Shown: positions 1-64,000 of the stretch, piece by piece
Position numbering within the stretch: the stretch's first letter is position 1
Layout of the letters: the number at the start of each line of letters is the position of its first letter
DNA from: an uncultured Methanosarcinales archaeon
Lineage (GTDB): Archaea; Nanobdellota; Nanobdellia; Woesearchaeales; GW2011-AR9
Reading direction: 5' to 3'
DNA length: 64,000 nucleotides
Assembly: GCA_964343575.1 (NCBI GenBank)
Contig: CAYFJV010000002.1
Span: 395,809 to 459,808 of the forward strand
Program-made: the position numbers and the translations under genes
Notes under the pieces: generated by a model
What the model was told of the DNA's origin: nothing
Seen by the model: only the letters and a program-made list of their open reading frames with translations
Databases searched by the model: none

Positions 1-20
1 CACAGCAGAAATTTTCTACT

Positions 21-842
21 TTGGCGAAGAAGGTTCAAAGAGATGCAAGGAGATCGAATGGTGATGTTAAGCTTGCATGGAAAAAAATGTTGTCTCTTCA
101 AGAGGATTTTGATCAAGAAACGCTTAGTGAGCTTATAGCTCTTCTCTTAAACATACTTAATACTCTTAAAAGAATGCAGATGTTTCTTGAGCTTGAAAGA
201 AAAGAACTTCAAGAAGAGAGGGGAGAAATTTTAGATTTAGAACTGGATGAGGAGGCAACTAGGTCCATCAGGATGAAGAGAGGTAGAGATGTTCTAGCTA
301 GTGCTGTAAATCAGAGAGATAGAATAGATTATATCATTGAAAAAACTGAATTTGCTCTTTTTAATATTAGGGCTGCAAAAAAATTTCTTTCAAACCCTGA
401 AAAGGATGAGGTTGAAATCACTACTCAATTGCAGTTAGCAGCAAGAAATATTTCTTTTGCGATGAGATATGAAGGTGACCTTCTCGCTATTCTACAGGCC
501 TTGAAAGATCAGTACCAGGCGATTGACCCTGAAGAATCTATTTTTATGCGCAGCCGAGAGTTTGGAGAAGTTTTGTTTCAAGTAAGAAATTTGGAGCGGG
601 ATTATAACTGGGTTGTAAGAGAGATCATTCTCTTACGAAGTAAACAAGAGCGAAGACTTTTTCCTGTGGCGCGTGAGGAGCGTTTGCAGACTTGTGACCG
701 TGTTATTCCTAAACTCACTTCTATTGTGAAAGCTCTGGGAAATATGAGACACATTTTGAAAGTTGAGGCATCAAGACAAGGAGTAAGGAGACAGAGGGTA
801 GTGAGGAGACAGCGAAGAGATCAGCAAAAGTATGCAGCCTAA
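21..842 (+). CDS. hypothetical coiled-coil protein; ORF opens with TTG, first ATG further in, and the frame is open to the window edge so the gene may start upstream
   Basis: Long ORF with K/E/R-rich heptad-like composition; no recognisable catalytic motif. Confidence 0.4.
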   Translation: MAKKVQRDARRSNGDVKLAWKKMLSLQEDFDQETLSELIALLLNILNTLKRMQMFLELERKELQEERGEILDLELDEEATRSIRMKRGRDVLASAVNQRDRIDYIIEKTEFALFNIRAAKKFLSNPEKDEVEITTQLQLAARNISFAMRYEGDLLAILQALKDQYQAIDPEESIFMRSREFGEVLFQVRNLERDYNWVVREIILLRSKQERRLFPVAREERLQTCDRVIPKLTSIVKALGNMRHILKVEASRQGVRRQRVVRRQRRDQQKYAA

Positions 843-900
843 GTAAAGGTGCTTAAGATAGAAAAAGTCTAAAATAAAAAAGTTTAAAAGAAAAAGAAAC

Positions 901-1419
901 TTGGTTCTCAGAATGGTGGGTGAAAGTGAAGATCTGGTGGAGCTTGTTATTGCTGAGGAGGCAGATATAGTATTTATTCTTGAGAAGATAACCCTCGTTC
1001 TTGCCAACTTGAAAAACATGAGAGAACAGCTTGCTGTTGGGAATAAGCTTGGGAGAAGAGCAGCAGAGACTCTTCTTATTCTAGCAAGGAGAAACTTCTC
1101 TCCGATTAAGGAGAAGGAGATGGCTTTGGTCTACCTCGCTGCAGATGTTGATAGAATCATGAAAAGATCAAGGGGTAGTTCTTCTGGGAAAACAGCTCAA
1201 CTGTTTCATGCTGAGGAAAGAAAATTTCTTAGAGATTCAAAAAACTTGCGTAATTACCTTCGAGCAGTTGAGAGAAGGATTGAAAGAATTAAGATAAGTG
1301 ATCCCTCTTACTCCATTGGTGGAACGATAGTGAGGGTTGAAAGGATAATCGCTCTTCTTCTAAAAATGAGAGAAGTTCTTGCTCTTGAAGCTGCGGCAAC
1401 AAGAAGGGTGGCAGCCTAA
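901..1419 (+). CDS. hypothetical protein; possible distant paralog of the preceding ORF
   Basis: ORF with composition and C-terminal ...RRVAA tail similar to ORF 21..842; TTG start, first ATG at about 913. Confidence 0.4.
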   Translation: MVLRMVGESEDLVELVIAEEADIVFILEKITLVLANLKNMREQLAVGNKLGRRAAETLLILARRNFSPIKEKEMALVYLAADVDRIMKRSRGSSSGKTAQLFHAEERKFLRDSKNLRNYLRAVERRIERIKISDPSYSIGGTIVRVERIIALLLKMREVLALEAAATRRVAA

Positions 1420-1451
1420 GGTTTTTATAGGGTGCTTCTTAAACTCTTTCA

Positions 1452-1835
1452 ATGACAGCACTTCATGACATTGCAGAAGAAATTCGTCGTTGCACTGCTT
1501 GCCCTCTTTGGAAGAATAGAACACTTGCAGTTCCAGGAGAAGGCAAGTTGGGTGTTGGGGTGGTTGTTCTTAAAACAAGTCCAAGTGAAGAAGATGATCG
1601 TAAGGGTTTGCCTTTCCAAGATCAAGAGAGTAGAGAAGCTCTAAAACAAAAGCTCGTAGAGAATGGTTTGCAAAGAAAAGATGTTTTTTTGACTACAAAA
1701 GTAAAATGCTGTCCTAAAGGAAGAGAAGCAACTCAAAAAGAGATAGCTACTTGTACAAAGTTATGGTTAGAAAAACAAAAAGAATGTTTGCAAAAACAAA
1801 GTAAGAGAAAAGAATTACGAGTTATTTCTATTTAG
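1452..1835 (+). CDS. uracil-DNA glycosylase family 4-like protein, C-terminally truncated with degenerate catalytic motifs (possible pseudogene or non-catalytic remnant)
   Basis: N-terminal CTACPLW...VPGEG...EED..G.PF...VKC.P motif order is collinear with family-4 UDG. GEGPG is replaced by KTSPS and PFVG by PFQD. The ORF stops after about 127 aa, so motif B (HPS) is absent. Confidence 0.5.
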   Translation: MTALHDIAEEIRRCTACPLWKNRTLAVPGEGKLGVGVVVLKTSPSEEDDRKGLPFQDQESREALKQKLVENGLQRKDVFLTTKVKCCPKGREATQKEIATCTKLWLEKQKECLQKQSKRKELRVISI

Positions 1836-4317
1836 AAGCGGAACCATACATTAGGTTTGCAGGAGCACCAAGTTCAACTTCTTGTCTTCGCACAGGAACC
1901 CTTTCTCTGTGATCTTCAAAGAGTTGGTCAAGATCATCTAGGGTTCCATAGTCTGGGAGCATTCTTGTTTCAGTTCCTCCCCTCGCATCTGCTTCAATTA
2001 CTTGGAGTGTTGGTTGAGTTCTCTCTCCAACAAGATCTTCTCCAGCGATAGGGTGGTCAATCTCGCCGATTTTTCTTCTTTGTGCTGCTAAGCGTATTCT
2101 TTCTCTTATAATGCCTGGAACAACTTGAGCACCAAGGGTAACTAGGCCAACTCCTCCAAGGCCAGTTGCCACTGATTTAAGCGCTGCTGGATCAAATGTT
2201 CCTGAATCTGCTCCAAGTGCTGCGACAGCAGCGACACCAACATAACCTGCCATCTCGGCAGCCTTTCTCAAACCAGAAGGTTCATCGGAGACATCTTCCT
2301 CAAATTCATGAGCATCAATAACTCCTTCTCGACGAAGGGGGGTCCTAGATTCTTCAAAGGCTTGCCAGTCAAAGAAATGACCTCCGTTCCCATCTTCTCT
2401 GAAAAACCTTCCGTGTTCGAGAAAAAAGGAGTATGGTACTTGAAACTCTCCTTCATGATCATGAACAGTAACTTGCCTACTCCTATCAACAACTTTCCTC
2501 AGTTTTGGACTCAATGTATCGTAAGATGTATTAAGCCTCGCTGTGGTCTCACTAACTTCTTCTCTTGCTGGACGACTAACTGGGACAACTGTCTTCAGAT
2601 CAATACGTGCTACTCTCGGATCTACTACCTCTGCTGCTGCTTCATCAAGTGGCTCAACAAATGCGACAGGAGCAGAAGGTTCTATTTCTACTTCTACAAC
2701 TGGTGCTCTTGGGGGAGTTATAGGATGTCTTCTTCTTCCTTTAAGCAGTCTTCTTGGTCCTTTTCTTCTCTTTTCTTCTGCTTTTCTTTGTTGGGAAGGA
2801 CTGAGGACGCTTTCTGTAAAGATTCTATGGACGGTTTCATCAGCTGAGCTTCGTCTGTTACAGGTTAAGAGCTCTTCTAGGTTGTAGGTTATGTTTCCTT
2901 CATTATTTTCAATTGCGATTCGGATGCCTGGGTGAGTGATTACAGTACGGTCCCCAAGATTAGAAGCTAATACGATAGCTCTTGCATGGGCCATATCTCC
3001 ACAGGCTTCAATGTCTGCTGGATTTTCATCCTTGACGAGATCTGAATACTGACGGACGGCATCTACGACCTCTCTTGAAAGATTTCCTTCTTCTATGTTT
3101 GTATTGCGGGTTAGTAAACGAAGTATGTTTCTTGCACGCTGCGCGCTTGTTCCATTCTCTCCTGCAAAACGAACACCAAACTCGGCCTCGTAACGAGCAT
3201 TTAGTGCAGCAGTGTTCACACCTTCAATAACATCGCAAACTGCATCATAGAGATTTCTTTGAACTGCTAAGTCTGCATCTGTAAGGGTTTGCACATCAGC
3301 AGCTCGCACCATTGGATATTCAAGAGGAGTTTCCAAAGCAGTATCAAGTTCTCTTTGTCTTTGATCATTTATCCTTGCTTTCTCTTCTCTTTGAGTAGCA
3401 ACTGCTTCTAGACCTTCAATATAATCTGCTTCTCGAGAAAGTGCTTCTCTCTGTCCTTCTGGACTGAGTACACCTCCGGTGTAAGGAGCAAAAGTTTCAT
3501 CAAAAGATCGTAAAAGTGCTTGTGTGTTTCTTCCTCTTCGAGAAGAAATCTGTTCACGGACACGCTCACGTAAAGCATCTAATTGAGGTGTAGTTGCATC
3601 AGTTAGTGCTCCCCCAGCATTGTTTAAAACCTGCTGCGCTGCTTCAATTCTTTGGTTCCAAGTCCAAGCGTAATCAACACCTTCTAATAGAGAAGCATAT
3701 TGTGTGTGTCGTGAGTGGAATTCTCTTGCACCTTCGCCCATACTAACTCCTGCGAAAATGTCATCAAGAATGTCAACTACCGGAGATCCCCGAGAATCTG
3801 CGCTTGTTATATTTGTAGGCTCTTGGGTAGCTGCTGTTTGGGTGTTATAAGAAGAAAAAGTATCTTCTAATTGATCGAGAAGTCTCTCTCTTCTCGCTTC
3901 ATTTGTTCGTAAACGTCCAATACGTGTTCTAGCTTCTTGATACAAAGCAGTAACATCACTGGAATTTGAAGTAAGATCGTAACGATTTAGAAGATCACTG
4001 ACTGCTTCTAGTCTATCTTCCCATTGCCAGGGCCTTCTTTGTGCAACAGTAGTGTAATCTCGTTCAACTTGCCCTTCTAAAGAATATTGTTCTTGCACTG
4101 CAGCAAATCTCTCTGTGTCTGCTGCTCTTCCTTGATACACTGCTTGAGCTAAACCAAGTACTGCTTCTCTCTCTTGAGTATTTGCTTGATACTGTGGTCT
4201 GCCCGGGAATGCTTTTGAAATCTCTCTAAAAGCTTCAAGGTCTCCAAGAGTTCCACCTTGGGGGCTGTCCTCTGCTGTCTCATCAAAGGTAGAGCCAAGG
4301 TCGTAGGTATCTTCCAT
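1828..4317 (-). CDS. large hypothetical protein (829 aa), Ala/Arg/Gln/Glu/Thr-rich, with a Pro-rich linker and a C-terminal glycine-zipper-like hydrophobic segment (probable membrane anchor)
   Basis: Single uninterrupted 2.5-kb ORF. Amino-acid and apparent GC composition are clearly different from neighbouring genes. The segment AGYVGVAAVAALGA...GLGGVGLVTLGAQVVPGII is hydrophobic. Confidence 0.55.
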   Translation of the reverse strand: MEDTYDLGSTFDETAEDSPQGGTLGDLEAFREISKAFPGRPQYQANTQEREAVLGLAQAVYQGRAADTERFAAVQEQYSLEGQVERDYTTVAQRRPWQWEDRLEAVSDLLNRYDLTSNSSDVTALYQEARTRIGRLRTNEARRERLLDQLEDTFSSYNTQTAATQEPTNITSADSRGSPVVDILDDIFAGVSMGEGAREFHSRHTQYASLLEGVDYAWTWNQRIEAAQQVLNNAGGALTDATTPQLDALRERVREQISSRRGRNTQALLRSFDETFAPYTGGVLSPEGQREALSREADYIEGLEAVATQREEKARINDQRQRELDTALETPLEYPMVRAADVQTLTDADLAVQRNLYDAVCDVIEGVNTAALNARYEAEFGVRFAGENGTSAQRARNILRLLTRNTNIEEGNLSREVVDAVRQYSDLVKDENPADIEACGDMAHARAIVLASNLGDRTVITHPGIRIAIENNEGNITYNLEELLTCNRRSSADETVHRIFTESVLSPSQQRKAEEKRRKGPRRLLKGRRRHPITPPRAPVVEVEIEPSAPVAFVEPLDEAAAEVVDPRVARIDLKTVVPVSRPAREEVSETTARLNTSYDTLSPKLRKVVDRSRQVTVHDHEGEFQVPYSFFLEHGRFFREDGNGGHFFDWQAFEESRTPLRREGVIDAHEFEEDVSDEPSGLRKAAEMAGYVGVAAVAALGADSGTFDPAALKSVATGLGGVGLVTLGAQVVPGIIRERIRLAAQRRKIGEIDHPIAGEDLVGERTQPTLQVIEADARGGTETRMLPDYGTLDDLDQLFEDHRERVPVRRQEVELGAPANLMYGSASK

Positions 4318-4571
4318 TTTTTATCTGAATTTGGTAGTAAATTGGTGGTTTTTGCCAGAAAAGCGCCTTCTTTTGCAAAAATCAGGCTTTTCAAAGAGCT
4401 TTCTTTTATAAATGTTTTCCTCAATGTCACTTTCAAGTAACAAAAAATCAAAAACCTTGCGAAAATGTCCTCTCTCGTTTATAAAGAGAAGGGGGGATGG
4501 GGCTAAAGAAACATTTAAATAGCCTCAATCATTGATTTTGACCTAGTTTTGTTTAAAAAGAGGCGTAAGAG

Positions 4572-5147
4572 ATGGAAGATAGTTTGTTTAGAGAGACGAT
4601 CGACTTTTTAGGAAGAGCCGGTCTTTATGATGTTATCTTACCCTTTCTTCTGGTTTTTACCGTTGTCTTTGCCATTCTTGAGAAGACCAAAATTTTTGGG
4701 ATTGGGAAATATGCTCACAAGGAAGGCGATGATGCGCTTACTACCAAAAAGAATCTTAACGCCACCTTCTCTTTCATTGCTGCTTTTATGGTGGTGGCTT
4801 CAACTCAGCTTGTAGCTGTGATTAACGAAGTGATTGCTCACGTTGCTTTGGTTTTAATCTTATGTGTTTGCTTTTTGATGTTGGTTGGTACCTTTCATCA
4901 TGATAAAGAGTTCAAATTTCATAAGAAGTATCCTGGCTGGATGGCTTTTTTTGTCATTGTAGCCTTTATTACTATTGTTGCTATCTTTTTGAATGCATTA
5001 GGTTGGCTTGATTGGCTAATTGATTATGCAGAAACTGTTGATGGTGAGTGGATCTCTGGTCTTGTTTTCCTTCTTATCACCATTGGGATTGTTGGTTTTA
5101 TTATTCAGGAACCTAAGCCAAAGAAGGAAGATGATAGTAGTGATTAG
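4572..5147 (+). CDS. small integral membrane protein (about 4 TM), paralog 1 of a tandem triplet
   Basis: Shared N-terminal motif G.YD..LPFLLVFTVVFAILEKT with the two following ORFs; four hydrophobic segments. Confidence 0.6.
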   Translation: MEDSLFRETIDFLGRAGLYDVILPFLLVFTVVFAILEKTKIFGIGKYAHKEGDDALTTKKNLNATFSFIAAFMVVASTQLVAVINEVIAHVALVLILCVCFLMLVGTFHHDKEFKFHKKYPGWMAFFVIVAFITIVAIFLNALGWLDWLIDYAETVDGEWISGLVFLLITIGIVGFIIQEPKPKKEDDSSD

Positions 5148-5230
5148 TGTTTGATTTGTTTAGTGTTAAAAAGAAAGATTAAAATATGCAAAATTCATTG
5201 GTGTTATTAAATTAAAAAGAGGTTGTTTCG

Positions 5231-5815
5231 ATGGCAAGTTTTACTGATTTGATTTTCCTGGCGCAGGATTCAGGTATCCTAGATTTTCTGCTTCCTTTCA
5301 TACTTGTTTTTGTAGTGGTTTTGGCTGCATCACAAAGAATACGGATGTTTGATACAAACCCCCGCTATAGGATAGTGATTGCGATAGTTGCCGCGACATC
5401 TTTTGTCGTTCCCCATATTTTAGGAACTTATCCCGTTGGCTATGATCCAGTAGAAGTTGTGTACACCGCCATGCCAAGTGTGGTGCTCCTATCTGTAGTT
5501 GTTCTTATGGCTCTTATCATCCTAGGAATGTTTGGGAATCCTGCAGACCAAGACAGTATTTTTACTTCAATACAACCTTATCTCACTGGGGTTTGCTTTT
5601 TGGTAGTCCTCTTTATTTTTGGTGAGGCATTGAATCTTTACCAGTATCCAGATTTTATGAACTGGTTTACTTCAGATTTGCTCGAGCTTGTCCTTGTGAT
5701 TGGAGTCTTTGCGCTTGTTGTTTATTTTATCACTGGAAACGGAGAGACTGCTGAAGAGAGAGGGAGAAGGAGACAAAGAGAGCAACAACAGCAACAACAA
5801 CAACGTAATCCATAG
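5231..5815 (+). CDS. small integral membrane protein, paralog 2 (poly-Gln C-terminus)
   Basis: Paralogous to 4572..5147 (LDFLLPFILVFVVVLAASQR); C-terminal RQREQQQQQQQRNP encoded by a CAA/CAG repeat. Confidence 0.6.
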   Translation: MASFTDLIFLAQDSGILDFLLPFILVFVVVLAASQRIRMFDTNPRYRIVIAIVAATSFVVPHILGTYPVGYDPVEVVYTAMPSVVLLSVVVLMALIILGMFGNPADQDSIFTSIQPYLTGVCFLVVLFIFGEALNLYQYPDFMNWFTSDLLELVLVIGVFALVVYFITGNGETAEERGRRRQREQQQQQQQRNP

Positions 5816-5856
5816 GGGGGGAGAAGTTATCTTTTATTATAGTAAGTTATTAACAA

Positions 5857-6429
5857 ATGGCAAGTGTACTTGAAGTTGGACTCTTTGGATTTTTTGATGT
5901 CATCTTTACGTGGCTTCTTATCTTTACTGTAGTCTTTGCTCTCTTTCAAAAAACAGGTTTTCTTGCTCCTAAGGGTTCGAAAACTAAGGGCGCACCAATC
6001 AATGCAATGATTGCAGTAGCAGTTGCTACTCTTGCAATCATTTATCCGCCTGTTGTTGAGCTGATTAATTTCATTGCACCTTGGTTTGTACTTGCCTTCA
6101 TCTTTTTAGTACTTCTTTTGATGGTCTTCAAGATGTTTGGTGTTGAGGACGATACTTTTGTTAAAGCAGTTGTTGATTACCCTGGACTTTTGTTTACTAT
6201 TATTGGGGTGAGCATTGTTATTTTAGTTGCAGGTTTTGGAGCTGTTTTTGGTCAAACGGTTTTAGAACTTTCTCCAAACGATGGAGATGCAGGAAGCATT
6301 GATGGAGAAGAGCTTGATGGCTTTGAGCAGAATGTAGTTGATATTATTTTTCACCCAGCAGTGCTTGGAATGGGATTGCTTATGACCATTGCCTTTTTTG
6401 CAGTGATCTTTTTGACAGGGGATGTATGA
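5857..6429 (+). CDS. small integral membrane protein, paralog 3
   Basis: Paralogous N-terminus (FFDVIFTWLLIFTVVFALFQKT); about 4 TM. Confidence 0.6.
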   Translation: MASVLEVGLFGFFDVIFTWLLIFTVVFALFQKTGFLAPKGSKTKGAPINAMIAVAVATLAIIYPPVVELINFIAPWFVLAFIFLVLLLMVFKMFGVEDDTFVKAVVDYPGLLFTIIGVSIVILVAGFGAVFGQTVLELSPNDGDAGSIDGEELDGFEQNVVDIIFHPAVLGMGLLMTIAFFAVIFLTGDV

Positions 6430-6449
6430 GGATGTGTGGGGTACTTTAG

Positions 6450-7157
6450 ATGGCACTTTTTCCTTCTTCTCCTGGACAGCAAGCAGGTGCTGGTGGCGCC
6501 TTTAAGGCAGACATTGCAACCGAACTGCAACATTTGCGTATGCAAGGACTTACTGGTGCTCAGATAGTACAAGAACTTAAAGCAAAAGGGTTTCATGAGG
6601 GACAGATTATGGCAGCAATAGATAAGTTGGATAATGGTGTTGGTTCTGCACCTTCTGCTCCGCCAATGCTGTCTCAAGGTGGAAGTCCAGGTGGTTTTTC
6701 TAGTCCTCCAAACATGGGTTCTGGTCCCGGAGCTTCTTTTCCTCCTGCTTCGGCTCCGATGCACATGGCTCCTTCTGCTCCTCCAATGAGTGGTGGTGCT
6801 TCTGGACAAATGCCTCCGGATGCACTTTATGATCGTATTGAAGAGATTGCTGAAGGGCTTATCGATGAGAAGTGGGATGAACTTATTGCAGAAGTAAAAA
6901 AGATCATTGCTTGGAAGGATAAGGTTGAAGAAGAGAACCATAAACTTAAGGCAGACATTGCTAAGCTTAAAGAAGATTTTAAGTTGCTGCATGAAGCAGT
7001 ACTTGGAAAGGTAGAAGAATATGATAAGCGCATGCAAGACGTTGGAGTTGAGCTCAAGGCGGTTGGTAAAGTCTTTAAGGATGTAGTTCCGGTTTTTACT
7101 GAGCAAGTGAAAGAATTGAAAGGAATTACCTCTGGTATGAGAGAAGCAAGGAAATAG
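6450..7157 (+). CDS. hypothetical protein with a Pro/Ser/Gly-rich linker and a C-terminal coiled coil; pilus-locus accessory protein
   Basis: ORF in the pilus-like cluster; low-complexity PSAPP repeats followed by a K/E heptad region. Confidence 0.5.
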   Translation: MALFPSSPGQQAGAGGAFKADIATELQHLRMQGLTGAQIVQELKAKGFHEGQIMAAIDKLDNGVGSAPSAPPMLSQGGSPGGFSSPPNMGSGPGASFPPASAPMHMAPSAPPMSGGASGQMPPDALYDRIEEIAEGLIDEKWDELIAEVKKIIAWKDKVEEENHKLKADIAKLKEDFKLLHEAVLGKVEEYDKRMQDVGVELKAVGKVFKDVVPVFTEQVKELKGITSGMREARK

Positions 7158-7160
7158 GAT

Positions 7161-7676
7161 TTAATGCTTGCGTGTGTGGTGCTCTGTCTGTGCATGATGA
7201 CTGTGGTTCTTACTTGGTGCTGTTTTATGATGGTGCATGGCTGTGTGCGTGCTTTTGTGTTTTTTGTTTCCCCCCTCTTTTACTTTGCCGACAAACTCCT
7301 GCCATTTGTGCTCAAAGAGTCGTTCAAGATCGTTTTGGGTAACGAAGTTGAGAGGATTCCAGAATTCTAAGTATTTTTTTATTACATCAAGTTCTTCTTT
7401 GCCTGCAGTTTGCTTGAGCTCTTTGATAATGAGATCAACTTTTTGACTTAGTTTTTCTTGCTGTTCTCGAAGTTCAAGTAATTCTTGATTAATATGACGA
7501 AGGTCTTTTTTGCTTTGAGCACCTTTGCGTAAACTCTCATTTTTTACAAGATCAAACTCTCGGCTTAGCTTGTTAATCTTAACTTCTAAGCCCTTGAGCC
7601 AAGCGTAGAGTTTACTCACAGGAAATGCTTCCTCATGTGGAGAAGTTTCTGGTTTTTTTCCCATGCCAAATGCCAT
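7161..7676 (-). CDS. hypothetical coiled-coil protein with a His-rich C-terminus
   Basis: ORF with a K/E/L heptad pattern; tail KKHKSTHTAMHHHKT...HSHHAQTEHHTRKH. Confidence 0.45.
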   Translation of the reverse strand: MAFGMGKKPETSPHEEAFPVSKLYAWLKGLEVKINKLSREFDLVKNESLRKGAQSKKDLRHINQELLELREQQEKLSQKVDLIIKELKQTAGKEELDVIKKYLEFWNPLNFVTQNDLERLFEHKWQEFVGKVKEGGNKKHKSTHTAMHHHKTAPSKNHSHHAQTEHHTRKH

Positions 7677-7812
7677 CTTTCTAGCCCTTAAGTAGTGTCT
7701 TCATTGAAGGAAACTATTTAAACAAATACGCTTTGTTTCTGTTTTGAGAAAAGAGGAAGAAATTAAGCTATTTATAGCTTGCGTTCGGAGATGATTAAAG
7801 AGATGGTAAGAG

Positions 7813-10131
7813 ATGGTAGATACTAATAAGCAGGTCAAAGCTTGTTTTGCCTTTGAGACTTATCACGAAGGAGAGAACAAAGTTTTGAAGGTTGCTATGG
7901 AAGAGTGTACTTTTCCTCCTTCTTTGGAGTACAGTGAGCGTTGCATGGGGAAGCTTATTGACATTCTGCTTAAGGTTTCGGGAATCACTACCATTGTTCT
8001 TTCTCAGCAACGTGAATACGAGTATGATTATCCACAAGTAATGATGCTTCAAGAGCTTGCAAGTCTTTTCAAAAAGCTGAACCATGAAGAGCGTTATCAG
8101 TATAACAAAATTGTGCTTGATCCTTTACATGAGCGTTATATTCGATCAAGTTTTGCTAAGTTTCAGCGCATTGTTTCTAAAGAACTTAAAGAAGATCCTT
8201 TAGCAGCTTATGTGTCTCTTAAGCGACTTGAGCGAAGAGAGAAAGAAAAACTTCACAATCTTGTTGATCAAAGGCATCAACAAAGTCAAGAGAAATTTGT
8301 TGCTATGCTTTTGCAAGCCTTGCATTTGGTAGAAGAGCTGCAAATTATTCAAAGTCTTTTACCTCATCTACGAGAGTACAAACATAGAGAGAGAAGTTTG
8401 TATGGGCTTGTCTTGCATCCTCTTACTCGGCCAGACTTTATGTACACCAAGTTGAACAGTGAGTTTCCTGAAAACGGAGAATTGCTTGAGAGTTATTCTT
8501 TTGGCCCGGAGAAGGAGAAGGTGGAAGTGAACATTTTTGGTTTTGAAGATAGTATCAAGAATGTTTATCATGTAACTCCTCCAGAGATGCGCTTGGGAGA
8601 AGAGGAGTATGAACTTCTTGATGATGCAAAGAGGATTCTTTCCGAGCACAAGCCAAGCCGAGAAGAATTTGTTGATCCAGAACGTATGCGTGAGGTGTTT
8701 TTTAACATAGGAAAAGATTTACTTCAAGATCTTGCAAAACATAAAGAGTTGCGCATGAGCGAGAAGAAAACAGAAATTCTTGCTCGTGCATTGTTGCGGT
8801 ACACTATAGGTTTTGGACTGATTGAAATTTTGCTCACTGATCCTAAGATTCAGGATGTGAACATTAACAGCCCTAATGGGAACTTACCGATTTTCATTGT
8901 GCATCAAGATTATGGTGACTGTGATACCAATGTCTATCCAACGCCAGCTGAGGTTGATAGTTGGGCAACAAAACTTCGTTTGTTGTCAGGAAGACCACTT
9001 GATGAAGCAAATCCAATTCTTGATACTGAAATCACTACAGCAAACTTTACTGCAAGGGTTTCAGCGGTCACTGCACCACTTGATCCTTTTGGGATGGGCT
9101 TTTCTTTTCGTCGCCACAGAGATCATCCTTGGACTTTTCCTCTTTACATACAGCCAAAGATTCGCATGATGAACTCACTTGCTGCTGGGCTGCTTAGTTT
9201 TCTTATTGATGGAAACGTTTCTTTACTCATTGCTGGGACGAGAAGCAGTGGAAAGAGTAGTTTTTTGGGGAGCGTGCTGGTTGAGATTATGCGACGTTAT
9301 CGTATCATTACTATTGAAGACACTTTAGAGTTGCCAAACCATTCTCTTCGCAAGCTTGGCTATAATGTTGAGTCACTCAAGGTGGGCTCAGCTTTGAGTA
9401 TTCAAAAGGGTTCAGAAGTTGATGCAAGCATTGGTATTCGAAGTACGCTTCGGCTTGGAGATAGTGCCTTGTTTGTTGGAGAAGTTCGAAGTAAGGAAGC
9501 TATTAGCTTGTATGAAGCAATGCGAGTTGGTGCTGCAGCAAATGTTGTTGCTGGGACCATTCATGCAGCTTCTCCTTATGGAGTTTATGATAGGGTGGTA
9601 AATGATATTGGTGTTCCTAAAACTTCCTTTAAAGCAACAGATATTATTGTGATTACTAACCCGGTAAGGAGCGCTTCTGGGATTAAAAAGCTGAAACGGG
9701 TGCTGCGTATCACTGAAATTAGGAAGGAATGGGAAAACGATCCGCTTGCTGAGGCTGCTTTTGTAGATTTGATGGTGTATAACCCGAAGACTGATGAGTT
9801 AGAGGTTACTAAAGATTTGATGAATGGAAACTCTGATATTTTGAAGCGTATTGCAGGAAGCATTCCTGACTTTGCAGGCGATTGGAACGCTGTTTGGGAA
9901 AATATCTTGCTTCGAGGGGATTGTAAGCAAGCAATTGTAGATGCTTCGGTGGAAGCTGAGAATCCCGATATGTTGGAAGCAGAGTTTGTGATTCGAGCAA
10001 ATGATAAGTTTCATCTTTTGAGTGATCAAGTAAAGCAAGAGACCGGAACTCTTGATCCTAAGCGTATTTTCTTTTTGTATAAAGAGTGGCTTCGAAAAGA
10101 GACGAAGAAGTACAAAAAGGGGCCCGTGTAG
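7813..10131 (+). CDS. type II/IV secretion system ATPase (archaeal FlaI/PilB/VirB11 family) with a roughly 250-aa N-terminal extension
   Basis: Walker A GTRSSGKSS, FlaI-like core (TIEDT.EL, GEVR), 772 aa; adjacent to a FlaJ/TadC-like gene. Confidence 0.8.
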   Translation: MVDTNKQVKACFAFETYHEGENKVLKVAMEECTFPPSLEYSERCMGKLIDILLKVSGITTIVLSQQREYEYDYPQVMMLQELASLFKKLNHEERYQYNKIVLDPLHERYIRSSFAKFQRIVSKELKEDPLAAYVSLKRLERREKEKLHNLVDQRHQQSQEKFVAMLLQALHLVEELQIIQSLLPHLREYKHRERSLYGLVLHPLTRPDFMYTKLNSEFPENGELLESYSFGPEKEKVEVNIFGFEDSIKNVYHVTPPEMRLGEEEYELLDDAKRILSEHKPSREEFVDPERMREVFFNIGKDLLQDLAKHKELRMSEKKTEILARALLRYTIGFGLIEILLTDPKIQDVNINSPNGNLPIFIVHQDYGDCDTNVYPTPAEVDSWATKLRLLSGRPLDEANPILDTEITTANFTARVSAVTAPLDPFGMGFSFRRHRDHPWTFPLYIQPKIRMMNSLAAGLLSFLIDGNVSLLIAGTRSSGKSSFLGSVLVEIMRRYRIITIEDTLELPNHSLRKLGYNVESLKVGSALSIQKGSEVDASIGIRSTLRLGDSALFVGEVRSKEAISLYEAMRVGAAANVVAGTIHAASPYGVYDRVVNDIGVPKTSFKATDIIVITNPVRSASGIKKLKRVLRITEIRKEWENDPLAEAAFVDLMVYNPKTDELEVTKDLMNGNSDILKRIAGSIPDFAGDWNAVWENILLRGDCKQAIVDASVEAENPDMLEAEFVIRANDKFHLLSDQVKQETGTLDPKRIFFLYKEWLRKETKKYKKGPV

Positions 10132-10184
10132 GGGCTGCAAGGTAAGTTTTTATACTCAAGAATATTGTTTTTAGCTGTTTTAGG

Positions 10185-12401
10185 GTGAAGATGAGTGTGG
10201 ATCCTTGCGTGGGAAAAAAGAGAATGACAGATGCCTATCAAGACTTGATTGTCAAGTACAAAGAAAAAATCAAGCAAGAGTTTGGAGAACAAGCAGCTAA
10301 CCCTGCAAATCCTCGAAACAAAATTAGTTCTACTGAGTACGAACAGTTCAAACAAGAACTTTTTCCTACCCATTACTCTCTTTATGAGAAAGCCTGTAAC
10401 TATTCTGAGCAACTTTTCAAGATGAAGGTGGGAGGAAAACAGGCAGAGAAGATTCAGAAGTATCTTGATGTTTGCCACCTTAATGTTACTCCTTCTGGAG
10501 TTGTTGCTCTCTCTTTTGTACTTCCTCTTTTGCTTATGTTCTTTGGATCAATTATTTCCTTTATTGTCTTTCAAATGTTCTTTTTTGTCATCTTTTTTAT
10601 GGTGGCTGGACTTTTGCTGATTCCTGCGCTTCAAAAAGTTCCTGAATTTTTGGGAAACTCTTGGAGAATGAAAGCTAGTAACCAAATGGTACAAAGTATC
10701 TTTTATTTGGTAACTTACATGCGTCATACTTCTAACTTAGAGCGAGCAGTGGAGTTTGCAGCAGAGCATCTGAGCCCCCCTCTTTCTCTTGATTTTCGAA
10801 AGATTTTGTGGGATACTGAGACTGCAACTTATCCCAACATTCGTGCAGCAGCAGATGCTTATTTAGAATCTTGGAAAGAATGGGACAAAGATTTTGTTGA
10901 AGCATTTCATTTGATTGAAGCCTCTTTGTTTGAGCCTTCTGAGGAACGTAGACTCACACTTCTTGACAAGTCCCTTGATGTTATTTTGGATGGTACTTAT
11001 GAGAATATGTTACAGTATGCACACAGCTTGAAAAATCCAATGATGATGCTTAACATGCTTGGTATTGTGCTTCCTATCTTGGGTTTAGTTATCTTACCTC
11101 TGGTAGTGAGTTTTATGAGCGGAGATGAGACCAGTGCGTTTACAATGGCTGTCTACATTGCAACGCTTTACAATGTGACCTTGCCAATTTCTGTTTATTA
11201 TCTTGGAAAAGTGATTCTTTCTAAAAGACCGGCTGGTTATGGCCATGAAGATATTGCAAAGCAAGGGCCACTTAAAAGGCTTCAAAATGTTATTGTTCCG
11301 ATCACAAGTAGTTTTAAAATTGCAATAAATCCTCTCTACTTTAGCCTCACCATTCTTATGATTACTTTTGCCATTGGTTTTAGTCCGCTTCTTTTGCACA
11401 TGCTTAATCCAACTTTTGATATCCAAAACGCTGATGGAACCATGCAGTTTTTAGGCTATATTTGTGGTCCCACAACTCCTAATTGTTCTCCTTCTGAGAT
11501 GATTGGACCTTATGGACTTGGTGCATCGCTTCTCTCTTTAGTAGTTATTGCTGGACTTGGTTTGGCAATTGGATCTTATTACTCTTTGCGCTCGAAGAAT
11601 GTCATTAAGATACGAACGAGAACAAAACAGCTTGAGGAAGAATTTTCTTCTGCGCTTTTTCAGCTTGGTAACCGCTTAGGAGATGGTCTTCCAGCAGAGA
11701 TTGCTTTTGGTAAAGTTGCTCAGACCATGAAAGGCTCGACTTCAGGAAACTTTTTTGCAGTTGCTGAGAAGAATATTACTACGCTTGGTATGGGTCTTGA
11801 AGAAGCTCTTTTTGATCGAAAAGTAGGAGCAGTTGTGCAGTTTCCAAGTAAAGTAATCGAATCTTCTATGAAAGTATTGATTGAGAGTAGTAAGCGAGGA
11901 CCACGCATAGCTGCGCAAGCGCTTCTTTCCATGTCACGTTATATTAAAGAGATCCATCGTGTTGAAGAACGTCTTAAAGATTTAATGGCAGAAATTGTTG
12001 GAAGTATGAAATCTCAGGTAAATTTTTTGACACCAGCCATTGCTGGAATTGTGGTTGGAATTACTTCTATGATCTCTTTAGTTTTGACAAAGTTGAGTGG
12101 ACAGTTGGCGCAATATAGTGATGCTGGCGCAAATGCAGGCTTTGCAGACATGCTCACCATCTTTGGTGTAGGAATTCCTACTTTTCACTTTCAGATCATT
12201 GTAGGGGTTTACATTGTGCAGCTAGCTTACATTTTGACGGTGCTTGCTAATGGTATTGAGAATGGTGCAGATAAGTTAGGAGAGCGTTACGAACTGGGAA
12301 AGGCAATGACCAGAAGTACTTTGCTCTATTGCTTTATTGCGGGTTTTGTGATTTTACTTTTTAATATGTTTGCTGGAGCGGTGTTGATAAACACTCTTTG
12401 A
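10185..12401 (+). CDS. archaeal pilus/archaellum assembly platform membrane protein (FlaJ/TadC, T2SS-F domain family)
   Basis: 738-aa polytopic membrane protein immediately downstream of the secretion ATPase; organisation matches the duplicated T2SSF domain layout. Confidence 0.7.
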   Translation: MKMSVDPCVGKKRMTDAYQDLIVKYKEKIKQEFGEQAANPANPRNKISSTEYEQFKQELFPTHYSLYEKACNYSEQLFKMKVGGKQAEKIQKYLDVCHLNVTPSGVVALSFVLPLLLMFFGSIISFIVFQMFFFVIFFMVAGLLLIPALQKVPEFLGNSWRMKASNQMVQSIFYLVTYMRHTSNLERAVEFAAEHLSPPLSLDFRKILWDTETATYPNIRAAADAYLESWKEWDKDFVEAFHLIEASLFEPSEERRLTLLDKSLDVILDGTYENMLQYAHSLKNPMMMLNMLGIVLPILGLVILPLVVSFMSGDETSAFTMAVYIATLYNVTLPISVYYLGKVILSKRPAGYGHEDIAKQGPLKRLQNVIVPITSSFKIAINPLYFSLTILMITFAIGFSPLLLHMLNPTFDIQNADGTMQFLGYICGPTTPNCSPSEMIGPYGLGASLLSLVVIAGLGLAIGSYYSLRSKNVIKIRTRTKQLEEEFSSALFQLGNRLGDGLPAEIAFGKVAQTMKGSTSGNFFAVAEKNITTLGMGLEEALFDRKVGAVVQFPSKVIESSMKVLIESSKRGPRIAAQALLSMSRYIKEIHRVEERLKDLMAEIVGSMKSQVNFLTPAIAGIVVGITSMISLVLTKLSGQLAQYSDAGANAGFADMLTIFGVGIPTFHFQIIVGVYIVQLAYILTVLANGIENGADKLGERYELGKAMTRSTLLYCFIAGFVILLFNMFAGAVLINTL

Positions 12402-12525
12402 TTTGGGAAAAAGGAGGGGGCGCACCCATTTAAAAAGAATTTTTGTTAATAAATCTGGGCATTTATTATGCATTTGTGGTATTTGCATAATGTTTTTAAA
12501 CTGGTGTGGTGGGTGAAGTGCTAAG

Positions 12526-12774
12526 GTGGGTTTGGAGAATCTTGTAGAAGATTTTGTAACAGGGGCATCGCATTTATATTATGGCCCTTACGGAAATTAT
12601 GCTATTGCTCTAACTGCAGCAGTGCTTGCCTCGCAAGTTGTTTACGGTATTGGTGCTTATCGTCAACTAAGAGAAGAAGGAGAGATTAAAGGAACTGGAC
12701 TTTGCTTTGCTCTCAATCCTGTTGGTGCTGGTGCTGCTTATCTTTGTCATTATCTTCATGGAGATAAAAGTTAA
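12526..12774 (+). CDS. small hypothetical membrane protein
   Basis: 82-aa ORF with hydrophobic segments; an inverted repeat lies in its upstream region. Confidence 0.3.
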   Translation: MGLENLVEDFVTGASHLYYGPYGNYAIALTAAVLASQVVYGIGAYRQLREEGEIKGTGLCFALNPVGAGAAYLCHYLHGDKS

Positions 12775-13535
12775 ATATAGCTGGGAACTATGGGTCTTCC
12801 AGCTTCCTTTTCTTCTAGGCGAGCAGAAACAGTTCTAAAGTCAGTTGTGTAAAGCTCAAAAAGAAAGGGGTATGCTTCAGAAGGGAGCGCAGTTCTTCTT
12901 CTTTCTCTTACTTCAAAGAGTCTCTTAAACTTGTCAATGACAAGTGTGCAAAAGGGAGCCAAAAAAAGGTTGGCCCCGATAAGATAGGGAAGTGCATCCA
13001 TTGTTTTTTCAGGAGGAACTCCCATTATTTCGTTAACAAGAGGATAAACTACTGCTGTGAAAGCCGCTCCACTTAATCTATCTGCTAAATTAAGCCTAGT
13101 TGGTTCGAAACAATCAAGCACAGTTTCTCTTGCCGCAATTTCCTCTCTTGTAACTCCAAAAGCTCCCCTAATTACTTTATTAAAAGCGTTGTAGACAATT
13201 CCCGATGGAATATAACTGAGTAATGCTCCTGCGCGACTTCTCAACATCTCTGGCAAAGAAAAACCCTTCGCTAACTCTAGTCCTCCAAAGGCAATGCCAT
13301 AAAAAACGGCGCTACCAGCAATTGCAGCAGCATTATCTTTCGCGACGTTAAGTGGATCTTTTCTGATATCATCCAAAGTTCCAATAGCGTATACGAAAGG
13401 AACTACTGCCCAATCTTGTCCCCAATGACAAGCCTCTTTTGCAATTGTTCTGGGGCCTATTACGGCAGCAGTTGCAGAAAGGTTAGCTGCAACATTTGGA
13501 TCTACAGGTTGATTTAACAGCTCATCTAAAGACAT
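12771..13535 (-). CDS. hypothetical protein
   Basis: 254-aa ORF, no recognised motif. Confidence 0.45.
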   Translation of the reverse strand: MSLDELLNQPVDPNVAANLSATAAVIGPRTIAKEACHWGQDWAVVPFVYAIGTLDDIRKDPLNVAKDNAAAIAGSAVFYGIAFGGLELAKGFSLPEMLRSRAGALLSYIPSGIVYNAFNKVIRGAFGVTREEIAARETVLDCFEPTRLNLADRLSGAAFTAVVYPLVNEIMGVPPEKTMDALPYLIGANLFLAPFCTLVIDKFKRLFEVRERRRTALPSEAYPFLFELYTTDFRTVSARLEEKEAGRPIVPSYI

Positions 13536-13707
13536 TGGTGGTTTTCCTCAATAAACACATCTACCAACCACTAGTCACAAGAACGCCAAACTATTGGGAA
13601 CACAGTAACATTTCTTTCAGAAAGTGTTTTTTTTATAAACTTTTTGCGAGATCTTTCACTCAAGATTAGTGAAATAGAAAAAGGAGTAATAAAGAAATTT
13701 AGAAAAG

Positions 13708-13817
13708 TGGGGCTGCAGGGATTTGAACCCTGAACACCTAGATTTCAAAAACATTCACAAAAATTAGCGAATGCGCCTACTTCAGTCTAGTGCTCTTCCA
13801 GATTGAGCTACAGCCCC
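13708..13817 (-). tRNA. tRNA-Phe (anticodon GAA) with an intron of about 36 nt at the canonical 37/38 position
   Basis: Manual fold: acceptor GGGGCTG/CAGCCCC, D arm GCTC/GAGC, anticodon stem CTAGA/TCTAG, loop CU-GAA-G, T arm CAGGG-TTCAAAT-CCCTG, discriminator A. 43 nt lie between the anticodon-stem strands, which equals 7 loop nt plus about 36 intron nt. Confidence 0.65.
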
Positions 13818-13923
13818 AAAAGCCACAGCTTAAGCAGGGAAGACCCCTAACCCATTTATAAGCATTGTGGTGGAAGTCAAATAAGCAAGAGAGAAAGAAA
13901 AAAGAAAAAATAAGAGGCCAATT

Positions 13924-16533
13924 TTATTCTGAGCAACTCTTGTACATCTGCCCGTTCTCGTCAATCTTGAGTGTACAAGAAGAACCGGTGCTTGCTTCCA
14001 TGCTTTCTGAGGATGGAGTAACCACAGTCTCAGAGACAGACATCGTACTTGTTTGAACTCCTTGCTCAACAGATCCTTGAGCAACTGCAACACTTACTGT
14101 TGTTTGGGAAACTGAGGTTTCTGAAGAAGAAACTGCCTCAGCATCTCCTGCAGCAGAGCTCGCTGCATTCTTTTGCTCAGTTGCCTCGTCTGTAGTAAGC
14201 ACTTGTTCATAACGACAGTTATCTCGGTAGATGGTGACTCCCTTACAGCCAAGTTTGTAAGCCTCTTCGTAGAGCTCCTTGGTTTCTTCTACAGTAAAGT
14301 CTTCTGGAGCGTTTGCAGTTTTAGAAATGCTACTGTCTGTCCAGCGTTGCACCGCCGCCTGTACTTTAATGTGGTCAAGCGGAGTCATCTGCATTGCTGT
14401 AATGAAGTACTCTGGAAGGTTTCCTTCAGCATCTTGGTATTTCTCTGCAAGTGGAATTTTTACCTTATGAAAACCAAGTCTACTTTGCCTGAAAAACTCA
14501 AAAGCGTAGTAAGGTTCAATCCCAGTAGAAGTTCCAAGCATAGTCCCTACAGTTCCAGTGGGTGCTTGCGTGGTTAAAGTGACATTACGAATCCCTTTCT
14601 CACGTACCTGTTGGCGAACGTCTTCTGGCAGGGTTCTCATAAAGCCGCTTTCTAAGAATTTCTCGGCAACAAATTCAGGGAAAGCTCCTTTCTCTGCTGC
14701 AAGTTCAGCTGAAGCTTTGTACATCTCGCTACAAATTGCTTCGTAAATTTTGTCAACGACTTGTAGGCTTTCTGGACTTCCGTATCGTAGACGTAATTTG
14801 ATTAACATTTCTCCTAAACCAAGAGTTCCTCCGCCAACCCTTCGCTCACTCATTTGATTATCTTCGTTAGCTTTGAAATGATATGGTGTTGCATCAATAA
14901 CATTGTCTAGGAAACGAGTAAGCACTCTTGCTGCTTTGCGTAGTTCTTCCCAATTGATTTCGTAGAGTGGTCCTTGCTCGTCTTGACCAATTTGCTTAAG
15001 GAAAGAAGCAAGATACAAGTGACCTAAGTTACAAACTCCCCAACCAGGTAATCCTTGTTCTCCACAAGGGTTAGTACAAATGATTGGATTAAAGTACCAA
15101 GAGTTACTCATTTTGTTATAACGCTCCATGAAAACAACTCCTGGTTCTGCACTTGCGTGAGCGCTACTAATGATTTGGTCCCAAAGATCTTTTGCTCGAA
15201 CAGTATTGAACACTTTAGTAGGATAGCCTTTCTGTTTCCAAGCATCTAAGCTTCCATCCCACTCTGCATTGTAGACTTCTTTTTCAACTGCTTCGTAATC
15301 TGGAAATTCTAAAGGCCAGTCTCCATCACGAGCAAGAGTTTCCATAAATTTGTCAGAAACAAGAACAGAAACATTAGCATTCTCAAGTACGCCTTTTTTA
15401 CGTTTAGCAGTGATAAACTCAAGCACATCTGGGTGCCAATCGTGTAGCATGAGCATTAATGCTCCTCGACGACTTCCTCCTTGCTCAATAAGACCAGTTC
15501 CATAAGAATAGATCCCCCCCCAAGATACAGCCCCAGATGATTTTCCATGTACTCCTCGAACATAGGCGTATCGTGGACGTAGGCTAGATAAATTGATACC
15601 AACTCCTCCGCCCCGACTAAAAATCTCGGTCATTTGGTAAAGTGTTCCTTTAATGATTCCTTCTCTACTATCTTTTGGACTTGGAAGCACGTAGCAATTG
15701 AAGAGAGTAAGATTTTTTACGTAGGAAGTATCGCCTTTATCATTTGCTCCAGTCATAATTCTTCCAGCAGGTTGAATGTGTTTTTTCTGAAGCTGTTCAT
15801 AAAACTCTGCTGCCCACTTCTCTTGTAACTCTTCAGTCTTTTCTACCTTTGCAATTCCTTTAGCAACCCTCTTGTGTGCATCTTTGATAGATTCAAGGGG
15901 TTTGTCACATTTCCAAAGAGATTGAGTGAACTCAAAGTTATTCGCCTCATCAGCGTAAAGTCCAGTAATCATATGTAAGGTGACTTGATCTCCTACAATT
16001 GATTTTACAATCCCTAAGTCTTTTTTAGGATATTTTGGGTCTTCTTTACTAATCACTACTAGAAGATCCCCTCGATCAATGTGCTTTCTTTTTGCTTTTA
16101 GAGAGTATCGATCTAGAAAGATAGAACGACCAAGTTCATCAAAGGCAGTTGATTCTTCTAGAATTTTGTTTGCTTGTTCAGAAAGGTAAATACTGTGCTC
16201 AGCAAGATGAAGAAGATCTTTATTTTGGCTTTGTTGCTCCTGGCTTGGCTTGGTGTTTTCGGTGCCGTGTTGAGAAGTGTTTGCACTTTCCCCTTTCATC
16301 TTTTGTTGGATGGCCATGTCAATGAGACATTCAAAGACTTCTACTGCTGGAATTGTGTGGGAGAATTTCTCTGAGATAAGAGATATAATCGCTGTTGCAG
16401 CGTTTTGAGCTTCTTGCTCAGAATATTCTCCTTGCTCTAAAAGTCTTCGAGCAATGGCAGCACCGGTCTCAGCGCTGTTAAAATCAATAATAGAACCGTC
16501 TTTTTTTCTTACTTGACTAATCATATCTACCAC
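13924..16533 (-). CDS. nrdJ: ribonucleoside-triphosphate/diphosphate reductase, class II (adenosylcobalamin-dependent) with an N-terminal ATP-cone and a Ser/Thr/Val-rich low-complexity C-terminal tail
   Basis: ATP-cone-like N-terminus; active-site region ICTNPCGEQ (Cys/Glu of the class I/II RNR finger loop); 869 aa. Confidence 0.8.
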   Translation of the reverse strand: MVDMISQVRKKDGSIIDFNSAETGAAIARRLLEQGEYSEQEAQNAATAIISLISEKFSHTIPAVEVFECLIDMAIQQKMKGESANTSQHGTENTKPSQEQQSQNKDLLHLAEHSIYLSEQANKILEESTAFDELGRSIFLDRYSLKAKRKHIDRGDLLVVISKEDPKYPKKDLGIVKSIVGDQVTLHMITGLYADEANNFEFTQSLWKCDKPLESIKDAHKRVAKGIAKVEKTEELQEKWAAEFYEQLQKKHIQPAGRIMTGANDKGDTSYVKNLTLFNCYVLPSPKDSREGIIKGTLYQMTEIFSRGGGVGINLSSLRPRYAYVRGVHGKSSGAVSWGGIYSYGTGLIEQGGSRRGALMLMLHDWHPDVLEFITAKRKKGVLENANVSVLVSDKFMETLARDGDWPLEFPDYEAVEKEVYNAEWDGSLDAWKQKGYPTKVFNTVRAKDLWDQIISSAHASAEPGVVFMERYNKMSNSWYFNPIICTNPCGEQGLPGWGVCNLGHLYLASFLKQIGQDEQGPLYEINWEELRKAARVLTRFLDNVIDATPYHFKANEDNQMSERRVGGGTLGLGEMLIKLRLRYGSPESLQVVDKIYEAICSEMYKASAELAAEKGAFPEFVAEKFLESGFMRTLPEDVRQQVREKGIRNVTLTTQAPTGTVGTMLGTSTGIEPYYAFEFFRQSRLGFHKVKIPLAEKYQDAEGNLPEYFITAMQMTPLDHIKVQAAVQRWTDSSISKTANAPEDFTVEETKELYEEAYKLGCKGVTIYRDNCRYEQVLTTDEATEQKNAASSAAGDAEAVSSSETSVSQTTVSVAVAQGSVEQGVQTSTMSVSETVVTPSSESMEASTGSSCTLKIDENGQMYKSCSE

Positions 16534-16877
16534 CCCATATAGTTAAGTACAAAAGCCTGATGAGCTAAAAGCATCAAGCAAATCAAGAGAAGAGAATTGG
16601 TCTTCACCGATTTATATAGTTTTAAGTGTTGTAAACTATATTGCTTCTTTGTTGCTTTTTGATAGCTCTAAACTGCATTGTAAACTGTAATCCTCAGATA
16701 TTCCAAACTCTCAAAGAAGAGGGTTTGGATAGCAGAGTTGGAGAAGCTTCTTAAGCTTAAAACTTTCGCTACTCAGAAATTGAGTGAAAATTAATTTGTA
16801 GCTCAGTTTGTGAAAATTCTGGAAAAAGAAAAAGAATGTGGAAAATTAAGAAAAACCACAAAAGAAAAAAAGAAAAC

Positions 16878-17000
16878 TAACCCCTACACTTTTTACAGTA
16901 GTAGCGATTGGCATTCTCAATGGTCATCATGGTTGCACATCCCATGCATTTACGGCGAATTTTGTACTTCTCCACCACCTGAAAAACGTGTTGTTTCATA
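16878..17000 (-). CDS. rpl40e: small zinc-ribbon protein, ribosomal protein L40e-like (not in the supplied ORF track)
   Basis: 40-aa minus-strand ORF MKQHVFQVVEKYKIRRKCMGCATMMTIENANRYYCKKCRG. The pattern VF..K.C..C.A.N....C.KC resembles archaeal L40e. The supplied plus-strand ORF 16810..17001 is probably spurious. Confidence 0.45.
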
Positions 17001-17185
17001 ACACCCACCTACCTCTTTTTAACCACACCCCACCACAGGTAAGGATGCATGAGGAAGAACTAATTTATATAGTTTTCTGTAAAACAAGTGTTTTTTCCGT
17101 CGATAAACTGTTTTATTGAGAACCCTCTTTGTTAAATGCAATCTTTATTACTGAAGGACCTTTGTTTCCTGAGGAACAGTTTTAC

Positions 17186-17809
17186 TTAGAAGAAAAACAA
17201 AAAGTACACACCAATTGCGACCATTGCCAACCAGACATAACGGTTCCAATAAAGGATTTTCTTTCCATCAAAGTTGCCAAAAGGAATCATATTGAAGAGT
17301 CCCAACCACAAATTTATGTAAAAACCAAGCGTGAGGAAAGGAAAGCTAAGAGCGAGCCCGTAGAATATCAGTGCAAGAACGTAGTTTGTCAGTGGTCCTG
17401 CTAAGCTGATAATTCCGTTCTCTCGGTTTGTTACATGGCCGGCAATCATTACTGCGCCGGGTGCTGCGAAGAGAAAGCCGGTTAAGAAAGCCAAGCCCAT
17501 TGCAATGTAGAGCATTTGATCCATAGAGCGAAACTCTGCTGCGCAGCCATAATGTTGTGCTACAAACTTATGAGCAAGTTCATGAAGTAAGAATCCTAAG
17601 CCTGCAGTAAGTAGTGAAATAAGAAACATAAACAGGAAAGGTAGGGAGAAAACATTTGCAATGTTTCCTTGAGTTAGACTAACATTAGCAAAGACAAGTG
17701 CGAAAGCAAAAGAGATTGCTAACCAGGCTTTACTAATATCAATAAGTTCTAGTTGAGATGTTTTTACCGGCCCAAGTTTGATTGACTTATTTTTAGAGTA
17801 CATTTGCAT
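17186..17809 (-). CDS. site-2 protease family (peptidase M50) membrane zinc metalloprotease
   Basis: HELAH zinc-binding motif within a TM helix; downstream NMIPFGNFDGKKIL (the LDG motif of M50); polytopic. Confidence 0.8.
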   Translation of the reverse strand: MQMYSKNKSIKLGPVKTSQLELIDISKAWLAISFAFALVFANVSLTQGNIANVFSLPFLFMFLISLLTAGLGFLLHELAHKFVAQHYGCAAEFRSMDQMLYIAMGLAFLTGFLFAAPGAVMIAGHVTNRENGIISLAGPLTNYVLALIFYGLALSFPFLTLGFYINLWLGLFNMIPFGNFDGKKILYWNRYVWLAMVAIGVYFLFFF

Positions 17810-17832
17810 CTTCTTGTTTTACTTTTTTCTCT

Positions 17833-18111
17833 TTACTCTTCTTCAGAAGAAAGATCTTCCTCTGCTTCATCTTCTGCTAATAAATCATCTACTTCTCTTC
17901 TCTCTTCACCAAGTTCTGCAGTCTCATTAAGTTTCATACAATCAATGCGTTGATGTAGGAATTGTTGTAGACGTTTGGCATCTTCTTCAACTTCGATTAA
18001 AATACTTAAGTCAGAGAAATGTTCTCCTGCGCACTCTTTACAGTAATAATCAAGACTATCTTTAATCTTGTATTCTGCAGGATCGTCGCAGATGATGCAC
18101 TTTTTAGCCAT
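17833..18111 (-). CDS. small zinc-ribbon protein with an acidic C-terminal tail
   Basis: CIIC...CKEC four-Cys motif; D/E-rich tail. Confidence 0.45.
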   Translation of the reverse strand: MAKKCIICDDPAEYKIKDSLDYYCKECAGEHFSDLSILIEVEEDAKRLQQFLHQRIDCMKLNETAELGEERREVDDLLAEDEAEEDLSSEEE

Positions 18112-18179
18112 CTTGTTCTCTTAGAACACGATTCGTTTTAAAAAGCTATCGGGAGAGGAGGATCTGTTTGGTTTTTACT

Positions 18180-19475
18180 TCACTTTTTTAGAATAACTTG
18201 CTCAATTTCTGTAATCTCGTGCTCAGTAATTGCGCTCCCATTGTATTTTACATTCCAAAGCACTGCTGCAAGTAACACACGCTTTGCATTTCTTCCACTT
18301 GGCAGGTAAGCATCAAGTAGACCAAGCTCAAAAGCAAGAGCAACTAACTCGACAGAGCGCAAAATGCAAGGTTTGCCTAACTGCTCCCGAAAGCGTTGTA
18401 CTGCCCCAAAATCCATGATTACTTCATGTTTATTTCTTCTCTCAAGAACTTGTTGCAAAGATTTTTCATCTTCAAGTAGTAGGCGCATGGTACGCTCATC
18501 CATCACAACGGGAGCATCATTTATCATTTGTGAAGCAAGAAGTGTTTCCATCTCACCCGTTTGGATAATTTCCATCCACTTTTTTCCTACTTTAAAGCTT
18601 TTGTTTGCCAAGGATGTAGCAGCCTTGATTTTTGTTTGAGAAATGCCTGGGTGCACTTCTAAGACACCATCACGAATTAGTTTTTGAATCTCAAGAGCTT
18701 CGAACTGGAATCGACGGATACTCATAGGTTTCTCTATCACTTCTTGTTGTACTGCTGGAGTAATAAGGAAACGCCCTCCAAATTTTTCTTTGAGGGCAGG
18801 GAGAATAAAGAGAAGGCGAGACATAGCAAGACTAATTAATGGTCCAGCATCAAAAAAAAGAACTTTTTCTTTGTTTTGATTGTTTTTGTCAAAGTTGAAG
18901 AGAGAATGAGCAGTTTGTAGACGTTTGTTTGCTTGCACCTTCTCATGTCTGTGGCTGTGAGAGACACTTGAACCCGTTCCGCCCACATGAGTTAGGATAT
19001 CCCATTCTGTAATTCCCATGATCTCTGCAGCTCGTTTGGTGGAAAGCCCATGGTCGAGTAAAGTAACACCTTTGGTTACTTTTGCTGCGTAAAGCACATC
19101 TCTGACATGTGTTTTTACACTTTGGTTGCAACTTTTGATAAGAGAAAACATTCTTCCCAAAGATCGAGTATAAGCTCCGAAATTTTTTTGCTCAAGATGT
19201 TTTCGAGCGTTTTTGAGTTCACGAACTAACTTTTGATATTTTTCGCCTTGTACACAGTAGAATACCTTGTAAATAGAATAGATCAGTACTGCAAGAGAGA
19301 CTGCATCTGTGTTTTTGTAGAGTGCAACATCTTTGATGGTGTGGTCGCTGAGTTCTCTGAGTTCGTGCACATCTTTTGCTTCTTTGTGCTCAAGAATATC
19401 GATTGCCCGCCCAATATCTTTGATCAGGCTCTTTCGCTCCACCTCTTTCATGCTTTTAAGAAAAGAGAAGAACAT
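18180..19475 (-). CDS. hypothetical protein with a possible HTH and a PIN-like C-terminal region
   Basis: 431-aa ORF; LSTKRAAEIMGITEWDIL is HTH-like; VLFFDAGPLISLAM resembles the start of a PIN domain; weak. Confidence 0.45.
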   Translation of the reverse strand: MFFSFLKSMKEVERKSLIKDIGRAIDILEHKEAKDVHELRELSDHTIKDVALYKNTDAVSLAVLIYSIYKVFYCVQGEKYQKLVRELKNARKHLEQKNFGAYTRSLGRMFSLIKSCNQSVKTHVRDVLYAAKVTKGVTLLDHGLSTKRAAEIMGITEWDILTHVGGTGSSVSHSHRHEKVQANKRLQTAHSLFNFDKNNQNKEKVLFFDAGPLISLAMSRLLFILPALKEKFGGRFLITPAVQQEVIEKPMSIRRFQFEALEIQKLIRDGVLEVHPGISQTKIKAATSLANKSFKVGKKWMEIIQTGEMETLLASQMINDAPVVMDERTMRLLLEDEKSLQQVLERRNKHEVIMDFGAVQRFREQLGKPCILRSVELVALAFELGLLDAYLPSGRNAKRVLLAAVLWNVKYNGSAITEHEITEIEQVILKK

Positions 19476-19518
19476 TTATTAAACTACCTTTTGACTTAGG
19501 AAGAAGAGATGAGAAGAT

Positions 19519-19590
19519 GGGCCAGTGGTCTAATGGTATGGCGCTCGCTTGGCTAGCGGGAAACTCCGGGTTCAACTCCCGGCTGGTCCA
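19519..19590 (+). tRNA. tRNA-Ala (anticodon GGC)
   Basis: Manual fold: acceptor GGGCCAG/CTGGTCC with the G3:U70 alanine identity pair, anticodon stem CTCGC/GCGGG with loop TT-GGC-TA, T arm CCGGG-TTCAACT-CCCGG, discriminator A, no encoded CCA. Confidence 0.85.
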
Positions 19591-19622
19591 CTTTTGAAAA
19601 TAAATGAAAGCAAAGGAAAAAA

Positions 19623-20030
19623 ATGATTCGGTTACTTTGTCAAGGGAAGGTAAGGAAAGCTTATGTCAAGGAAGGTATGGATGTTTTTCTTAAGCGTTTA
19701 GGGAAATATTCTAAGGTAGAATACATTGAGAAGAATCAGTTTAAAGAAAGCGATTTCAAAGGTTTTACTATTGCGCTTGATGTCAAGGGAAAAGAACTTT
19801 CTTCAGAAAAGTTTGCTGATCTGCTTAAGAGAGTGGATTTTGATCATTCCCAGATTACTTTTTTTGTAGGAGAAGCAGAAGGTTTGCCGCAGTTTGTTTT
19901 AGATGCTTGTGATATGAAGATCTCTTTGAGCAAAATGACTTTTCCAAATGAACTCGTTCGCTTGATCTTTCTTGAACAATTGTATCGGGCTTACACCATT
20001 ATCAACAATGAGCCTTATCATAAAACATGA
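19623..20030 (+). CDS. rlmH: 23S rRNA (pseudouridine-N3)-methyltransferase RlmH (SPOUT family)
   Basis: 135-aa protein collinear with RlmH, including the C-terminal E..YRA..I..N.PYH motif. Confidence 0.75.
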   Translation: MIRLLCQGKVRKAYVKEGMDVFLKRLGKYSKVEYIEKNQFKESDFKGFTIALDVKGKELSSEKFADLLKRVDFDHSQITFFVGEAEGLPQFVLDACDMKISLSKMTFPNELVRLIFLEQLYRAYTIINNEPYHKT

Positions 20031-20048
20031 GAAACTACGAAGTTAAAA

Positions 20049-21518
20049 CTATTCTTCAACAAGTTCTCCAACAATACTTCGGAGCATATGCCCGGTAACT
20101 TTTACTTTAATTTTCTTGTTTAGAGGTAGCCTTCCTTTAATCCCAATCACAAGCGGATAAGTTCCCATCTGCCGAGCAAAGGTTGTTTTCCCATCATAGA
20201 TCTCTGTCCAGACATCAGAGAGCACAGTCCCTACTGGTACTAACTTTTCAAGGAGAGGGTTGTCAATTTCTTGACGAATCTGGTTACGCCATTTCCAATA
20301 ATATTGTTTATTTTTCTTCACATACTTGTTCCCACAAAGCTTTTCGAGAAGTGTGTTTGGAAGCACAGCTACTTGACGCACATTGATTCTTCTGAGTAGC
20401 AAGTTATTGTCAAGGATTTTGTGCAGAGCTTTCATGTTATTCTCATGGCTTTCTTTATTTTCTTTGCAAAGTCCAAATATGATATTAATCCCAGGGAGAA
20501 ATTTGTGTAAACCATTCTTTCCACGAACTGCGCCGTGTTTATTTATAATCTCAATTGCTTTGTGAGCAATAATCGGGGCTGTGTTTAGTTTGTTTTCTTT
20601 GACTACTTTGGGATCAAAGCTTTCTACTCCAAAGGCGGCAATGTTTCCAGGTGAGCAGTGTTCAACGATTGCTTTGGTGATCTCTTCTCCGCCAGGAGCT
20701 ACCACTGAGTTAGGGTTTACATTGTCGATGTGTAGCACTTCAATATCTGGGCAGCTTTCTCTAATTTGTTTGAGAAGTTCAATGGGTCTATCGCTTGCAT
20801 AGAAGTCGGCTTGCTTTCCTAATCGAAAATAGCGTGCGCCCGCCTTGTAATAAGCTCGCACTTCGGCAAGCACTTCTTCCATCTTTCTGTTCACAAAGTT
20901 GTTTTTGATTGGTTCGGTACAGAAGCTACACTTGCCAATTTTACATCCTCTTCCGGTTTCAATCTCGATCATGAGGCGATAAGGAATTTGGTTGAGGAGC
21001 TCTGCTCCTTTGGGAGCTAGTCTTGCTAGTTGATCAAAAGAAAGGCCAAAACTTTTTTTCTCATCAAAGATAGAAAGATCTTCTTTTTCTGCGAATTTTC
21101 CTCCCTCTAATTGTGTCCCAAAAAGAACTGGTCCTGTGAGGATTTTTTTCATTTTTGGGTTTAGGTCCTTGAGTAAGGGGATGACTTCGCGAAGTGTTCC
21201 TGGAAGTGCGCTGAGATACTTTCCTGGTACATGTACACCCACAAGAACAATAAGGGTGTCGGTGTTTTTTAGAGTGTCCTCTGCTTTGTTTTTTGTGAGA
21301 TTATAGATCTTAATATTGGTTTTATCTTTTTCAGTTACTTTCTTTATTTTATTGTTGTAGCTTTTCCAAAGTCGAAGATCATCAATAGTGAGGTAATTTA
21401 CTTCGTGTCCTTCGCTTGTAAGTTGTGCATAGATGTAGCGAGGATAAGTTCCTAAATAAGGGGGGACTCCTAGTCCGGAAGCTTCATCGGTGTAACAGTC
21501 TAAGATGGTGTAACGCAT
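20049..21518 (-). CDS. radical SAM domain protein with an N-terminal B12-binding-like domain
   Basis: CKIGKCSFC (CxxxCxxC) radical-SAM cluster motif following an N-terminal Rossmann-like region; 489 aa. Confidence 0.7.
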   Translation of the reverse strand: MRYTILDCYTDEASGLGVPPYLGTYPRYIYAQLTSEGHEVNYLTIDDLRLWKSYNNKIKKVTEKDKTNIKIYNLTKNKAEDTLKNTDTLIVLVGVHVPGKYLSALPGTLREVIPLLKDLNPKMKKILTGPVLFGTQLEGGKFAEKEDLSIFDEKKSFGLSFDQLARLAPKGAELLNQIPYRLMIEIETGRGCKIGKCSFCTEPIKNNFVNRKMEEVLAEVRAYYKAGARYFRLGKQADFYASDRPIELLKQIRESCPDIEVLHIDNVNPNSVVAPGGEEITKAIVEHCSPGNIAAFGVESFDPKVVKENKLNTAPIIAHKAIEIINKHGAVRGKNGLHKFLPGINIIFGLCKENKESHENNMKALHKILDNNLLLRRINVRQVAVLPNTLLEKLCGNKYVKKNKQYYWKWRNQIRQEIDNPLLEKLVPVGTVLSDVWTEIYDGKTTFARQMGTYPLVIGIKGRLPLNKKIKVKVTGHMLRSIVGELVEE

Positions 21519-21628
21519 AGGTCAAAAAAGCCAAGCTTCTTTTATAAAAGGTTCTTTAGAAAGAGAGAATGAGAGCACAATAATCTTTTTAAGAAAAAGT
21601 TGGATCCAAAAATGTAAGAGGTGTTATT

Positions 21629-22321
21629 GTGGCAGATTTGCATATTGGTGTTGTGGGAAATATTGGGGCAGGGAAGTCTACTCTTGTTGAGAAGATGAAA
21701 AGCCCTCGTTTCAAAGAACTTCTTTTTCAACGGCTTTCACACTTGATCTCAAATAGAGAGATTCTTACCTTTAGTGAAGAGTTTGATGAAAGCATTTTAG
21801 AAAAGTTCTATTTGGATCCCAAACGTTATGCGTTGATGGCCCAGCTTGAGTTTTTTAATGGAAGATTTACCAGGCAAGAACGCATTGCAGTTAATGGGGG
21901 CATTGCTGTAGAAGATCGAACACTTAAGGAGGATTATCACGTTTTTGGAAAGGCTCAGAAAATCCAGGAGAATATGACTTTGGAAGAGTTCAAAGCTTAT
22001 GAGAAAATGTTCAAGCTGTTTACTCAAAAAATGTCTGGTCCCGATGTTATCATTTATCTTCGAGCAGATGTGGGAACAATCTTGAAGCGGATTGCCAAGA
22101 GAGGACGTGATGCTGAGAAAGAGATCTCTATAGAGTATCTCAGTTTACTTGCTTATCTTTACGAATCCTTTATTGCAAATCATTGTTCTTGTCCAGTGAT
22201 TATTATAGATGCAAATCAAGAAGCAGAGACTGAGGAATACTTTGAACTGATCATGAACCAGCTGATTCAAAAGGTGCTTTCTTTGCGAGAAAGTGAGCAG
22301 TATCTCAATAAAAACCTTTAA
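21629..22321 (+). CDS. deoxynucleoside kinase family protein (dAK/dGK/dCK-like)
   Basis: P-loop VVGNIGAGKST at the N-terminus and a DR..KEDYHVF (ERS-like) motif; about 230 aa. Confidence 0.6.
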   Translation: MADLHIGVVGNIGAGKSTLVEKMKSPRFKELLFQRLSHLISNREILTFSEEFDESILEKFYLDPKRYALMAQLEFFNGRFTRQERIAVNGGIAVEDRTLKEDYHVFGKAQKIQENMTLEEFKAYEKMFKLFTQKMSGPDVIIYLRADVGTILKRIAKRGRDAEKEISIEYLSLLAYLYESFIANHCSCPVIIIDANQEAETEEYFELIMNQLIQKVLSLRESEQYLNKNL

Positions 22322-22348
22322 AAAAGGATCTCAATTCTGCCCTTGCAC

Positions 22349-22422
22349 GGCCCCGTGGCTTAGCCTGGTAGAGCGCACGACTGATAATCGTGAGGTCCGG
22401 AGTTCAAATCTCCGCGGGGCCA
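22349..22422 (+). tRNA. tRNA-Ile (anticodon GAT)
   Basis: Manual fold: acceptor GGCCCCG/CGGGGCC, D stem GCTT/GAGC, anticodon stem CACGA/TCGTG with loop CT-GAT-AA, T arm CGGAG-TTCAAAT-CTCCG. Confidence 0.85.
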
Positions 22423-22516
22423 CTTCTTTTATCTGTTTTTTTATCTCTCAATAGTCTTTGTTAGGTTTCGTTAGTTTTTTAAACCTGAAGATAGGAAAAG
22501 AAAGTGGTGATTTATT

Positions 22517-23260
22517 ATGAAAAAACATCTCGAAAAACCAATGATTCAAGGACTCTTTCTTCTTGTGATCATTGCAGGGCTTTTCTTTCTTATTGGAAGT
22601 CAGCAAAGTCTTGCAGAGAAGGATACCATTAGTGTTAGCGGGGCAGCGCAGTTGGCTACAACTCCTGATCAAGCAGTATTAAGTTTTAGTGTGGAGACTG
22701 TTGCAAATACTGCTGGGGATGCGCAAAATGAGAACAGTGTAATCATGGATGGATTGCAGGCGGCACTTGTTGAAGAAGGAATCTCAGAGGAAGATATTGA
22801 GACTACTTATTATTCTTTACATGAGCAGCAAGAGTATGATTATGATAGCCGAAGCTATGTTGATAATGGTTTTAGAGCATTTCATAGTATCTCTGTAACT
22901 ACTCATAATATTGATAGAATTGGAGAGTATTTGGATATTGCTGCAAACGCTGGAGTGACGCACATTGGGAACATTAATTTTGTAATCTCAGATGAGGCAG
23001 AAGCAAAAGTGAAACAAGATCTTCTTGGTCAAGCAGCCTTTGATGCTGAACAGAAAGCAGCGTTGATTGCAGATGGTTTGGGAGTTGGTCTTGGAAAGGC
23101 AGTCTCTGTCGTAGAGACGAGCTATTCTCCGTTTTATTATGCAAGGGCTGCTGGCGGAAGTTATGCAATTGAAGAAGCAGATCTTGCGGTTGAAGTGCCG
23201 ATTGCTCCGCAAGAAGTTGATCTCAGTGTAGATATTACTGTGGAGTTTTTGATAAAATAG
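22517..23260 (+). CDS. SIMPL domain (DUF541, BP26/OMP28-like) secreted or membrane-anchored protein
   Basis: N-terminal TM/signal segment, then TISVSGAAQLATTPDQAVLSFSVET...A..NA.. as in SIMPL-domain proteins. Confidence 0.55.
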   Translation: MKKHLEKPMIQGLFLLVIIAGLFFLIGSQQSLAEKDTISVSGAAQLATTPDQAVLSFSVETVANTAGDAQNENSVIMDGLQAALVEEGISEEDIETTYYSLHEQQEYDYDSRSYVDNGFRAFHSISVTTHNIDRIGEYLDIAANAGVTHIGNINFVISDEAEAKVKQDLLGQAAFDAEQKAALIADGLGVGLGKAVSVVETSYSPFYYARAAGGSYAIEEADLAVEVPIAPQEVDLSVDITVEFLIK

Positions 23261-23465
23261 GAACTTTAATTGTTCTTTTCCTTATTTTTCTTTTTTAATC
23301 TCTTTCTCTTCTTTCTTTTTTAGTTTTCTTTCTTTTTATTGAGAATATAGTTTGAGCAGTCTAAATCTTTAAATAGCAGTTTTCGCCCTTTGTTGTCATT
23401 CAAAAATGCTAAAACACTCGGCTCTGAGTAGAAGCAGAGCTTGATTCAAAAGGGGGAGAGGGAAA

Positions 23466-24473
23466 ATGAGGAAAATTTCACTATTATTACTGGTTGTACT
23501 TCTAGCGGCGACTTTACTGTTAAGCGGCTGTCTTAATTACAAGGCTTATGATGTTCCGGAGGAGGAAACAACAGAAGAAGACCAGGATCTTTTGGCAGAA
23601 ATTGCAGAGATTGAGCGGCAACTTGAAGAAAATGATCTAGTGAGTGATACTGAAGAGCTTACTGTTGTTGAGGAAGAAGTAGCACTTCCTGATTTTGGCG
23701 AAGAAAGTGCAGAAACTATCATTATTGAAGTTGATGAAAGTGATCTTGTTAAACTGAACCATGTGATTATTGATCCGGATAACGATCATATCGAATACGC
23801 TTTCTTGCCGCCCTTAAGTTCTCTTGGGGTTTGGCAAACAAACTATGGTGATGCGGGAGAGTATTATTCTACACTTACTGCAAGTGATGGGGTGCACACT
23901 ACTGAGCAAGAACTTTTACTTGTGGTAAACAGGGTGAATGTTGCTCCTGAGCTTGACGGTGTTCGAGATATGACTTATCGTGAAGGAGACCAAATTACTT
24001 TTGATCCAATCGTGAGTGATCCAAACAAAGATGCAGTGAGCATTACTGTTTCTGAGCCGCTTTCTGAAGGAGTTTGGCTGACAGATCACACTAGCGCAGG
24101 AGAATATGAAATCATTGTTACTGCAAGTGATGGTGAGTTAAGCACAGAAGAGACTTTCTTCTTGACTATTCAGGATGTGAATGTACTTCCAACAGTTGAA
24201 GGTTTAGATCGAGAAGTGCGGATCATGGAAGGAGAGACTGTTGAGCTTAGCCCAAGCATTGAAGATCTTGATGGTGATTACCTTAGTGTCCGCATTAGTG
24301 AACCAGTAGGAGATGATGGTATCTGGGAGACTGGCTTTACTGACCATGGAACTTATGATGTAACTATCACTGTAGATGATGGTAAAGATGTGGTGCGAGA
24401 GGTAGTGACTGTTATCGTAGAAGATATCAACATGCCGCCACAGATCATCGATGTCTCTCTTGCTTTAGAGTAG
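23466..24473 (+). CDS. surface lipoprotein-like protein with about 3 dystroglycan-type cadherin-like (CADG/He_PIG-like) repeats
   Basis: Signal peptide with an LSGC lipobox-like motif. Repeats of about 90 aa: V/I-DPD.D...Y.F....GxW.T.Y.DAGEY...TASDG......VNV.P. Confidence 0.65.
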   Translation: MRKISLLLLVVLLAATLLLSGCLNYKAYDVPEEETTEEDQDLLAEIAEIERQLEENDLVSDTEELTVVEEEVALPDFGEESAETIIIEVDESDLVKLNHVIIDPDNDHIEYAFLPPLSSLGVWQTNYGDAGEYYSTLTASDGVHTTEQELLLVVNRVNVAPELDGVRDMTYREGDQITFDPIVSDPNKDAVSITVSEPLSEGVWLTDHTSAGEYEIIVTASDGELSTEETFFLTIQDVNVLPTVEGLDREVRIMEGETVELSPSIEDLDGDYLSVRISEPVGDDGIWETGFTDHGTYDVTITVDDGKDVVREVVTVIVEDINMPPQIIDVSLALE

Positions 24474-24596
24474 ATGTATCAGTTGATGTATCTTAGAAGT
24501 ATTTTTCTTTTTTTTATCTTTATATCATAGATGTGAGCAACAAGCAGAATTAAAAGGGGATGATGGATAATTCACCTAGAGGAGAATTCGAAAACC

Positions 24597-26969
24597 ATGA
24601 AAAAAACACTTACACTCATCATCCTTTTACTCCTTGGCTGCGCCCTTCTTTCTAGCAGCATTTTGGCAGTAAAGACTTTCACTGTACAAGAAACTGACGA
24701 GCTTGACTTAATGCCAGAGGCAATTGATCCTGATGGAGATCAAGTAGTTTATTATTTCCCTCCGCCTTTTGATGATGAAGGAGTTTGGGAAACTGGTTTT
24801 GAAGATGCTGGGGAGTATCTGATTGACATTACTGCAAGTGATGGTCAAGAGCAGGATGTAGAAACTGTTAAAATAATTGTAACTAATAAGAACCAAGCCC
24901 CGACCTTTAGTGAGAGTAGTATTACTGTGCAAGAAGGAGATTTAGTTGATCTTACTGAATACATTGTTGATCCAGATGAAGATATTCTTGACTTTGACTT
25001 TGAAGGGCCTTTTGATCAAGGAGGACAGTGGCAAACTACTTTTGATGATGCTGGTCGCTATGTTATTGATGTTGTTGCTGATGATGGAGAGATAATTGTT
25101 GAGGATCGTTTTGAGGTTCTAGTTGAAAATGTTAACCAAGCTCCTGTAATTGAGGGTCTTTTTAGTGAAGATGATGAGTACGTAATCTACCTTAGCGAAG
25201 GAGATTTGTTTAGTTTTGATATTGATGTTGTCGATTATGATGGTGATGTGCTCTCTATTATCTGGGACATCGGTGGTATTTTAGTTGGGGATGGAGAGGC
25301 AAGTATCGTTGAATTGGGCTATGATAGTGCTGGAGAACACATTCTTACTGTTCGCATAAGTGATGGACAAGAAGAAGTTGTCAAGGAGTGGCGTCTTATC
25401 ATTGCGGATACCAATCGAGCACCAAGTGTTGGTGATCAAGAACTTACTGTGTATGAAACGGAAGTTGTTAGGGTAGTTGATCTTCCGAGTACTGATATTG
25501 ATGGAGATGCACTTAGTTATAGTTTTGAGGCGCCCCTTACTAGTGAAGGAGATTGGACAACAAATTATGAAAATGCGGGAAGTTATACTGTGCTAGGGAC
25601 TGTGAGTGATGGAGAGTTAAGCTCAACTTTTGAAATCTCTATTGAAGTGATTGATGTTGATCGCGCCCCTGAAATTTATGGCACTGAGCGAATTGAACTT
25701 GCTGAGAGCCAAGAACTTCTTTGGGGTTTACATGCAAGTGATCCTGATGGTGATGAAGTGAGTTTTGAGCTAAGTGGTCTTCCTGATGATGCTGTCTTTG
25801 ATGACAAGGATAACACTGTGAGTTGGGTTCCAAGCTATGATCATGTCGTTAGGAGTGAGAACTTCTTTTCAAATTTTTTGAATGCAATCAGGGTGGAGAA
25901 CTTTCTTTTTGGGAAAGAGAAAGCTGTGGTTGAGATTCGTGCTTGTGGTAAAGAACTTTGTAGCAGCAGAGAAGTGGAACTTGTAGTGAGTAATACCAAT
26001 CGAGCTCCAAGCGTGACTGAAGTGTATAACCAAGAAATAAATGAGAATGAGGAGATTACACTCTTTGTTGAAGGAAGTGATCCTGATGGAGATGTTTTGC
26101 GCTATACTTTTAGTGAACCATTGGGTCTTCGAACAGGATATTGGCAAACAAGTTATGAAGATGCAGGCGAGCATGTTGTGTATGTGACTGCAAGTGATGG
26201 TTTTGCAAGCAGTACTGAAGAAGTAATTATTACTGTGAATAATATTAATAGGTTGCCGAGTATTTCAGTTCCAGATGAGAAAATTCAAGTAAATGAAGGG
26301 GAGGCATTTAGTTTTACAGTAGAAGCCTTTGATCCAGATGGAGATTATTTAGAAATTGTGGCGAACAATCTTCCAGTAGGTGCATCTTTTGTTGATAATG
26401 TTTTTAGTTGGCAAGCAAGCTATGATACGGTTGAGAACAGAAGTACAAGTTTTTGGAACGGATTGGTGAGTCATACTCCTTACACAAATAAGAAGTTGAG
26501 TCAGGACATGGCTACAGAGTGGATTGAGTTTAGTGTGAGTGATGGTGAGTTTAGCGCAGTAGTTCCTGTGGAAATCCAAGTGAAAAATGTGAATCGTCTT
26601 CCTGTAATTCATGAAGCACTTCCAAGTAATGGTGCGGTTCTTAATGCTCAAGTGCAAGGAGATGCGCTTATCTTTAGTGTAGAAGCAGACGATCTTGACC
26701 ATGATGAGCTTACTTACACTTGGTCTTTTGGTGGTGGTTTTGACCTGACTAAGGTTAAAGGAGAAGATGCTACTAGTATTAGTCGGGTTTTTAGCACTGC
26801 TGGAGAGAAAACGGTGAAAGTAAAAGTAAGTGATGGAAGAAATAGTGCAAAGTATAAGTGGACCATTGATGCTGATGGAAACGGTGGTTATACTGTTGTT
26901 ACTACGCAACCGGTCGTTACCCCTGCGCCTTTTACTTATCGAATCTTTACTATTGAAAATTGGAAGTAG
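24597..26969 (+). CDS. large cell-surface protein with about 8 cadherin-like (CADG-type) repeats; putative adhesin
   Basis: Signal peptide; many repeats with DPDGD.L.Y.F, G.W.T.Y.DAG.Y.V.VTASDG and VNRAP/TNRAP motifs; 790 aa. Confidence 0.7.
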   Translation: MKKTLTLIILLLLGCALLSSSILAVKTFTVQETDELDLMPEAIDPDGDQVVYYFPPPFDDEGVWETGFEDAGEYLIDITASDGQEQDVETVKIIVTNKNQAPTFSESSITVQEGDLVDLTEYIVDPDEDILDFDFEGPFDQGGQWQTTFDDAGRYVIDVVADDGEIIVEDRFEVLVENVNQAPVIEGLFSEDDEYVIYLSEGDLFSFDIDVVDYDGDVLSIIWDIGGILVGDGEASIVELGYDSAGEHILTVRISDGQEEVVKEWRLIIADTNRAPSVGDQELTVYETEVVRVVDLPSTDIDGDALSYSFEAPLTSEGDWTTNYENAGSYTVLGTVSDGELSSTFEISIEVIDVDRAPEIYGTERIELAESQELLWGLHASDPDGDEVSFELSGLPDDAVFDDKDNTVSWVPSYDHVVRSENFFSNFLNAIRVENFLFGKEKAVVEIRACGKELCSSREVELVVSNTNRAPSVTEVYNQEINENEEITLFVEGSDPDGDVLRYTFSEPLGLRTGYWQTSYEDAGEHVVYVTASDGFASSTEEVIITVNNINRLPSISVPDEKIQVNEGEAFSFTVEAFDPDGDYLEIVANNLPVGASFVDNVFSWQASYDTVENRSTSFWNGLVSHTPYTNKKLSQDMATEWIEFSVSDGEFSAVVPVEIQVKNVNRLPVIHEALPSNGAVLNAQVQGDALIFSVEADDLDHDELTYTWSFGGGFDLTKVKGEDATSISRVFSTAGEKTVKVKVSDGRNSAKYKWTIDADGNGGYTVVTTQPVVTPAPFTYRIFTIENWK

Positions 26970-27045
26970 TTTTTTTTCTTCTTTTCTCTTCTTTACCTTT
27001 TTCTTCTTTTTCTTTTCTAGTTTTTTATTCTCATTTTTGATCCAA
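26970..27045 (+). terminator. polypyrimidine/T-rich tract downstream of the adhesin gene (archaeal-type terminator). Similar tracts follow 23261 (about 23275..23345), 34124 (about 34125..34180), 62386 (about 62390..62460) and 62589.
   Basis: Long CT-rich runs with multiple T4-T8 stretches immediately 3' of stop codons. Confidence 0.4.
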
Positions 27046-27079
27046 ATGTATTTAAGCAAGCAGGTCTCTTGGTTTTTCT

Positions 27080-28828
27080 ATGGATGATACCATTCGTTTA
27101 GCATTAGAAACCATTGAACAGGGAAAGCAAGCAATTGTTTTTGTAGCCAGTAGAGCAAGTGCTGAGAAGACTGCTGAAGATATTGCAAAATTGCGCCGTG
27201 GTACTGATCCTCGACTTCAAGAGATTGCTTACGCAGCTGAGACCACGCTCTCTGCTCCAACTAAACAATGTATTCGTCTCTCTAAAATTCTTAAATCTGG
27301 CATTGCTTTTCATCATGCAGGGCTTGCCAACAAACAAAAAGAGATGATTGAAGAAGAGTTTCGCAAGGGAACTATCAAGATCATTTGTGCAACACCAACG
27401 CTCGCTGCTGGTCTTTCGCTTCCTGTCTTTCGGGTAATTATCAAAAGCTTGAAGCGTTTTTCTGGAAAATGGGGCATGGATTGGATACCTGTACTTGAGT
27501 ACTTACAAATGGCGGGGCGTGCGGGGCGTCCAGAGTATGAAAAGTTTGGTGAAGCAATAGCTATTGCAAAAAGTGAAAAGGCTAAAGAAGAGATTTACAA
27601 ACGTTACATCTTAGGTGAGCCAGAGGATATTTATTCTAAACTTGCAGTTGAACCAGTACTGCGAACCTACCTTCTCTCACTTATCTCATCTGGAATAATC
27701 AAAGATGAAAAGGAAATGAAAGAGTTCTTTAAGCAAACCTTTTGGGCGGCGCAGTTTAACGATTTTGAAAAGTTAGAAGAGATCATGGAAAAAATGCTTT
27801 CTCTGTTGCATGAGTGGGAGTTTGTGCGTGTTCTTGAAGAGGATGGGAAGGAAACAAGAAAAGAGAACAACACACAAGAAAGCAAAAAAGAAAAAGCAGA
27901 ACAGAAAAAGGAAAAAATAAAGCAAGCAAAAAGCAAAGACATTCTCTCAGAGTTTACCATAGCCAGCAACTTACTCAAAAAACTACGCAGAGAAAAAGGC
28001 ATTCCAGAGCCAGAAAACAATTTCAGTACAGACCAAAAACAAAAAAACCAGAACAGAAAACTCAAAGCTACTCTTATTGGAAGAAGAATCTCACAACTTT
28101 ATCTTGATCCACTCACAGCAAAGCACATCATTGATTGTTTAAACACTGCGCAAGAATTGCAGGGGCGGAATGAAGGGGCCGAGGGGACTGAAGGAGGGAC
28201 AAGCTCTTTTTCTTATTTGCAAATGATTTCTAATACTCTTGAAATGCGCCCTTTGCTGCGTATTAAAAAGAGCGGGGATGATAAACAGCGTGCACAAACT
28301 GCTTTGCTTAGTCACTATGAAGAATTGCTTAGTCCGGAGCCAGAAGTTTATGACATTGATTACTATGATTACATGAACTCGATTAAAACTACACTTTTTT
28401 TTGAAGAATGGATTGATGAAAAACGTGAAGATTATCTCTTTGATCAATTTAGCATTCGTCCAGGGGAAATTCGAGTGAAACTGGAAAATGCAGATTGGTT
28501 GCTTTACGCTGCAGATGAGCTAGCGGTCTTGCTTGGTTTTAAGGAAGTGGGTAAGGAACTTAAACAGTTGCGGGCACGAGTTAAGGTAGGAGCTAGAAAA
28601 GAGTTGCTTGTGTTGCTTAAGGTGAAAGGAATCGGGAGAAGTAGGGCCCGAACCTTGTATAATAATGGAGTTAAATCTCTTGGAGATTTGAAAGCTATTG
28701 ATCTGGCAAGTTTGGCTCAGTTGGTGGGACCAAAAACTGCTGTGAAGATCAAAGAGCAATTGGGCCAGGAAGTGAAGGAAGTTCCTAAAGGTAAGAGAAA
28801 GGGACAGTTGAGTTTAGGGAAATTCTGA
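27080..28828 (+). CDS. hel308: Hel308/Ski2-like helicase C-terminal half (RecA2, winged helix, ratchet and HhH domains) lacking the N-terminal RecA1/DEAD domain, with a K/E-rich insertion
   Basis: Begins at the start of the RecA2 domain (AIVFVASRASAEKTAEDIA). Ski2-type GIAFHHAGL, motifs V and VI (ATPTLAAGLSLP, QMAGRAGRPEYEKFGEAIAI) and a C-terminal HhH (VKGIGRSRARTLYNNGVKSLGDL) are present. No Walker A or B motif. Only about 110 bp separate it from the upstream gene. Confidence 0.75.
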   Translation: MDDTIRLALETIEQGKQAIVFVASRASAEKTAEDIAKLRRGTDPRLQEIAYAAETTLSAPTKQCIRLSKILKSGIAFHHAGLANKQKEMIEEEFRKGTIKIICATPTLAAGLSLPVFRVIIKSLKRFSGKWGMDWIPVLEYLQMAGRAGRPEYEKFGEAIAIAKSEKAKEEIYKRYILGEPEDIYSKLAVEPVLRTYLLSLISSGIIKDEKEMKEFFKQTFWAAQFNDFEKLEEIMEKMLSLLHEWEFVRVLEEDGKETRKENNTQESKKEKAEQKKEKIKQAKSKDILSEFTIASNLLKKLRREKGIPEPENNFSTDQKQKNQNRKLKATLIGRRISQLYLDPLTAKHIIDCLNTAQELQGRNEGAEGTEGGTSSFSYLQMISNTLEMRPLLRIKKSGDDKQRAQTALLSHYEELLSPEPEVYDIDYYDYMNSIKTTLFFEEWIDEKREDYLFDQFSIRPGEIRVKLENADWLLYAADELAVLLGFKEVGKELKQLRARVKVGARKELLVLLKVKGIGRSRARTLYNNGVKSLGDLKAIDLASLAQLVGPKTAVKIKEQLGQEVKEVPKGKRKGQLSLGKF

Positions 28829-28889
28829 GTTAAAAAGCGGGGTCCAAGCAACAGTAAGCTTTATAAAGCACCCCCTCACACAGCCCCCT

Positions 28890-29432
28890 ATGGCAAGAAT
28901 TAGAGCATTCAACGCATACCGAAAGCTTGAGCGACCTTACACTCGGGTAAGTAAGTATAACAAGAAGAACTTTGTACGTGGAGGACGACCTCATTCTAAG
29001 ATCATTAAGTTCGATTTAGGGAATAAAAAAGGAGATTTCACAAGCGTTGTGCGTCTTAACGTTACTAAAGCTATCAATATTCGAAATAATGCTTTAGAGT
29101 CAGCAAGACTTACCTCTAATAGATATTTAGAAAGAAACATTGGTAAGGCTTACCATATGAGGATCAAAGTTTATCCTTTCCACCTCTTGAGGGAGAACCC
29201 TTTGGCGAGTGGAGCGGGTGCTGATCGTATGAGCACTGGTATGAAGAAGTCTTTTGGGAAAATTATTGGTTCTGCTGCGCGTGTTAAGGTTGGACAAACC
29301 ATCATTGAAGTGCGTGTAGACAAAGAGAACATCAAAGCAGCAAAGATTGCTATGGAGCGAGCTTCTAAAAAAGTTCCTTGCTCTTGTAAAATTGAAGTAA
29401 TTGAAGATGCTGCAAAGCCAAAGGCGGCATAA
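28890..29432 (+). CDS. rpl10e: 50S ribosomal protein L10e (uL16)
   Basis: Strong collinear similarity to archaeal/eukaryotic L10e (MARIRAFNAYRKLERPYTR...); about 180 aa; a TTTATAAA box lies about 25 bp upstream. Confidence 0.9.
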   Translation: MARIRAFNAYRKLERPYTRVSKYNKKNFVRGGRPHSKIIKFDLGNKKGDFTSVVRLNVTKAINIRNNALESARLTSNRYLERNIGKAYHMRIKVYPFHLLRENPLASGAGADRMSTGMKKSFGKIIGSAARVKVGQTIIEVRVDKENIKAAKIAMERASKKVPCSCKIEVIEDAAKPKAA

Positions 29433-29469
29433 GTGTTGTTTTGTTTCTTTCCTCTCGCCCTTTCTTACT

Positions 29470-30417
29470 TTATCTTCTCCATCTCTCTTGCATGCGTAAC
29501 TCTTCTTTAATACGTTGGAGTTGCGCGTTTACATGATCCAGTTCTTGAGGGGGTATTGGATGATCTCCTTCTACTTTTGAAGAGATTTTTTTTACTAAAT
29601 CGATTGCAAGATGTTCAATGGGAGTCTCTCTTTTTGCGGGCCCCAGTTTTTTCTTCACCCTGCCAAGGAAACTTTCTGGAGCTTGTGTGGATTGGTCTAG
29701 AAGAGAGTCTATGTGAGCAAGTTCTCTAGCAAAATGCATTTGCTCTGCATTTTTGCTTGGAAGGCGAGTGAACTCTCTTCTTCGTTTCTTTAAAGTAGAG
29801 AAGCTTTCAGCAAGGCTTGTGGGGCTAGTTCTTGGTCTTCCATGAAGATCTTTCTCGACTTCTGCTAGCTTGAAGGCAAATTCTTGATCTTGAGCGAACT
29901 TTTCTTTCATTTTTGGGAAGCGACGTTTGTAAGCTTTGATTTGAGTTTGGAGCTTGCTGAGGTCCTCCTCCAGAATAGTTCTTGCTCTCTCCCTCTCAGA
30001 CATTTCATGCCAAGCGGGAGTTCCATATTCTGTAGAAAGGTCTTTTTGAACAGAGTTAAGTTCTTGATGTAGATAAGCTAACTCTCCGTCAAGGTTGAAC
30101 TTTCTTTTTCTTCCCCAGCGAGCAATGCTTGGTGTAAAGGAATCCTCAATGATGTAGCCTGTCCCTTTTTTTCTTTGTTCTTGCTGAGCTAGGTCTTCTT
30201 TTGCTTGTTCATGAACTGGAAGACTTACTCTTTCTGAGAAAAGATCTCTTGCTTGTAATTCTTGTTCGAGCTTTCTCCACTTCTTGATCTTTTGTACATG
30301 TAAGAAATGTTTGATAATAAGAAAGACGATGATGATAAGAATGATAAGATTTGCCCCAAGAAGCAAAAGGTCTCGTGAAATGTGCTCTAAAGATAAAAGA
30401 CTTTGAAAATCTATCAT
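29470..30417 (-). CDS. hypothetical membrane-anchored coiled-coil protein
   Basis: N-terminal TM helix followed by a charged heptad-rich region. Confidence 0.45.
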   Translation of the reverse strand: MIDFQSLLSLEHISRDLLLLGANLIILIIIVFLIIKHFLHVQKIKKWRKLEQELQARDLFSERVSLPVHEQAKEDLAQQEQRKKGTGYIIEDSFTPSIARWGRKRKFNLDGELAYLHQELNSVQKDLSTEYGTPAWHEMSERERARTILEEDLSKLQTQIKAYKRRFPKMKEKFAQDQEFAFKLAEVEKDLHGRPRTSPTSLAESFSTLKKRRREFTRLPSKNAEQMHFARELAHIDSLLDQSTQAPESFLGRVKKKLGPAKRETPIEHLAIDLVKKISSKVEGDHPIPPQELDHVNAQLQRIKEELRMQERWRR

Positions 30418-30520
30418 AATTCTATCACTCAGAGGAGGACTCTTTTTTTCCTTATTAAAACTTACTCTTGCAGACTCTTTTTGTGAGAAGGGCTTAGGAC
30501 TTGGTTTTTCCCAAATTAAA

Positions 30521-31180
30521 TTATTTGATCCCTAATTTATGTAATTTTCTGCTCACCGTCTCTGGGCGAAGCTTAATTTTCTCGGCAATCCTTTTTACTC
30601 TTCCTTGCTCGGTTTGGTAATGGTAACTTAAGAATTCTTTCTCAAAATGACTCTCCGCTTGTTTCCAAGTCATTTCTTTGTGAGGAAGCTGGGTTGCAAT
30701 ATCCTTTGAGAGGCGAGGGAGTTCTTGGTAAATTTTTTCAATCATATCTCCTTGAAGCAAATTTTTGTATTGTTCTAGTGTGCTGCGAATGGTGTTTGTA
30801 ACTTCTCTTGCTTCAACACTTTCTTGGATTTCTTCTTTCTCTTCTCTGCTTTTTGCTTTTCTCATCTCTATACCTAGTTCTCTGATTGCACGATGAATAG
30901 ATCTTCTGTCAAGACCAATGAACTTGGCGAGTTGAGAAATATTCCCTGCATGTCTTGCAAGTTCTCTCTCGATGAATGACTTTTTGAACCAACGCTTGGC
31001 TTCTGCAAAAGGAGAATTGAAGTGAATGAAAGTATCAAGATTTTCTTTTTTGAGTTTATCGGTGATATCTTCTTCAATCTTTGGAATCACAACACCCCAA
31101 TTTTTTTCCATACTTTCTTCTATCATTGGAGCTACTTTTTTCTCTACAACTTCCTCAAGACTTTCTTGTTGCTTTTCCAT
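30521..31180 (-). CDS. DNA-binding protein with two Fis-type HTH (HTH_8) motifs and no AAA+ domain
   Basis: Two C-terminal-type Fis/NtrC HTH signatures: ERELARHAGNISQLAKFIGLDRRSIHRAIRELGI and GRVKRIAEKIKLRPETVSRKLHKLGIK. Confidence 0.55.
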   Translation of the reverse strand: MEKQQESLEEVVEKKVAPMIEESMEKNWGVVIPKIEEDITDKLKKENLDTFIHFNSPFAEAKRWFKKSFIERELARHAGNISQLAKFIGLDRRSIHRAIRELGIEMRKAKSREEKEEIQESVEAREVTNTIRSTLEQYKNLLQGDMIEKIYQELPRLSKDIATQLPHKEMTWKQAESHFEKEFLSYHYQTEQGRVKRIAEKIKLRPETVSRKLHKLGIK

Positions 31181-31195
31181 TTTTTCCCTTAGACT

Positions 31196-31513
31196 TTAAT
31201 CTAGAGTTTTTTCCTTCCTTTTCTTTTCTCTTTTTTGTTTTTCCTTCTTTTGGTCAATAATGAAGAGGGTCGTTTGTAAAGTGCTTAGAAAGAAGAAAAG
31301 ACTTCCTGAAAGATAGAGGTACTCTTGGCTTTTCTCGCTTAGGATACTTAAGGTCATTGATGCAATAAAAAGAGCAAGTATGATGTTTCTGGCAATCGTA
31401 AAGTATTTCTTTCCTTCTTCTAGCTCTTCTTCAGCAAGAAAAGCAAGAATATAACCTACGGCGATTCCTAAAAGGAAGGCGAGTACGAAGAAGAGTATTA
31501 TTGTGCTTACCAT
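31196..31513 (-). CDS. small hypothetical membrane protein
   Basis: 105-aa ORF with 3 hydrophobic segments and a K/E-rich tail. Confidence 0.3.
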   Translation of the reverse strand: MVSTIILFFVLAFLLGIAVGYILAFLAEEELEEGKKYFTIARNIILALFIASMTLSILSEKSQEYLYLSGSLFFFLSTLQTTLFIIDQKKEKQKREKKRKEKTLD

Positions 31514-31553
31514 CTTTTCACCACTTTTGTTTACTCATTTGATTACTTATTTC

Positions 31554-32657
31554 TTACTTAATGACTTTGCTTTCTTTAAGTTCTCTTTCAAACTCTTTGA
31601 GAAAGCGAGGCCAATCATCTTTTGCAATAACTGCACCACAGGCATTGAAGTGTCCTCCGCCTCTTCCTTCAACTCCCTCTAAGGCTTTTTTAAGAGGATC
31701 AAGAATGTTTGCGCCAACCTTTGCTCTCAGACTTGCCTTTATTTTCCCATCATGTTTTCTAGCAATAATTACTACTTTATCTTGGTTGAAAGCGGTGAGC
31801 TCATTAGCTAAGTTTGCAGTGAAAGACCACTTTCTGTCCTGATACTCATAGATGATAAATGGCTTGTTTTTTTTAATTTGTTTTTTTGCATCAGCGAGCA
31901 CTTCTTCGTACTCTCTATTGACCTTGGCAAACTTCTTGTAAACGAATTTTCCTGCAGGACTGCTTTGATTTAAAATTTCATAAGGAGATTTTACTTTTCG
32001 TAATGCACTTATGCTCTTCTTTGCTTCGCTTGAGCTGCCCTTAAGGATAAAGAAAAAGAGTTTTACTAGAATTCCAATCTTATTCTTGAAAAGAGCTGTG
32101 CTGATGTCTGCATCTTTATCCATGAGATCAGGATAGGCTTTGATGAACTTGTCTTTGAAGTTTGGGATATGGAAGTCGGCAAGGCAGCCAACCATGGCAA
32201 TCCAAAGATCCTCTTTCTTTCTCTCTGAGATTTGGAAAGCCATTCTTGTCGTTGGAATGTAGGCATGCGGATCTTTTTTTCTTGGATTGTAATATTTTAC
32301 CTTTTTTCTTTCCAAGGGTTGGTGGTGATCAATCCAATACACGGGAACTTTTACATCATCAATAAAATCTTGATCAACTCTAGAAATGTCTAAAACAAAA
32401 ACTGCATCAAAGAGATATTGGTTAATCTTTGGAATAAAAGAGCTGTCTAAAAGATGGGAAGTTCTTAAAGGAACTCCTTTTCCTTCTTGTTTATAACGGT
32501 ATAAAAGAAGGTAGGAAGAGAGCCCGTCTCCATCGTTGTCGTGGATGAAAAGTGGGCTCTTAATCTCTTGAAGCTTTTTTCTTAAGAAGCCAATTTCCTT
32601 GTTTGTGAGCATTGCTTTTGGTATCCTTTGCTTGTTTTTAAATGCTTTTCCTGGCAA
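31554..32657 (-). CDS. DHH-family phosphoesterase with DHHA1 domain (archaeal RecJ/GAN- or NrnA-like)
   Basis: Motifs HDNDGDGLSS, DHHQ and C-terminal GRGGGHFNACGA (DHHA1 GGGH). Confidence 0.75.
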   Translation of the reverse strand: MPGKAFKNKQRIPKAMLTNKEIGFLRKKLQEIKSPLFIHDNDGDGLSSYLLLYRYKQEGKGVPLRTSHLLDSSFIPKINQYLFDAVFVLDISRVDQDFIDDVKVPVYWIDHHQPLERKKVKYYNPRKKDPHAYIPTTRMAFQISERKKEDLWIAMVGCLADFHIPNFKDKFIKAYPDLMDKDADISTALFKNKIGILVKLFFFILKGSSSEAKKSISALRKVKSPYEILNQSSPAGKFVYKKFAKVNREYEEVLADAKKQIKKNKPFIIYEYQDRKWSFTANLANELTAFNQDKVVIIARKHDGKIKASLRAKVGANILDPLKKALEGVEGRGGGHFNACGAVIAKDDWPRFLKEFERELKESKVIK

Positions 32658-33607
32658 GCTTTAAAAATGGTTGTCTGAATTTTTTGGGAAGAATGATCCA
32701 AGAACTTAACAGTATTACGGCAGGCGTGATTGAGAGGTACCTTGAGATAAGTGTACCTCACTGCCTTTCGGGAAGACTTCCAGATATACATGGAGAAGGA
32801 GTAGCCAAACTGAGTTATGGTACTGGGATTAACCTTAATGGGCCACAACATGTTTCTCCAACGAGGGTAGCTTATGTGCGGGTGGGTGACCGGGTTTTTG
32901 TTGATTCCTGCTATCGTGAAAGGATGGAGAAGGTTCTTGGAGATTGTAGCAAATCTGTCTTGTATTTAGAACACTTTGATTCAATTCTTGGTTGGGGTCA
33001 CGAACATATGGCTTACTCTTCTTTGATGGCGAGGGCTACTCGCTCTGCAATGATGTTTGGGTCTCATGTTTTAGATCTTGGAGCGGGAGATGGCCTTGCT
33101 AGCCTTGTTGCTCTTAGTAGTGGAGCTTCTCGGGTTATAGCAGTTGATAGAGATGAAGAGCCTTTAGAAAAGATGAGAAGACACCTTCAAGCGAATGATT
33201 TTGATTTGGGGGGAGTTCGCCAGCTTTGTTATGATATTACTGATCCCTCTCTTGAGGAAGCACTTGTTGGTGAACAGCCACACATTGTGCTTGCTAACAT
33301 TGGAAAAAACCAGTATCCTGGAGATCCTAGTTCTTCTGCAATTGCTCTTGCAGGAAAGATGCCTTCTGTTTTTACTTTTGTTGGAAGTGGTTATGCCAGG
33401 GGATGCAAACATGACCCACAAGAAGATTTAGATGCTTTGGCTGCTTATGGTTTTAGATCAGTAAGGTTTTTTGAGTTTGTTGCTCCTCCCCATGCGGCTG
33501 ATGCTGGAAAGGTTCTGCTTTCTTTTGTTGCCACTCGTCCAAGAAGGAGGATTGGAGTAAATAGAAAGAACAGAGGAGATAGAGGGAATAATGGAAATAG
33601 AGGATAG
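32642..33607 (+). CDS. class I SAM-dependent methyltransferase (PrmA-like) with an RG-rich C-terminal tail; true start probably downstream of the listed one
   Basis: Motif I VLDLGAGDGLASLVALSSGASRVIAVDRDEEPL; the listed start overlaps the upstream convergent gene. Confidence 0.55.
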   Translation: MLFLASFKNGCLNFLGRMIQELNSITAGVIERYLEISVPHCLSGRLPDIHGEGVAKLSYGTGINLNGPQHVSPTRVAYVRVGDRVFVDSCYRERMEKVLGDCSKSVLYLEHFDSILGWGHEHMAYSSLMARATRSAMMFGSHVLDLGAGDGLASLVALSSGASRVIAVDRDEEPLEKMRRHLQANDFDLGGVRQLCYDITDPSLEEALVGEQPHIVLANIGKNQYPGDPSSSAIALAGKMPSVFTFVGSGYARGCKHDPQEDLDALAAYGFRSVRFFEFVAPPHAADAGKVLLSFVATRPRRRIGVNRKNRGDRGNNGNRG

Positions 33608-33658
33608 GCTGAAAGAGGATTAGAAAACTTTATATCTTCTTTTTTCTCTTCACTTTTT

Positions 33659-34123
33659 ATGAAAACAAAAAAAATTAATCTTAAAAGAGCTCTTGGTATC
33701 GGGCTTGTTGCTTACATTGCTTCTTTTTTCATTGGCATCTTAACTGCGGTGCTTGTTGGTATTAATTTGGGAGTTGAGAGTGAAGTTCCGGCCTTAGTTT
33801 GGCAAATTGGTTTAGTAAGTACTTTGTTGATTGGCCTTGTTTTTGGTGGATGGTATTTTGCTGGAAAGAAAACTGGAAAAGGATTACAGGAAGGAGGTTT
33901 GCTTGGTCTTTGTTTTATCGCCGTTGGATTTGTAATAGATTTTGTGCTTATTATCCCTTACATTATTGTTAGTGGTGCGCCCTCAGATGTTTGGGCTTAC
34001 TATTTGAGTCCTTACTTTTGGGGATCTTTGTTTTTGCTGCTTGTTGCTACTAGCTTTGTTGGTTGGTGGAAAGAAAAGCAGGGCAAGAAATGGCTCGGTT
34101 TTATGTTTTCTTCCAAATCCTAG
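33659..34123 (+). CDS. hypothetical polytopic membrane protein
   Basis: 154 aa, 4 hydrophobic segments. Confidence 0.45.
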   Translation: MKTKKINLKRALGIGLVAYIASFFIGILTAVLVGINLGVESEVPALVWQIGLVSTLLIGLVFGGWYFAGKKTGKGLQEGGLLGLCFIAVGFVIDFVLIIPYIIVSGAPSDVWAYYLSPYFWGSLFLLLVATSFVGWWKEKQGKKWLGFMFSSKS

Positions 34124-34214
34124 TGTCTTGATTTTTTGATTTTTTTCTTCGTTTTTTATTCTTTTTTCACTATTTTTAGAAAGATTTTAAAAGAATTCGT
34201 CGATTTTTCATGTT

Positions 34215-34688
34215 GTGGAAAGTCTTCGAATTGTTGAGTCTGGATTTGTTGGAAAAGATGGTTTAGTAGTTTATCTTTCTAATGGCTCAGGAACACGTGT
34301 CTTTACTTTAAACAAGGGAACCTTTGGTACCAGGTGGGAGGATTACGTTGATAGGGCTGGTCTTTATGATCATTCTGACGGTACTCTTCTTGCCGCCCTT
34401 ATTAGACCACTTCCAGGTAATTTGTTGCGAACTTTCTGGTCGGGGGGCAGGGTTTCTCAAAGGGAGTTTGCGGCTTATTGGAGTAGAGGAGGAGATGCTT
34501 GTGCCTCATTGTCTAGTGAGACTGAAGCAATCGTTTGGTGGAGACATTTTTTGAGGAGTGATGGTTACCAAATCGCTGGAAGTCTTGAAAGGGCAGAGAT
34601 TCCTTCAGATGAAGCTTTGCATGGTTTCCCTCCTAGTTTGGGAGAGAACACTCTTTATCAGCAATATCTTTGCCTTAGGGAAGGCTAG
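34215..34688 (+). CDS. hypothetical protein
   Basis: 157-aa ORF, no recognised motif. Confidence 0.4.
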   Translation: MESLRIVESGFVGKDGLVVYLSNGSGTRVFTLNKGTFGTRWEDYVDRAGLYDHSDGTLLAALIRPLPGNLLRTFWSGGRVSQREFAAYWSRGGDACASLSSETEAIVWWRHFLRSDGYQIAGSLERAEIPSDEALHGFPPSLGENTLYQQYLCLREG

Positions 34689-35152
34689 TCTTTGAACTGG
34701 TAAGAAAGTAAGTTATACTCTTCTGTGTTATAGAATTTGATCTCTTTCTCATGCTCAAGCACAAAGTATCTTATGCCTGTTTCAAGTGCTAATTTGCTGC
34801 ACACCGTACAATAAGGCTGCCCTGCTTTTGTTGCTTTGTTGTTCTTGTCAATACGCATGAAATAGAGTGTTGCACCTTGGACTTTGTCTGGGTGTTTTTT
34901 GAGTGCATCAAGAATGGCTCGTTGCTCAGCATGGATACAACAAGTCTTATCGCTTACTTTTCTGTGCAGTTTTGTTTTGTCTTCTTGGCATCTGCGTTGA
35001 GCTTCAAGATGTTGAGGTGGGGAGTTGAAACCAATGCCAATAATTTTGTTGTCCTTGACGATGATGCTACCACACTTTGCTCTTTGACAAGTTGCAAGCT
35101 GTGCTATTTCTGCTGCTTGATCTAAGAAGTGTTTTGCTTGACTTTCTCGCAT
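34685..35152 (-). CDS. dCMP/cytidine deaminase family zinc enzyme (deoxycytidylate deaminase-like)
   Basis: Zinc-binding motifs HAEQRAI and PCTVCSK (H.E ... PC..C). Confidence 0.75.
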   Translation of the reverse strand: MRESQAKHFLDQAAEIAQLATCQRAKCGSIIVKDNKIIGIGFNSPPQHLEAQRRCQEDKTKLHRKVSDKTCCIHAEQRAILDALKKHPDKVQGATLYFMRIDKNNKATKAGQPYCTVCSKLALETGIRYFVLEHEKEIKFYNTEEYNLLSYQFKD

Positions 35153-35283
35153 TGCTGTTTTTCTTTTTCTCTTGATTATATGTTTTGTTATCTTTGGGCA
35201 TTATCTTTAGGCAGTTCTGAAGAGCACTGGCCACAGGACAGTTTTGGTGAGCAATTAAATAGCTTATTTTTTTTAGTTTAGTT

Positions 35284-35742
35284 ATGGAATTAGATGTTTA
35301 CGGCTCAAAAAAAGAGGAGCTTATTGCTCTTACTTCAGAAGAGATACTTCATTTTTTTTCTCAAATCCGTAATCGAAAACAGCGACTTTTGTTAATTCTT
35401 CATTATGCAACTGGAATGGCACTGGAAGAGATATTGCAGCTTCGAGCAGGGGCTCTTTGCAGCGCTTATGGTTTTGCTTGGGTGCAAGGGAGAAGAGGAG
35501 AAGTACTTTATCTAAGTCCCAAATTACATATTGCCTTGGAAGAGTGGGTATTTCTTCAGCAACTTCATCAGGATGATTTTCTTTTTCCTTTGCGCCAGAG
35601 TGAACTTCGTGATTTTTTCTCTTTTGAGAGACATTTAGCTTTGCTTCGTAGGCGAGCTGGCTTTTCTGAAGATCTGGTAGAAGATAGCTTTCGGGAGGCT
35701 GCTCGAAAGTACCTTCTTGAACAAGGATATTGTTGTCTTTAG
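35284..35742 (+). CDS. tyrosine-recombinase-like C-terminal fragment with degenerate catalytic residues (probable integrase remnant or pseudo-recombinase)
   Basis: LILHYATGMALEEILQLR resembles box I but lacks the conserved Arg; HLALLRRRAGFSEDLV...ARKYL resembles box II with His and Tyr present but the HxxR Arg replaced; only 152 aa. Confidence 0.45.
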   Translation: MELDVYGSKKEELIALTSEEILHFFSQIRNRKQRLLLILHYATGMALEEILQLRAGALCSAYGFAWVQGRRGEVLYLSPKLHIALEEWVFLQQLHQDDFLFPLRQSELRDFFSFERHLALLRRRAGFSEDLVEDSFREAARKYLLEQGYCCL

Positions 35743-35782
35743 GTGCTTGTAAAATGGCTTGGAGATGGAGGAGGATTTATAA

Positions 35783-36841
35783 ATGAGATCCAATTCCAAG
35801 GAAGGGATGGTTGTTGAAACTTCTTACGCACTAAAAACTGAAGCTAAAAGTAGTCCAGGCTATGCTCTTGCGACAAGAGATAGTGTTAAAAATCCAATTG
35901 ATGTGGACATAGCTACTGGAAGGGACCTTTACGAGGTTCTCGGTTTGAGTAAGAGTGCGACTCCTACTGAAATTAAGAAAGCTTACCGGGCCCAGGCAAG
36001 AAGATTTCATCCAGACACTAATCCTGACAACCCTTATGCTAATGCAAACTTTAAGAGAGTAAGTGAAGCTTACGAGGTTCTTTCTGATCCTGAGAGGAGA
36101 ACTCTTTATGATGAGCTGGGGGCAAAGAACGAAAGAGAGGCTGCCCAGAGAAGAGCTTCTCAAGCAGGGCAAACTCAGCGAGCTAATCCAGGAACTAATG
36201 CTCCTCGAGCTGATGCCCCTCGAACTGGTGCTTACGGAACTTCAGGCTCTCCTCGATCGTCCAACAGAGCAAAGGCTGGTAGAAGGAGTGCTAGATCTTC
36301 AAGAAGTTCTTGGAACCCAAGTGTTGATTTTGATACTTCTTCAGCTTATGATGCTGATGATTTTTCAGATTCCAGCGAGTGGGGTACATGGGATAACATT
36401 TATGGAGCCCATTCTTCAGGTTCTTCCAACTTTGGTTGGGGATGGACTTCTGGTTTAGGAAGTAGAACAAACTCTTCTAGAACCGTTCGAGCTAACTATG
36501 CTCCTCGTGTGAGTTCTCTTGAACAAGGGATTGGCGCGTGGGCAACTGGTGCTGAGCAGGGAATGGCAGCTACTGCTGGGATGGGAGCTAGTCCAACTTT
36601 AGTCTATGGGTCACTTTTGAGTCAACTTATTGATTTAGCGATTACTTACCGTGTTGTTGGCCAAGCTTATGGTGTAGATATTCGTATTGCTGGAACTGAA
36701 AACCTCTATGGAGTTGTTGGTGTGGCAGTTGATTCAGAAACTCAAAGAGGGGCTTATGTTGTAGCTTCTCTTGATGATATTGTTGATGCTCATTTGCAGG
36801 CAGCTAATACAAACGAGTGGTTTGGGCGAAAAGTTGCTTGA
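35783..36841 (+). CDS. J-domain protein with a non-canonical architecture (no G/F plus Zn-finger DnaJ region; long S/G/R-rich low-complexity segment)
   Basis: J domain [37 protein letters not shown] with the HPD motif; the rest of the protein is unlike DnaJ. Confidence 0.75.
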
Positions 36842-36907
36842 GGCTTTTTATTTTCTTAGCATAGTTTTCTAGATACTTTTATTAAGAAAAATTTCTTCTT
36901 TTCTTTT

Positions 36908-37252
36908 ATGACTTATGATGGCCATGGTTTGCATCATGCGCATAGACGTAAACGAATTGCGCAAAAAAAAGAGAAGTTTCCTCACCCAGATAAATTGAAA
37001 CGTTTTACGGATAGAGGAATTTATTTTATTGGAATCTTTGGTCCTTTAATGACTCTTCCTCAGCTTGTGAAAGTTTTTGCCCAGCAAAATGCGGGTGGTC
37101 TTTCTTTGCTTACCTGGGTAGCTTATCTTTTCTGTGCTAGTTTTTGGCTTGCCTATGGCTTTATGCACCGTGAGAAGCCAATCATTTTTACTTACACTTT
37201 GTGGATCCTTCTTGATATTGCTATCATTGTTGGAATTTTTATGTATGGTTAA
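36908..37252 (+). CDS. SemiSWEET/PQ-loop family small membrane transporter
   Basis: About 3-TM protein with a PQ motif (LMTLPQLVKVF) in TM1 and LW(I)L..G; size typical of SemiSWEET. Confidence 0.55.
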   Translation: MTYDGHGLHHAHRRKRIAQKKEKFPHPDKLKRFTDRGIYFIGIFGPLMTLPQLVKVFAQQNAGGLSLLTWVAYLFCASFWLAYGFMHREKPIIFTYTLWILLDIAIIVGIFMYG

Positions 37253-37497
37253 GCGGCTTACGGTGGAATTCTTTAGGAAAGCTTTAAAAGTGGAGCGAGG
37301 GTTTGAATCCTTATAGACACAGCTGAAGAAGTGATCCATATTGAAACAATGGATCTTTGGCAGAAGCAGAGAAGTATCGAAATTTACTCTTTCTGTTTCA
37401 CCTTAACGAAATGCTTTGCTCACTCTTATTGGTTTTAAGTTTGACAAGAGAAAATCGTATTCTTTGGCTCTGAAAAATAACGCAGAGGAAAATACAA

Positions 37498-38820
37498 ATG
37501 ATAAATAATGAAGTTACTTTTGCATCACTTGGTGTAAAAGAAGAAATTGTAAAAGCGCTCAAAGAGCAAAACATCTACAACCCAACTAACATTCAAGAAC
37601 AAGCAATTCCGCTTGTACACAAAGGACATGATCTGGTTGGAATTTCTCGAACTGGAAGTGGAAAGACGCTTTCTTTTGGGGTTCCGCTTCTTGAACAGAT
37701 GGAAGCTGGACGAGGTATTCAAGGACTTGTACTTGCGCCAACTCGTGAGATTGCAAACCAAATCTCTCAAGAGATGCAAAAGTGGAGTAAATATTTGAAC
37801 ATTAGCATTGCTACTATCTTTGGTGGTGTTGCGATGGGCCCACAAGAGCGAGCAATGGAGCGTTCAGAAGTGGTGGTTGGAACTCCTGGGAGAGTTCTTG
37901 ATCATTTAGGTCGAGGAAATCTTAAAGTTGATGCTCTCAAATGTTTTGTTCTGGATGAAGCAGACAAAATGGTTGAGATGGGTTTTATTGAAGATATTGA
38001 ACAAGTAGCTTCTGCACTTCCAGCAGAGCGACAAATTATGCTTTTTGGAGCAACTATCTCAAGTGAGATTGATTACTTTAAACAAAAGTACATGCACAAT
38101 GTTGCTAAAGCAGAAGCAGAACTTCATGTTAAAGAAGATTTGCTTAAGCAGTTTTATTATAATGTAAGAACCCATGAGAAGTTTTCTTTGCTAGTGCACT
38201 TGCTCAAAGTTGAAGCAGGGGAAGCTGGTCGAGTAATTATCTTTTGTTCCAAACGAAGCACAGTTGATCTTGTTCACCACAACTTACGGGAGAATGGTGT
38301 GAAAGCAGAAATGCTTCATGGAAAGATGACGCAGAACAAACGTCTTCATGTTATTGAACGTTTCAATGGTGGGAAAACTCACGTTCTTGTTGCTTCAGCG
38401 GTTGCTGCTCGTGGTCTTGACATTCAAGATGTAACTCATGTTTACAACTATGACTTGCCTCGTGACCCGCAAGAGTATGTGCACCGTGTTGGACGTACTG
38501 CTCGTGCTGGACAATCCGGAAAAGCAATTACTTTGCTAGCTCCAAGTGATCACGGATTTTTTCATGCAATCTTGGATAGGTATCCAATTGATGTAGAAGA
38601 ATTATCTGCTGGAGAGTTTAAGAAAGTTCGATTTAGCACCCAAATTGCTGGTCGTGGTGGCTCTGGTCGTGGAAGAACTGGGCACGGATTTCGTGGACGT
38701 TCTCGTCACTTTGGAAATGGTGGGGGACGTTCAGGTGGTCGTTCAGGAGGACGTGGCGGCTCTGGTCGAGGAGGATCTGGAAGAGGTCGTGGACCTCGAA
38801 GACCACGAAGAGAAGAGTAG
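37498..38820 (+). CDS. DEAD-box ATP-dependent RNA helicase with an RGG/RGR-rich C-terminal tail
   Basis: Q motif, GSGKT, PTRELA, DEAD (VLDEADKM), GAT, HRVGRTARAG; Gly-Arg-rich tail. Confidence 0.9.
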   Translation: MINNEVTFASLGVKEEIVKALKEQNIYNPTNIQEQAIPLVHKGHDLVGISRTGSGKTLSFGVPLLEQMEAGRGIQGLVLAPTREIANQISQEMQKWSKYLNISIATIFGGVAMGPQERAMERSEVVVGTPGRVLDHLGRGNLKVDALKCFVLDEADKMVEMGFIEDIEQVASALPAERQIMLFGATISSEIDYFKQKYMHNVAKAEAELHVKEDLLKQFYYNVRTHEKFSLLVHLLKVEAGEAGRVIIFCSKRSTVDLVHHNLRENGVKAEMLHGKMTQNKRLHVIERFNGGKTHVLVASAVAARGLDIQDVTHVYNYDLPRDPQEYVHRVGRTARAGQSGKAITLLAPSDHGFFHAILDRYPIDVEELSAGEFKKVRFSTQIAGRGGSGRGRTGHGFRGRSRHFGNGGGRSGGRSGGRGGSGRGGSGRGRGPRRPRREE

Positions 38821-39078
38821 ATTTTCTTATTTTTCTTGGCGCTGGCGGAGCGGGATCTGAGGTACTCCTGTTTGCTTTCCCTTTCTCTTATTGAGAAAAG
38901 AGCTCCCAGGAGATTCGCTTCTCTTTCTTGATTTTCCCAGCACATACGCCAGCGCGCCAAGAGGGTCGTTTCTTTAATAGAAGCATTTAAATATGATTTT
39001 TCCTATTTGGGTGGCTGTTGGCAGCTCTTTGGCCAGCGATGTGTTTTGGGCCCTGGGCCTTAAAGGAGAGTAACTAAA
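38821..39078 (+). promoter_or_regulatory. structured 5' leader upstream of cspA with nested long-range inverted repeats
   Basis: CTTGGCGCTGGCG (about 38833) pairs with CGCCAGCGCGCCAAG (about 38935); inner CTCCTG/CAGGAG; GGCCCTGGGCC palindrome; SD-like GGAGAG before the ATG. Confidence 0.4.
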
Positions 39079-39393
39079 ATGAATGGAACAGTAAAATTTT
39101 ACAACCGTAAGAAAGGTTTTGGTTTTATCACCGCGGAAGATGGTAACGATTATTTCGTTCACGTAAGTGCTCTTGAAGAAGGTGTTGTTCTTCGAGATAA
39201 CGATGTGGTTAGCTTTGATGTTGAAGATGGCCAACGTGGACCTAAAGCAGTTAATGTACGATTAACACAAAAAGCTTCTGAGCGAGAAGGCGTAGATGCT
39301 CCAATGGATGCTGGGCATGATGGTCACGATGAAGCTCCTGCTCCTGCAGAAGAAGGGGAAGCTATGTCAGAAGATTCTGGTGATGAGCAGTAA
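39079..39393 (+). CDS. cspA: cold-shock protein (CspA family, cold-shock domain) with an acidic C-terminal extension
   Basis: MNGTVKFYNRKKGFGFI...DYFVHVSAL RNP1/RNP2-type CSD motifs. Confidence 0.85.
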   Translation: MNGTVKFYNRKKGFGFITAEDGNDYFVHVSALEEGVVLRDNDVVSFDVEDGQRGPKAVNVRLTQKASEREGVDAPMDAGHDGHDEAPAPAEEGEAMSEDSGDEQ

Positions 39394-39481
39394 ACAAGCC
39401 GCTGCTTTTTCTCACTTTTTAATTTCTCGTTTTTTATTTTCTTCCCTATGTTTTATATCTATCTTTCAAAGTTAGAGAAAA

Positions 39482-40213
39482 ATGAATGACAATTTAGGGC
39501 TTTTAGAGCGGAACTTTAATCGTGATGCTGATTCTGGTGGAGTTTCTTTAAGGGATTCAAGAGTTCAATATTTTTGGCAAGATTGCTTGGCTAGAAAACC
39601 ATTTGAAGTTTGTGGTGAAAGAGAGGGTGTGATCATTGGGGGAAAGTGCTTTCATGGTGGCAATGCAGCATTGTCTGGAATTTTGAGGTATTTGTTTGAG
39701 GCCTTGCCTAAGGGGGTGTTTTTGGATCTTGGTTCGGGTAGTGGAGAGAATGTAATTTATGCTGCTCAACAGGGTTGGCGATCTTTTGGTATTGAGCTTT
39801 CTTCTCCAGCGTATGATTTTTCTTTGGACAATATTACTCTTGCAGAAAGTGCGGGATATATCCCAGCTGGCCTTGCTAGGATTGCAAGGGGAAGTTTTTT
39901 TCCTGCAGATTTTCAAGTTTCTCGATCTGCTCTTGCTGGGCAAGATGAATTTAGGAAACGCTTAGAAGCTCTTTATGATGGAGCTCCTTGCTCTGATCCT
40001 TACAAAGAACTTGGGATTGACCTGGAAGAAGTTGACCTTTTTTATCATTTCCAAGTTGAGAGAAAAGATAATATTGCTCGTCTTTTCAGCGAAAGGGCAA
40101 GAAGAGGTGCAAAGCTTTTGTTGGTTTCCACTTTCAGAGATACTTTTTCTTTGCCAGAGAACCTTGTTCTTGTGGATGCTTTTGGCCCTAAGAAATTGTA
40201 TGAAAGAGCTTAG
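39482..40213 (+). CDS. putative SAM-dependent methyltransferase-like protein
   Basis: Motif I-like VFLDLGSGSGENVIYAA...FGIELS. Confidence 0.45.
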   Translation: MNDNLGLLERNFNRDADSGGVSLRDSRVQYFWQDCLARKPFEVCGEREGVIIGGKCFHGGNAALSGILRYLFEALPKGVFLDLGSGSGENVIYAAQQGWRSFGIELSSPAYDFSLDNITLAESAGYIPAGLARIARGSFFPADFQVSRSALAGQDEFRKRLEALYDGAPCSDPYKELGIDLEEVDLFYHFQVERKDNIARLFSERARRGAKLLLVSTFRDTFSLPENLVLVDAFGPKKLYERA

Positions 40214-40282
40214 TTTTTCTTTTTTCTCGATCGTGGCGTTTTTGGTGAAAAATATTTAAACAATCGAACCTTCCTTTCCATT

Positions 40283-41542
40283 ATGAGGTGGATTTTGTTC
40301 TTGGTTTTTATGTTCTCATTCTTTTTAGTTTCTTGTTCTTCTCCCGCTTCTTTTGATAGTTCTCTTGTTGGAGAAGTAATGGAGAGTGAAGAAAGTTTTG
40401 TTGAGGAGAAGAAAGGATCTGAGCTTGATATCTTTGAAGAAGAAGCCGCAAGTGAGCTTGTTGATGTTCAAGAAAATGAAGCTGTTGTAGAAGATCAATT
40501 TAGATTAGAAATTCCAACTGCTACTGAACGCACGAGGCTTCCTTCTTGTGATGGACTTTCTTTCACCACTTTTCCTGTAGATATGGATGAAGTGAGCGGT
40601 ATCACTCCCTTGGGTAACCTTGGACCTCCTGGGCATACTTTTCCAACTGATCATCCGCACTTGCACCTTGGAGAATATGGAGATGAGCTTGCTTACTCTG
40701 TCTTTTCTCCTGCTGATGTCTATTTGACTTTAGTTTCTTGGGGAGATGGCATGACAGATGATCCAAGAGATTACACCATTTATTTTGCTTTATGTCAGGA
40801 TGTCATTGCTTATTATAATCATGTGAAAACTGTTTCAGATGAGGTGCAAGAGATTTTAGATGAGGTGGAGTGTGAAGATTTTAGTACTGGAGGGGATGGT
40901 TGTACTAAAGTTATTGACCTGGAGTTTGTTGAGGAAGGCAACCTTATTGGGACAGTAGGTCATAAACAAGGAAATTTTGATTTTGGTTTGATTGATCTGC
41001 GTGTAGATTTAGATTTTGTTAGCCCAGAAAAATATGCTGAGCGTTCAAGACACATTCAGTGCGCTTTTGATTATTATCCTGATGAGATGAAAAGTGTTTT
41101 TTATGATTTGCTTATTCGGGATGATGGCAGTTGTAGCACAACTATGCAGGACCTTCCTGGAACTTTAAAGGGGAATTGGTTTCATTCATCTGTTTCTGGT
41201 TTTGATGTTGATTGGGATATGCATCTTGCTTTTGTAGAAGAGTATGAGTTTTCTGAAGTGCAAGTTGTCTCTGTTGCAGGCATTTTTACAGATCCAGGAA
41301 AATTTGAGTTTAGTCCTCGCAGTTCTGGAAATATTAATCGAGATTTTGCCCAAGTTGGGGCTGATGGTGTTTATGGTGAGATCTATTGTTATCAGTCTGA
41401 AGAGCTGAGGAGTTTTCAGCCAGGAGCTTCTGGGAAAATTGTAGTACGTATGCTTGATGAAGAAACTTTAGAGATTGAACATCAAGAAGGAAGTTGTAAT
41501 GGGGATGAGCAGTTGTTAAAGCCTGAGATCTATGTGAGGTAG
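40283..41542 (+). CDS. secreted, lipoprotein-like acidic Cys-containing protein, function unknown
   Basis: Signal peptide with an LVSCSS lipobox-like motif; D/E-rich; 419 aa. Confidence 0.5.
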   Translation: MRWILFLVFMFSFFLVSCSSPASFDSSLVGEVMESEESFVEEKKGSELDIFEEEAASELVDVQENEAVVEDQFRLEIPTATERTRLPSCDGLSFTTFPVDMDEVSGITPLGNLGPPGHTFPTDHPHLHLGEYGDELAYSVFSPADVYLTLVSWGDGMTDDPRDYTIYFALCQDVIAYYNHVKTVSDEVQEILDEVECEDFSTGGDGCTKVIDLEFVEEGNLIGTVGHKQGNFDFGLIDLRVDLDFVSPEKYAERSRHIQCAFDYYPDEMKSVFYDLLIRDDGSCSTTMQDLPGTLKGNWFHSSVSGFDVDWDMHLAFVEEYEFSEVQVVSVAGIFTDPGKFEFSPRSSGNINRDFAQVGADGVYGEIYCYQSEELRSFQPGASGKIVVRMLDEETLEIEHQEGSCNGDEQLLKPEIYVR

Positions 41543-41634
41543 TTTCTCTAGTTTGTTTTTTGTTTGTGCTTATGGTGTAGAGAGGTGGTTATTTTTACCG
41601 AAAAGTTTAAATACTACTCTGCAGGGACAAATTT

Positions 41635-41961
41635 ATGGAAAGACATGAAGTTGTATCTAGAATACTGCAAGCTGTAAGAGTTTCCTCTAGTCAAGTAGAT
41701 TTGGTTGGAAGAGTTTTAGCTTTGGAAGGAGATGATAGAGTTCACTCTATAGGTTTGCACCACGGCACTGTTGGTTATGGTGGTCTTTCAGCGCAGGTTT
41801 ACCTTTCTGATGATTTTCAAGATGTTGGAGAGTTTAGAGGCTACTTAGAGGGCCATGCATTACCTACGGAGAGGACGAGGGAAAAAAATGGAACTTACTT
41901 CCTTGTGAATGACGGGGTAAAAGTTGAATTCTTTGTACCAGATTTTTACCCCCCAAGATAA
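41635..41961 (+). CDS. hypothetical protein
   Basis: 108-aa ORF. Confidence 0.35.
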   Translation: MERHEVVSRILQAVRVSSSQVDLVGRVLALEGDDRVHSIGLHHGTVGYGGLSAQVYLSDDFQDVGEFRGYLEGHALPTERTREKNGTYFLVNDGVKVEFFVPDFYPPR

Positions 41962-42007
41962 ATTCTCTTTGTTAACCTTGGATAGATGAAGGTGGAGTTG
42001 TTAGTTT

Positions 42008-42568
42008 TTGAAGTGTATAAGAGGTAGCTTTTTATTGATTGAAAAGATTGCACTTAGGATGTTGAAGAAAAAAGTTGTGGTAAAGGATGCTTTACAGAAA
42101 GGTTATACTTATTATCTCACTAAAGCTGTTGGAAGGAATTTTGATTCTGAGTTTAAACCGGAGCTGAGTCCTAAACAAATGCTTGCTCTTGGTATCTTTA
42201 GTGGAAGGTATTTGAATAATTGTAAAAAGGAGTTTCCAGCCTCTTGGTTTGTTAGGGCGAAGTTGAGTGATGATCCTAAAGGAGATCCTTCTTTGAATTA
42301 CTTTGGCATTAAAGCTTCGCAGCCTTGGAAGGTCTGGAAGGATAAAGGCTGGTTACACCCTGATGATCCTCGTGGCTGGTTTCAGTGGTACTGTCGCTAT
42401 TACCTAGGAAGGCGCCATGAAGATGATGCTCGGCAAATTAAGCGTTGGAAAGCAATGAAACGTCATGTCGCCCAAGTAAAGAAACATTGTAAGGTTGGGG
42501 ATTTTGCTTGTAGGCCTAAGCAGCGCCAAGCTCTCTTACATTGGGCTTACGATAGCAGAAAGTTGTAA
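42008..42568 (+). CDS. hypothetical Trp-rich basic protein (true start probably the internal ATG at MLKKK)
   Basis: ORF begins with TTG; W/K/R-rich; no recognised motif. Confidence 0.4.
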   Translation: MKCIRGSFLLIEKIALRMLKKKVVVKDALQKGYTYYLTKAVGRNFDSEFKPELSPKQMLALGIFSGRYLNNCKKEFPASWFVRAKLSDDPKGDPSLNYFGIKASQPWKVWKDKGWLHPDDPRGWFQWYCRYYLGRRHEDDARQIKRWKAMKRHVAQVKKHCKVGDFACRPKQRQALLHWAYDSRKL

Positions 42569-42707
42569 TTCTTCAATTGTTTGGCTTTTTGTGTTGTGTG
42601 CCGTTGGTGGGGATAAACTTAATATAGCTCTTTTTCTTTATTTGCTTTAGAGGTGGCGAGCAATTAGAAATTGCTGAAGCTATTTTTAGGTCGTTGCCCA
42701 AAAAGAG

Positions 42708-42977
42708 GTGTTTATGATGGCAAAAAGAAAAACTGTGAAAAGAAAAAGTTCTACTCGAAGGGCGAGCTCCAAGATGAGTGGTGCAAGTATGGTATGTAAG
42801 ACTCCTGAGATGGATTGTAACTCAGGTGGGATGTTTTATGTGTTGGGTTTTATTGGAGCTTTTGTGTATTATGTATCTGTTGCAAACGGTTTTTGGATGG
42901 GTGTTGCAGGGTTCTTTAAAGCATTGGTGTGGCCGGCGTTTTTAGTGTTTAAGTTGCTTGTAATGCTTGGGGCTTAG
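42708..42977 (+). CDS. small hypothetical membrane protein
   Basis: 89 aa, basic N-terminus then 2 TM. Confidence 0.35.
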   Translation: MFMMAKRKTVKRKSSTRRASSKMSGASMVCKTPEMDCNSGGMFYVLGFIGAFVYYVSVANGFWMGVAGFFKALVWPAFLVFKLLVMLGA

Positions 42978-42997
42978 CTTCTTTTTTTAATGATTTT

Positions 42998-43300
42998 TCA
43001 AAATTTTTCTTTTCCAATCCATTTTACAAAGAGATTGTAAAGAGTTGCTCCAACTATTCCTGTGATGAAACCAAATGTTGCTGCAATGAGCGGCATCCCA
43101 AGAAGAGCTCCAAAAGCAAGCACTGTGCCTTCACTTAAGCCGGGTGTTTCTGTAGAAATGAGCCATCCGAGACTTACAAATAGATCAATAAAAAATCCTC
43201 CAAATGAGTATATGACTCCTGCAAGGAGCCCAAGGAGTGCAAAGATAAGGGCTTGGAACTTTGCGTAATCGAGAATGTTTATTTTAGAATTCTTTTTCAT
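42998..43300 (-). CDS. small hypothetical membrane protein (3 TM)
   Basis: 100-aa hydrophobic ORF. Confidence 0.45.
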   Translation of the reverse strand: MKKNSKINILDYAKFQALIFALLGLLAGVIYSFGGFFIDLFVSLGWLISTETPGLSEGTVLAFGALLGMPLIAATFGFITGIVGATLYNLFVKWIGKEKF

Positions 43301-43365
43301 TTTGCTTGGCGGGTAGTTGCTTGATGTTTAAAGTTGTTGTTATCCGATTGTAAGCATTAATTTGT

Positions 43366-43719
43366 TCATTCTCTTCTTAGAATCTTCTCCATAGCCTTTC
43401 CTTTAGCTAACTCATCAATAAGCTTATCCAAATAGCGAATCTCTCGCATTGTTTCTTCTTCAATTTCCTCTATTCGAATTCCACAAACTACGCCTTTAAT
43501 CAAATTTCTTTTGGGATTTAACTTTGGAGCTTTTGCAAAGAAGGTTTCAAAATCTGTTTTCTTTTCTAATGCTATCTCTAGTTGTTTTTGAGTGTAACCA
43601 GTTAACCAGCGAATGATCTTGTCAACTTCTGCTTTAGTCCTTCCTTTTTTCTCTGCTTTAGTGATGTAGTGGGGATAGACACTAGCAAAACTCATTGAAT
43701 AAATTCTGTGTTTTTTCAT
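43366..43719 (-). CDS. conserved hypothetical protein, DUF2200-like
   Basis: [30 protein letters not shown] ... [12 protein letters not shown] ... [15 protein letters not shown] pattern recalled from the DUF2200 family. Confidence 0.45.
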
Positions 43720-43843
43720 CTTCTTCCCTCCTAGTTGTTTAGTTTAATAATTTTTTAGTTAATTTTTTTATGTATAGTAAGCTCTGTTTTAGTTTTTGGA
43801 AATTTCTCCCTCTTTTTTTACTTTTGTATCCTTAAAATTGTTT

Positions 43844-43907
43844 GGCATAACGATGTTATATTCTGGACTTCATGTTCGGAGCAATCTGAGCATAGCGAAG
43901 ATTGAAG
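43844..43907 (+). repeat. repeat element copy A (degenerate): ATAACGATGTTAT box present, hairpin decayed
   Basis: GGCATAACGATGTTATA followed by a decayed stem and a ...GCATAGCGAAGATTGAAG tail homologous to the other copies. Confidence 0.6.
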
Positions 43908-44027
43908 TATGACTTAGAGAAAAAGCTTTTTGCGAATATATTATAAGTTGTCTAATTAAAATGAATTGAAATATTTTTGCTACTTGTGAATGGATAAATT
44001 TATAATTGGAATTAATACCCAACCAGT

Positions 44028-44597
44028 ATGTCAAAATTATATCGTTTAGAAAATGGGGTCATTGAGATAATTGATGGTAATATTGCTGATTATGTTGGAG
44101 TAGAATCTTTAGTTTGTCCCACAACCCCAGGTTTGTTGATTGGAAATGTAGGAACGACTCGTGCCATAAAGGACAGGGCAGGTAGAGAATTTTTGGAAGA
44201 TGTCGATGAATTGCGCAGAAGAATAGGGTCGGCTCATCCCCAAGATGCATACGTGGTTAAACCAGGAAACATTCCAATTGATCGGATAGTTTTATCTGTA
44301 TGTGGATATGATCACAGAACCCCTTCAAGTGGAGTGTCATCTAATCCAGACATGGTACAGGGGGCAACAATGAATGCGTTACGGGTAGCACACGAAGCTG
44401 GTCTCAAGTCAATCGGATTCTCAGCACTAGGAACTGGAAACGGTGGAGTTTCCTTAGATGATGGCATTTCAAGAATGTTACATGAGTTTGGGAAACATTT
44501 ATTGGGAAAAACTTCAATGGAGAAACTTGGACTAATTCTTTATGGTAGTAGGGCATATTCAGTTGCACAGAAACATGCAGATGCGATGCTGACATAA
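44028..44597 (+). CDS. macro domain protein (ADP-ribose binding or processing)
   Basis: N-terminal I.IIDGNIADY..VESLVCPTTPGLLIGNVGTTRAIKDRAG and a later SIGFSALGTGNGGVS correspond to the macro-domain Gly-rich and catalytic loops. Confidence 0.55.
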   Translation: MSKLYRLENGVIEIIDGNIADYVGVESLVCPTTPGLLIGNVGTTRAIKDRAGREFLEDVDELRRRIGSAHPQDAYVVKPGNIPIDRIVLSVCGYDHRTPSSGVSSNPDMVQGATMNALRVAHEAGLKSIGFSALGTGNGGVSLDDGISRMLHEFGKHLLGKTSMEKLGLILYGSRAYSVAQKHADAMLT

Positions 44598-44636
44598 TGC
44601 CGTCCAACTAAAAACTTTTTCTCAAGTAATAATCCC

Positions 44637-44705
44637 ACTTAACGATGTTATGCCCCCTGGACTTTATGTCCAGGTCGAGGCGCAGCCGAGAAGTTAGAAG
44701 TTGGT
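44637..44705 (+). repeat. repeat element copy B (type 1)
   Basis: CTTAACGATGTTATG, hairpin CCTGGAC-TTTAT-GTCCAGG, tail TCGAGGCGCAGCCGAGAAGTTAGAAGTTGG. Confidence 0.8.
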
Positions 44706-44727
44706 AATAGTTAACTATAAGTGCACG

Positions 44728-45504
44728 CTATTTAGTCATTACAAAAATTTTGCAAGGTACGTTAAATTGAATGTCTTCTTTATGTTCTTGGAATTTTAGA
44801 GATTTTCTTAATATTTTAGGAAATCTTTTTCTAATGAATTCATTTAGGTAACGTAGTTTTTCTTTGTCATTGTGAAGTTCAGATTCTAATATCTTCTTAG
44901 AAGAAAATCTGTAGTCTATAGTATGAAATTCTTTGATTTTAGTAAAGTTTGCTTTTTTCATGGTTTCCAAAAATTCATCTTCTCTAAAGAAGTATCTTTT
45001 TCTTATAAGCATTTCAAAACCAGCAAGTTCGTCTTTCTTTCTGATAATATCTTGAAATAACATTTGATTTTCACCATTAAACATTATATTCCAAATAACT
45101 AACTTGCCATTTGGTTTTAAAATTCTAAATACTTCTTTAGAAATTTTTAATTGTTCATTTTTGGATACTTCATGTAAACCCATTTTAATGACTACTTTAT
45201 CAAAAAATTCATTTTCATAATTTGATTTATGGAGAGATTCAACGACAAAATGATCTTTTGCAAGTTTTGGAAGATTTTCTCTTGCTCTTTTTATCTGAAC
45301 TTCACTCTTATCTAAAAGAAAAAGATTGACAGCATTTTCTTTCTCTAAAATTCCCTTGCCTACCGCACCATAACCGCACATGGCGTCAAGAATTGTTTCA
45401 TTTGGTTTGGGATCTATTGCTTCAATTAATTTAGCCCAATCGTCTGGTTTTATACTATGTATCTGTTCATATGAAACAATCCTTATATCATATCCATGCG
45501 CCAT
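44728..45504 (-). CDS. class I SAM-dependent methyltransferase
   Basis: Motif I ILDAMCGYGAVG, post I LLDKS, motif IV-like LKPNGKLVIWN. Confidence 0.7.
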   Translation of the reverse strand: MAHGYDIRIVSYEQIHSIKPDDWAKLIEAIDPKPNETILDAMCGYGAVGKGILEKENAVNLFLLDKSEVQIKRARENLPKLAKDHFVVESLHKSNYENEFFDKVVIKMGLHEVSKNEQLKISKEVFRILKPNGKLVIWNIMFNGENQMLFQDIIRKKDELAGFEMLIRKRYFFREDEFLETMKKANFTKIKEFHTIDYRFSSKKILESELHNDKEKLRYLNEFIRKRFPKILRKSLKFQEHKEDIQFNVPCKIFVMTK

Positions 45505-45572
45505 TATTTGATTAAAATTTTTGTAACTTTAAAAAGCTTAGCGTGCACTACATACTACCAACTTCTAATTGA

Positions 45573-45622
45573 GCTTAACGACGTTATGCTTTCTGCGAAG
45601 CAGATCGAGCAAAGTGAGAAGT
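45573..45622 (+). repeat. repeat element copy C (variant with a short GAA-loop hairpin)
   Basis: GCTTAACGACGTTATG, hairpin TCTGC-GAA-GCAGA, tail TCGAGCAAAGTGAGAAGTT. Confidence 0.7.
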
Positions 45623-45707
45623 TTTCTTACTGTATTTGCCAACTAATTAATAACTGCTTTAGCAGACAAAATATGCGTAGCATGGGGGGAGTTCCAAATA
45701 ATTAATA

Positions 45708-46439
45708 TTAGTAATTAGTACAAAAATCTATGAATGCTCTTCCTAATGGAGTTAACCTTCCGGAGACAATACGAAAACCCATTGAAGATGTCATTGTTCC
45801 AAATATGCTTTTATCTGTATTAAATAATCCCATCTGATAGATTTCTCCATATGCGGATTTGATCATATCTAAATCAATCCCAGGTAGAGCCGCTTGAAAA
45901 ACTTTTCCAATTGCAGCCATTTGAACTGGATCTTTATCTAAATTATGAAACTCAAAATAAGCATCTGGATTATTAGATATAGAAATAATTCTTAAGTGTA
46001 GATCACTTAAATTGTTAACTAGATGTAAAAAATATTCTTTTTGCTCACTTTTTAGATTATATCTTAAAGAATTTATGATTATTCCTTTGTAACAGAATAT
46101 TTTTTGTTTTTGGTAATTTGATAAGACACCTCTTATAGATTCTTCAAAAATAAATGCAAATTCTTCTGTTTTTATATAATCAACATTTGTAGAATTAATC
46201 TGTTGGTGGTGTTCTTCAAGTTTAATTGTCAAATCTCTAATAAAATTATGGAGGCGCTTCTCTTTTTTTTTAGGAATGTAATCTCCAATTAATGAAGATA
46301 TTGGACCACCAATTAGTGGGATTGCAGAAAGGCTCGCTTTAATTACATTTACAAAATGATCTCTTGCTGGAGTGTGATCTAATGATGGCTTTATACTAAA
46401 TTCTACACCTTTAACAATTTCAACTTTATTTTCATTCAT
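45708..46439 (-). CDS. hypothetical protein
   Basis: 243-aa ORF, overlaps the start of the downstream gene by 4 bp (operon). Confidence 0.5.
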   Translation of the reverse strand: MNENKVEIVKGVEFSIKPSLDHTPARDHFVNVIKASLSAIPLIGGPISSLIGDYIPKKKEKRLHNFIRDLTIKLEEHHQQINSTNVDYIKTEEFAFIFEESIRGVLSNYQKQKIFCYKGIIINSLRYNLKSEQKEYFLHLVNNLSDLHLRIISISNNPDAYFEFHNLDKDPVQMAAIGKVFQAALPGIDLDMIKSAYGEIYQMGLFNTDKSIFGTMTSSMGFRIVSGRLTPLGRAFIDFCTNY

Positions 46440-46798
46440 TTTCTTTCTTCACGATAAAGCCAAACCCCTACTATTGTTAAGAAAAGGCTTGCGATGTACC
46501 AGATAATATAGGCCCAGTGGAATTGAGCTGAAAAGAGAATTGGCAATGAAATTCCGATGATCAATGAAAGAATCCCTGCCCAAACTAAAACTAATGGCAT
46601 ACCCCCTTTGTCATGTACTTTTACTGTTTCAGAAGCAATTACTTTTGTAAATTTTCCTAATTCAGCCATTGCAGATGATTCTTGGCTTCTTTCATCATTT
46701 TGACATTCCATGCATAAGGGTAAATTAAAATTTTTCTTTGAGAATTTGAAAACTTTTTCAGAGATATTTTTCTTACACTTGTTACAATATAACACCAT
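46436..46798 (-). CDS. zinc-ribbon plus 2-TM small membrane protein
   Basis: CNKC...CMEC four-Cys N-terminus followed by 2 hydrophobic helices. Confidence 0.5.
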   Translation of the reverse strand: MVLYCNKCKKNISEKVFKFSKKNFNLPLCMECQNDERSQESSAMAELGKFTKVIASETVKVHDKGGMPLVLVWAGILSLIIGISLPILFSAQFHWAYIIWYIASLFLTIVGVWLYREERK

Positions 46799-46898
46799 GA
46801 TCTAGTTATGTAACTAATCTTTATTAAATATTATCATTCTACAGGAACTCCCCTCATTTTTAAAAGTTGGCAAATACTTTTTACAGTAAGAAAATTAA

Positions 46899-46971
46899 GC
46901 ATAACGATGTTATGTCCCCCAGACTTTACGTCTGGGTCGAGGAGCGTAGCGACGAGAAGTTGAGAGATGAG
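46899..46971 (+). repeat. repeat element copy D (type 1)
   Basis: GCATAACGATGTTATG, hairpin CCCAGAC-TTTAC-GTCTGGG, tail TCGAGGAGCGTAGCGACGAGAAGTTGAGAG. Confidence 0.8.
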
Positions 46972-47431
46972 CGACCAAGAAGCCTCTCATTTTCAGCACG
47001 GGAAAAGATTTGCGGAAACACGCACAGAATTTAGCAAAGATCTTCATTGATTATTTTTTGTTTTTTTTGTTGTTTTATTTTAAAAAAAATGATCCTTCTG
47101 AAGATGCGAAATTGTTTCCTACAAATCAGTTTTTGTCGTCGTAGAAAAGTTAAATTTCTTTGAAAAATCATGCTTATCAAAAGGCAAAAAATCCACAAAA
47201 TTTTAATGCAAATTTTCAAAATTATCGAGCATAAAAACCTCAAAAAGTTTCTTATGATGCGCAGAATAATGCAGAAAATTTTGATGAGAAAAGTGGATTT
47301 TTTGCACAAGAATTGTTTAATGATTTTTCAAGACAAAAAGAAAATTCATCGACGACAAAATTCCAGAAAAGTGCTGAAAATGATGCAGAAAAAGGCTTCC
47401 CATTTACATAAAAAGCTCATCTCTCAATTGG

Positions 47432-47503
47432 ACATAACGATGTTAAGCTTCGGGGGCTTTACGCCCCCGCAAGGAGCTTTAGCGACGCAGAGTTTTTTGA
47501 GAC
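47432..47503 (+). repeat. repeat element copy E (type 2)
   Basis: ACATAACGATGTTAAG, hairpin CGGGGGC-TTTAC-GCCCCCG, GCAAGG, tail ...GCAGAGTTTTTTGAGAC. Confidence 0.8.
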
Positions 47504-47513
47504 ATATAGAAAG

Positions 47514-48269
47514 TTATTTTTTAGCCTGACTCCATAATAAATTGAAGAACACTTTGTATGTTTGAGCAAAGTTTTCGTCTTTAATTAATAAGCCGTAAGG
47601 TTCTTTTCCGTAAGTAATAAGGAAAAAGTAATCGTTTAAAACCCCATACTCTGTTTTTGTATTTACATTCATGTATCTTACTTCGGTAAGAGGCATTTTT
47701 TCTCTAATAGGCCCCCATTTCTTTCCAATTTTATTGATTAAGATTTTTAGTTTTACTTTGTCTTTAATTCTTTTCTTGTGAACTACCTCTAAGAAAAATC
47801 CCTCTAATTTGCTGAATGATTCTAATGGTGCAGAAGCAATGAAATATTCATCTCCTGTTTTCCATGAGTTGATAATTTCAGTGTATAATGATTTAATTCC
47901 TCTAATTCCTGAAAAATATTTGAAGTCACTTAATTTAGATATTCCACTTGGCTTTACTTTTAGTTTAGAAATGAAATCTAAAAGTTGATCTTTTTCCTGT
48001 TCAATTTGCTTCTCTTTCTCCACAAATAGATTGGCTAAAGAATCAGGATCAGAAGCACGAAAGACTTTGATGTTATTTACAATCTTAAAATTAACTAAGC
48101 CTTTCTCCGAGAGGCTGTTAAGGATTGTGTAAATCTGAGAGCTTGGAATCTTCGTTCTTTCGCAGATTTTTCCTGTTCGGCTTTCTCCATGTTGTTGGAG
48201 ATCTAAGTAGGTTAAAGCTTCTCTTTCTGATAATCCCGCTGATTTTAAGGCTTCTACATTGTTTTCCAT
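47514..48269 (-). CDS. TrmB-family transcriptional regulator
   Basis: N-terminal winged-HTH (LSEREALTYLDLQQHGESRTGKICERTKIPSSQIYTILNSLSEKGLV) plus a C-terminal TrmB-like domain; 251 aa. Confidence 0.6.
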   Translation of the reverse strand: MENNVEALKSAGLSEREALTYLDLQQHGESRTGKICERTKIPSSQIYTILNSLSEKGLVNFKIVNNIKVFRASDPDSLANLFVEKEKQIEQEKDQLLDFISKLKVKPSGISKLSDFKYFSGIRGIKSLYTEIINSWKTGDEYFIASAPLESFSKLEGFFLEVVHKKRIKDKVKLKILINKIGKKWGPIREKMPLTEVRYMNVNTKTEYGVLNDYFFLITYGKEPYGLLIKDENFAQTYKVFFNLLWSQAKK

Positions 48270-48344
48270 ATTACTACTAATGCAATTAGTAGCGAATATT
48301 TATAAACTTTTCTGTGAATTTTATATTCACTAATTAGTGATAAA

Positions 48345-49370
48345 ATGACTTCGGAAAAGAAAATACCAAAATTGGAATTTACGGAGGAGCGAATAACTTC
48401 TCTTGTAGAGAAATTAGTAGATGATGATACGCTAATTGTAACTGATTCATATGGATTTCCAACTCTGAGCCAACTTGGTAGAACTGCACTTGTTCGTGAT
48501 TGTTATGCTGAAGATGTTGAAGAGATTAAAAGCGGGAATGAGTATTCAAAAGTTCTTGCTGTTGGTGGCTGTACTGCTTTAGATGTTGGAAGGGCCTGTG
48601 CTGTTGGTAAAGAAGTCGTTACAATCCCTACTATTCTTTCTACTTCTTGTATAAGTGTAGATAGAAGTATTATCAAATATCCAGAAGGAAGTAGACTGGA
48701 GAAAACTGTTGCTCCAACGAGAACAATCGTAAGTATTCCTAGTATTGCTGAAACACATATAGCAGATTTGGAAAAATGGTCGCAATCTGGGTTTGGAGAT
48801 TTGTTTGCAAACATAAGCGCTTCTATTGATCTACAATACGAAGTTGGTAATCTTAGTTATGAAGCAGTAAGAAATAATGTTCCAGAATGTTTTGAAGCTC
48901 TTGAGTGGGTAATCAATCAATTTCAAGGTTATGATGAAGATTGCTTGAGAAGATTGGCAACATATTCTCATAATTCATCTTTAATCGTTATAGAAAGAGA
49001 AGATACCAAACTGAGTGCTGCTGGAGAACACAAGCTCTATCATAAAATGATTGACCAGCAAAAGCAGTACAGAGAAGATAGACCAACACATGGTCAATTA
49101 GTTGCTCTTGGAACATTACTTGCTGGAAGAATTTATACAAAACAATCAGGAGAACAAAAACTCTATGAGCAATTAGTTACAGCTTATGAAAAACTAGGTT
49201 TGCCTCTGAGCTATGCTGAACTTCATGATATCGGAATAGAACGAGAGCATATTGTTGATGGTTTGAAAAGCATAGCAGGAAGTAACACTCATTTAGGAGA
49301 TCACTTCGCTCAAGGCGATTATTCTCTCTTAGATAGAGTTTTTGGTGGTGGAAAAAATGAAAAAGTTTGA
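48345..49370 (+). CDS. DHQS-like / iron-containing alcohol dehydrogenase superfamily protein (glycerol-(1-phosphate) dehydrogenase-like)
   Basis: VLAVGGCTALDVGRA (GGG..D..K-type NAD motif) and TIPTILSTSCIS (PTtaS-like) motifs. Confidence 0.55.
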   Translation: MTSEKKIPKLEFTEERITSLVEKLVDDDTLIVTDSYGFPTLSQLGRTALVRDCYAEDVEEIKSGNEYSKVLAVGGCTALDVGRACAVGKEVVTIPTILSTSCISVDRSIIKYPEGSRLEKTVAPTRTIVSIPSIAETHIADLEKWSQSGFGDLFANISASIDLQYEVGNLSYEAVRNNVPECFEALEWVINQFQGYDEDCLRRLATYSHNSSLIVIEREDTKLSAAGEHKLYHKMIDQQKQYREDRPTHGQLVALGTLLAGRIYTKQSGEQKLYEQLVTAYEKLGLPLSYAELHDIGIEREHIVDGLKSIAGSNTHLGDHFAQGDYSLLDRVFGGGKNEKV

Positions 49371-50250
49371 GCATTTTCCACTAGAGAGCATAGATTCTGT
49401 TTTGGCAGAGATAAAACTAGATGATTATGAGCAAGCAGTTTCTGATATTTGTAATCAAATTAGTGAATACTACCAAAGACTTCCAGAGTTTGATGGAAAA
49501 AAACCAAAATTAATAATTGGATTATCTGGTGGAATTGATTCTACTATTGTAAGTTATTTGGCAACAAGAGCAGTAGGAACAGAAAATGTAATTACTGTTA
49601 ATATGCCTGCTTATGATGGAGATGAAAGCGTAGAGAAATCAAACTTAGTGAGTAGAATTTTAGGGACTGAACATTATTCAATTCCAATTAATTCAATCGT
49701 TGAAGCTGAAGTAGATAATATTAGCAAAGATTTCCCAATTGATTCAAATACTGAAACAGGAAAAATCAGAAGAGGCAATTTAGCATCAAGAGCAAGAGTA
49801 GCTGTACTTTATGATATTGCTAGAGAAGTAAATGGAAAGATTCTTGGAACAGGAAACAGAACAGAATTTGTGCAGGGCTATGCTGCTAAATGGGGAACTC
49901 CTATTTCATTTGATTTTGGAGTTTTGGATGATTTGTATAAAGTAGATGTTTATGCAATAGCCGAAGTTTTAGATGTTCCGCAAGAAATTATTGACGCTGT
50001 TCCAACTACTGGTTATTACAAAGGACAAAGCCATGAAGAAGAATTAGGAGCAACACTTGAAGAGCAAGATGTAGCAGCATATTTGCTTTTTGAAAAAGGC
50101 ATGAGTAAAGAAGCAATTGTTAAGGAATTTGGAGCTTCTGCTAATTATTTAGATTCAATGCTTCAGAGATATTCAAGAAGTGTAGATAAAAGAGTAATAA
50201 GACAGGAACATGTAACTCTTAGAAATTTTGGTGGTGAAAATGTTCAGTAA
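49342..50250 (+). CDS. nadE: NH3-dependent NAD+ synthetase (PP-loop ATP pyrophosphatase)
   Basis: PP-loop LSGGIDSTIV; the rest collinear with NadE; start overlaps the upstream gene. Confidence 0.8.
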   Translation: MVVEKMKKFEHFPLESIDSVLAEIKLDDYEQAVSDICNQISEYYQRLPEFDGKKPKLIIGLSGGIDSTIVSYLATRAVGTENVITVNMPAYDGDESVEKSNLVSRILGTEHYSIPINSIVEAEVDNISKDFPIDSNTETGKIRRGNLASRARVAVLYDIAREVNGKILGTGNRTEFVQGYAAKWGTPISFDFGVLDDLYKVDVYAIAEVLDVPQEIIDAVPTTGYYKGQSHEEELGATLEEQDVAAYLLFEKGMSKEAIVKEFGASANYLDSMLQRYSRSVDKRVIRQEHVTLRNFGGENVQ

Positions 50251-51175
50251 TTACTCTAAAGCATTAGTGATTGGAGCAGGAAGCGGAAGAGATATTGCTT
50301 CATCTGTTCTGATAACTGAAAAATTAAGAGAACAGGGGATTGATGTAGATTTAGCAGGTTTTCTGACACCATGGGCTTTGCATGAATTTGATGGAGAATT
50401 GGAAAAAACTGTAAATAAGTCATCTAAGCCAAGCAGAAAATTTATTGCTACACAAAAAGAGGTTTCTTTAGATTCATATTTTGAGCCAGAATTGCCCGAG
50501 ATAAATGAGGAATTAGGTTTGGGTATTGGCGAGATATATTTGTTTTCATTACAGCATGGAACAGAAAGCTTAAGAGAAGAATTAGAGGGATTAGTTAGAC
50601 AAAGAGATTATGATTTAATTGTTGCTGTTGATGTTGGAGGAGATATTCTTGCACATAGGCGAGATTTGGCTTCTGTTTATACTCCAATTGTTGATCTTAC
50701 TTGTTTAGAAGTATTAGCAGATTTGAAAACAACTGCTGACAAATATTTGACAGTTGTTGCTCCTGGAGTTGATGGAGAGATTCCAAGCCAGAGATTAGCT
50801 GAAATAATTGGTAATGAAAGAATTTTGAGAAGAGAACAATTAAACCCAGAAAGCAGAAATTATCAGACTTTTGTTCAAGTTTATGATGAAATTAATAGAA
50901 GAACAAAATCATCTAGTCATACAGGAGATGTAATTAGAAAGATAGTAGAGGGAAAATCAGATTTTACGGAGGAGTATAAAAGAAATGGAGTTTCATTTAC
51001 TGTTAAGTTAGATAAAGAATTAGCAAGTGGAATTTATTATTTTGATTTAGAAGCTGTTAAATCTCAGCGAAGGAGTGTTGGTGTTAGTTATGAAAATATT
51101 TCAGAAGCTCATAGGTTAATGAAGGAAATGGGGGCCAGCGGAACAGAAGTTGATTTAACGTATGTTCCAAGATAG
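50228..51175 (+). CDS. hypothetical protein, third gene of the DHQS-like/NadE operon
   Basis: 315-aa ORF whose start overlaps the nadE stop; LVIGAGSGRD and VAVDVGGD Gly-rich loops. Confidence 0.5.
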   Translation: MVVKMFSNYSKALVIGAGSGRDIASSVLITEKLREQGIDVDLAGFLTPWALHEFDGELEKTVNKSSKPSRKFIATQKEVSLDSYFEPELPEINEELGLGIGEIYLFSLQHGTESLREELEGLVRQRDYDLIVAVDVGGDILAHRRDLASVYTPIVDLTCLEVLADLKTTADKYLTVVAPGVDGEIPSQRLAEIIGNERILRREQLNPESRNYQTFVQVYDEINRRTKSSSHTGDVIRKIVEGKSDFTEEYKRNGVSFTVKLDKELASGIYYFDLEAVKSQRRSVGVSYENISEAHRLMKEMGASGTEVDLTYVPR

Positions 51176-51261
51176 TAATTAGTTCAAAGGAGTATGGGGT
51201 TTTAGTTAAAGGAGTCAGGCTCTTCGCAGAAGGTAATACTGTTTATGTCTCAAAAAATTAA

Positions 51262-51339
51262 GCTTAACGATGTTATGTGCCCATGACTTTATGTCATGGT
51301 GCGTAGCGTTAGCGGAGCAAGTTGGATTCTCATGTTGAG
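51262..51339 (+). repeat. repeat element copy F (type 1)
   Basis: GCTTAACGATGTTATG, hairpin CCATGAC-TTTAT-GTCATGG, tail TGCGTAGCGTTAGCGGAGCAAGTTGGATTCTCATG. Confidence 0.8.
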
Positions 51340-51395
51340 CGGAGGGTCGCCATTGTAGAAAAGCTTTTAAGTTTCAAACTTTTTGATTATTTAAA

Positions 51396-52019
51396 ATGAA
51401 ATTTTATTTATCATCATACAAACTTGGAGAAAAAGTTGATAAGCTTAAAGAGATGATGCCAACTGGTAAAAAGCTTGGTTATATTCCTAATGCTTTAGAT
51501 TTTTCTGGAGCTGATCCTGCACGAAGAGAACAATCAATTAAGAAAGATGTAGACGAATTAAAGAGTCTTGGTTTTGATGTAGAAGTAATTGATTTGCAAG
51601 ATTATTTTGGAAAAAATGGTGAATTAAAAAGAAAATTAGACCAATTAGGAGGAGTATTTGTTAGAGGTGGAAATACTTTTGTTTTGCGCCAAGCAATGAA
51701 ACTAAGTGGTCTTGATGAAGTTCTTAAAGGCATGAAAGATAGAGATGATTTTCTTTATTCAGGATATAGTGCAGGAATTTGTGTTTTAGCTCCAGATTTA
51801 CACTCACTTCAAATTGTTGATGATCCGAATGATACACCATATGAAGGATTAGAAAAAGTTATTTTTGAAGGATTAGGAATATTAGATTATATGATTTTAC
51901 CACATTATAAGTCAGATCATCCAGAGTCTGCTGATATAGATAAGGAAGTTGAATATTGTAAACAGCACGATGTGAAGTTTAAGACTCTGCGAGATGGTGA
52001 AGTCATAATAATTGAATAG
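51396..52019 (+). CDS. pepE: peptidase S51 family (peptidase E / alpha-aspartyl dipeptidase-like)
   Basis: VFVRGGNTFVL...GYSAGICV (catalytic Ser in the GxSAG context) pattern of S51 peptidases. Confidence 0.65.
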   Translation: MKFYLSSYKLGEKVDKLKEMMPTGKKLGYIPNALDFSGADPARREQSIKKDVDELKSLGFDVEVIDLQDYFGKNGELKRKLDQLGGVFVRGGNTFVLRQAMKLSGLDEVLKGMKDRDDFLYSGYSAGICVLAPDLHSLQIVDDPNDTPYEGLEKVIFEGLGILDYMILPHYKSDHPESADIDKEVEYCKQHDVKFKTLRDGEVIIIE

Positions 52020-52087
52020 ATGGCGACCCGATTAGGTTCTTAGAGTTTAGCTTTAGCGTACTTCTAATTACATGAGAATCCAATTGC

Positions 52088-52162
52088 ACATAACGATGTT
52101 AAGTTTCGGAGGGTTTATCCCTCCGCAAGGTTAACGTAGTTAACCGCAGAGTTGAATTTGAG
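52088..52162 (+). repeat. repeat element copy G (type 2)
   Basis: ACATAACGATGTTAAG, hairpin CGGAGGG-TTTAT-CCCTCCG, GCAAGG, second hairpin GGTTAAC-GTA-GTTAACC, tail GCAGAGTTGAATTTGAG. Confidence 0.8.
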
Positions 52163-52266
52163 TTTTCCTATTAATCCTGCTTTAGCAGACATACGTTTAG
52201 GGGCTTTCCAAACACATTAATTTAAGGGGCTTTGGTTTTCATCATTATTTAGGAGTAATTTTATAA

Positions 52267-53013
52267 ATGGCTTGTTTTTTCTTTATTATTATGGATTTAA
52301 GAACAATAGCAGACAGATTTGTAGAAATTGGAGAAAGATTCCCTGGGCCATATATTGATTCAGGTATGCCATGTTTTGGTAGAGATTTCACTGGAATTTC
52401 TGCAAATTTGGGAGCAGGAGAAGTATATAATACTCAAGATTCTGCTTACCAATTAGTCTTATCAATTTCTATGGCAGATCATCCTGTTATCGCTGATGTT
52501 CTTGGATTACCCAAATATGATGGTGATGATGAATCTATTGCTCGTGTTGTTGGAAGAATGACTGAAGAAAAAATTCTTGATGGGGTGAGGATTTTAGATT
52601 TGGGTTGTGGATTAATTCCAACATTTGCACGATCTGCAAGAAGATTAGGAGCAGATGTTTACACCGTTGATGTAATTTTGCCTACTGCTTTTGAATATTC
52701 CAGAGAACTTTTTCCAGAAGATGCAAGAGATGCTGAACAAAAAGATCACTTTGCAATTGATTTAAACCAAAGAAATGCAGGTAAAAAAATTGCTAAGAAG
52801 TTTGGTTCTGATTTTGATTTAGTAACTTCAGCATATATTGAAGAAGGAGCACATTTTGGTTGTGGAATTGAAGCACATTTTTATGGTGGTTCAGGTTTTG
52901 CAAAACAATTTCTAGGACAAAATGGTGTTTATTTTGGGACACATGCTTCTGGAATATTAGTTCAAGGTAATCAGTTTGTGAAAACAGAGTTAGGGAAAGT
53001 GACATCTGATTAA
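52267..53013 (+). CDS. putative class I SAM-dependent methyltransferase
   Basis: Motif I ILDLGCGLIPTFARSARRLGADVYTVD. Confidence 0.5.
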   Translation: MACFFFIIMDLRTIADRFVEIGERFPGPYIDSGMPCFGRDFTGISANLGAGEVYNTQDSAYQLVLSISMADHPVIADVLGLPKYDGDDESIARVVGRMTEEKILDGVRILDLGCGLIPTFARSARRLGADVYTVDVILPTAFEYSRELFPEDARDAEQKDHFAIDLNQRNAGKKIAKKFGSDFDLVTSAYIEEGAHFGCGIEAHFYGGSGFAKQFLGQNGVYFGTHASGILVQGNQFVKTELGKVTSD

Positions 53014-53279
53014 ACCAAAGCCCCCACATAGTTTTTTTCATTCTAGTTTTTATCATCAAGGAAAGCCCCGTCATCTTAAAACTCAAATTCAATTAAACTT
53101 AACTCGTTATATCTAAACTTTTAGGATTTGGCCCCCTTCGTAGTCGAATTTCTTCGTTTTAAACAGCCCATAAAGTGTTATACTGACTTCTCTTTTTGGT
53201 AGTAAATATATAATGTACCCAATATCTCACAAGACAATCTTGGTTCCTGTTTAAATAGAAGCTCATTACATGAGCATCT

Positions 53280-54128
53280 ATGGATGTTGCAGGAATAATT
53301 CAAAGAAAAGCACTTCTTTTAGGTTTGAGACCAAACACTATTAAAACATATACTGCTATTGTACAAAGATTTTTGAGAAAATACAAGTTAAATGTTTGGG
53401 AAGTAACTACAAAAGATATCGAAAAACACTTACTTGTTTTACTGGAGAAAAATAAATCTGGGAGCTCAGTTAATGTACATCTTAATGCCTTAAAATTCTT
53501 CTTTGAGAAGTGTTTAGGTAAAAGAGTAACGCTTAATATGAAGTTCACAAAGCAAAGAAGAAAGTTGCCTACATTTCTCACACAAGAAGAGATAATCTTT
53601 TTTCTTGAGGTAATTGAAAACAGAAAACATAAGCTAATGATTTCTTTACTTTACTCTGCGGGTTTACGGGTTAGCGAATTGCTGGATTTGAAAGTTAGAG
53701 ATCTAGAGCTTTCTAAGAATCATGGTTGGGTGCGTGATGGGAAAGGGGGGAAAGAGAGGCCATTCATCATTGCTGAGAGGATCAGATTAGATCTAGAGAA
53801 TTGGTTGTTTGAACAAAGACTTAACGATTGTGATTATTTGTTTGGTAACAAGGGGAGAAAGATGAGTACACAAACAGTAAGGAAGATTATTCATAACACA
53901 AAGAAGAAAGCAAGAATTAAGAAGAATATTGGCCCACATAGTTTAAGACACTCTTTTGCAACACATTTCTTAGAGCAAGGCAATGCTCTAACTGAATTGC
54001 AACCCCTACTTGGACATAGCAGAATTGAGACAACTCTTGTTTATTCGCATATGGCATCGCCACAATTGTTAAAGATGCAAAGCCCATTTGACAATCTAGA
54101 GATTAATAATGAGAAGAGATTGAAATGA
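53280..54128 (+). CDS. tyrosine recombinase / integrase (XerC/XerD/XerA family)
   Basis: Box I SAGLRVSELLDLKVRDL, box II HSLRHSFATHFLEQG...LLGHSRIETTLVYSHM with R-H-R-Y catalytic residues; 282 aa. Confidence 0.85.
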   Translation: MDVAGIIQRKALLLGLRPNTIKTYTAIVQRFLRKYKLNVWEVTTKDIEKHLLVLLEKNKSGSSVNVHLNALKFFFEKCLGKRVTLNMKFTKQRRKLPTFLTQEEIIFFLEVIENRKHKLMISLLYSAGLRVSELLDLKVRDLELSKNHGWVRDGKGGKERPFIIAERIRLDLENWLFEQRLNDCDYLFGNKGRKMSTQTVRKIIHNTKKKARIKKNIGPHSLRHSFATHFLEQGNALTELQPLLGHSRIETTLVYSHMASPQLLKMQSPFDNLEINNEKRLK

Positions 54129-55327
54129 AGTTAAAGAGAATCAAGTACAAAGATATCGAAGAAACACCCCAGATTAAAGTAAACAAGAGTTTCAAATCCC
54201 ACTTTTTTGGAAGTAGTCCTGCTCCCTTCATTGGAAGATATGGCTATCCTAACATCAATGTTGGAGTTTTATCGCCTCAGTACTCTGGTGATACGTCTTA
54301 TTTCAACTCACCAAAGCAGTGGAGCAAAGATATTCTTAGTACAGGACAAATTGCCAACATGCGTTTTGGACTTGTTAATTCTCGAACGAAGTGGCACATT
54401 AAAGATTTAGCTCAGAGAAAACGATTCATTGACATTGTGCAGGAATCAGGAGTAGTTGCAAGCTCAGTAGAGTTAGAAGTTGATCTTAAGAATGTTCCAG
54501 TTGGTGGTTACAAAGCTGAGAAAGAAGTGACACTCTTCGGCCCACGAGCAGAAGTGAAGAAAGCTCGAGTGACAGCTAATTCTCGGGTGGATACACGAGT
54601 TGATCGAGTGATAAGTGACACTGATTTGAAAGCTGTGAAAGGCGTTATGCGTTTGTATAAGCATGGTTTTGAAGAGAGCTTTTTGAATAAAGCACTTTCT
54701 GTTGGGACGCTTGGTGTTGGTAAGAACAGGAAGTTGGTGCCAACCCGTTGGAGCATTACAGCAGTTGATGATACGGTAGGAAAAGAGTTGATTAAAGAGA
54801 TTAAGGATATGCAATGTGGGGAGTATGCAGCTTACTTTGGTGGTGAGTGGGGAAACTATTACTTGTTTTTGTTCTTTCCGGATGTTTGGAGTTACGAGCT
54901 TTTTGAGATGTATCTAAAAAAACCAAAAGAAGCAAATCCTTGGAGTAAACAAGGACTCTTTTATTCCACAGATTATGAGAGTTATGAAGGAAGGAAAAAG
55001 TATGCTGAGGAAACTGCTGGCGGTTATTACGCCTCGCGATTACCTGTGCTTGAAGAGATGAAGAAACAAAAGCGGCAGGGAAGTTGTTTGGCACTTCGTT
55101 TTATTACAGATGAGTATCAGATCCCTTTGGGTGTGTGGATTTGTCGGGAGAGTTCTCGTAAATCGGTTGGCAGTAAAAGGATTGTATTTGCTTCGCAGGA
55201 GCTGATGCTAGAATATGCTCGCAGATTGGTCAGTGATAAGTTTGCTTTTGATCTTGATCTCTTGCTTGGGAGAAGTAAATTGCTTCAGAATAGAAAGCAG
55301 CAGGTGAAGTTGAGCTCGTTTTTTTGA
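54125..55327 (+). CDS. conserved archaeal protein, possibly Nre-family (DUF650/DUF651) DNA-repair-associated protein
   Basis: 400-aa ORF whose ATG overlaps the recombinase stop (ATGA); family assignment from recalled patterns only. Confidence 0.4.
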   Translation: MKLKRIKYKDIEETPQIKVNKSFKSHFFGSSPAPFIGRYGYPNINVGVLSPQYSGDTSYFNSPKQWSKDILSTGQIANMRFGLVNSRTKWHIKDLAQRKRFIDIVQESGVVASSVELEVDLKNVPVGGYKAEKEVTLFGPRAEVKKARVTANSRVDTRVDRVISDTDLKAVKGVMRLYKHGFEESFLNKALSVGTLGVGKNRKLVPTRWSITAVDDTVGKELIKEIKDMQCGEYAAYFGGEWGNYYLFLFFPDVWSYELFEMYLKKPKEANPWSKQGLFYSTDYESYEGRKKYAEETAGGYYASRLPVLEEMKKQKRQGSCLALRFITDEYQIPLGVWICRESSRKSVGSKRIVFASQELMLEYARRLVSDKFAFDLDLLLGRSKLLQNRKQQVKLSSFF

Positions 55328-55345
55328 ATGAGTTTTGCTTGTTTT

Positions 55346-55774
55346 TTAGTTAAAATACTCCCAATCGTCGGTGCTGATCTCAATGACTCTTTTTCCTGGA
55401 AGTCTGTTTTTGTTTGTTTCTTGCCTTCTTTCCCTAGCTTCTGCTCGCGATTGTTCTGTACTAACTTTTTGGTCGCTGAGATGAGTACCTGCTTTTCTTT
55501 TGTCTTCAGCTGACATCATAGATTTCATCTCTAAACCTTTCTTGAAATTGATGTTGCCGCAGTTAAGACAATTAAAATAAGGACCAAACTTTCCGGATCT
55601 TGCCTCAAGCCAAGTTCCACAAACACATTTGATCTCTTCCATTTGTGTTTCTGTGTGGTGCCGACAAGTGAGCACTCCTGATTTATTGGTGGCAGTTGCT
55701 ATCTTACCGCAGAAATAACAGTTGTCTGTCTTGTACTCTCCATAAATTTTCTTTTTTCTGTAGAATCTTGCCAC
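55346..55774 (-). CDS. zinc-ribbon protein (topoisomerase-type C4 Zn finger-like)
   Basis: Cys clusters CYFC...C..H and CVCGTWLEARSGKFGPYFNCLNCGN. Confidence 0.45.
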   Translation of the reverse strand: MARFYRKKKIYGEYKTDNCYFCGKIATATNKSGVLTCRHHTETQMEEIKCVCGTWLEARSGKFGPYFNCLNCGNINFKKGLEMKSMMSAEDKRKAGTHLSDQKVSTEQSRAEARERRQETNKNRLPGKRVIEISTDDWEYFN

Positions 55775-55873
55775 CGCTTTTGCCTTGAAATATAGAAATT
55801 TAAAATGCTTTTGTTTTGTATTTTCCTTTGTAGTTCCATAAGCTATTAAAATACTTCTTTTGGGTCGTGTTTT

Positions 55874-56539
55874 ATGGTGCTCGAGCAGGAAGTGGCTATA
55901 GTTCCCTTTGATGATCTTTTTCGGGAAGGAATTCTTTCGATTATGGAACCTTATCTCAGAGAAGCATTTCCTCCGGCGAGTTATGATAAGGCTCTTGCTG
56001 GTTGCTCTTCACACCTACGACCTGACGAATGTATTGTTGCTCTCTTAGAGGGCGAGGTAGTAGGTTATGGTACTTATTTCCAGTTCGGGACCGAAACAGC
56101 AAGGCGCTTTTCTTTTCTTCGTAGAGATCTTGATGAAAGATATTTCCCTCTTGTGCGAGGGGATGCCACTGTCATGGAGCGTTATACTCAACAGATTGCT
56201 AGCGGCACAGTTGAGGTGTTTAATGATTCAGAAGATCTCAATGGAGCGATTGCTCAGTTTGCATCTACAGGGAAGCCTTTGGAAACCTTGGATGATGATG
56301 TTTTCTTTGTTGATACTGCTGTGAGAGAGGATTTTCGAGGGAGAGGTATTGCCCAAGCTTTAATTACCAGAAAGCTAGATCTTGCTCGTGAGTTAGGAGC
56401 AAGTGCAGTTTATTTTACTGCAATGAATGATGCTTCTGTGAATTTGTACCGTAGTCACTTTGGAGCTTTTCCTTTGGTACGTATGGGCTCTAGAAGCAGA
56501 CCACATGATGTCTTTACTTCAATGGGAGTTCTTTTGTGA
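55874..56539 (+). CDS. GNAT family N-acetyltransferase
   Basis: FFVDTAVREDFRGRGIAQALI acetyl-CoA binding motif A; visibly higher GC than neighbours. Confidence 0.6.
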   Translation: MVLEQEVAIVPFDDLFREGILSIMEPYLREAFPPASYDKALAGCSSHLRPDECIVALLEGEVVGYGTYFQFGTETARRFSFLRRDLDERYFPLVRGDATVMERYTQQIASGTVEVFNDSEDLNGAIAQFASTGKPLETLDDDVFFVDTAVREDFRGRGIAQALITRKLDLARELGASAVYFTAMNDASVNLYRSHFGAFPLVRMGSRSRPHDVFTSMGVLL

Positions 56540-56607
56540 TTCTTTTTTTTATCTTTTGTTAGGAAGAAAACCCTTATATAGTCAGTTTCTTTCTTTTTGT
56601 TTGTAGA

Positions 56608-57045
56608 TTGGCATCATTTGCTGATCGTTTTGGTGGTGTGATGGCAGTTAACACATGGAAGGTTTGGCAAAAAATTGGGCTAACTAAGAAGTTGGCTCAT
56701 CAAGATGTACATCCTATCCGTGAGGTTGATGCCATTATTGACTTCTTTCACGTTCTTAACTTAGAGTCAGGAAAAATAATTGCTCGTCTTGAACAACTTA
56801 AAGAGTTAGAAAAGGAGAGGCAGGTTACCAAGAGTGAGAAGCTTATTAGAGTTAACTTACAAAGCCAGGGGATGGTACTTGATCAACTTCTTGTCGATTT
56901 GGAATTGCTTCGTGATGATACTGCTATTAATGATATTCGTATGAAACGCCTTGCCATGGCCTTTGCTTCAGATTGTGTCAAACATAAACAGAAGAAGTTG
57001 GTTGAGAAGTATAAAGAAAAAAAGGCTTGGAAGTTTTTGAAGTGA
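56608..57045 (+). CDS. hypothetical protein
   Basis: 145-aa ORF. Confidence 0.4.
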   Translation: MASFADRFGGVMAVNTWKVWQKIGLTKKLAHQDVHPIREVDAIIDFFHVLNLESGKIIARLEQLKELEKERQVTKSEKLIRVNLQSQGMVLDQLLVDLELLRDDTAINDIRMKRLAMAFASDCVKHKQKKLVEKYKEKKAWKFLK

Positions 57046-57082
57046 GTTTTCTATTTTACTGGCGCTCGGCCAGTTGAGAAGT

Positions 57083-57658
57083 CTATTTAGCAAAGATTCT
57101 ATACTTCTCTTTACCTTGTACTTCGGAAACAATTCTTTTGATCACAATTCCTTTTGGATCAGGCAAGAGTTTTACTCGCTCCTTAAGGTCAGCGAAACTC
57201 TCAAAAGGTTTTGCTTTTCTAGCATCAATTATCTCCCACATATGTTTCTTTCCAAGGCCAGGCAAGAGCTCAAGCTGGTGCATACGCATGCTTAGTGGTT
57301 GTGCTTTGTTAAAGAAGGTGATAAAGCGGCTTTCTTGCTCGTTAACTACTTTTTCTACTGCGTGCTGGAGCTCAGCTTGAGCAGTACTTGTAAGCCTTTC
57401 AAAATCGATTCTTCCTTTAGTGTGATGAATTTCCTCTCTCTTCCCAGAGCCAATGTAGACTTCTTGCTGTGGTTGGAGGAAGATCTCTCGTTTAGGAATG
57501 AGCTCTAGGAGAGTGAGATGTTCAATGCCAAGAGCCTGGGCGATAGGAGTTTTTGGACCGTTTCCTTGCATAGCGTAGCCGTGCTTAAGAAAATCTAGAA
57601 CTATCGCGTTCTCCTCGGTACTTTGCTGCCTTCGTTGTTCTTGTCCAGTTCTTTGCAT
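57083..57658 (-). CDS. conserved archaeal protein (DUF655-like, predicted nucleic-acid binding), third gene of the L21e-RpoF cluster
   Basis: Position downstream of rpl21e and rpoF, as in the conserved archaeal operon; ENAIVLDFL...LLPGLGKK motifs. Confidence 0.5.
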   Translation of the reverse strand: MQRTGQEQRRQQSTEENAIVLDFLKHGYAMQGNGPKTPIAQALGIEHLTLLELIPKREIFLQPQQEVYIGSGKREEIHHTKGRIDFERLTSTAQAELQHAVEKVVNEQESRFITFFNKAQPLSMRMHQLELLPGLGKKHMWEIIDARKAKPFESFADLKERVKLLPDPKGIVIKRIVSEVQGKEKYRIFAK

Positions 57659-57799
57659 TGTGTTTTTCCTCTTCTTGCTCTTTCTTGTTTTCTCTTTCCT
57701 TTTGGGATCTAAGCTTTCAGAATTAATAAAAGTTGTTGTTGCCTAGGCTTTATGGGCCAAAAATAACCTTTATTCTGGATGATTTAAGAAAAAAGAAGC

Positions 57800-58144
57800 T
57801 TATTTGACCTTAGCAACTTCGGCTAGGATGGCCTCTTTGTCTTTTTTAGGCAGCGTAAGTGGGTATGCCTGTAAGACGTTTTTGAGCTCCTCATCGGAAC
57901 TTGGTAGAAAGTCAATGATTTTCATGTAATGCTCGTGTTTGAGCCGAGTAAGATTTAAACCCTGAAGTCCCTCAAGCAGCTTTTTTTTGTCTGCTTTCTT
58001 AAGACTTACAAAAGCATCTAAGTATTCTTTTGTTTTTTGAGAGAGAAGTCCAAGTTCACCATCACGTTTTTCCATAGCTTTCACTGCGTCTTTCACGTCG
58101 ATAAGGCAGAGTACTTCTTCTTGAACAATAGTTGGATTCGTCAT
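57800..58144 (-). CDS. rpoF: DNA-directed RNA polymerase subunit Rpo4 (RpoF)
   Basis: About 114-aa protein directly downstream of L21e, in the conserved archaeal gene order. Confidence 0.55.
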   Translation of the reverse strand: MTNPTIVQEEVLCLIDVKDAVKAMEKRDGELGLLSQKTKEYLDAFVSLKKADKKKLLEGLQGLNLTRLKHEHYMKIIDFLPSSDEELKNVLQAYPLTLPKKDKEAILAEVAKVK

Positions 58145-58168
58145 TTTGTTTGAATGCTTTTCTTTACC

Positions 58169-58489
58169 CTAATGCTTTAAGCGCACAAGGTGAATTGGGT
58201 GCACAAAGAGCGTTTTAAGCTTGCTCCCATCTTTGAATTCAATACGGTAGCACCGTCCTTTCATACCAGTTACTTTTCCGCATCTTCCATGGAATCTTGG
58301 GAAGAACTGACCTTTAGACACGGCAGAGTTGATCTTAAGACCAACATGCTCGCCTTCTTTAAAAGTTTGAAAGTATTTGCTTAAGGGAATTTTTCCCTTC
58401 TCAGAAGCGCTCCGGCGTAATTTGTGCCGAGTTTTTCTTCGCGCAGTTCCAATTCGAGTAACCATAGCAAGGCCAATTTGAGGATACAT
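58169..58489 (-). CDS. rpl21e: 50S ribosomal protein L21e
   Basis: RRKTRHKL...GK.P...Y...GE.V motif of L21e; the true start may be the internal Met (MVTRIG...). Confidence 0.8.
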   Translation of the reverse strand: MYPQIGLAMVTRIGTARRKTRHKLRRSASEKGKIPLSKYFQTFKEGEHVGLKINSAVSKGQFFPRFHGRCGKVTGMKGRCYRIEFKDGSKLKTLFVHPIHLVRLKH

Positions 58490-58559
58490 TTATAAAGATT
58501 TCGCTGGGAAAAGAGCTTAAAAAGGAGCCTAGAAATAGGCCACTTGGGGCTAAAAAACC

Positions 58560-60299
58560 ATGGATTTTTACACAGATATTCTAGCTGTCTTAAAGGGCGA
58601 AGGAAAAGGCGAGGAGAGCGTTCTTTTTAGTGCTAAAGAGTGGGCTAGAATAAAGAGAGAGTTGGCCCAAAAACACAAACTTAAGAGAATTCCTACCAAT
58701 ATCCAAATTCTTCTTCACATCCCTGAGGAGGACATTCCTTTGCTTAGGAGTAAGCTTCTCACGAAACCTGTTCGTACTGCTTCTGGAGTGAGTCCAGTTG
58801 CTATCATGACTAGGCCTGCTCGTTGCCCTCATGGAAAATGTACTTTTTGCCCGGGCGGAATTGGAAGTCCTTATGGTGATGTTCCTCAATCTTACACTGG
58901 CAATGAGCCAGCAACTATGCGAGGCATTCGAAATGACTATGATGCTTACTTGCAGGTCTTTAACAGGCTTGAACAGTATGTGTTGTTGGGACAGACTTTT
59001 GATAAGATTGAAATTATTGTTATGGGTGGAACTTTCCCAGCTGAAGATGAAAAGTATCAAGAGGAATTTATTTATGGTACCTTTAAGGCGCTTAATGATT
59101 TCTCAGAACTTTTTGTTTTAGGGGATGGAAGTTTCGATTATAAGAAGTTTAAAGAGGTATTTAGACTTCCTGGTGAAATGCATGATGCGAGTAGGGCTGC
59201 TGCAATCAAGAAATTTTTGCTTGATTACAAAAACCGTAGTGAAACAACTGTTCTTGAGGAGCAGAGAAGGAATGAATGTGTGTCAGCAGTTAAGTGTGTT
59301 GCCCTTTGCATTGAGACCAAACCGGATTGGGGATTCCTAGCTCATGGGAATCGTATGCTTGAGCAGGGTTGTACTCGAGTAGAACTTGGTATTCAGTCTG
59401 TCTATGATGATGTGCTTAAAGTTGTACATCGAGGTCATGATAGTGCTGACTCAAAAAAGAGTGTGCAAATTTTGCGTGATCTTGGTTTTAAGATTAATTT
59501 TCATTACATGCCTGGTTTGCCGCTTACTGATTATGAGCGAGATATGGAAGGGATGAAACAATTGTTTACTGACCCTGGCTACAAGCCAGATATGATCAAG
59601 TTGTATCCTTGTATGGTGGCTCCGGGAACTGCTTTATTTCAGCAGTATAAGGCGGGAACTTTTACACCTATCGGAACTGAAGAAGCTGCTCGTCGTATTT
59701 CAGAGTTTTACTCTTTTGTTCCAGAGTATTGTCGAATTCAGCGAGTACAGCGTGATGTGCCAACTAAGTTTTGGGAAGCGGGGGTTGATAGAACTAATCT
59801 TCGACAATATGTTGATGAAAAGCACAGTGGTGAGCGAGAGAAGCTTCGCGACATTCGTGCTCGTGAACCTCGTGGTCGAGAGGTTGCTTGGGATAAAGTA
59901 GAGCTGAAAGTTTTTGAGTATGAAGCTTCTGGGAGTAAAGAGTATTTCATTAGTGCCGAAGATGTGCAGAATGATCTGTTGATTGGTTTTTGTAGGCTTC
60001 GTCTTGTGAAGGAATGCTTGCGCAAGGAAATTGTTGAAGGCAGTGCAATGGTTCGTGAACTGCATGTCTATGGAACTGCAACAGCTATTGGAGATGAAGC
60101 AGCTTTTGATGGTGCGCAGCACCGTGGTTGGGGTAAGAAGTTGATTGCCAAAGCTGAAGAGATTGCGAAGGGTGCTGGAAAGAAAAAATTGTTAGTCATT
60201 TCTGGTGTTGGTGTCCGTGGTTATTATCATAAGTTAGGTTTTGTCAATGATGGACCTTATGTGAGTAAGATACTTAGTCTTGGGAAGGAAGTTTTCTAA
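58560..60299 (+). CDS. elp3: Elp3-family tRNA uridine(34) acetyltransferase (radical SAM plus GNAT)
   Basis: Elp3-type Cx4Cx2C cluster CPHGKCTFC; C-terminal GNAT (QHRGWGKKLIAKAEEIA); basic N-terminal extension. Confidence 0.85.
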   Translation: MDFYTDILAVLKGEGKGEESVLFSAKEWARIKRELAQKHKLKRIPTNIQILLHIPEEDIPLLRSKLLTKPVRTASGVSPVAIMTRPARCPHGKCTFCPGGIGSPYGDVPQSYTGNEPATMRGIRNDYDAYLQVFNRLEQYVLLGQTFDKIEIIVMGGTFPAEDEKYQEEFIYGTFKALNDFSELFVLGDGSFDYKKFKEVFRLPGEMHDASRAAAIKKFLLDYKNRSETTVLEEQRRNECVSAVKCVALCIETKPDWGFLAHGNRMLEQGCTRVELGIQSVYDDVLKVVHRGHDSADSKKSVQILRDLGFKINFHYMPGLPLTDYERDMEGMKQLFTDPGYKPDMIKLYPCMVAPGTALFQQYKAGTFTPIGTEEAARRISEFYSFVPEYCRIQRVQRDVPTKFWEAGVDRTNLRQYVDEKHSGEREKLRDIRAREPRGREVAWDKVELKVFEYEASGSKEYFISAEDVQNDLLIGFCRLRLVKECLRKEIVEGSAMVRELHVYGTATAIGDEAAFDGAQHRGWGKKLIAKAEEIAKGAGKKKLLVISGVGVRGYYHKLGFVNDGPYVSKILSLGKEVF

Positions 60300-60368
60300 G
60301 AAAGATAGAACTAGAAAAGCGAAGGCTTTAAATAGATTTTTTGCTTCGCCTTTTTTGAGGGTAAAGTT

Positions 60369-61847
60369 ATGAGGAGAAGATATTTTGATAGATCTCTTAG
60401 GTTAGGTTCCATTCTTTTTGTTGCAGTTCTTGTTAGTCTATTGTGCTCGGTCGCTTTGGCTGCAGCGGCAACTACTACTCTTGTTTCTTCTGAAGTGGTA
60501 GTAGATGATATCATGCCTGACGAAATTGCTGAATTTGATATTTCCATCACTAACATAGGAGATGAGAGTCAAACTTACACACTTTATACCTTCGTTTCTG
60601 GGGGTCTTAATTTGGACCCAAGCCCTGCAAGTGATAGGGTGATTGAAAACCTTGCTCCAGGAGAGACTTATGAGACTGGTGTGACAGTTAACGTTGTGGA
60701 TGACCTTAAACCAGGCATCTATTACGTTACTTTGTATATTGATTCTGATTTGGGAGATACCTATGAGCTTCCTTTGAAAATTTACCTTGGTTCTGATGAA
60801 TATACTCAATATCTTCCTTCTTTTTTGGTTGATGTTGATATGGATCGAGAACTTGAACCAGGAGACGTGCAAGAAGTACGTCTTACTATTGAGAATAGAA
60901 ATCCTCTTGATCTGAGCAACATGACTTTGGAAGTGGATAGTGAACTTTTTGGATTTAATTCAGATCTTGTTGTTGCGCTTCCTCCACTTGAAACAAAGAC
61001 GCTCTCTTTCACAGCAACCGTTGATCCATTTGAACAACCTAAAGAATATTATGTCTTCTTTCGCTTTATGCAAGGGGAAGAACTTGTCAAGGTTGTTGAA
61101 GAGAAGGTAGAGGTTGTTTCAGTAGCTTCCCCTTTCTCTTATGAAGTAACTGAGGAGACAGTTTACCTTAAGAAATACCAAACCTTTGTTTTGGAAAATG
61201 ATGGTAACGTGGAAAACAGTCAGGCTTTCCTTTACCCCGTACATCCTCTTTCCACTCTCTTTTTGAACACTGATGCGAAAGTGGTGGGGCTTGATGGGAA
61301 ACAATATCTCTCTTGGGATGTTTCTTTGGCTCCTGGGGAGAGCACTTCGGTGAGTGTGGTGTACAACTATCGTTTGTTGTTGTATCTTGCTCTTTTTGTT
61401 TTTTTGTTCGTGCTCTTTTATCTTTTAGTTCGCTCTCCGGTCTTGCTTCACAAGGCGGCGGTTACTTCAACTGGTAAAGAGGGAGCGCTTCATGAAATAA
61501 AGATTGCTTTGGAAGTAAAAAATAGAAGTAAGAAAGTGGTTAAGCATCTGAAAGTGATGGATTTCATCCCGGGCATTGCTGATCTTGACAAGCGCTTGGA
61601 ACTTGGAACTTTAAAACCAGACAAAGTTGTTTCTGGTAAGAAAGGAACGAAGGTTATTTGGAAGATTGCTGAACTTGATCCTTTAGAGCATAGGATAATC
61701 ACCTACAAAGTGAGGACTAAACTTAATGTTCTTGGAACCTTTAAGTTGCCGCGAGCAGAAGCGGAGTTTAGCAAGAAGCCAGGAAAGCATAAGAAAGCTT
61801 ATTCTAACATTCTTCGCTTAGATGCTTCTAAAATTGCTGAGCGATAA
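60369..61847 (+). CDS. hypothetical secreted / C-terminally anchored surface protein
   Basis: Signal peptide plus a TM helix near residue 330; 492 aa. Confidence 0.5.
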   Translation: MRRRYFDRSLRLGSILFVAVLVSLLCSVALAAAATTTLVSSEVVVDDIMPDEIAEFDISITNIGDESQTYTLYTFVSGGLNLDPSPASDRVIENLAPGETYETGVTVNVVDDLKPGIYYVTLYIDSDLGDTYELPLKIYLGSDEYTQYLPSFLVDVDMDRELEPGDVQEVRLTIENRNPLDLSNMTLEVDSELFGFNSDLVVALPPLETKTLSFTATVDPFEQPKEYYVFFRFMQGEELVKVVEEKVEVVSVASPFSYEVTEETVYLKKYQTFVLENDGNVENSQAFLYPVHPLSTLFLNTDAKVVGLDGKQYLSWDVSLAPGESTSVSVVYNYRLLLYLALFVFLFVLFYLLVRSPVLLHKAAVTSTGKEGALHEIKIALEVKNRSKKVVKHLKVMDFIPGIADLDKRLELGTLKPDKVVSGKKGTKVIWKIAELDPLEHRIITYKVRTKLNVLGTFKLPRAEAEFSKKPGKHKKAYSNILRLDASKIAER

Positions 61848-61984
61848 GTTGCTACGTTGCATTTTTTCTCTTATTTTGTCTTTGCTATACATTCTTTGGG
61901 TCATAGTTTCTAGACAATAAAAACATTTAAATACGCTAGGAAATTCTGGTTTTTCACTACTTATACTGATAGAGAGGGTGTAAA

Positions 61985-62386
61985 ATGAGGGATTTTTTTC
62001 TACAACTAAAGGAGAAGTTTTCAACTCCTCAAATGGATGAGGATGAGCTCGAAGAGCAAGAAGCTCGCGTAGATTACGTTGAGTTAGGAGTGAGCAGAGA
62101 TAGTGAGCCGAGCCGTTCACGTGTATTAGTACGCCCTTACGTCATGGAAGATTTTGAGGATGTCAAAGAAGTTTTAGATTCTTTACGGGAAGGACACACT
62201 GTTGCGCTCATTAACATTAAACCGCTGAAGGACAAAGATCTTGTTGAGCTTAAGCGAGCAGTTAACAAACTTCGTAAGACCTGTGAAGCAATTGATGGAG
62301 ACATTGCAGGTTTTGGTGAAGATTATATCGTGGCTGTTCCTTACTTTGCAAAGATCCATAGAAGTAGTGTGGTTCTTGAAGAATAA
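61985..62386 (+). CDS. sepF: cell division protein SepF (DUF552)
   Basis: C-terminal SepF-like core (FEDVKEVLDSLREGHTVALINI...AIDGDIAGFGEDYIVAVP). Confidence 0.65.
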   Translation: MRDFFLQLKEKFSTPQMDEDELEEQEARVDYVELGVSRDSEPSRSRVLVRPYVMEDFEDVKEVLDSLREGHTVALINIKPLKDKDLVELKRAVNKLRKTCEAIDGDIAGFGEDYIVAVPYFAKIHRSSVVLEE

Positions 62387-62505
62387 TTTTTTTTCTTTCC
62401 CTCTCTCTTGTTTTCTTGATTGCTTTGTTTTTCTCAATTTCTTCTTTGTTTTGGAAGCAAAAGCTTTAAATAGAATGTTCCGGGAAAATCGCTTAGCTTA
62501 TGCTT

Positions 62506-62589
62506 GCCCAGATCGCATAACTTGGTATTGCGTCAGCCTGCTAAGCTGATTTCCTTATGGATATCTGGGTTCAAATCCCAGTCTGGGCG
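62506..62589 (+). tRNA. tRNA-Ser (anticodon GCT) with a long variable arm
   Basis: Manual fold: acceptor GCCCAGA/TCTGGGC, anticodon stem TCAGC/GCTGA with loop CT-GCT-AA, variable stem TCC-TTAT-GGA, T arm CTGGG-TTCAAAT-CCCAG, discriminator G. Confidence 0.8.
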
Positions 62590-62735
62590 CTTTTCTTTTT
62601 GTTTGTTTTTCTCTTTTTTTATCAGTTCTTAACAAAAAGTTTATATTCTCTTTCTTGATCTTTCTCTTTAGTTTTTTGCCGGCTCTTCGACGGTGCTTTG
62701 TGGCTGCTAGAGTTTGCTAATTATTTGGGTGATGG

Positions 62736-64000
62736 ATGTTGAAGGTTATTGTTAAGAAAGAATTAGCTCTGGTTGGCTTTTCGATGTTGTTAGTTCTTTT
62801 TCTTGCAGGGATATTTTTCTTTCAACAAGGCGATGGTCCAGCTGCGGGAAAAGCGGTTGCGTTTGGTGATATTGGGGTTTCTGTTGCTGATGGAAGCAGC
62901 ATTTTTGTTTCTTGTGGGATGGAGCTTAGCCAATCGATGCTTCTCACTGATAGTTTGGACTGTTCGACTTCAGGCGGGGTTCATGGAATAATCATCAACA
63001 CAGATGACATTTACCTTGACTGTCAGGGGAATAGTATCTTTGGTGGCCCTTCTGATCATCATGCAATTTTTATCAATGGTAATAACGTAGAAGTCAGAAA
63101 TTGTGTTTTAGAAGATTATGGGATTCTTCTTAGCACTTATGGAGATGATGCTCACATTCATCACAACACTTTTAGAAACAGTGCTGATGGAGTCAATGTG
63201 TGGTGGGCAGATAGGGCTACAATTGAAGATAATTCCTTTGAAGATTTGTTGTCCGGTGCGATTTTTCTACAAAGTTCTGATCATGGCTATGTTCTGAGGA
63301 ATGATCTTATTGGAATTGGTTTTGATGCAATCAGTTTATATTCTTCAGAAGGGAATAATGTTATCAATAATGATATTAGTTCTTCTCGAAATGGAATAAA
63401 ATTGACTTATGGTTCTGGTAGTAATATTGCTACCAACTTCATAAATGATAACACAGGGATTGGGGTTGCTGTTTCGGGCGCTGTGGATTCCTCAGTTTCC
63501 GGAAACATTCTTGGCAATAACGAGAAAGGAATAGTTGTGGAGTGGAATAGTGCTTTGGATAATGAGCTCATCAATAATAGGATCACCGATTCCCTAGTAG
63601 ATGGGATTCTTCTTCAAGGGACGGACCCTGGTTCTCATCATAGAAGTGTTCTTCGTGGAAATACTATAGAAGGCTCTGGCGCTCATGGAATCCAGATGGT
63701 GAATTCCCATGATAATTATATCGGAGACAATGAAGTTACTGGTTCAGCAAGGGCCGGAGTTTACATTGTTGAATCTCATGAAAATCACTTGGAGAATAAT
63801 GATTTTTCTGGTAGTCAGGAGCAAGGTGTTGCAGTCTTTTCTTCTTCTGACAATTTTTTCCTTGCTAACAGAATTGAAGGAAATACTTTGTCTGGTCTCT
63901 CATTACTTGGACCAGACCTCAATGCTACAAATGTGAGCCAAAACAATATTAGCCTTAATGGAGTTATGGGAATAGAACTTAGTGGAACGACTGGACCTGC
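62736..64000 (+). CDS. secreted or membrane-anchored protein with right-handed parallel beta-helix (PbH1/NosD-like) repeats, 3' partial (runs off the window; not in the supplied ORF track)
   Basis: Open frame from ATG 62736 to the window end. N-terminal hydrophobic segment. Repeated ...N.I..N.....GI.. motifs typical of pectate-lyase-fold beta-helix repeats. Confidence 0.65.
   Translation, partial: MLKVIVKKELALVGFSMLLVLFLAGIFFFQQGDGPAAGKAVAFGDIGVSVADGSSIFVSCGMELSQSMLLTDSLDCSTSGGVHGIIINTDDIYLDCQGNSIFGGPSDHHAIFINGNNVEVRNCVLEDYGILLSTYGDDAHIHHNTFRNSADGVNVWWADRATIEDNSFEDLLSGAIFLQSSDHGYVLRNDLIGIGFDAISLYSSEGNNVINNDISSSRNGIKLTYGSGSNIATNFINDNTGIGVAVSGAVDSSVSGNILGNNEKGIVVEWNSALDNELINNRITDSLVDGILLQGTDPGSHHRSVLRGNTIEGSGAHGIQMVNSHDNYIGDNEVTGSARAGVYIVESHENHLENNDFSGSQEQGVAVFSSSDNFFLANRIEGNTLSGLSLLGPDLNATNVSQNNISLNGVMGIELSGTTGP

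Follow-up and report, generated by a model that had tools for sequence, protein, structure and literature searches.

DPANN archaea need physical contact with a host, and the molecules that mediate it are largely unknown. CpaF/TadC loci with coiled-coil proteins (CCPs) were reported to be conserved in cluster-2 DPANN (Woesearchaeota, Pacearchaeota, Nanoarchaeota, Nanohaloarchaeota, Aenigmarchaeota and Undinarchaeota), the CCPs (e.g., NAR1_03220 and NAR1_01690) were read as sigma-1-like attachment proteins, and the pilins PilA and FlaF were reported only in the other, second DPANN locus (Hamm et al., 2024, Nat Commun 15:6449, PMC11291902). In archaeal ATPase/TadC operons, pilin genes are often unlinked; type IV pili of subclade 4F (Halobacterial/Methanocella) have an intracellular coiled-coil protein, arCOG07564, and pilins were unidentifiable for nanoarchaeal ATPases of the clade with coiled-coil-encoding halobacterial loci (Makarova et al., 2016, PMC4858521).

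The locus analysed here lies in a 64-kb window (the whole stretch of DNA that was analysed) of a ~485-kb contig from a Woesearchaeota-type (DPANN) genome. ORF calls placed all seven genes at the coordinates in Table 1. Compared by description, it is most likely one of the CCP/CpaF/TadC loci of cluster-2 DPANN and probably the pilin-less 'Locus 2' of Hamm et al. (2024), with which it shares a secretion ATPase and a probable TadC-like platform adjoining coiled-coil genes in a cluster-2 DPANN genome. The published CCPs were taken as attachment proteins, whereas the coiled-coil proteins CC1 and CC2 of this locus carry no hydrophobic or transmembrane segment or signal peptide and look cytoplasmic. 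Three paralogous polytopic proteins (P1, P2 and P3), unmentioned in the main text of that paper (PMC11291902), make up, in this locus, the block with the tightest linkage to the coiled-coil genes. Subclade 4F loci are similar by gene content in their ATPase/TadC pair and intracellular coiled-coil component, but they carry genes for pilins of the PilA family and for S-layer-like or adhesin proteins, and P1-P3-like genes are undescribed there. With the archaellum the locus has in common the ATPase superfamily and probably the platform type of FlaI/FlaJ and, as with FlaX or FlaC/D/E, accessory coiled-coil proteins of the cytoplasm encoded in one operon with the motor; it differs in a far more diverged platform with a predicted extracellular insert and in P1-P3, which have no archaellum counterpart. 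A CpaF core (E 7e-15) and a probable T2SSF-type platform recall the bacterial Tad/Flp motor (CpaF, TadB/TadC), but a single fused platform of ~725 aa is found here rather than TadB plus TadC, and genes for Flp pilin, TadV peptidase, TadZ and secretin are absent.

Table 1. Features of the seven-gene locus (window coordinates).
Feature	Coordinates	Strand	Description	Basis
P1	4572..5147	+	191 aa, polytopic in the membrane; founder of the paralogue family and its best-conserved member	ORF call
P2	5231..5815	+	194 aa paralogue; basic, Gln-rich C-terminal tail	hhalign to P1
P3	5857..6429	+	190 aa paralogue; N-terminal motif with FTW for LPF	BLASTP, hhalign
CC1	6450..7157	+	235 aa soluble coiled-coil protein	Heptad-like segment; orthologues adjoining P3
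CC2	7161..7676	-	171 aa soluble coiled-coil protein; divergent from ATPase	Heptad-like segments
Secretion ATPase, GspE2/FlaI-family	7813..10131	+	772 aa	Pfam T2SSE and PDB matches
Platform protein, probably very diverged T2SSF-like (GspF/PilC/TadC/FlaJ-type)	10185..12401	+	738 aa from GTG	AlphaFold and Foldseek

The original prediction of a seven-gene locus agreed overall with these data (ORFs, coordinates, paralogy and ATPase), though it had not given the minus strand of CC2. Of its interpretation, the motor core and the lack of a recognisable pilin stood; the archaellum likeness, the paralogues as filament subunits and the significance attached to protein size did not.

Homologues came from MAGs of Woesearchaeota, Nanoarchaeota and 'Nanoarchaeia'. 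Relatives with ATPases as little as ~50% identical kept the gene order P1-P2-P3-CC1-CC2-ATPase(-platform) while flanking genes differed, and no homologue of the window's upstream 829-aa gene or downstream 254-aa gene was present in any related locus. P1-P3 (all plus), CC1, CC2 and ATPase (plus) followed in this order in 15 of 15 platform-anchored loci extending upstream to P1, and the full seven-gene cluster recurred in L084, L086, L087 and L088, independently sampled deeper relatives with ATPases 50–53% identical. A P2 orthologue lay directly 3' of P1 in all 26 related loci with P1, the position of P3 after P2 was conserved, CC1 orthologues adjoined P3 (E 1e-43 to 5e-78), and CC2 orthologues always lay between CC1 and the ATPase. 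The CC1 gene was on the minus strand in most relatives and on the plus strand in the window, L004 and L085. The ATPase-platform spacer was variable and turned over while the adjacency of P1-P3, CC1-CC2 and ATPase survived. About half of the platform-anchored loci had no ATPase within 10 kb, and the P1-P3 block was >10 kb from any ATPase in L083, in L085 (with CC1) and in L089 (with CC1 and CC2). Median identity to orthologues was 73% for the ATPase, 68% for the platform and 64% for the adjacent class II ribonucleotide reductase (RNR); both motor proteins are thus more conserved than the neighbouring RNR, and few non-housekeeping gene sets in the analysis are as conserved as this locus. In one relative, an intein was located inside the ATPase catalytic core; inteins typically sit in strongly constrained proteins.

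By its sequence matches, the 772-aa product belongs to the GspE2/FlaI family of secretion ATPases and is intact; a catalytic core (~217-662) is flanked by ~215 extra N-terminal and ~110 extra C-terminal residues. Pfam T2SSE was matched at 4e-13 (49.2 bits, cut-off 24.9). The best solved-structure match was A. fulgidus GspE (afGspE, PDB 2OAP/2OAQ; query 217-662 against chain residues 23-440, E 9e-32), followed by FlaI (4ii7, 7e-17) and CpaF (7e-15). The Walker A (GTRSSGKSS), Asp-box (IEDT) and Walker B (GEVR) motifs aligned with their 2oap counterparts, whereas the N- and C-terminal extensions are extra relative to afGspE; no homologue of either was detected. FlaI was the top NCBIfam match (5e-33), at 114.6 bits against the equivalog cut-off of 550 (NF058587). 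An enlarged FlaI-like ATPase had been proposed, of which size and family hold. The significance attached to the size is not supported, as subsystem-specific N-/C-terminal extensions have been described as usual in non-archaellum archaeal TFF (type-IV-filament superfamily) ATPases, where the extra domains were proposed to be docking sites for subsystem-specific accessory proteins (Sivabalasarma & Albers, 2026, bioRxiv 10.64898/2026.04.22.720090).

The platform protein matched no Pfam, NCBIfam or PDB sequence model. Its homologues number >4000 (best 120 at 65–79% identity); among orthologues, T2SSF was the Pfam family matched most often (5/18, best 3.5e-4, all sub-threshold), and some JGI annotations name orthologues 'TadB'. 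Orthologues are 723–729 aa and their alignment begins only at residues 13-18 of the window protein, so the true start is probably M14 at 10224 (~725 aa). In the AlphaFold model (pLDDT 76, pTM 0.70), two cytoplasmic helical bundles and ~8 transmembrane helices were predicted, with an extra extracellular, beta-rich insert (~361-443) containing invariant C427/C434; no internal duplication was detectable. The top Foldseek match was the PilC model 3jc8_Ca (prob 0.77, E 0.13), and local matches to OutF (5nbg) and EpsF (2vmb/3c1q) had prob 0.98–1.00 at E >= 1, with a TM-score per target of 0.63–0.76 and rmsd of 2.8–3.7. Because the model matches GspF/PilC cytoplasmic domains, the protein is most likely a very diverged T2SSF-type platform. 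For the label 'FlaJ-like', no sequence model gave confirmation; its basis is fold similarity together with the sub-threshold T2SSF matches of orthologues.

P1, P2 and P3 had been described as tandem paralogues, and pairwise comparison agreed. BLASTP gave 5e-10 (P1/P3), 2e-5 (P1/P2) and 0.1 (P2/P3), and hhalign of orthologue alignments gave 99.6% (P1/P2, E 4e-24), 98.6% (P1/P3, 5e-16) and 97.4% (P2/P3, 1e-11); by these profile-profile probabilities (97–99.6%) they are true paralogues, far beyond chance. Four transmembrane helices had been assigned to each, but the hydropathy scan and the AlphaFold model both gave five per paralogue. A shared N-terminal motif had been proposed; in the form G..D..LPF.L.F..V.A it was present in P1 and P2, and P3 departs from it (Table 1); G17, L23, P24, F25, L27 and F29 were >=90% conserved across the family. 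P1 has 1356 homologues and 2111 clusters at 50% identity, nearly all of 175–200 aa. No Pfam, NCBIfam or PDB match was obtained for P1, P2 or P3, and for P1 no family of Pfam, NCBIfam or PHROGs exceeded its threshold. The family is undescribed and without known relatives, and looks like an accessory membrane module.

The two coiled-coil proteins of the original prediction were each confirmed by heptad-like segments. CC1 begins with a small helical domain at the N-terminus, continues through a linker rich in Pro/Gly/Ser/Ala (~65-125) and ends in a coiled coil (~126-235; heptad-like segment 143-187), with weak coiled-coil matches only in Pfam. CC2 has heptad-like segments at 14-91 and a His-rich C-terminal tail.

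These data support a locus with a motor of the type-IV-filament superfamily at its centre, consisting of a GspE2/FlaI-family ATPase and a probable, diverged T2SSF-like platform. On balance, we lean towards one conserved, TFF-derived envelope machine of Woesearchaeota-type DPANN, comprising motor, coiled-coil scaffold and P1-P3 module, with its substrate encoded elsewhere. P1-P3 and CC1/CC2 may be tied to the motor, the linkage of all seven genes being conserved. The ATPase would form a hexamer that docks onto the platform at its cytoplasmic bundles and drives it by ATP hydrolysis. Around the ATPase, CC1 and CC2 would serve as a cytoplasmic scaffold or regulator, probably via the lineage-specific N-/C-terminal extensions of that enzyme, in a role analogous to archaellum FlaX or FlaC/D/E or to the subclade 4F coiled-coil protein. 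P1-P3 would be a hetero-oligomeric membrane module beside the platform (collar, stator or alignment element) and not filament subunits. The substrate would be proteins with class-III signals encoded elsewhere in the genome, and the output a surface filament or secretion activity, plausibly for host contact; a host-attachment role is conjecture. Weighing against such a machine are the P1-P3 blocks distant from an ATPase, the half or so of platform-anchored loci with no ATPase within 10 kb, a platform assignment from a pLDDT-76 model with Foldseek E-values >= 0.13, the lack of a pilin or prepilin peptidase within the 64-kb window, and the origin of all related loci in a single lineage, by which their synteny is in part inherited and not independently maintained.

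A FlaFind-like pattern was applied to all window ORFs, those of the locus included, and found no class-III signal peptide; the sole full-length candidate (33659-34123) is a 3-TM protein and not pilin-like, in agreement with the earlier statement that the locus has no recognisable pilin. No pilin was found among the genes between ATPase and platform in 20 related loci. No Peptidase_A24 match was obtained among the scanned ORFs, and the window encodes no 5-9-TM protein of a size suited to a prepilin peptidase (PibD/FlaK/EppA); the related loci have no such peptidase either. It is unlikely, though worth weighing, that the motor is repurposed and pilin-independent, acting with heterotrimeric P1-P3 and the coiled-coil pair as a DPANN-specific device of Woesearchaeota-type genomes for a membrane task other than pilus assembly, near-essential to the reduced cell, such as formation or gating of an intercellular bridge or host conduit, import of DNA, lipid, metabolite or macromolecule, or envelope remodelling. 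Consistent with this are the absence of pilins from the window and 89 related loci, the variable ATPase-platform spacer included, conservation above RNR, which is unusual for surface-appendage genes, the platform's extra extracellular insert with invariant cysteines, three polytopic proteins that belong to no described TFF system, and cognate pilins of nanoarchaeal ATPases that Makarova et al. (PMC4858521) did not find either. However, archaeal pilin genes are often unlinked from ATPase/TadC operons (PMC4858521), PilA/FlaF are reported in a second DPANN locus (PMC11291902), and the pilin search in the organism's own genome spans 64 kb.

Somewhat less probable still is that P1-P3, perhaps with CC1/CC2, form an independent membrane system beside the ATPase, for example a truncated AT3 relative or a small transporter. 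The blocks of L083, L085 and L089 that lie far from any ATPase would fit, as would a mere neighbourhood in small syntenic genomes that all belong to one lineage. Pfam Acyl_transf_3 (PF01757) was matched by P1 at 16.5 bits and recurrently by its orthologues at about 24–31 bits (E 2e-7 to 1e-5), in the orthologues always at profile positions 128-260 of 326. The best orthologue reached 30.7 bits, under the gathering score of 31, and the matches cover central helices only (positions 128-262 overall). AT3 catalytic residues belong to the N-terminal part of the domain, which is uncovered, and an AT3 acyltransferase identity for P1-P3 is not supported. Orthologues can be expected to align in one register, so that its consistency adds no independent evidence. 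A match of the paralogues to an unrelated transporter family had been named as what would overturn the original prediction; no such match arose, the sub-threshold Acyl_transf_3 matches and a single, probably chimeric DcuC fusion being all that was seen. Foldseek gave no transporter or enzyme fold for P1, and P1-P3 stayed next to CC1-CC2-ATPase in relatives with ATPases only ~50% identical, although both the outer flanks and the spacer between ATPase and platform turned over, which also argues against independence.

It is very improbable that P1-P3 are non-canonical pilin- or archaellin-like subunits, cut by a peptidase after the invariant Gly and extracted and polymerised by the motor, as had been suggested. 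Gly17, with an acidic position at +3 and a hydrophobic helix of ~20 residues after it, loosely recalls the G|xxxxE pilin N-terminus, pilins are commonly tandem paralogues, and the locus has no other pilin. Yet the residues that precede the Gly are net acidic or neutral, a Lys/Arg at -2 is not conserved in the P1-P3 family, and the FlaFind-like scan was negative, in line with the earlier observation that the paralogues lack class-III signal peptides. The first helix is followed by four more, with short basic loops between. The P1 AlphaFold model (pLDDT 78) is an all-helical membrane bundle of five long helices without a globular head domain, Foldseek searches of PDB and BFVD with it returned no match, pilins included, and extraction of a five-helix membrane protein into a fibre is implausible. 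A divergent archaellum (motility) locus, suggested by the top FlaI match and by coiled-coil proteins that recall FlaC/D/E and FlaX, is the least credible reading and is refuted for this locus, which is not an archaellum, because the defining FlaH, FlaF, FlaG and archaellin genes are missing from locus and window, the FlaI score also being far below its cut-off and afGspE, not FlaI, the closest solved relative.

For the DPANN, two targets are defined. One is an undescribed family, of ~2100 clusters at 50% identity, which contributes three paralogous membrane proteins to the tightly linked unit; the other is the coiled-coil pair, which appears to be cytoplasmic. Both refine the published picture of a 'type-IV-pilus-like locus' and call into question external attachment fibres as a reading of the coiled-coil proteins. 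Were the machine to prove pilin-independent, the TFF superfamily would gain a new functional branch.

The seven open reading frames named in the original prediction were all recovered at their predicted positions and are listed in the table below; CC2, whose orientation the prediction did not mention, lies on the minus strand. P1, P2 and P3 are paralogous polytopic membrane proteins of ~190 aa, CC1 and CC2 are soluble coiled-coil proteins, and the two motor genes encode a 772-aa GspE2/FlaI-family ATPase and a 738-aa T2SSF-like platform protein. ATPase and platform are adjacent in the window, with 53 nt between the ATPase stop and the annotated platform GTG. Because platform orthologues are 723–729 aa long and align only from residue 13–18 of the window protein, the true platform start is probably M14 at 10224. 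On sequence reading, candidate TATA-like boxes were placed ahead of P1 (TTTAAATA, 4514–4521; 51 nt upstream) and ahead of the ATPase (TTTATA, 7771–7776; 37 nt upstream).

Features of the window, with median identity of orthologues to the window protein across 15 loci
Feature	Coordinates	Strand	Median identity	Remarks
829-aa gene	1828–4317	-		upstream flank
P1	4572–5147	+	51%
P2	5231–5815	+	37%
P3	5857–6429	+	40%
CC1	6450–7157	+	49%
CC2	7161–7676	-	50%
ATPase	7813–10131	+	73%
Platform	10185–12401	+	68%	annotated start GTG
254-aa gene	12771–13535	-		downstream flank
tRNA with intron	13708–13817	-		110 nt
Class II ribonucleotide reductase (RNR)	13924–16533	-	64%
Secreted protein	23466–24473	+		candidate adhesin
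Secreted protein	24597–26969	+		candidate adhesin
Low-GC stretch	44000–54200
Tyrosine recombinase	53280–54128			end of low-GC stretch

Related loci were collected via the platform protein (82 loci, L001–L082, flanks limited to 10 kb), and their open reading frames were called and searched with the window proteins. Every platform-anchored locus extending upstream to P1 carried P1, P2, P3, CC1, CC2 and ATPase, with P1–P3 and ATPase on the plus strand; all six genes were present in 15 loci, and several more ended inside the P1–ATPase block at the 10-kb flank limit. The platform followed the ATPase at a distance of 0.05–9 kb, and about half of the platform-anchored loci had no ATPase within 10 kb. 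The spacer between the two genes held unrelated TrmB, NifS-like cysteine desulfurase, toxin-antitoxin and DHH phosphoesterase genes (e.g., L001 7906–10001, L009 5596–9959, L054 875–10007) and is an insertion hot spot. Seven further loci (L083–L089) were sampled via divergent P1 homologues, with ATPase identity of 50–53% and platform identity of 42–56%. The compact seven-gene cluster was kept in four of these (L084, L086, L087 and L088); L089 had P1–P3, CC1 and CC2, and L085 had P1–P3 and CC1, both with no nearby ATPase, and L083 had P1–P3 only. The gene content kept and lost across the related loci makes P1-P2-P3-CC1(-CC2) the tightest unit, usually joined to the ATPase, with the platform more loosely attached. 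Paralogue copy number was variable: L084 (123–2551) carried four tandem paralogues (two P1-like, one P1/P2 intermediate and one P3), and L060 (211–2587) an extra P2-like copy. Only the window, L004 and L085 had CC1 on the plus strand; all other related loci had it on the minus strand together with CC2, which points to a local single-gene inversion. None of the 89 related loci contained a homologue of the flanking 829-aa or 254-aa gene, and the two proteins matched no Pfam or NCBIfam family; by these searches they are lineage-specific orphans outside the conserved cluster.

The ATPase matched Pfam T2SSE, and its nearest solved structure was A. fulgidus GspE (2oap, 9e-32, residues 217–662), followed by FlaI and CpaF. 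Its Walker A (GTRSSGKSS), IEDT and GEVR motifs lined up with the 2oap template. It carries ~215 extra N-terminal and ~110 extra C-terminal residues; according to a recent survey, extensions of this kind are typical of non-archaellum archaeal type IV filament (TFF) ATPases and may be where subsystem-specific accessory proteins dock (10.64898/2026.04.22.720090). The orthologue in L010 (5025–8813) is 1262 aa long and contains a LAGLIDADG intein of ~497 aa (Pfam Intein_splicing and LAGLIDADG_3) that immediately follows the GEVRS catalytic motif, at a point equivalent to residue ~560 of the window ATPase; its exteins are 68–70% identical to the window ATPase.

The platform had no match in Pfam, NCBIfam, a PDB phmmer search or a PDB profile search built from 18 orthologues. 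T2SSF was the commonest Pfam match among those orthologues (5 of 18, best 3.5e-4, sub-threshold), and hhalign of the N-terminal half against the C-terminal half for a T2SSF-type duplication was not significant on a shallow alignment (Neff 1.7). The AlphaFold model (pLDDT 76, pTM 0.70) comprised cytoplasmic helical bundles at ~152–285 and ~475–600, each followed by transmembrane helices, and a beta-rich insert at ~361–443 in which C427 and C434 are invariant. Its top Foldseek match was the PilC model of the T4aP machine (3jc8_Ca), and the GspF cytoplasmic domains of OutF and EpsF were matched with Foldseek probabilities of 0.98–1.00, TM-scores per target of 0.63–0.76 and rmsd of 2.8–3.7 Å. We conclude that the protein is, by predicted fold and not by sequence thresholds, most probably a very diverged T2SSF platform.

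BLASTP between the three membrane paralogues was weak (P1/P3 5e-10; P1/P2 2e-5, N-terminus only; P2/P3 0.1). Paralogy was settled decisively at the profile level, where hhalign of orthologue-group profiles gave probabilities of 99.6% for P1/P2 (E 4e-24), 98.6% for P1/P3 (5e-16) and 97.4% for P2/P3 (1e-11). The family is sizeable and homogeneous: a three-sequence profile recovered 1356 proteins and a 100-sequence profile 2111 clusters at 50% identity, with lengths of 175–200 aa in almost every case. Its signature places G-x2-D-x2-LPF-x-L-x-F within the first hydrophobic helix; L-x-K-x4-G and a conserved Asn come next. Hydropathy gave five hydrophobic segments in each protein, and the AlphaFold model of P1 (pLDDT 78, pTM 0.51) was an all-helical bundle with helices at 18–39, 60–76, 78–108, 121–143 and 158–178 and a short hairpin at 44–58. 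The N-terminus is acidic and the loops at 40–59 and 109–120 and the C-terminal tails are basic, and this charge pattern suggests an N-out/C-in topology. A 365-aa metagenomic protein, P0243, is a tandem P1-like and P2-like fusion; it was set aside as topology evidence since it occurs on one contig only and conflicts with the odd number of transmembrane helices.

Pfam, NCBIfam and PHROGs yielded no meaningful relatives of the family, and neither did a PDB profile search or Foldseek against PDB and BFVD. The sole recurrent database match, Acyl_transf_3, was rejected: all hits were below the 31-bit cut-off and partial (profile positions 128–262 of 326). A DcuC match (1e-37) was confined to P0379, a metagenomic protein of 275 aa whose first ~135 residues are P1-like and whose remainder is the C-terminal half of YfcC/DcuC (Pfam DcuC); a chimera from assembly or a rare fusion is the probable explanation, rather than family homology. 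A split-platform origin was likewise discarded, as hhalign of the family against the platform showed no relation.

In CC1, a Pro/Gly/Ser-rich linker connects a small helical domain at the N-terminus with a heptad region at the C-terminus; CC2 combines a heptad region with a His-rich tail. Both lack hydrophobic segments and signal peptides and are most simply placed in the cytoplasm. A scaffold or regulator role would fit, by analogy with FlaX, FlaC/D/E or arCOG07564; an external attachment fibre fits less well.

As originally predicted for the locus, no pilin is visible: a FlaFind-like scan detected none with a class-III signal in the 64-kb window. None of the membrane proteins in the window qualified as a prepilin peptidase, the window held no second T2SSE or platform gene, and no pilins lay in the ATPase–platform spacers of 20 related loci. 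Cluster-2 DPANN, including Woesearchaeota, are reported to have two conserved type-IV-pilus-like loci; CpaF, TadC and coiled-coil proteins are encoded in both, pilins in Locus 1 only (Hamm et al., 2024, PMC11291902). By description, the window locus fits the pilin-less one. The three membrane paralogues are unmentioned in the main text of that paper. Nanoarchaeal members have been noted in the ATPase subclade whose halobacterial loci encode coiled-coil arCOG07564, placed in 4F loci (section 17), and their cognate pilins were not identifiable (Makarova et al., 2016, PMC4858521).

We lean towards a TFF-derived envelope machine with P1–P3 and CC1/CC2 as accessory parts and with a substrate encoded elsewhere. 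A pilin-independent, repurposed motor, with which the pilin-free spacers and window also agree, is an unlikely competitor. That P1–P3 are merely unrelated neighbours of the motor, with which the loci lacking a nearby ATPase agree, is somewhat less probable again. That P1–P3 are filament subunits is very improbable. Sequence inspection and the FlaFind-like scan upheld the predicted lack of class-III signal peptides, and the unrelated transporter family that the original prediction had considered did not appear, no known transporter family being matched; P1–P3 thus belong neither to the pilins nor to any known transporter family. An archaellum is scarcely credible, since the ATPase, FlaI-related as it is, scored 114.6 bits against a FlaI equivalog threshold of 550 and its closest solved relative is GspE.

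The window is archaeal, with an intron-containing tRNA and GC of ~40%. This tRNA (Rfam 59.4 bits; missed by ARAGORN) has the 254-aa gene on one side and the class II RNR on the other; several related loci likewise have the RNR downstream of their platform gene. The two adjacent secreted proteins, ~11 kb from the locus, have N-terminal signal or lipobox-like sequences and PKD, bacterial cadherin-like, Big_9 and He_PIG domains, and are candidate surface adhesins. The low-GC stretch (0.31–0.35 against a background of ~0.40) encodes a Macro-domain protein, methyltransferase, TrmB regulator, NAD synthase, DUF1152 and S51 peptidase, and is a possible integrated element or genomic island.

Among the matches listed, homologues of the locus proteins came nearly all from MAGs labelled Woesearchaeota, Nanoarchaeota, Nanoarchaeia or 'archaeon'. 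The best 120–150 protein-search matches, all labelled Woesearchaeota/Nanoarchaeota, included no non-Woesearchaeal DPANN homologue; named members of ten sampled clusters were likewise labelled, and relatives recovered by genome scan were all at least 61% identical. The Nanobdellota attachment-organelle paper and complete-genome preprint make no mention of pili or of the locus genes. Given the similar loci described by Hamm et al. (2024) and Makarova et al. (2016), the locus type is already known in outline. Three things appear new: the recognition that P1–P3 form a conserved membrane module of paralogues belonging to no known family, the probable cytoplasmic character of the coiled-coil proteins, and the unusual conservation of the motor.

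Follow-up and report, generated by a model that had tools for sequence, protein, structure and literature searches.

Archaeal Hel308/Hjm, represented by PDB entries 2zj2, 2p6r, and 2va8 and by the NCBIfam families NF040935 and NF002654, is a Ski2-like SF2 DNA helicase. Domain 2 of P. furiosus Hjm comprises residues 198-399, and the C-terminal PIP box of the protein is needed for PCNA binding (PMC2636818). Motif IVa plays a role in the switch between unwinding and annealing, and the annealing activity of Hel308, which is governed by motif IVa/domain 2, can be uncoupled from unwinding (PMC10484726). A second group of relevant systems comes from the Nanoarchaeota N. equitans and Nst1, where reverse gyrase, Lhr, AlaRS, Topo I, and others are encoded by split genes (Podar et al. 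2013, PMC3655853 Table 1). Nanoarchaeum is also known for split inteins and trans-spliced tRNAs (PMC3655853, PMC3491384), and the halves of its PolB (NEQ068/NEQ528) come from two unlinked genes and carry a split intein. Hel308 is absent from the published nanoarchaeal split-gene lists that were examined, including PMC3655853 Table 1.

The window, i.e. the whole 64-kb stretch of DNA that was analysed, contains a gene for a 582-aa protein that very probably forms the C-terminal part of a Hel308/Hjm DNA helicase made of two subunits, which are encoded by two distant genes and would assemble non-covalently. An earlier note on this DNA had described the ORF as a Hel308-like helicase without its N-terminal ATPase half, and the ORF exists as claimed. 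The features of the locus are as follows:

27049..27056, + strand: TATA-box-like element TATTTAAG, centred ~27 nt upstream of the ATG.
27080..28828, + strand: CDS of the proposed C-terminal subunit (582 aa plus stop), identified by Pfam, NCBIfam, and 2zj2 matches, with an in-frame stop 8 codons before the ATG.
27080..27610, + strand: incomplete RecA2 (aa 1 to ~177), equivalent to Hjm ~223-399; alpha1 and the motif IV strand open the domain, whose first beta-hairpin is absent.
27299..27325, + strand: motif IVa GIAFHHAGL (aa 74-82), with A76, F77, H78, H79, G81, and L82 invariant in 27 family members.
27389..27424, + strand: motif V ATPTLAAGLSLP (aa 104-115), with T105, L108, A109, G111, S113, and P115 invariant in 27 family members.
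27506..27532, + strand: motif VI QMAGRAGRP (aa 143-151), with Q143, M144, G146, R147, A148, G149, R150, and P151 invariant in 27 family members.
27611..27844, + strand: winged-helix domain 3 (aa ~178-255), HTH_61, with the Hjm alignment running to residue 475.
27845..28060, + strand: K/E-rich low-complexity insert between domains 3 and 4 (aa ~256-327), a gap between two Hjm-aligned stretches, with pLDDT <50.
28106..28594, + strand: ratchet domain 4 (aa ~343-505), PF21280, equivalent to Hjm 476-642, with pLDDT >85.
28595..28774, + strand: helix-hairpin-helix domain 5 (aa ~506-565), HHH_5.
28805..28825, + strand: C-terminal Q-x-x-L-x-x-F tail QLSLGKF, with G575 and Q576 invariant and the tail kept in the family.

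The domain content of the protein agrees closely with what had been read from the sequence. Pfam identifies Helicase_C at aa 68-151, the winged helix HTH_61 (PF20470) at aa 157-249 (E=4.6e-5; 24.1 bits, marginally below the cut-off of 24.3), the ratchet Helicase_dom4_arc (PF21280) at aa 378-504 (E=1.7e-27), and HHH_5 (PF14520) at aa 511-561 (E=3e-10). The RecA2 motifs IV, IVa (F/YHHAGL), V, and VI are all present, with the ATPase arginine fingers located in motif VI. The RecA1 domain with Walker A and B had been reported missing, and this is borne out: no DEAD, ResIII, or RecA1 domain is matched by Pfam in the 582-aa protein, and motifs Q, I (Walker A), Ia, Ib, II (DExH), and III are absent from the polypeptide. 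The matches to the NCBIfam Hel308 equivalogs are confined to profile positions ~230-712, and the protein stays below the equivalog cut-offs (433.6 bits against 887 for NF002654, and 297 against 1200 for NF040935) because it covers only about two thirds of the profile. Among solved structures, P. furiosus Hjm 2zj2 matches best (residues 229-711, E=2e-74), and the match to Hjm extends from ~residue 223 to the end. The K/E-rich insertion of ~70 aa also holds up, with 17 K and 10 E in 73 residues; it is lineage-variable, absent in most relatives, and kept in some family members. The QLSLGKF tail is a probable PCNA-interacting (PIP) box, judged from its conservation in the family and from the C-terminal PIP box of P. 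furiosus Hjm.

One detail of the earlier description needs correction. The ORF had been placed as starting exactly at the RecA2 boundary; domain 2 of Hjm begins at residue 198 and the ORF at ~223, so the break lies ~20-25 residues inside RecA2, and the missing residues are those of the WRPVxL beta-hairpin element. The AF2 model of the C-terminal half (C-half) begins with a helix (residues 3-13) followed by the motif IV strand (residues 18-21). When the C-half is modelled alone, its RecA2 core is poorly defined with low pLDDT, which may be explained by the shallow alignment of 27 sequences.

The missing part is found as a protein of its own. A large family of stand-alone RecA1 proteins of ~220 aa (N-halves) is labelled Woesearchaeota/Nanoarchaeota, the same phylum as the C-half. 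These proteins have intact motifs (Q motif, PTGSGKT, DEIH/DEVH, and SATIGN), and their genes are found inside contigs as long as 1.16 Mb. The N-halves all terminate after WRPVxLxKGxYxxGxxEF, and W205, R206, P207, V208, and L210 are invariant in them, even though this element structurally belongs to RecA2. Their AF2 model consists of RecA1 plus a terminal beta-hairpin. The N-half corresponds to Hjm 15-213, ending at ~216, and the C-half to Hjm ~223-720, with no overlap between them; together they span the whole Hel308 protein.

Intact sister genes show the same layout in a single ORF of 703-737 aa. Six full-length metagenomic genes (L436, L444, L450, L452, L467, and L471) and the proteins P0146 and P0136, of which P0136 and L467 are Aenigmarchaeota-like, have the same motifs as the halves, with 43-58% identity to the C-half of the window and 52-54% identity to the N-halves, and some of them, e.g. 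P0136, share the QxxLxxF end. Alignment with them agrees with the tiling of the two halves. Exactly at the stop codon and new start of the split clade, the intact genes join the two parts by a variable hydrophilic loop of 8-14 residues, which reaches 54 aa in P0161. In NJ trees, which carry no support values, the N-halves form one clade, the C-halves form one clade except for P0145, and both clades are sister to the same set of full-length genes. The distance ranks of the two half-families are correlated (Spearman 0.80, p=4e-8).

The C-half gene is real and is conserved across a large DPANN clade. All 120 of the best homologues listed are 503-587 aa long and lack a DEAD domain, and the architecture recurs in thousands of database proteins. 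Relatives are encoded in 329 GTDB species representatives, the best 80 of which are all stand-alone C-halves in Woesearchaeota/Nanoarchaeota MAGs; likewise, ranks 1-16 among the 150 closest 50%-identity representatives are C-half only. The C-halves have a fixed 'MD' start, and 27 family members show no variation in motifs IVa, V, and VI, R147 and R150 included. Arginine fingers serve a purpose only together with a RecA1 partner. Two C-half-only relatives contain inteins, P0123 in motif V and P0132 in motif VI. Inteins typically sit at functionally critical sites of expressed proteins. In the N-halves, the catalytic motifs are invariant too, the termini are fixed, and the genomic context is conserved. 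This pattern points to purifying selection on both halves as independent genes across the lineage.

The gene also appears to be expressed on its own. It is separated from the preceding PKD/Big-repeat surface-protein gene, which ends at 26969, by the 110 bp that had been counted before. The TATA-like element ~27 nt before the ATG points to an independent, probably leaderless, transcript. In the orthologues, 66 of the 79 distinct upstream regions have a TATA-like box that starts at -34..-24, the A+T fraction is 0.95 at -30..-25 compared with a background of ~0.66, and an in-frame stop lies a few codons before the ATG. The order of PKD genes, C-half, and uL16 is retained in a 780-kb contig of a relative. 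An Rfam scan beside the C-half gene found no C/D-box sRNA or other family.

The two halves are not neighbours. The N-terminal half had been thought not to be encoded adjacently, and indeed the 64-kb window has no gene for a Hel308-type RecA1; apart from the C-half, its sole SF2 helicase is the complete DEAD-box protein encoded at 37498-38820. The N-half loci do not overlap with the window, and none of their neighbour genes (enolase, aPGM, FtsY, prefoldin, and PRPP synthase) occurs in it. In some lineages, a ~430-aa LAGLIDADG/HTH gene overlaps the start of the N-half gene; a 431-aa ORF of the window is not homologous to it. On a wider scale, the +-10 kb around 85 C-half loci were searched by tblastn with Hel308 N-halves, and N-half loci (first 25, later 80) with the C-half; no adjacent split pair emerged, so that the halves are never within 10 kb of each other in 110+ loci. 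Seven N-half assemblies (CAYVNN, CAYHAM, JASMIE, PVBE, SDBV, JACPIF, and JACPTF) were compared with the best 80 C-half assemblies, and none coincide. Proximity of GenBank accessions likewise gave no pair, although by extrapolation N-half P0342 may lie within ~12 assemblies of JACOZP, which contains the C-half locus L041. Viral contigs scanned with both profiles gave only distant giant-virus helicases of 25-39% identity. Both families are labelled Woesearchaeota/Nanoarchaeota and have congruent trees, and an N-half would probably be encoded in the same genome as the C-half, including that of the window's organism.

The genuine two-piece helicase that had been favoured for this locus is supported: the C-half is conserved and independently promoted, the N-half family is complementary to it, and both half-families have their intact sister genes in common. 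A single hel308 gene would have been broken in the ancestor of a large Woesearchaeota/Nanoarchaeota (DPANN) clade, at the variable surface loop ~20-25 residues into RecA2. The 5' piece of ~220 aa, with RecA1 motifs Q, I, Ia, Ib, II, and III and the first RecA2 beta-hairpin, would have turned into a gene of its own at a distant housekeeping locus. The 3' piece, with the rest of RecA2 (IV, IVa, V, and VI), the winged helix, the ratchet, the HhH, and the PIP-like tail, would have gained its own TATA promoter and start codon. After translation, the WRPVxL hairpin of the N-half may complete the RecA2 beta-sheet in trans, and Walker A/B of one chain would face the motif VI arginines of the other to make up the ATP site. 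Assembled in this way, the helicase would work as a normal 3'-5' Hel308 motor at stalled forks and in the control of recombination, with PCNA as its probable tether. Physical assembly, hairpin complementation, DNA-dependent ATPase and helicase activity, and PCNA binding are predicted properties of such a pair.

When compared to Hel308/Hjm, the C-half has domains 2-5 in the same order, with the same motifs, ratchet, HhH, and PIP-like tail. In contrast, the two-piece protein is encoded by two genes at distant loci, the C-half lacks RecA1 and the first part of RecA2, and the lineage of the window has the extra K/E-rich insert. The Hel308 case is a further example of the known DPANN split-gene phenomenon. 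As in the Nanoarchaeota, a reduced-genome DPANN lineage uses two unlinked genes for a protein that other organisms make from one, post-translational assembly is presumably needed, an SF2 helicase (Lhr) is among the cases (PMC3655853), and the split is kept throughout the lineage. The conservation of the Hel308 split across its lineage indicates that it is derived and old. Unlike the nanoarchaeal cases, the Hel308 clade is a mesophilic Woesearchaeota-type radiation of hundreds of species, and the break lies inside a RecA domain and not between domains, which is why a beta-hairpin would be donated in trans.

A regulatory role of the split is also conceivable, although unlikely. Separate subunits could let stoichiometry or conditional assembly regulate the Hel308 switch between ATP-driven unwinding and ATP-independent annealing or fork binding, with the C-half alone acting as a PCNA-tethered annealase and the N-half recruited on demand. 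In a quite unlikely alternative, the C-half would be a stand-alone, ATPase-independent DNA-binding or strand-annealing factor or a clamp-bound scaffold, working alone or with PCNA, and the RecA1-only family would be unrelated in function or only an occasional partner. The distance between the halves, their different promoters and genomic contexts, the separability of Hel308 annealing from unwinding, and the location of the DNA-contacting domains 2-5 and the PIP-like tail all on the C-half would suit such a factor. However, motif V and the motif VI arginine fingers are invariant and are targeted by inteins, which argues for a live ATPase site, and this needs RecA1. Moreover, an isolated RecA1 would have no use for the invariant RecA2-derived hairpin that the N-half retains, and the exact tiling at the break and the congruent phylogenies of the halves speak against unrelated functions.

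Covalent joining of the halves after expression, by split-intein trans-splicing or at the RNA level, is very improbable. Like the PolB of N. equitans, the proposed helicase is made from two unlinked genes, Nanoarchaeum provides precedents in its split inteins and trans-spliced tRNAs, and inteins occur within the Hel308 C-half family. On the contrary, the N-halves stop 0-2 residues past the Hel308 hairpin in most loci, which leaves no room for an IntN of ~100 aa, and the C-halves start with 'MD' and align to Hel308 from residue 2-7, with no IntC and no HN-C/S/T junction. In the relatives, the inteins are contiguous and interrupt motifs V and VI, away from the break. Split-intein trans-splicing is thus largely refuted by the termini of both halves, and, unlike in PolB, ligation is not expected at a break without intein fragments. 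As for RNA-level joining, archaea are not known to have a mechanism for mRNA trans-splicing. Non-covalent assembly of two proteins is therefore the most likely arrangement, as far as the termini can tell.

A decaying hel308 remnant or an assembly or gene-calling artefact, both raised earlier, is refuted by the conservation data. One third of the protein is missing, the NCBIfam cut-offs are not reached, and of the 5 differences that separate the window from the near-identical contig of an independent assembly (L004), 3 fall in the C-half gene and are nonsynonymous, but three SNPs are far too few for relaxed selection, the frame is intact, L004 is 99.97% identical over 14.8 kb with an identical junction, and at least 80 species-level genomes and thousands of database proteins share this architecture with its start, promoter, and invariant motifs.

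For the two-piece helicase, several consequences follow. Thousands of database proteins now named 'hypothetical protein', 'helicase-related protein', or 'DEAD/DEAH box helicase' could be re-annotated as the two subunits of Hel308. This affects inferences on DNA repair, as Woesearchaeota-type DPANN archaea would otherwise seem to be without Hel308. Gene fission, documented mainly in hyperthermophilic Nanoarchaeum-type genomes, would be extended to a very large mesophilic radiation, and the intact sister genes allow the break point to be dated. The system would offer a natural experiment in which an SF2 ATP site is placed across two polypeptides and RecA2 is completed by a trans-donated beta-hairpin, and a two-piece Hel308 may be useful for the study of helicase domain assembly and of the switch between unwinding and annealing.

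The helicase gene of the window is an intact ORF for the C-half of Hel308, from an incomplete RecA2 to the C-terminus, with the following surroundings.

24597–26969: surface protein of 790 aa with a signal peptide and PKD-Big repeats, upstream of the C-half
27049–27056: TATA-like box, TATTTAAG, upstream of the C-half start
27080–28828, + strand: Hel308 C-half, intact ORF of 582 aa
28890–29432: ribosomal protein uL16, downstream of the C-half
37498–38820: complete DEAD-box protein of 440 aa, the only other SF2 helicase in the window

The gap between the adhesin gene and the C-half measures 110 bp as first reported, the surface-protein ORF ending at 26969, and 61 bp separate the C-half from uL16. 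The position of the TATA-like box is consistent with a leaderless mRNA. Two tandem signal-peptide proteins (335 and 790 aa) with PKD/Big/cadherin-like repeats occupy 23466–26969 before the helicase gene. Similar PKD/Big-repeat genes lie 5' of the C-half in the homologous loci L001 and L263 (helicase identity 53–63%), at times with one or two small genes between.

Pfam assigns four domains to the protein and finds no DEAD/RecA1 domain.

aa 68–151: Helicase_C
aa 157–249: HTH_61
aa 378–504: Helicase_dom4_arc
aa 511–561: HHH_5

Together with the alignment to Hjm, the P. furiosus Hel308, these domains bear out the Ski2/Hel308 signatures, winged helix, ratchet and HhH described in the earlier note. 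Four Hel308 equivalog models of NCBIfam match only over the profile stretch that begins near position 230 and runs to its end, so the scores stay under the full-length cut-offs. The closest solved structures are Hjm/Hel308 2zj2, 2va8 and 2p6r; the C-half aligns with Hjm residues 229–475 and 476–711, and the K/E-rich insert of ~70 residues is indeed present between the two stretches. The ORF had been said to start exactly at the RecA2 boundary, which is wrong: since domain 1 of Hjm comprises residues 1–197 and domain 2 residues 198–399 (Oyama et al. 2009, PMC2636818), it starts ~20–25 residues inside RecA2. The N-terminal ATPase half is not encoded adjacently, as supposed, and a six-frame motif scan and tblastn detect no Hel308-type RecA1 in the entire 64-kb window. 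The C-terminal tail QLSLGKF (28805–28825, aa 576–582) carries a Q-x-x-L-x-x-F pattern at the very end, conserved family-wide, and looks like a putative PCNA-interacting PIP box; in PfuHjm a C-terminal PIP box is needed for PCNA binding (PMC2636818).

An assembly artefact at the upstream junction, a check proposed in the earlier note, is ruled out because the separately assembled metagenomic contig L004 reproduces the junction. Over 14.8 kb, junction included, L004 and the window share 99.97% identity (21053–35885, 5 mismatches in 14,833 bp). Three of the five mismatches affect the helicase gene, each of them nonsynonymous (G256A, L548S, K556E), a number too small to interpret. A pseudogene is ruled out by the intact ORF, the family-wide architecture, the invariant motifs and the gene's own promoter. 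The best 120 database homologues are all 503–587 aa long (identity 53–99%), none has a DEAD domain, and many are on contigs hundreds of kb long. Scanning GTDB with one genome for each species gives 329 genomes with a relative; the 80 best matches all come from MAGs of Woesearchaeota/Nanoarchaeota type in which the C-half stands alone, and none has a Hel308-type RecA1 within ±10 kb of it. Among the 150 closest 50%-identity cluster representatives, ranks 1–16 are all C-half-only (43 C-half-only and 86 full-length overall). An alignment of 27 members has a fixed 'MD...' N-terminus and invariant motifs IVa (AFHHxGL), V (TPTLAAG) and VI (QMxGRAGRPE). A TATA-like box starts at -34 to -24 in 66 of 79 distinct upstream regions, the A+T content is 0.95 at -30 to -25 versus about 0.66 elsewhere, and an in-frame stop mostly lies a few codons 5' of the start. 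The C-half start thus has its own predicted promoter across relatives.

Many GenBank CAY*/CAZ* records with a C-half (L005, L006, L009, L012 and others) are titled 'uncultured Methanosarcinales archaeon', probably a placeholder or mislabel, because (near-)identical proteins elsewhere are labelled Woesearchaeota/Nanoarchaeota.

The missing half was searched for with the first 234 residues of P0136, the nearest intact relative (730 aa), and then with a profile of the first matches. The search yields a very large family of 216–231 aa with a DEAD/RecA1 domain only, the named members being mostly 'DEAD/DEAH box helicase [Candidatus Woesearchaeota archaeon]'. These N-halves retain motifs Q, I (PTGSGKT), Ia, Ib, II (DEIH/DEVH) and III (SATIGN), and all stop directly after WRPVxLxKGxYxxGxxEF, with invariant W, R, P, V and L. 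They are complete genes within contigs of 260, 269, 532 and 788 kb and 1.16 Mb. Many share a recurring housekeeping neighbourhood, in which enolase/phosphoglycerate mutase precedes the N-half and FtsY (SRP54 family), prefoldin and PRPP synthetase are convergent with it. On Hjm the N-half covers residues 15–213 and ends at about 216, and the window C-half starts at about 223. By alignment, the two families are seen to tile Hel308, a short loop alone being missing.

In some lineages only, a conserved ~425–431-aa gene overlaps the N-half start by 4 bp (L085 8709–10004, L389 8727–10004; also L086–L091 and L390), so the two may be co-transcribed. Its product combines a LAGLIDADG-like GHxLGDGY motif with an HTH at the C-terminus and is 48% identical from one lineage to another; the 431-aa ORF of the window (18180–19475) shows no homology to it.

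The N-half profile also retrieves six intact genes from metagenomes (L436, L444, L450, L452, L467, L471; 703–737 aa), whose C-terminal parts reach 58% identity to the window protein. In these and 26 other full-length Hel308s the split point is a variable hydrophilic linker of 8–14 residues; it is enlarged to 22–54 residues in some full-length Hel308s and is therefore an insertion-tolerant surface loop. In neighbour-joining trees the N-halves form one clade, and so do the C-halves including the window protein, P0145 being the sole exception. Each clade has the same set of intact sequences as its sister (L436, L444, L450, L452, L471, P0146), and ranking full-length proteins by distance to one or the other half-family gives correlated orders (Spearman 0.80, p=4e-8). 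This pattern fits one ancient fission whose products would both have been kept and co-evolved.

No N-half and C-half occur within 10 kb of each other (±10 kb around the matches), none of seven N-half assemblies is among the 80 listed for the C-half, and accession matching gave no pair either. We infer that both halves share a genome from their shared taxonomy, exact complementarity, congruent phylogeny and jointly meaningful catalytic residues. The two-piece helicase of the earlier note thus stands as to the conserved C-half, the complementary N-half family and the congruent trees, and a pairing of the two within one genome is probable.

Split-intein trans-splicing is rejected. No remnant of an intein is present in either half where the gene is split; N-halves mostly end 0–2 residues past the hairpin, and C-halves align to Hel308 from residue 2–7. 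Splicing of the two proteins in trans is therefore unlikely, and assembly is probably non-covalent. AlphaFold models the N-half (pLDDT 84) as a RecA1 fold with a terminal beta-hairpin and has the C-half start with a helix followed by the motif IV strand, in agreement with the tiling. In the C-half modelled alone, domains 4–5 are confident and the RecA2 core around motifs V–VI is of low confidence, which is only suggestive because the alignment is shallow. In the non-covalent assembly, the N-half hairpin would complete the RecA2 sheet in trans, and the ATP site would form between chains, one contributing Walker A/B and the other the motif VI arginines. Full inteins (Intein_splicing + LAGLIDADG) are found in the C-half-only relatives P0123 and P0132 (~1000 aa), at motif V (TPTL|C...HN|SAG) and motif VI (Q|C...HN|CGRAGRP), respectively; the C-half-only P0139, P0148 and P0153 are of the same length class. 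Such inteins are read as a mark of functionally critical sites and expressed proteins.

Elsewhere in the window, Rfam reports a 110-nt tRNA at 13708–13817 (- strand), unreported by ARAGORN and probably an intron-containing archaeal tRNA. The Elp3-like radical-SAM/GNAT protein at 58560–60296 (+ strand) has no Pfam match over the ~180 residues that separate ELP3_N (aa 28–74) from the start of the radical-SAM matches (aa 260), and may contain an insertion.

Split protein genes needing post-translational assembly are a hallmark of Nanoarchaeota, including reverse gyrase, the Lhr-type large helicase-related protein, AlaRS, Topo I and PolB with a split intein, and such splits count as derived traits linked to reduction (Podar et al. 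2013, PMC3655853; Randau 2012, PMC3491384). Hel308 is absent from the lists of both papers, and no split Hel308 is mentioned in a survey of the Ski2 family, a 2026 review on Hel308/HELQ or searchable DPANN genomics papers. On the Woesearchaeota-type contig L113 (13636–15405), an alanyl-tRNA synthetase-like ORF of just 589 aa (tRNA-synt_2c + tRNA_SAD) may be a further case of a short or split gene, because AlaRS is split in N. equitans. Hel308 switches between unwinding and annealing (PMC10484726), and it is rather improbable that splitting the motor from the DNA-binding/annealing body serves to regulate this switch. The split Hel308 is classified as a new case among Nanoarchaeota-type split genes, unusual beside the known ones in its break inside a RecA domain, and notable for its breadth, with relatives in at least 329 genomes at the species level and some 40 clusters at 50% identity.

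Follow-up and report, generated by a model that had tools for sequence, protein, structure and literature searches.

Integrons, including those of Archaea (PMC9668308), are chromosomal platforms that stack promiscuous gene cassettes beside a tyrosine recombinase gene. A simpler primary site lies between the recombinase gene and the array, the cassette sites are kept in structure (as covarying stems) more than in sequence while being homogeneous in sequence at the lineage level, the cassette ends are complementary across the cargo, and typical cargo consists of TA modules, small enzymes and unknowns. All of these features recur in an array that we describe here from a 64-kb stretch of archaeal DNA (the window), but its recombinase is XerA-like, without the IntI-specific domain. 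The integron attC site is a single imperfect hairpin with extrahelical bases, arranged R''-L''-variable loop-L'-R', whereas the array site places its hairpins 3' of a short palindromic core, within a long cassette-specific stem, and a four-way junction is predicted. The attC crossover is at the 3' G|TT and the site belongs to the preceding cargo, whereas here the structured part is at the 5' end of the unit. Integron cassettes are mostly promoterless, co-oriented ORFs, but both orientations are found here, so that there is no common Pc logic.

IMEX (integrative mobile elements exploiting Xer: the CTX, VGJ and TLC phages, the gonococcal island and Legionella LME-1; PMC5357621, PMC9765430) integrate at the dif of the host chromosome by means of the host Xer. 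Like our units, they encode no integrase, their dif-like site combines one good arm with a defective one, and they are found in tandem at a dif-like site; in the cassette site described here the left arm is dif-like and the right arm, beyond a central region, is partial. Heterologous central regions, which suggest a one-strand exchange, are also common to both, and in CTX the attachment site is folded single-stranded DNA (PMC5357621, PMC9765430). Our units differ in being minimal cassettes rather than phages or islands, in forming arrays of seven or more with a uniform structured site, and in having an archaeal host with a single XerA, in which the target is doubtful as a true dif.

In single-recombinase Xer modules (XerS/difSL, XerH/difH and archaeal XerA/dif; PMC2958812, PMC3646895, PMC5357621) the gene likewise lies directly beside an imperfect palindrome of 28-31 bp, and the protein encoded here matches crystal structures of XerA from one end to the other. 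These modules are not known to gather cassette arrays (PMC2958812, PMC3646895, PMC5357621), and the strand skews do not switch at our site. The pdif modules of Acinetobacter plasmids resemble the array in that small cargo lies between Xer-type sites and is moved between replicons without its own recombinase. In pdif modules successive sites face opposite ways (C/D then D/C) and lack hairpin bodies, whereas our sites are all direct repeats, on one strand in every array, with structured bodies.

A cassette array upstream of a XerA-family gene

Seven cassettes and seven co-oriented sites of about 65 nt are arranged in tandem between 43.84 and 53.12 kb, in front of a recombinase gene (Table 1). 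The segment probably represents seven cassettes captured one by one through site-specific recombination at a dif-like site upstream of a XerA-family gene, in a Woesearchaeota (DPANN) chromosome. The core TAACGATGTTA is present in the window in six exact copies and one with a single mismatch, confined to 43.8-52.1 kb and to the + strand, and a covariance model (CM) recovers exactly the seven array sites (24-70 bits), with a runner-up at 14 bits. The site consensus is TTnnnCWTAAC-GAT-GTTAWGnnn, followed by hairpin 1 (loop TTTAY), hairpin 2 and RAG; 160 nt ahead of the recombinase gene there is an eighth site, which is dif-like.

The initial annotation had described 43.7-53.3 kb as a low-GC island of mixed gene orientation, acquired horizontally, and its composition bears this out. 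GC is 33.6% from 43841 to about 53118-53122 and 40.1% in the rest of the window; the 11 array ORFs average 33.5%, compared with 40.6 +/- 2.3% for the 50 ORFs outside (Mann-Whitney p=6e-6), and GC3 is 22.8% versus 33.1% (p=4.5e-4). Five array genes are on the - strand and six on the +, and ORFs in the arrays of relatives are similarly divided (70 + and 46 -); domain searches also confirm the gene content that was given. What explains the low-GC island are the seven repeated structured sites in its intergenic gaps and the dif-like site before the recombinase gene, none of which that description mentioned. The segment is not one island ending at an integrase but seven independently mobile units.

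Table 1. Sites, cassettes and genes of the array. X and X' are the paired blocks at the two ends of each cassette; arms are scored as complementary positions out of five.
Feature	Position	Strand	Size	Details
Site 1 (distal, degenerate)	43841..43904	+		CM R1 30.6 bits, E=1e-9; exact core TAACGATGTTAT at 43848; original left arm TTTGGCATAAC, next GATGTTAT; hairpin body decayed
Cassette 1	43850..44641		792 bp	X/X' 9 nt, imperfect inverted repeat; arms 1/5, decayed
Macro-domain gene	44028-44597	+		Pfam Macro 4.7e-13
Site 2	44633..44694	+		CM 55.2 bits
Cassette 2	44642..45577		936 bp	X 44694-44706, X' 45556-45568; 13 nt, exact complements
Class I SAM methyltransferase gene	44728-45504	-		Pfam Methyltransf_25/11/31, UbiE; product of UbiE/Methyltransf_25 type
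Site 3	45569..45623	+		CM 23.8 bits; core variant TAACGACGTTA, short hairpin
Cassette 3	45578..46903		1326 bp	X 45622-45634, X' 46882-46894; 13 nt; arms 5/5; ends also present in locus L032
Gene of no assigned family	45708-46439	-	243 aa	
Zn-ribbon/TM gene	46436-46798	-	120 aa	
Site 4	46895..46958	+		CM 68.7 bits
Cassette 4	46904..47436		533 bp	AT-rich, no credible gene (only overlapping low-complexity ORFs, no match in Pfam search); X/X' 13 nt; arms 5/5
Site 5	47428..47491	+		CM 69.7 bits
Cassette 5	47437..51266		3830 bp	TrmB divergent from a three-gene operon (Pfam, NCBIfam); X/X' 14 nt; arms 5/5
TrmB gene	47514-48269	-		
DHQS-like superfamily gene	48345-49370	+		Weak G1PDH/Fe-ADH match
NAD synthase(-like) gene	49342-50250	+		
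DUF1152 gene	50228-51175	+		
Site 6	51258..51321	+		CM 66.5 bits
Cassette 6	51267..52092		826 bp	X 51322-51335, X' 52070-52083; 14 nt; arms 5/5
Peptidase_S51 (PepE-like) gene	51396-52019	+		Pfam 7.5e-20
Site 7	52084..52148	+		CM 57.3 bits
Cassette 7 (proximal)	52093..53101		1009 bp	X 52152-52166, X' 53078-53092; 15 nt
Gene with SAM-MTase-like motif only	52267-53013	+	248 aa	No Pfam match; weak NCBIfam CpaM only, E=0.009
Terminal dif-like site	53091..53118	+	28 nt	AATTAAACTTA ACTCGT TATATCTAAAC (11-6-11)
XerA-type tyrosine recombinase gene	53280..54128	+	282 aa	Phage_integrase and SAM_4 domains

The cargo had also been read as defence- and modification-like, and this part does not hold. PADLOC finds no defence system, only a generic methyltransferase-domain match to mad2 and weak HTH matches to Csa3/CARF; the first methyltransferase belongs to small-molecule (UbiE/BioC-like) families rather than to the DNA methylases, and the second is identified at motif level only. 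As a whole, the earlier reading is partly supported. Domain searches find no recombinase domain in any cassette gene, and no transposase, phage, conjugation or replication gene in the array. Cargo in relatives includes PIN, RHH, ParE, HEPN, MNT, Fic and Mrr.

Boundaries and predicted folding of the mobile unit

The mobile unit extends from core to core, and the pattern of arm complementarity places the crossover inside TAACGATGTTA. Five variable bases in the right arm of each site are complementary to those in the left arm of the next, and the 9-15 nt that follow a site are the reverse complement of the bases just before the next one (exact except in cassette 1). Across all loci, the exact complementary block in 69 consecutive site pairs has a median of 12 nt, versus 6 nt in mismatched controls, and blocks of at least 9 nt are present in 49 of the 69 pairs but only 6 of 342 controls. 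Arms are complementary at all five positions in 42/69 composite pairs, compared with 2/70 in situ and about 5% at random. The pairing covaries: the fraction of paired cells is 96.7%, but 74.7% in shuffled data (none of 500 shuffles as high) and 31-46% in slid controls, and both sides have changed in 12 of 16 pairs. This covariation is Watson-Crick-only and the loops are conserved.

Because the arms and the cargo flanks are complementary, a circularised cassette would bear the palindromic core together with the hairpins, and is predicted to form a perfect palindrome with 9-bp arms and a closing stem of 14-16 bp in a compact four-way junction. Reconstituted circle junctions fold with a median of -22.8 kcal/mol, versus -14.0 in situ and -14.2 when mismatched (Wilcoxon p ~1e-11), and z-scores of the cloverleaf folds range from -5.7 to -10.2. 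No locus examined has a composite site in cis. Neither excised circles nor empty junctions were observed, and the three samples that contain the population have identical arrays.

Units have a median size of 1.4 kb, with a single gene or a small number of them, and individual cassettes are common to different arrays; one in L031 (87->986) and its counterpart in L102 (4130->5029) are 92.7% identical, core to core. Between genomes the hairpin body moves with the downstream cargo and never with the upstream cargo, body and tail being shared in five pairs, prefix and body in none and the prefix only in 11. In four further pairs the tail is common but the hairpin body is not, and a crossover confined to the core fails to explain these.

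The recombinase and the terminal site

Judged by its sequence, the recombinase is XerA-like, complete in its catalytic residues and without the IntI insertion, in agreement with the earlier suggestion of a Xer-type enzyme, and is not an integrase of the phage or ICE kind; its stop codon overlaps the start of nre (ATGA; nre 54125-55327), as had been noted. NCBIfam XerA (NF040815) is by far the best family (210.3 bits, cutoff 220), and the protein reaches 178 with the IntI model TIGR02249, whose cutoff is 265, the match being split in two stretches. The XerA structures 5hxy and 4a8e in the PDB align with it end to end (residues 14-266). In alignment with IntI4 (2a3v), query residues 19-175 match 21-180 and residues 195-269 match 242-316, leaving about 42 IntI4 residues (181-241), the IntI-specific insertion around patch III, with no counterpart. 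The catalytic R-K-H-R-H-Y residues (R130, K158, H220, R223, H246 and Y255) are invariant among 26 homologues. GC in xerA is low like that of the array (34.6%), and the 64-kb window contains no second full-length Xer, only a truncated fragment at 35284-35742.

We propose that the terminal site is the primary insertion site, the equivalent of attI or dif. It shares its left arm with the cassette sites and retains the arm of the last cassette: the left arm of cassette 7 (AAACT) sits within it and is complementary at 5/5 positions to the right arm of site 7. The central regions differ, being ACGATG in the cassette sites and ACTCGT in the terminal site, with AC alone in common. GC skew has the same sign on either side of the terminal site (+0.12 and +0.16), and the sign of the GTTG/TGGT skew is likewise unchanged (GTTG counts of 292 versus 123 to the left and 80 versus 24 to the right). 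Since the strand skews do not flip here, a dif located at the terminus is disfavoured, and we doubt that the terminal site serves the cell as its dif.

Linkage and turnover in relatives

In at least 11 further loci of Woesearchaeota and Nanoarchaeota, sites of this family precede a homologous XerA gene (41-75% identity) on its own strand, with different cargo, and in at least ten the order of array, putative insertion site and xerA is that of the window (53091-53118, then 53280). A tie between recombinase and array had been suggested previously, and in every locus holding both the sites are upstream of xerA and on its strand; this applies to 9/9 site-anchored loci containing xerA, to the XerA-anchored loci L227, L228 and L007, and to L226 with a variant core. 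Sites occupy one strand per locus (97 sites, 38 loci), and the core is absent from all 80 distant Xer loci searched. From this conserved adjacency and orientation, we infer that XerA is the catalyst of cassette movement.

The site variant found at the terminal position, ATTnnnCWTAAC-nnn-YTATAWSYAAAC, recurs at 160-430 nt before xerA in L002, L005, L007, L026, L031, L099, L225, L226 and L228, and is kept even in L007, which shows few cassettes or none. Turnover is evident at this position. L004, L005 and L006 encode identical XerA proteins and have identical upstream sequence of about 275 nt, but three different left arms and three different proximal cassettes, and the divergence sets in precisely where the left arm of the terminal site lies. 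The closest relative (L001-L003, XerA 75% identical) carries other genes at the array position and further relatives differ again, in keeping with horizontal acquisition. The gene downstream of xerA varies by lineage (Nre, ThrRS, Hef, Lhr or rpS7).

Alternative explanations

A single genomic island (a prophage, ICE or plasmid remnant) brought in at one event by its own integrase would fit the low GC and the neighbouring integrase-family gene, but is barely credible given the seven recombination sites inside the segment, with paired ends particular to each cassette, the recurrence of individual cassettes in different arrays, and a recombinase family conserved across the clade with core genes downstream; neither phage, conjugation or replication genes nor tRNA or direct-repeat att borders were found. 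Almost as improbable is a canonical integron with IntI and attC cassettes, of the kind that Ghaly et al. 2022 report from Archaea (PMC9668308). An array adjoining a tyrosine recombinase and the partial TIGR02249 match speak for it, and the core halves GCATAAC / GTTATGT resemble R'' / R' boxes, the Nanoarchaeota attC of that study being ACATAAC...GTTATGG (PMC9668308). These boxes are, however, 3 nt apart (GCATAAC GAT GTTATGT) rather than 50-140 nt, with hairpins outside and 3' of both, and the core motif is absent from the supplementary data searched from that study (PMC9668308). The missing IntI insertion, the mixed gene orientation and a body that moves with downstream cargo (five pairs versus none), the opposite of attC, also argue against it.

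The repeats could instead be REP/MITE-like or regulatory hairpins in a hypervariable region, the cassettes being immobile or moved by another trans-acting enzyme (e.g. an ssDNA transposase) and the proximity of xerA incidental. HUH enzymes, too, recognise folded ssDNA, with which the conserved loops and the Watson-Crick-only covariation are consistent; the link to XerA is one of adjacency and orientation, and the four pairs with only the tail in common also favour this reading. We nevertheless consider it unlikely: the core, whose arms CWTAA/TTAWG form a dyad like that of dif, resembles the target of a tyrosine recombinase, its left arm recurs in the terminal site, which also retains the arm of the last cassette, no locus departs from the fixed orientation of sites and xerA, polymorphism at the junction begins exactly at the terminal site before an identical xerA, and the array has no transposase gene. 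There is a more appreciable, though still lesser, chance that the recombinase beside the array is a XerA paralogue dedicated to it, using a separate attI-like site, and that the housekeeping Xer/dif lies elsewhere, the cassette platform being otherwise unchanged. Strand-composition signals that do not flip at the terminal site, the narrowly missed NCBIfam XerA equivalog cutoff, the array-like GC of xerA and a downstream neighbour that differs in every lineage would agree with this. Against it, the terminal site has the size and layout of dif (28 nt, 11-6-11) and is present even with few or no cassettes (L007), modules with a recombinase gene beside dif are known from single-recombinase Xer systems and some archaea (PMC5357621), and no second full-length Xer accompanies the truncated fragment in the window.

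Proposed mechanism and evolutionary context

The array is integron-like in its working, yet has neither an integron integrase nor canonical attC sites. A plausible scenario for capture is that XerA cleaves where the left arm meets the central region (...CWTA|AC...) and that cassette circles insert at the terminal site. The stem-loops suggest that the cassette site would act as folded single-stranded or cruciform DNA. Because the central regions of the cassette and terminal sites share only AC, insertion would probably be by single strand exchange, finished by replication, by analogy with CTX phage or with attI x attC. Internal sites have identical central regions, and recombination between two of them could excise or shuffle cassettes. 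The newest cassettes would be those nearest to xerA; the two distal sites and their arms are decayed. We note that a complete two-strand exchange at the terminal site is problematic given the differing central regions, and that the one-strand model is borrowed from other systems.

We found no earlier description of such a XerA-linked cassette array. On balance, we lean towards regarding it as a gene-capture platform analogous to the integron, not described before and widespread among Woesearchaeota and Nanoarchaeota, in which a XerA-family recombinase without the IntI domain stacks minimal cassettes at an adjacent dif-like site, each cassette having its palindromic core in a DNA four-way junction. 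If true, this would represent an independent, or possibly ancestral-like, path from Xer/dif to an integron-type system.

Cassette sites in a lower-GC segment

The array segment has a GC content of 33.6% versus 40.1% for the remainder of the window, and the lower GC noted in the initial annotation also holds in mean gene GC (33.5% inside, 40.6 +/- 2.3% outside; p=6e-6) and in GC3 (22.8% and 33.1%, respectively). Each intergenic gap between cargo blocks contains a copy of a single repeat, whose 11-nt core, TAACGATGTTA, is present in the whole window as six exact copies and one with a single mismatch, all on the + strand and only at 43.8-52.1 kb. A covariance model (CM) trained on related sites and run over the 64 kb recovers exactly the seven sites at 24-70 bits (31, 55, 24, 69, 70, 67 and 57 bits for sites 1 to 7, from distal to proximal relative to the recombinase gene xerA); the runner-up in the 64 kb, at 14 bits, is not a site. 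The sites have the layout TTnnnCWTAAC-GAT-GTTAWGnnn, hairpin 1 (7-8 bp, loop TTTAY), hairpin 2 and RAG. Rfam at gathering thresholds reports only tRNAs in the whole window, and at E<=1 there are no matches within the array and no family that fits the sites. Viral contigs scanned with the core yield 16 single matches, approximately the chance expectation, and no full sites.

A site subtype is seen in the window and in three other loci (L005, L029 and L060), in which hairpin 2 (GGTTAAC-nnn-GTTAACC) nearly duplicates the core palindrome, and which can alternatively fold as one long hairpin. Such a single long hairpin, predicted for site 7, was rejected as the general fold and is valid only for the subtype with a core-mimicking hairpin 2 (GGTTAACnnnGTTAACC).

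Coordinates of features in the window and in other loci with cassette sites and/or an xerA homologue
Feature	Locus	Position	Strand
Rejected CM match	window	12925-12967	
tRNA gene, ~110 nt	window	13708-13817	-
Recombinase-like ORF, 152 aa	window	35284-35742	+
Left flank, 0.8 kb	window	42998-43840	
TM protein	window	42998-43300	
DUF2200 protein	window	43366-43719	
Cassette array	window	43841-53122	
Cassette 4	window	46959-47427	
Site with core-like hairpin 2	window	52120-52145	
Second 'methyltransferase'	window	52267-53013	
Terminal dif-like site	window	53091-53118	
CACTGG(A/T)CA repeats, degenerate	window	53225-53250	
xerA	window	53280-54128	+
Site with core-like hairpin 2	L005	6110-6130	
Empty cassette	L086	near 2620-2700 and 700-790	-
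ORF6N-domain gene	L225	1284-1493	
ORF6N-domain gene	L227	9107-9997	
Array with variant core	L226	1100-6700	

Cargo and surroundings

The gene content listed in the initial annotation is present as described, except that the two methyltransferase calls need qualification: the first belongs to small-molecule class I families and the second has no Pfam match. The proposal that the cargo is defence-like is not sustained, as PADLOC finds no defence systems in the window. TrmB-like regulators excepted, the array cargo is almost unique within the data set, and a search for other contexts of the PepE and Macro cassettes found them nowhere but in this array, which is present in three samples from a single project. 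Cassettes of the relatives have a median length of 1.4 kb, with genes in both orientations, and carry PIN, RHH, ParE, HEPN, MNT, Fic, Mrr-type nucleases, regulators and many genes of no assigned function, a mixture typical of chromosomal integrons.

The ends and arms of cassette 4 are intact, but it contains only AT-rich, low-complexity overlapping ORFs with no credible gene; this unit may be non-coding or decayed. The left flank encodes a TM protein and a DUF2200 protein, is lowish in GC (34-39%) and lacks a site, and may represent either array sequence that is older and has decayed, or normal flank. Elsewhere in the window we note an archaeal Nre gene and a tRNA gene detected by Rfam and missed by ARAGORN in bacterial mode, indicating that it is intron-bearing, an archaeal marker. 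Both genes identify the host of the window as an archaeon.

The recombinase and the terminal site

By sequence and structural alignment the recombinase is XerA-like. NCBIfam XerA is its best model (210 bits, cutoff 220), XerA crystal structures align with it end to end, and its catalytic residues are invariant; integron-integrase models score far below threshold with split matches, and about 42 residues of IntI4, the IntI-specific domain, have no counterpart. Its closest homologues are all in Woesearchaeota/Nanoarchaeota MAGs, and its stop codon does overlap the start of nre (ATGA), as had been noted. A second ORF, among core genes, has 27% identity to the N-terminal part of the XerA catalytic domain and looks like a truncated tyrosine-recombinase remnant, probably inactive.

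An eighth site of a different type is located 160 nt upstream of the recombinase gene. It is 28 nt long with an 11-6-11 organization (AATTAAACTTA ACTCGT TATATCTAAAC), and has the left arm and first two central bases in common with the cassette sites, but its right arm is complete and it lacks hairpins. The right arm of Pyrococcus dif is probably TTATATCTAAA. In the interval separating the terminal site from the start codon of xerA, CACTGG(A/T)CA repeats are found 30-120 nt upstream, beside a TATA-like box, in L005, L026, L031, L069, L099, L112, L226 and L228, and in a degenerate, barely recognisable form in the window; they may be an operator for recombinase expression. In L225 and L227 an ORF6N-domain gene, whose product may be an accessory factor, occupies this interval and abuts or overlaps the xerA start.

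The GC, GTTG and TGGT skews do not change sign across the terminal site, which is thus probably not a terminus-located dif. The enzyme may be a dedicated paralogue with its own attI-like site, a rival reading of lower probability for which the unchanged skew signs speak. Across the whole 64 kb the strand bias is strong and of the same sign (GTTG, 372 vs 147; TGGT, 351 vs 136). These tetramers are reported to be polarised towards dif in Thermococcales (PMC5357621) and, if they work similarly here, the true dif would lie beyond the right end of the window.

Cassette boundaries

Consecutive sites are related in two ways. The stretch that follows RAG in site i is exactly reverse-complementary to the one preceding TT in site i+1, with complementary blocks of 9, 13, 13, 13, 14, 14 and 15 nt in the window and a median of 12 nt over 69 consecutive pairs from all loci, versus 6 in mismatched controls. 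In addition, in 42 of the 69 pairs there is complementarity between the five variable bases that come after GTTA in site i and the five that precede TAAC in site i+1, compared with 2/70 within a single site and about 5% at random, and this signal spans positions 1-5 only. Both complementarities bridge the cargo, rather than the site.

As the tail of site i is complementary to the prefix of site i+1, an attC-like arrangement with crossover at the 3' RAG|TT was initially adopted. It was rejected in view of the linkage of site body (the hairpins) to cargo between genomes and of the arm complementarity: the body is shared together with the downstream tail in five between-genome pairs and with the upstream prefix in none, the prefix alone being shared in 11. 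The mobile unit thus extends from core to core, with the crossover inside TAACGATGTTA: the body travels with the downstream cargo and the arms of sites i and i+1 are complementary. One cassette common to L031 and L102 is 92.7% identical, and its common block runs core to core; four between-genome pairs in which the tail is common and the body is not cast some doubt on this unit. L086 contains an 'empty' cassette in which a hairpin of about 16 nt alone separates two sites (..CAGAG TTTTTCCGCAGAAAAA TTAAACATAAC..), as if X had been joined to X' without cargo.

Predicted folding of the circle junction

The junctions expected in excised circles were reconstituted by fusing the left-hand portion of site i+1 with the hairpin body of site i, and were folded with DNA parameters. 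These composites are predicted to form a compact cloverleaf or four-way junction built from a closing stem of 14-16 bp, a core hairpin of 9 bp with loop GAT, and hairpins 1 and 2, with energies of -20 to -29 kcal/mol and z-scores of -5.7 to -10.2, versus -11 to -13.5 for these sites in situ. Median energies across 71 pairs are -22.8 for composites, -14.0 in situ and -14.2 for mismatched combinations (p about 1e-11). In a set of 21 composites, pairing in the core hairpin and hairpin 1 reaches 96.7%, compared with 74.7% when shuffled (0/500 shuffles reach this value), and double-sided changes occur at 12 of 16 pairs. Only three G-T cells are present in composite stems, so the pairing fits a DNA-level, Watson-Crick constraint.

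The predicted circle junction of cassette 6 is ...ACATGAGAATCCAATTGCACATAACGATGTTATGTGCCCATGAC... and its loss would leave ...AAAAATTAAGCTTAACGATGTTAAGTTTCGGAGGG... as the empty site. No circle or empty junction is seen in any locus or in the three samples with the window's array, and a search of all loci for in-cis composite (episomal) sites found none.

Linkage of sites to xerA

When one genome per species is scanned with the core pattern, dozens of MAGs from Woesearchaeota, Nanoarchaeota and Pacearchaeota prove to contain arrays. There are 97 strong sites in 38 of 100 loci, invariably on a single strand per locus, and in all nine site-scan loci that also hold an xerA homologue the sites precede that gene on the same strand. 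Starting from XerA homologues gives the same arrangement in L005, L002, L227, L228 and, weakly, L007, and a terminal dif-like variant is present 160-430 nt upstream of xerA in ten loci. A XerA-anchored metagenome scan recovered only distant Xer genes (<=44% identity), with the core in 0/80 loci, and is useful solely as a negative control. L226, with a XerA 56% identical, has an array in which the core variant TAATCAATGTTA replaces TAACGATGTTA, suggesting that site and enzyme co-evolve.

In three samples, one contig each has an identical XerA and an identical ~275 nt upstream of the gene; beyond this, the left arm and the upstream cassette differ in each of the three, with divergence exactly at ...CW|TAAC of the terminal site. 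This is turnover, at the level of the population, at the site nearest xerA. In the window the left arm of the terminal site is complementary to the right arm of site 7 at 5/5 positions, and along the array the matches number 1, 3, 5, 5, 5, 5 and 5 of 5 from distal to proximal. Since arm and site quality decay distally, the pattern is consistent with the newest cassettes adjoining xerA.

Full-scoring sites also occur on short CPR-binned contigs (L038, Nomurabacteria bin; L062, Saccharibacteria bin), and the L038 cassette prefix is identical to that of the archaeal loci L078 and L126. Either these contigs are mis-binned or ultra-small bacteria share cassettes with archaea.

Relationship to integrons and a possible mechanism

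Functionally the array is an analogue of an integron or of an IMEX array. It fails, however, the defining tests for an integron: the recombinase lacks the IntI domain, the sites are not canonical attCs, the site-cargo linkage is reversed and gene orientation is mixed. Nor does it belong with pdif modules, because its sites are direct repeats, and IMEX is only a loose fit. The archaeal integrons of Ghaly et al. (PMC9668308) combine canonical attCs with integrases that carry the IntI domain, and the core motif does not occur in the part of their supplement that was searched. A literature search found no earlier description of the cassette system. Integron integrases are thought to descend from Xer-like recombinases, but no intermediate stage that would connect a Xer/dif module to a cassette platform is known.

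A plausible mechanism is that XerA would bind the dyad arms CWTAA and TTAWG, which are of the kind present in dif sites, with strand exchange at the border of the left arm and central region and a predicted top-strand cut at CWTA|AC. Internal sites could recombine fully, leading to cassette excision or reshuffling, because they have the central region ACGATG in common. Insertion at the terminal site, whose central region ACTCGT shares only AC with ACGATG, would for this reason involve exchange of one strand only, with replication completing the event, as with CTX phage at dif and with attI x attC. The circle's site would act as folded single-stranded or cruciform DNA, as the cassette-specific stems and conserved loops suggest.

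This appears to be a natural system in which a Xer-type enzyme without an IntI domain runs a cassette array through structured DNA sites. For biochemical work, and possibly for the design of tools, it would offer a small recombination site of ~100 nt that can be tested and is predicted to form a four-way junction, and it would permit a direct test of whether folded-DNA recombination has more than one origin among tyrosine recombinases. It would also expose cassette arrays that attC-based surveys have probably missed because the site differs from attC. DPANN archaea have tiny genomes and are host-dependent, and the system would supply a mechanism for their hypervariable accessory gene pool.
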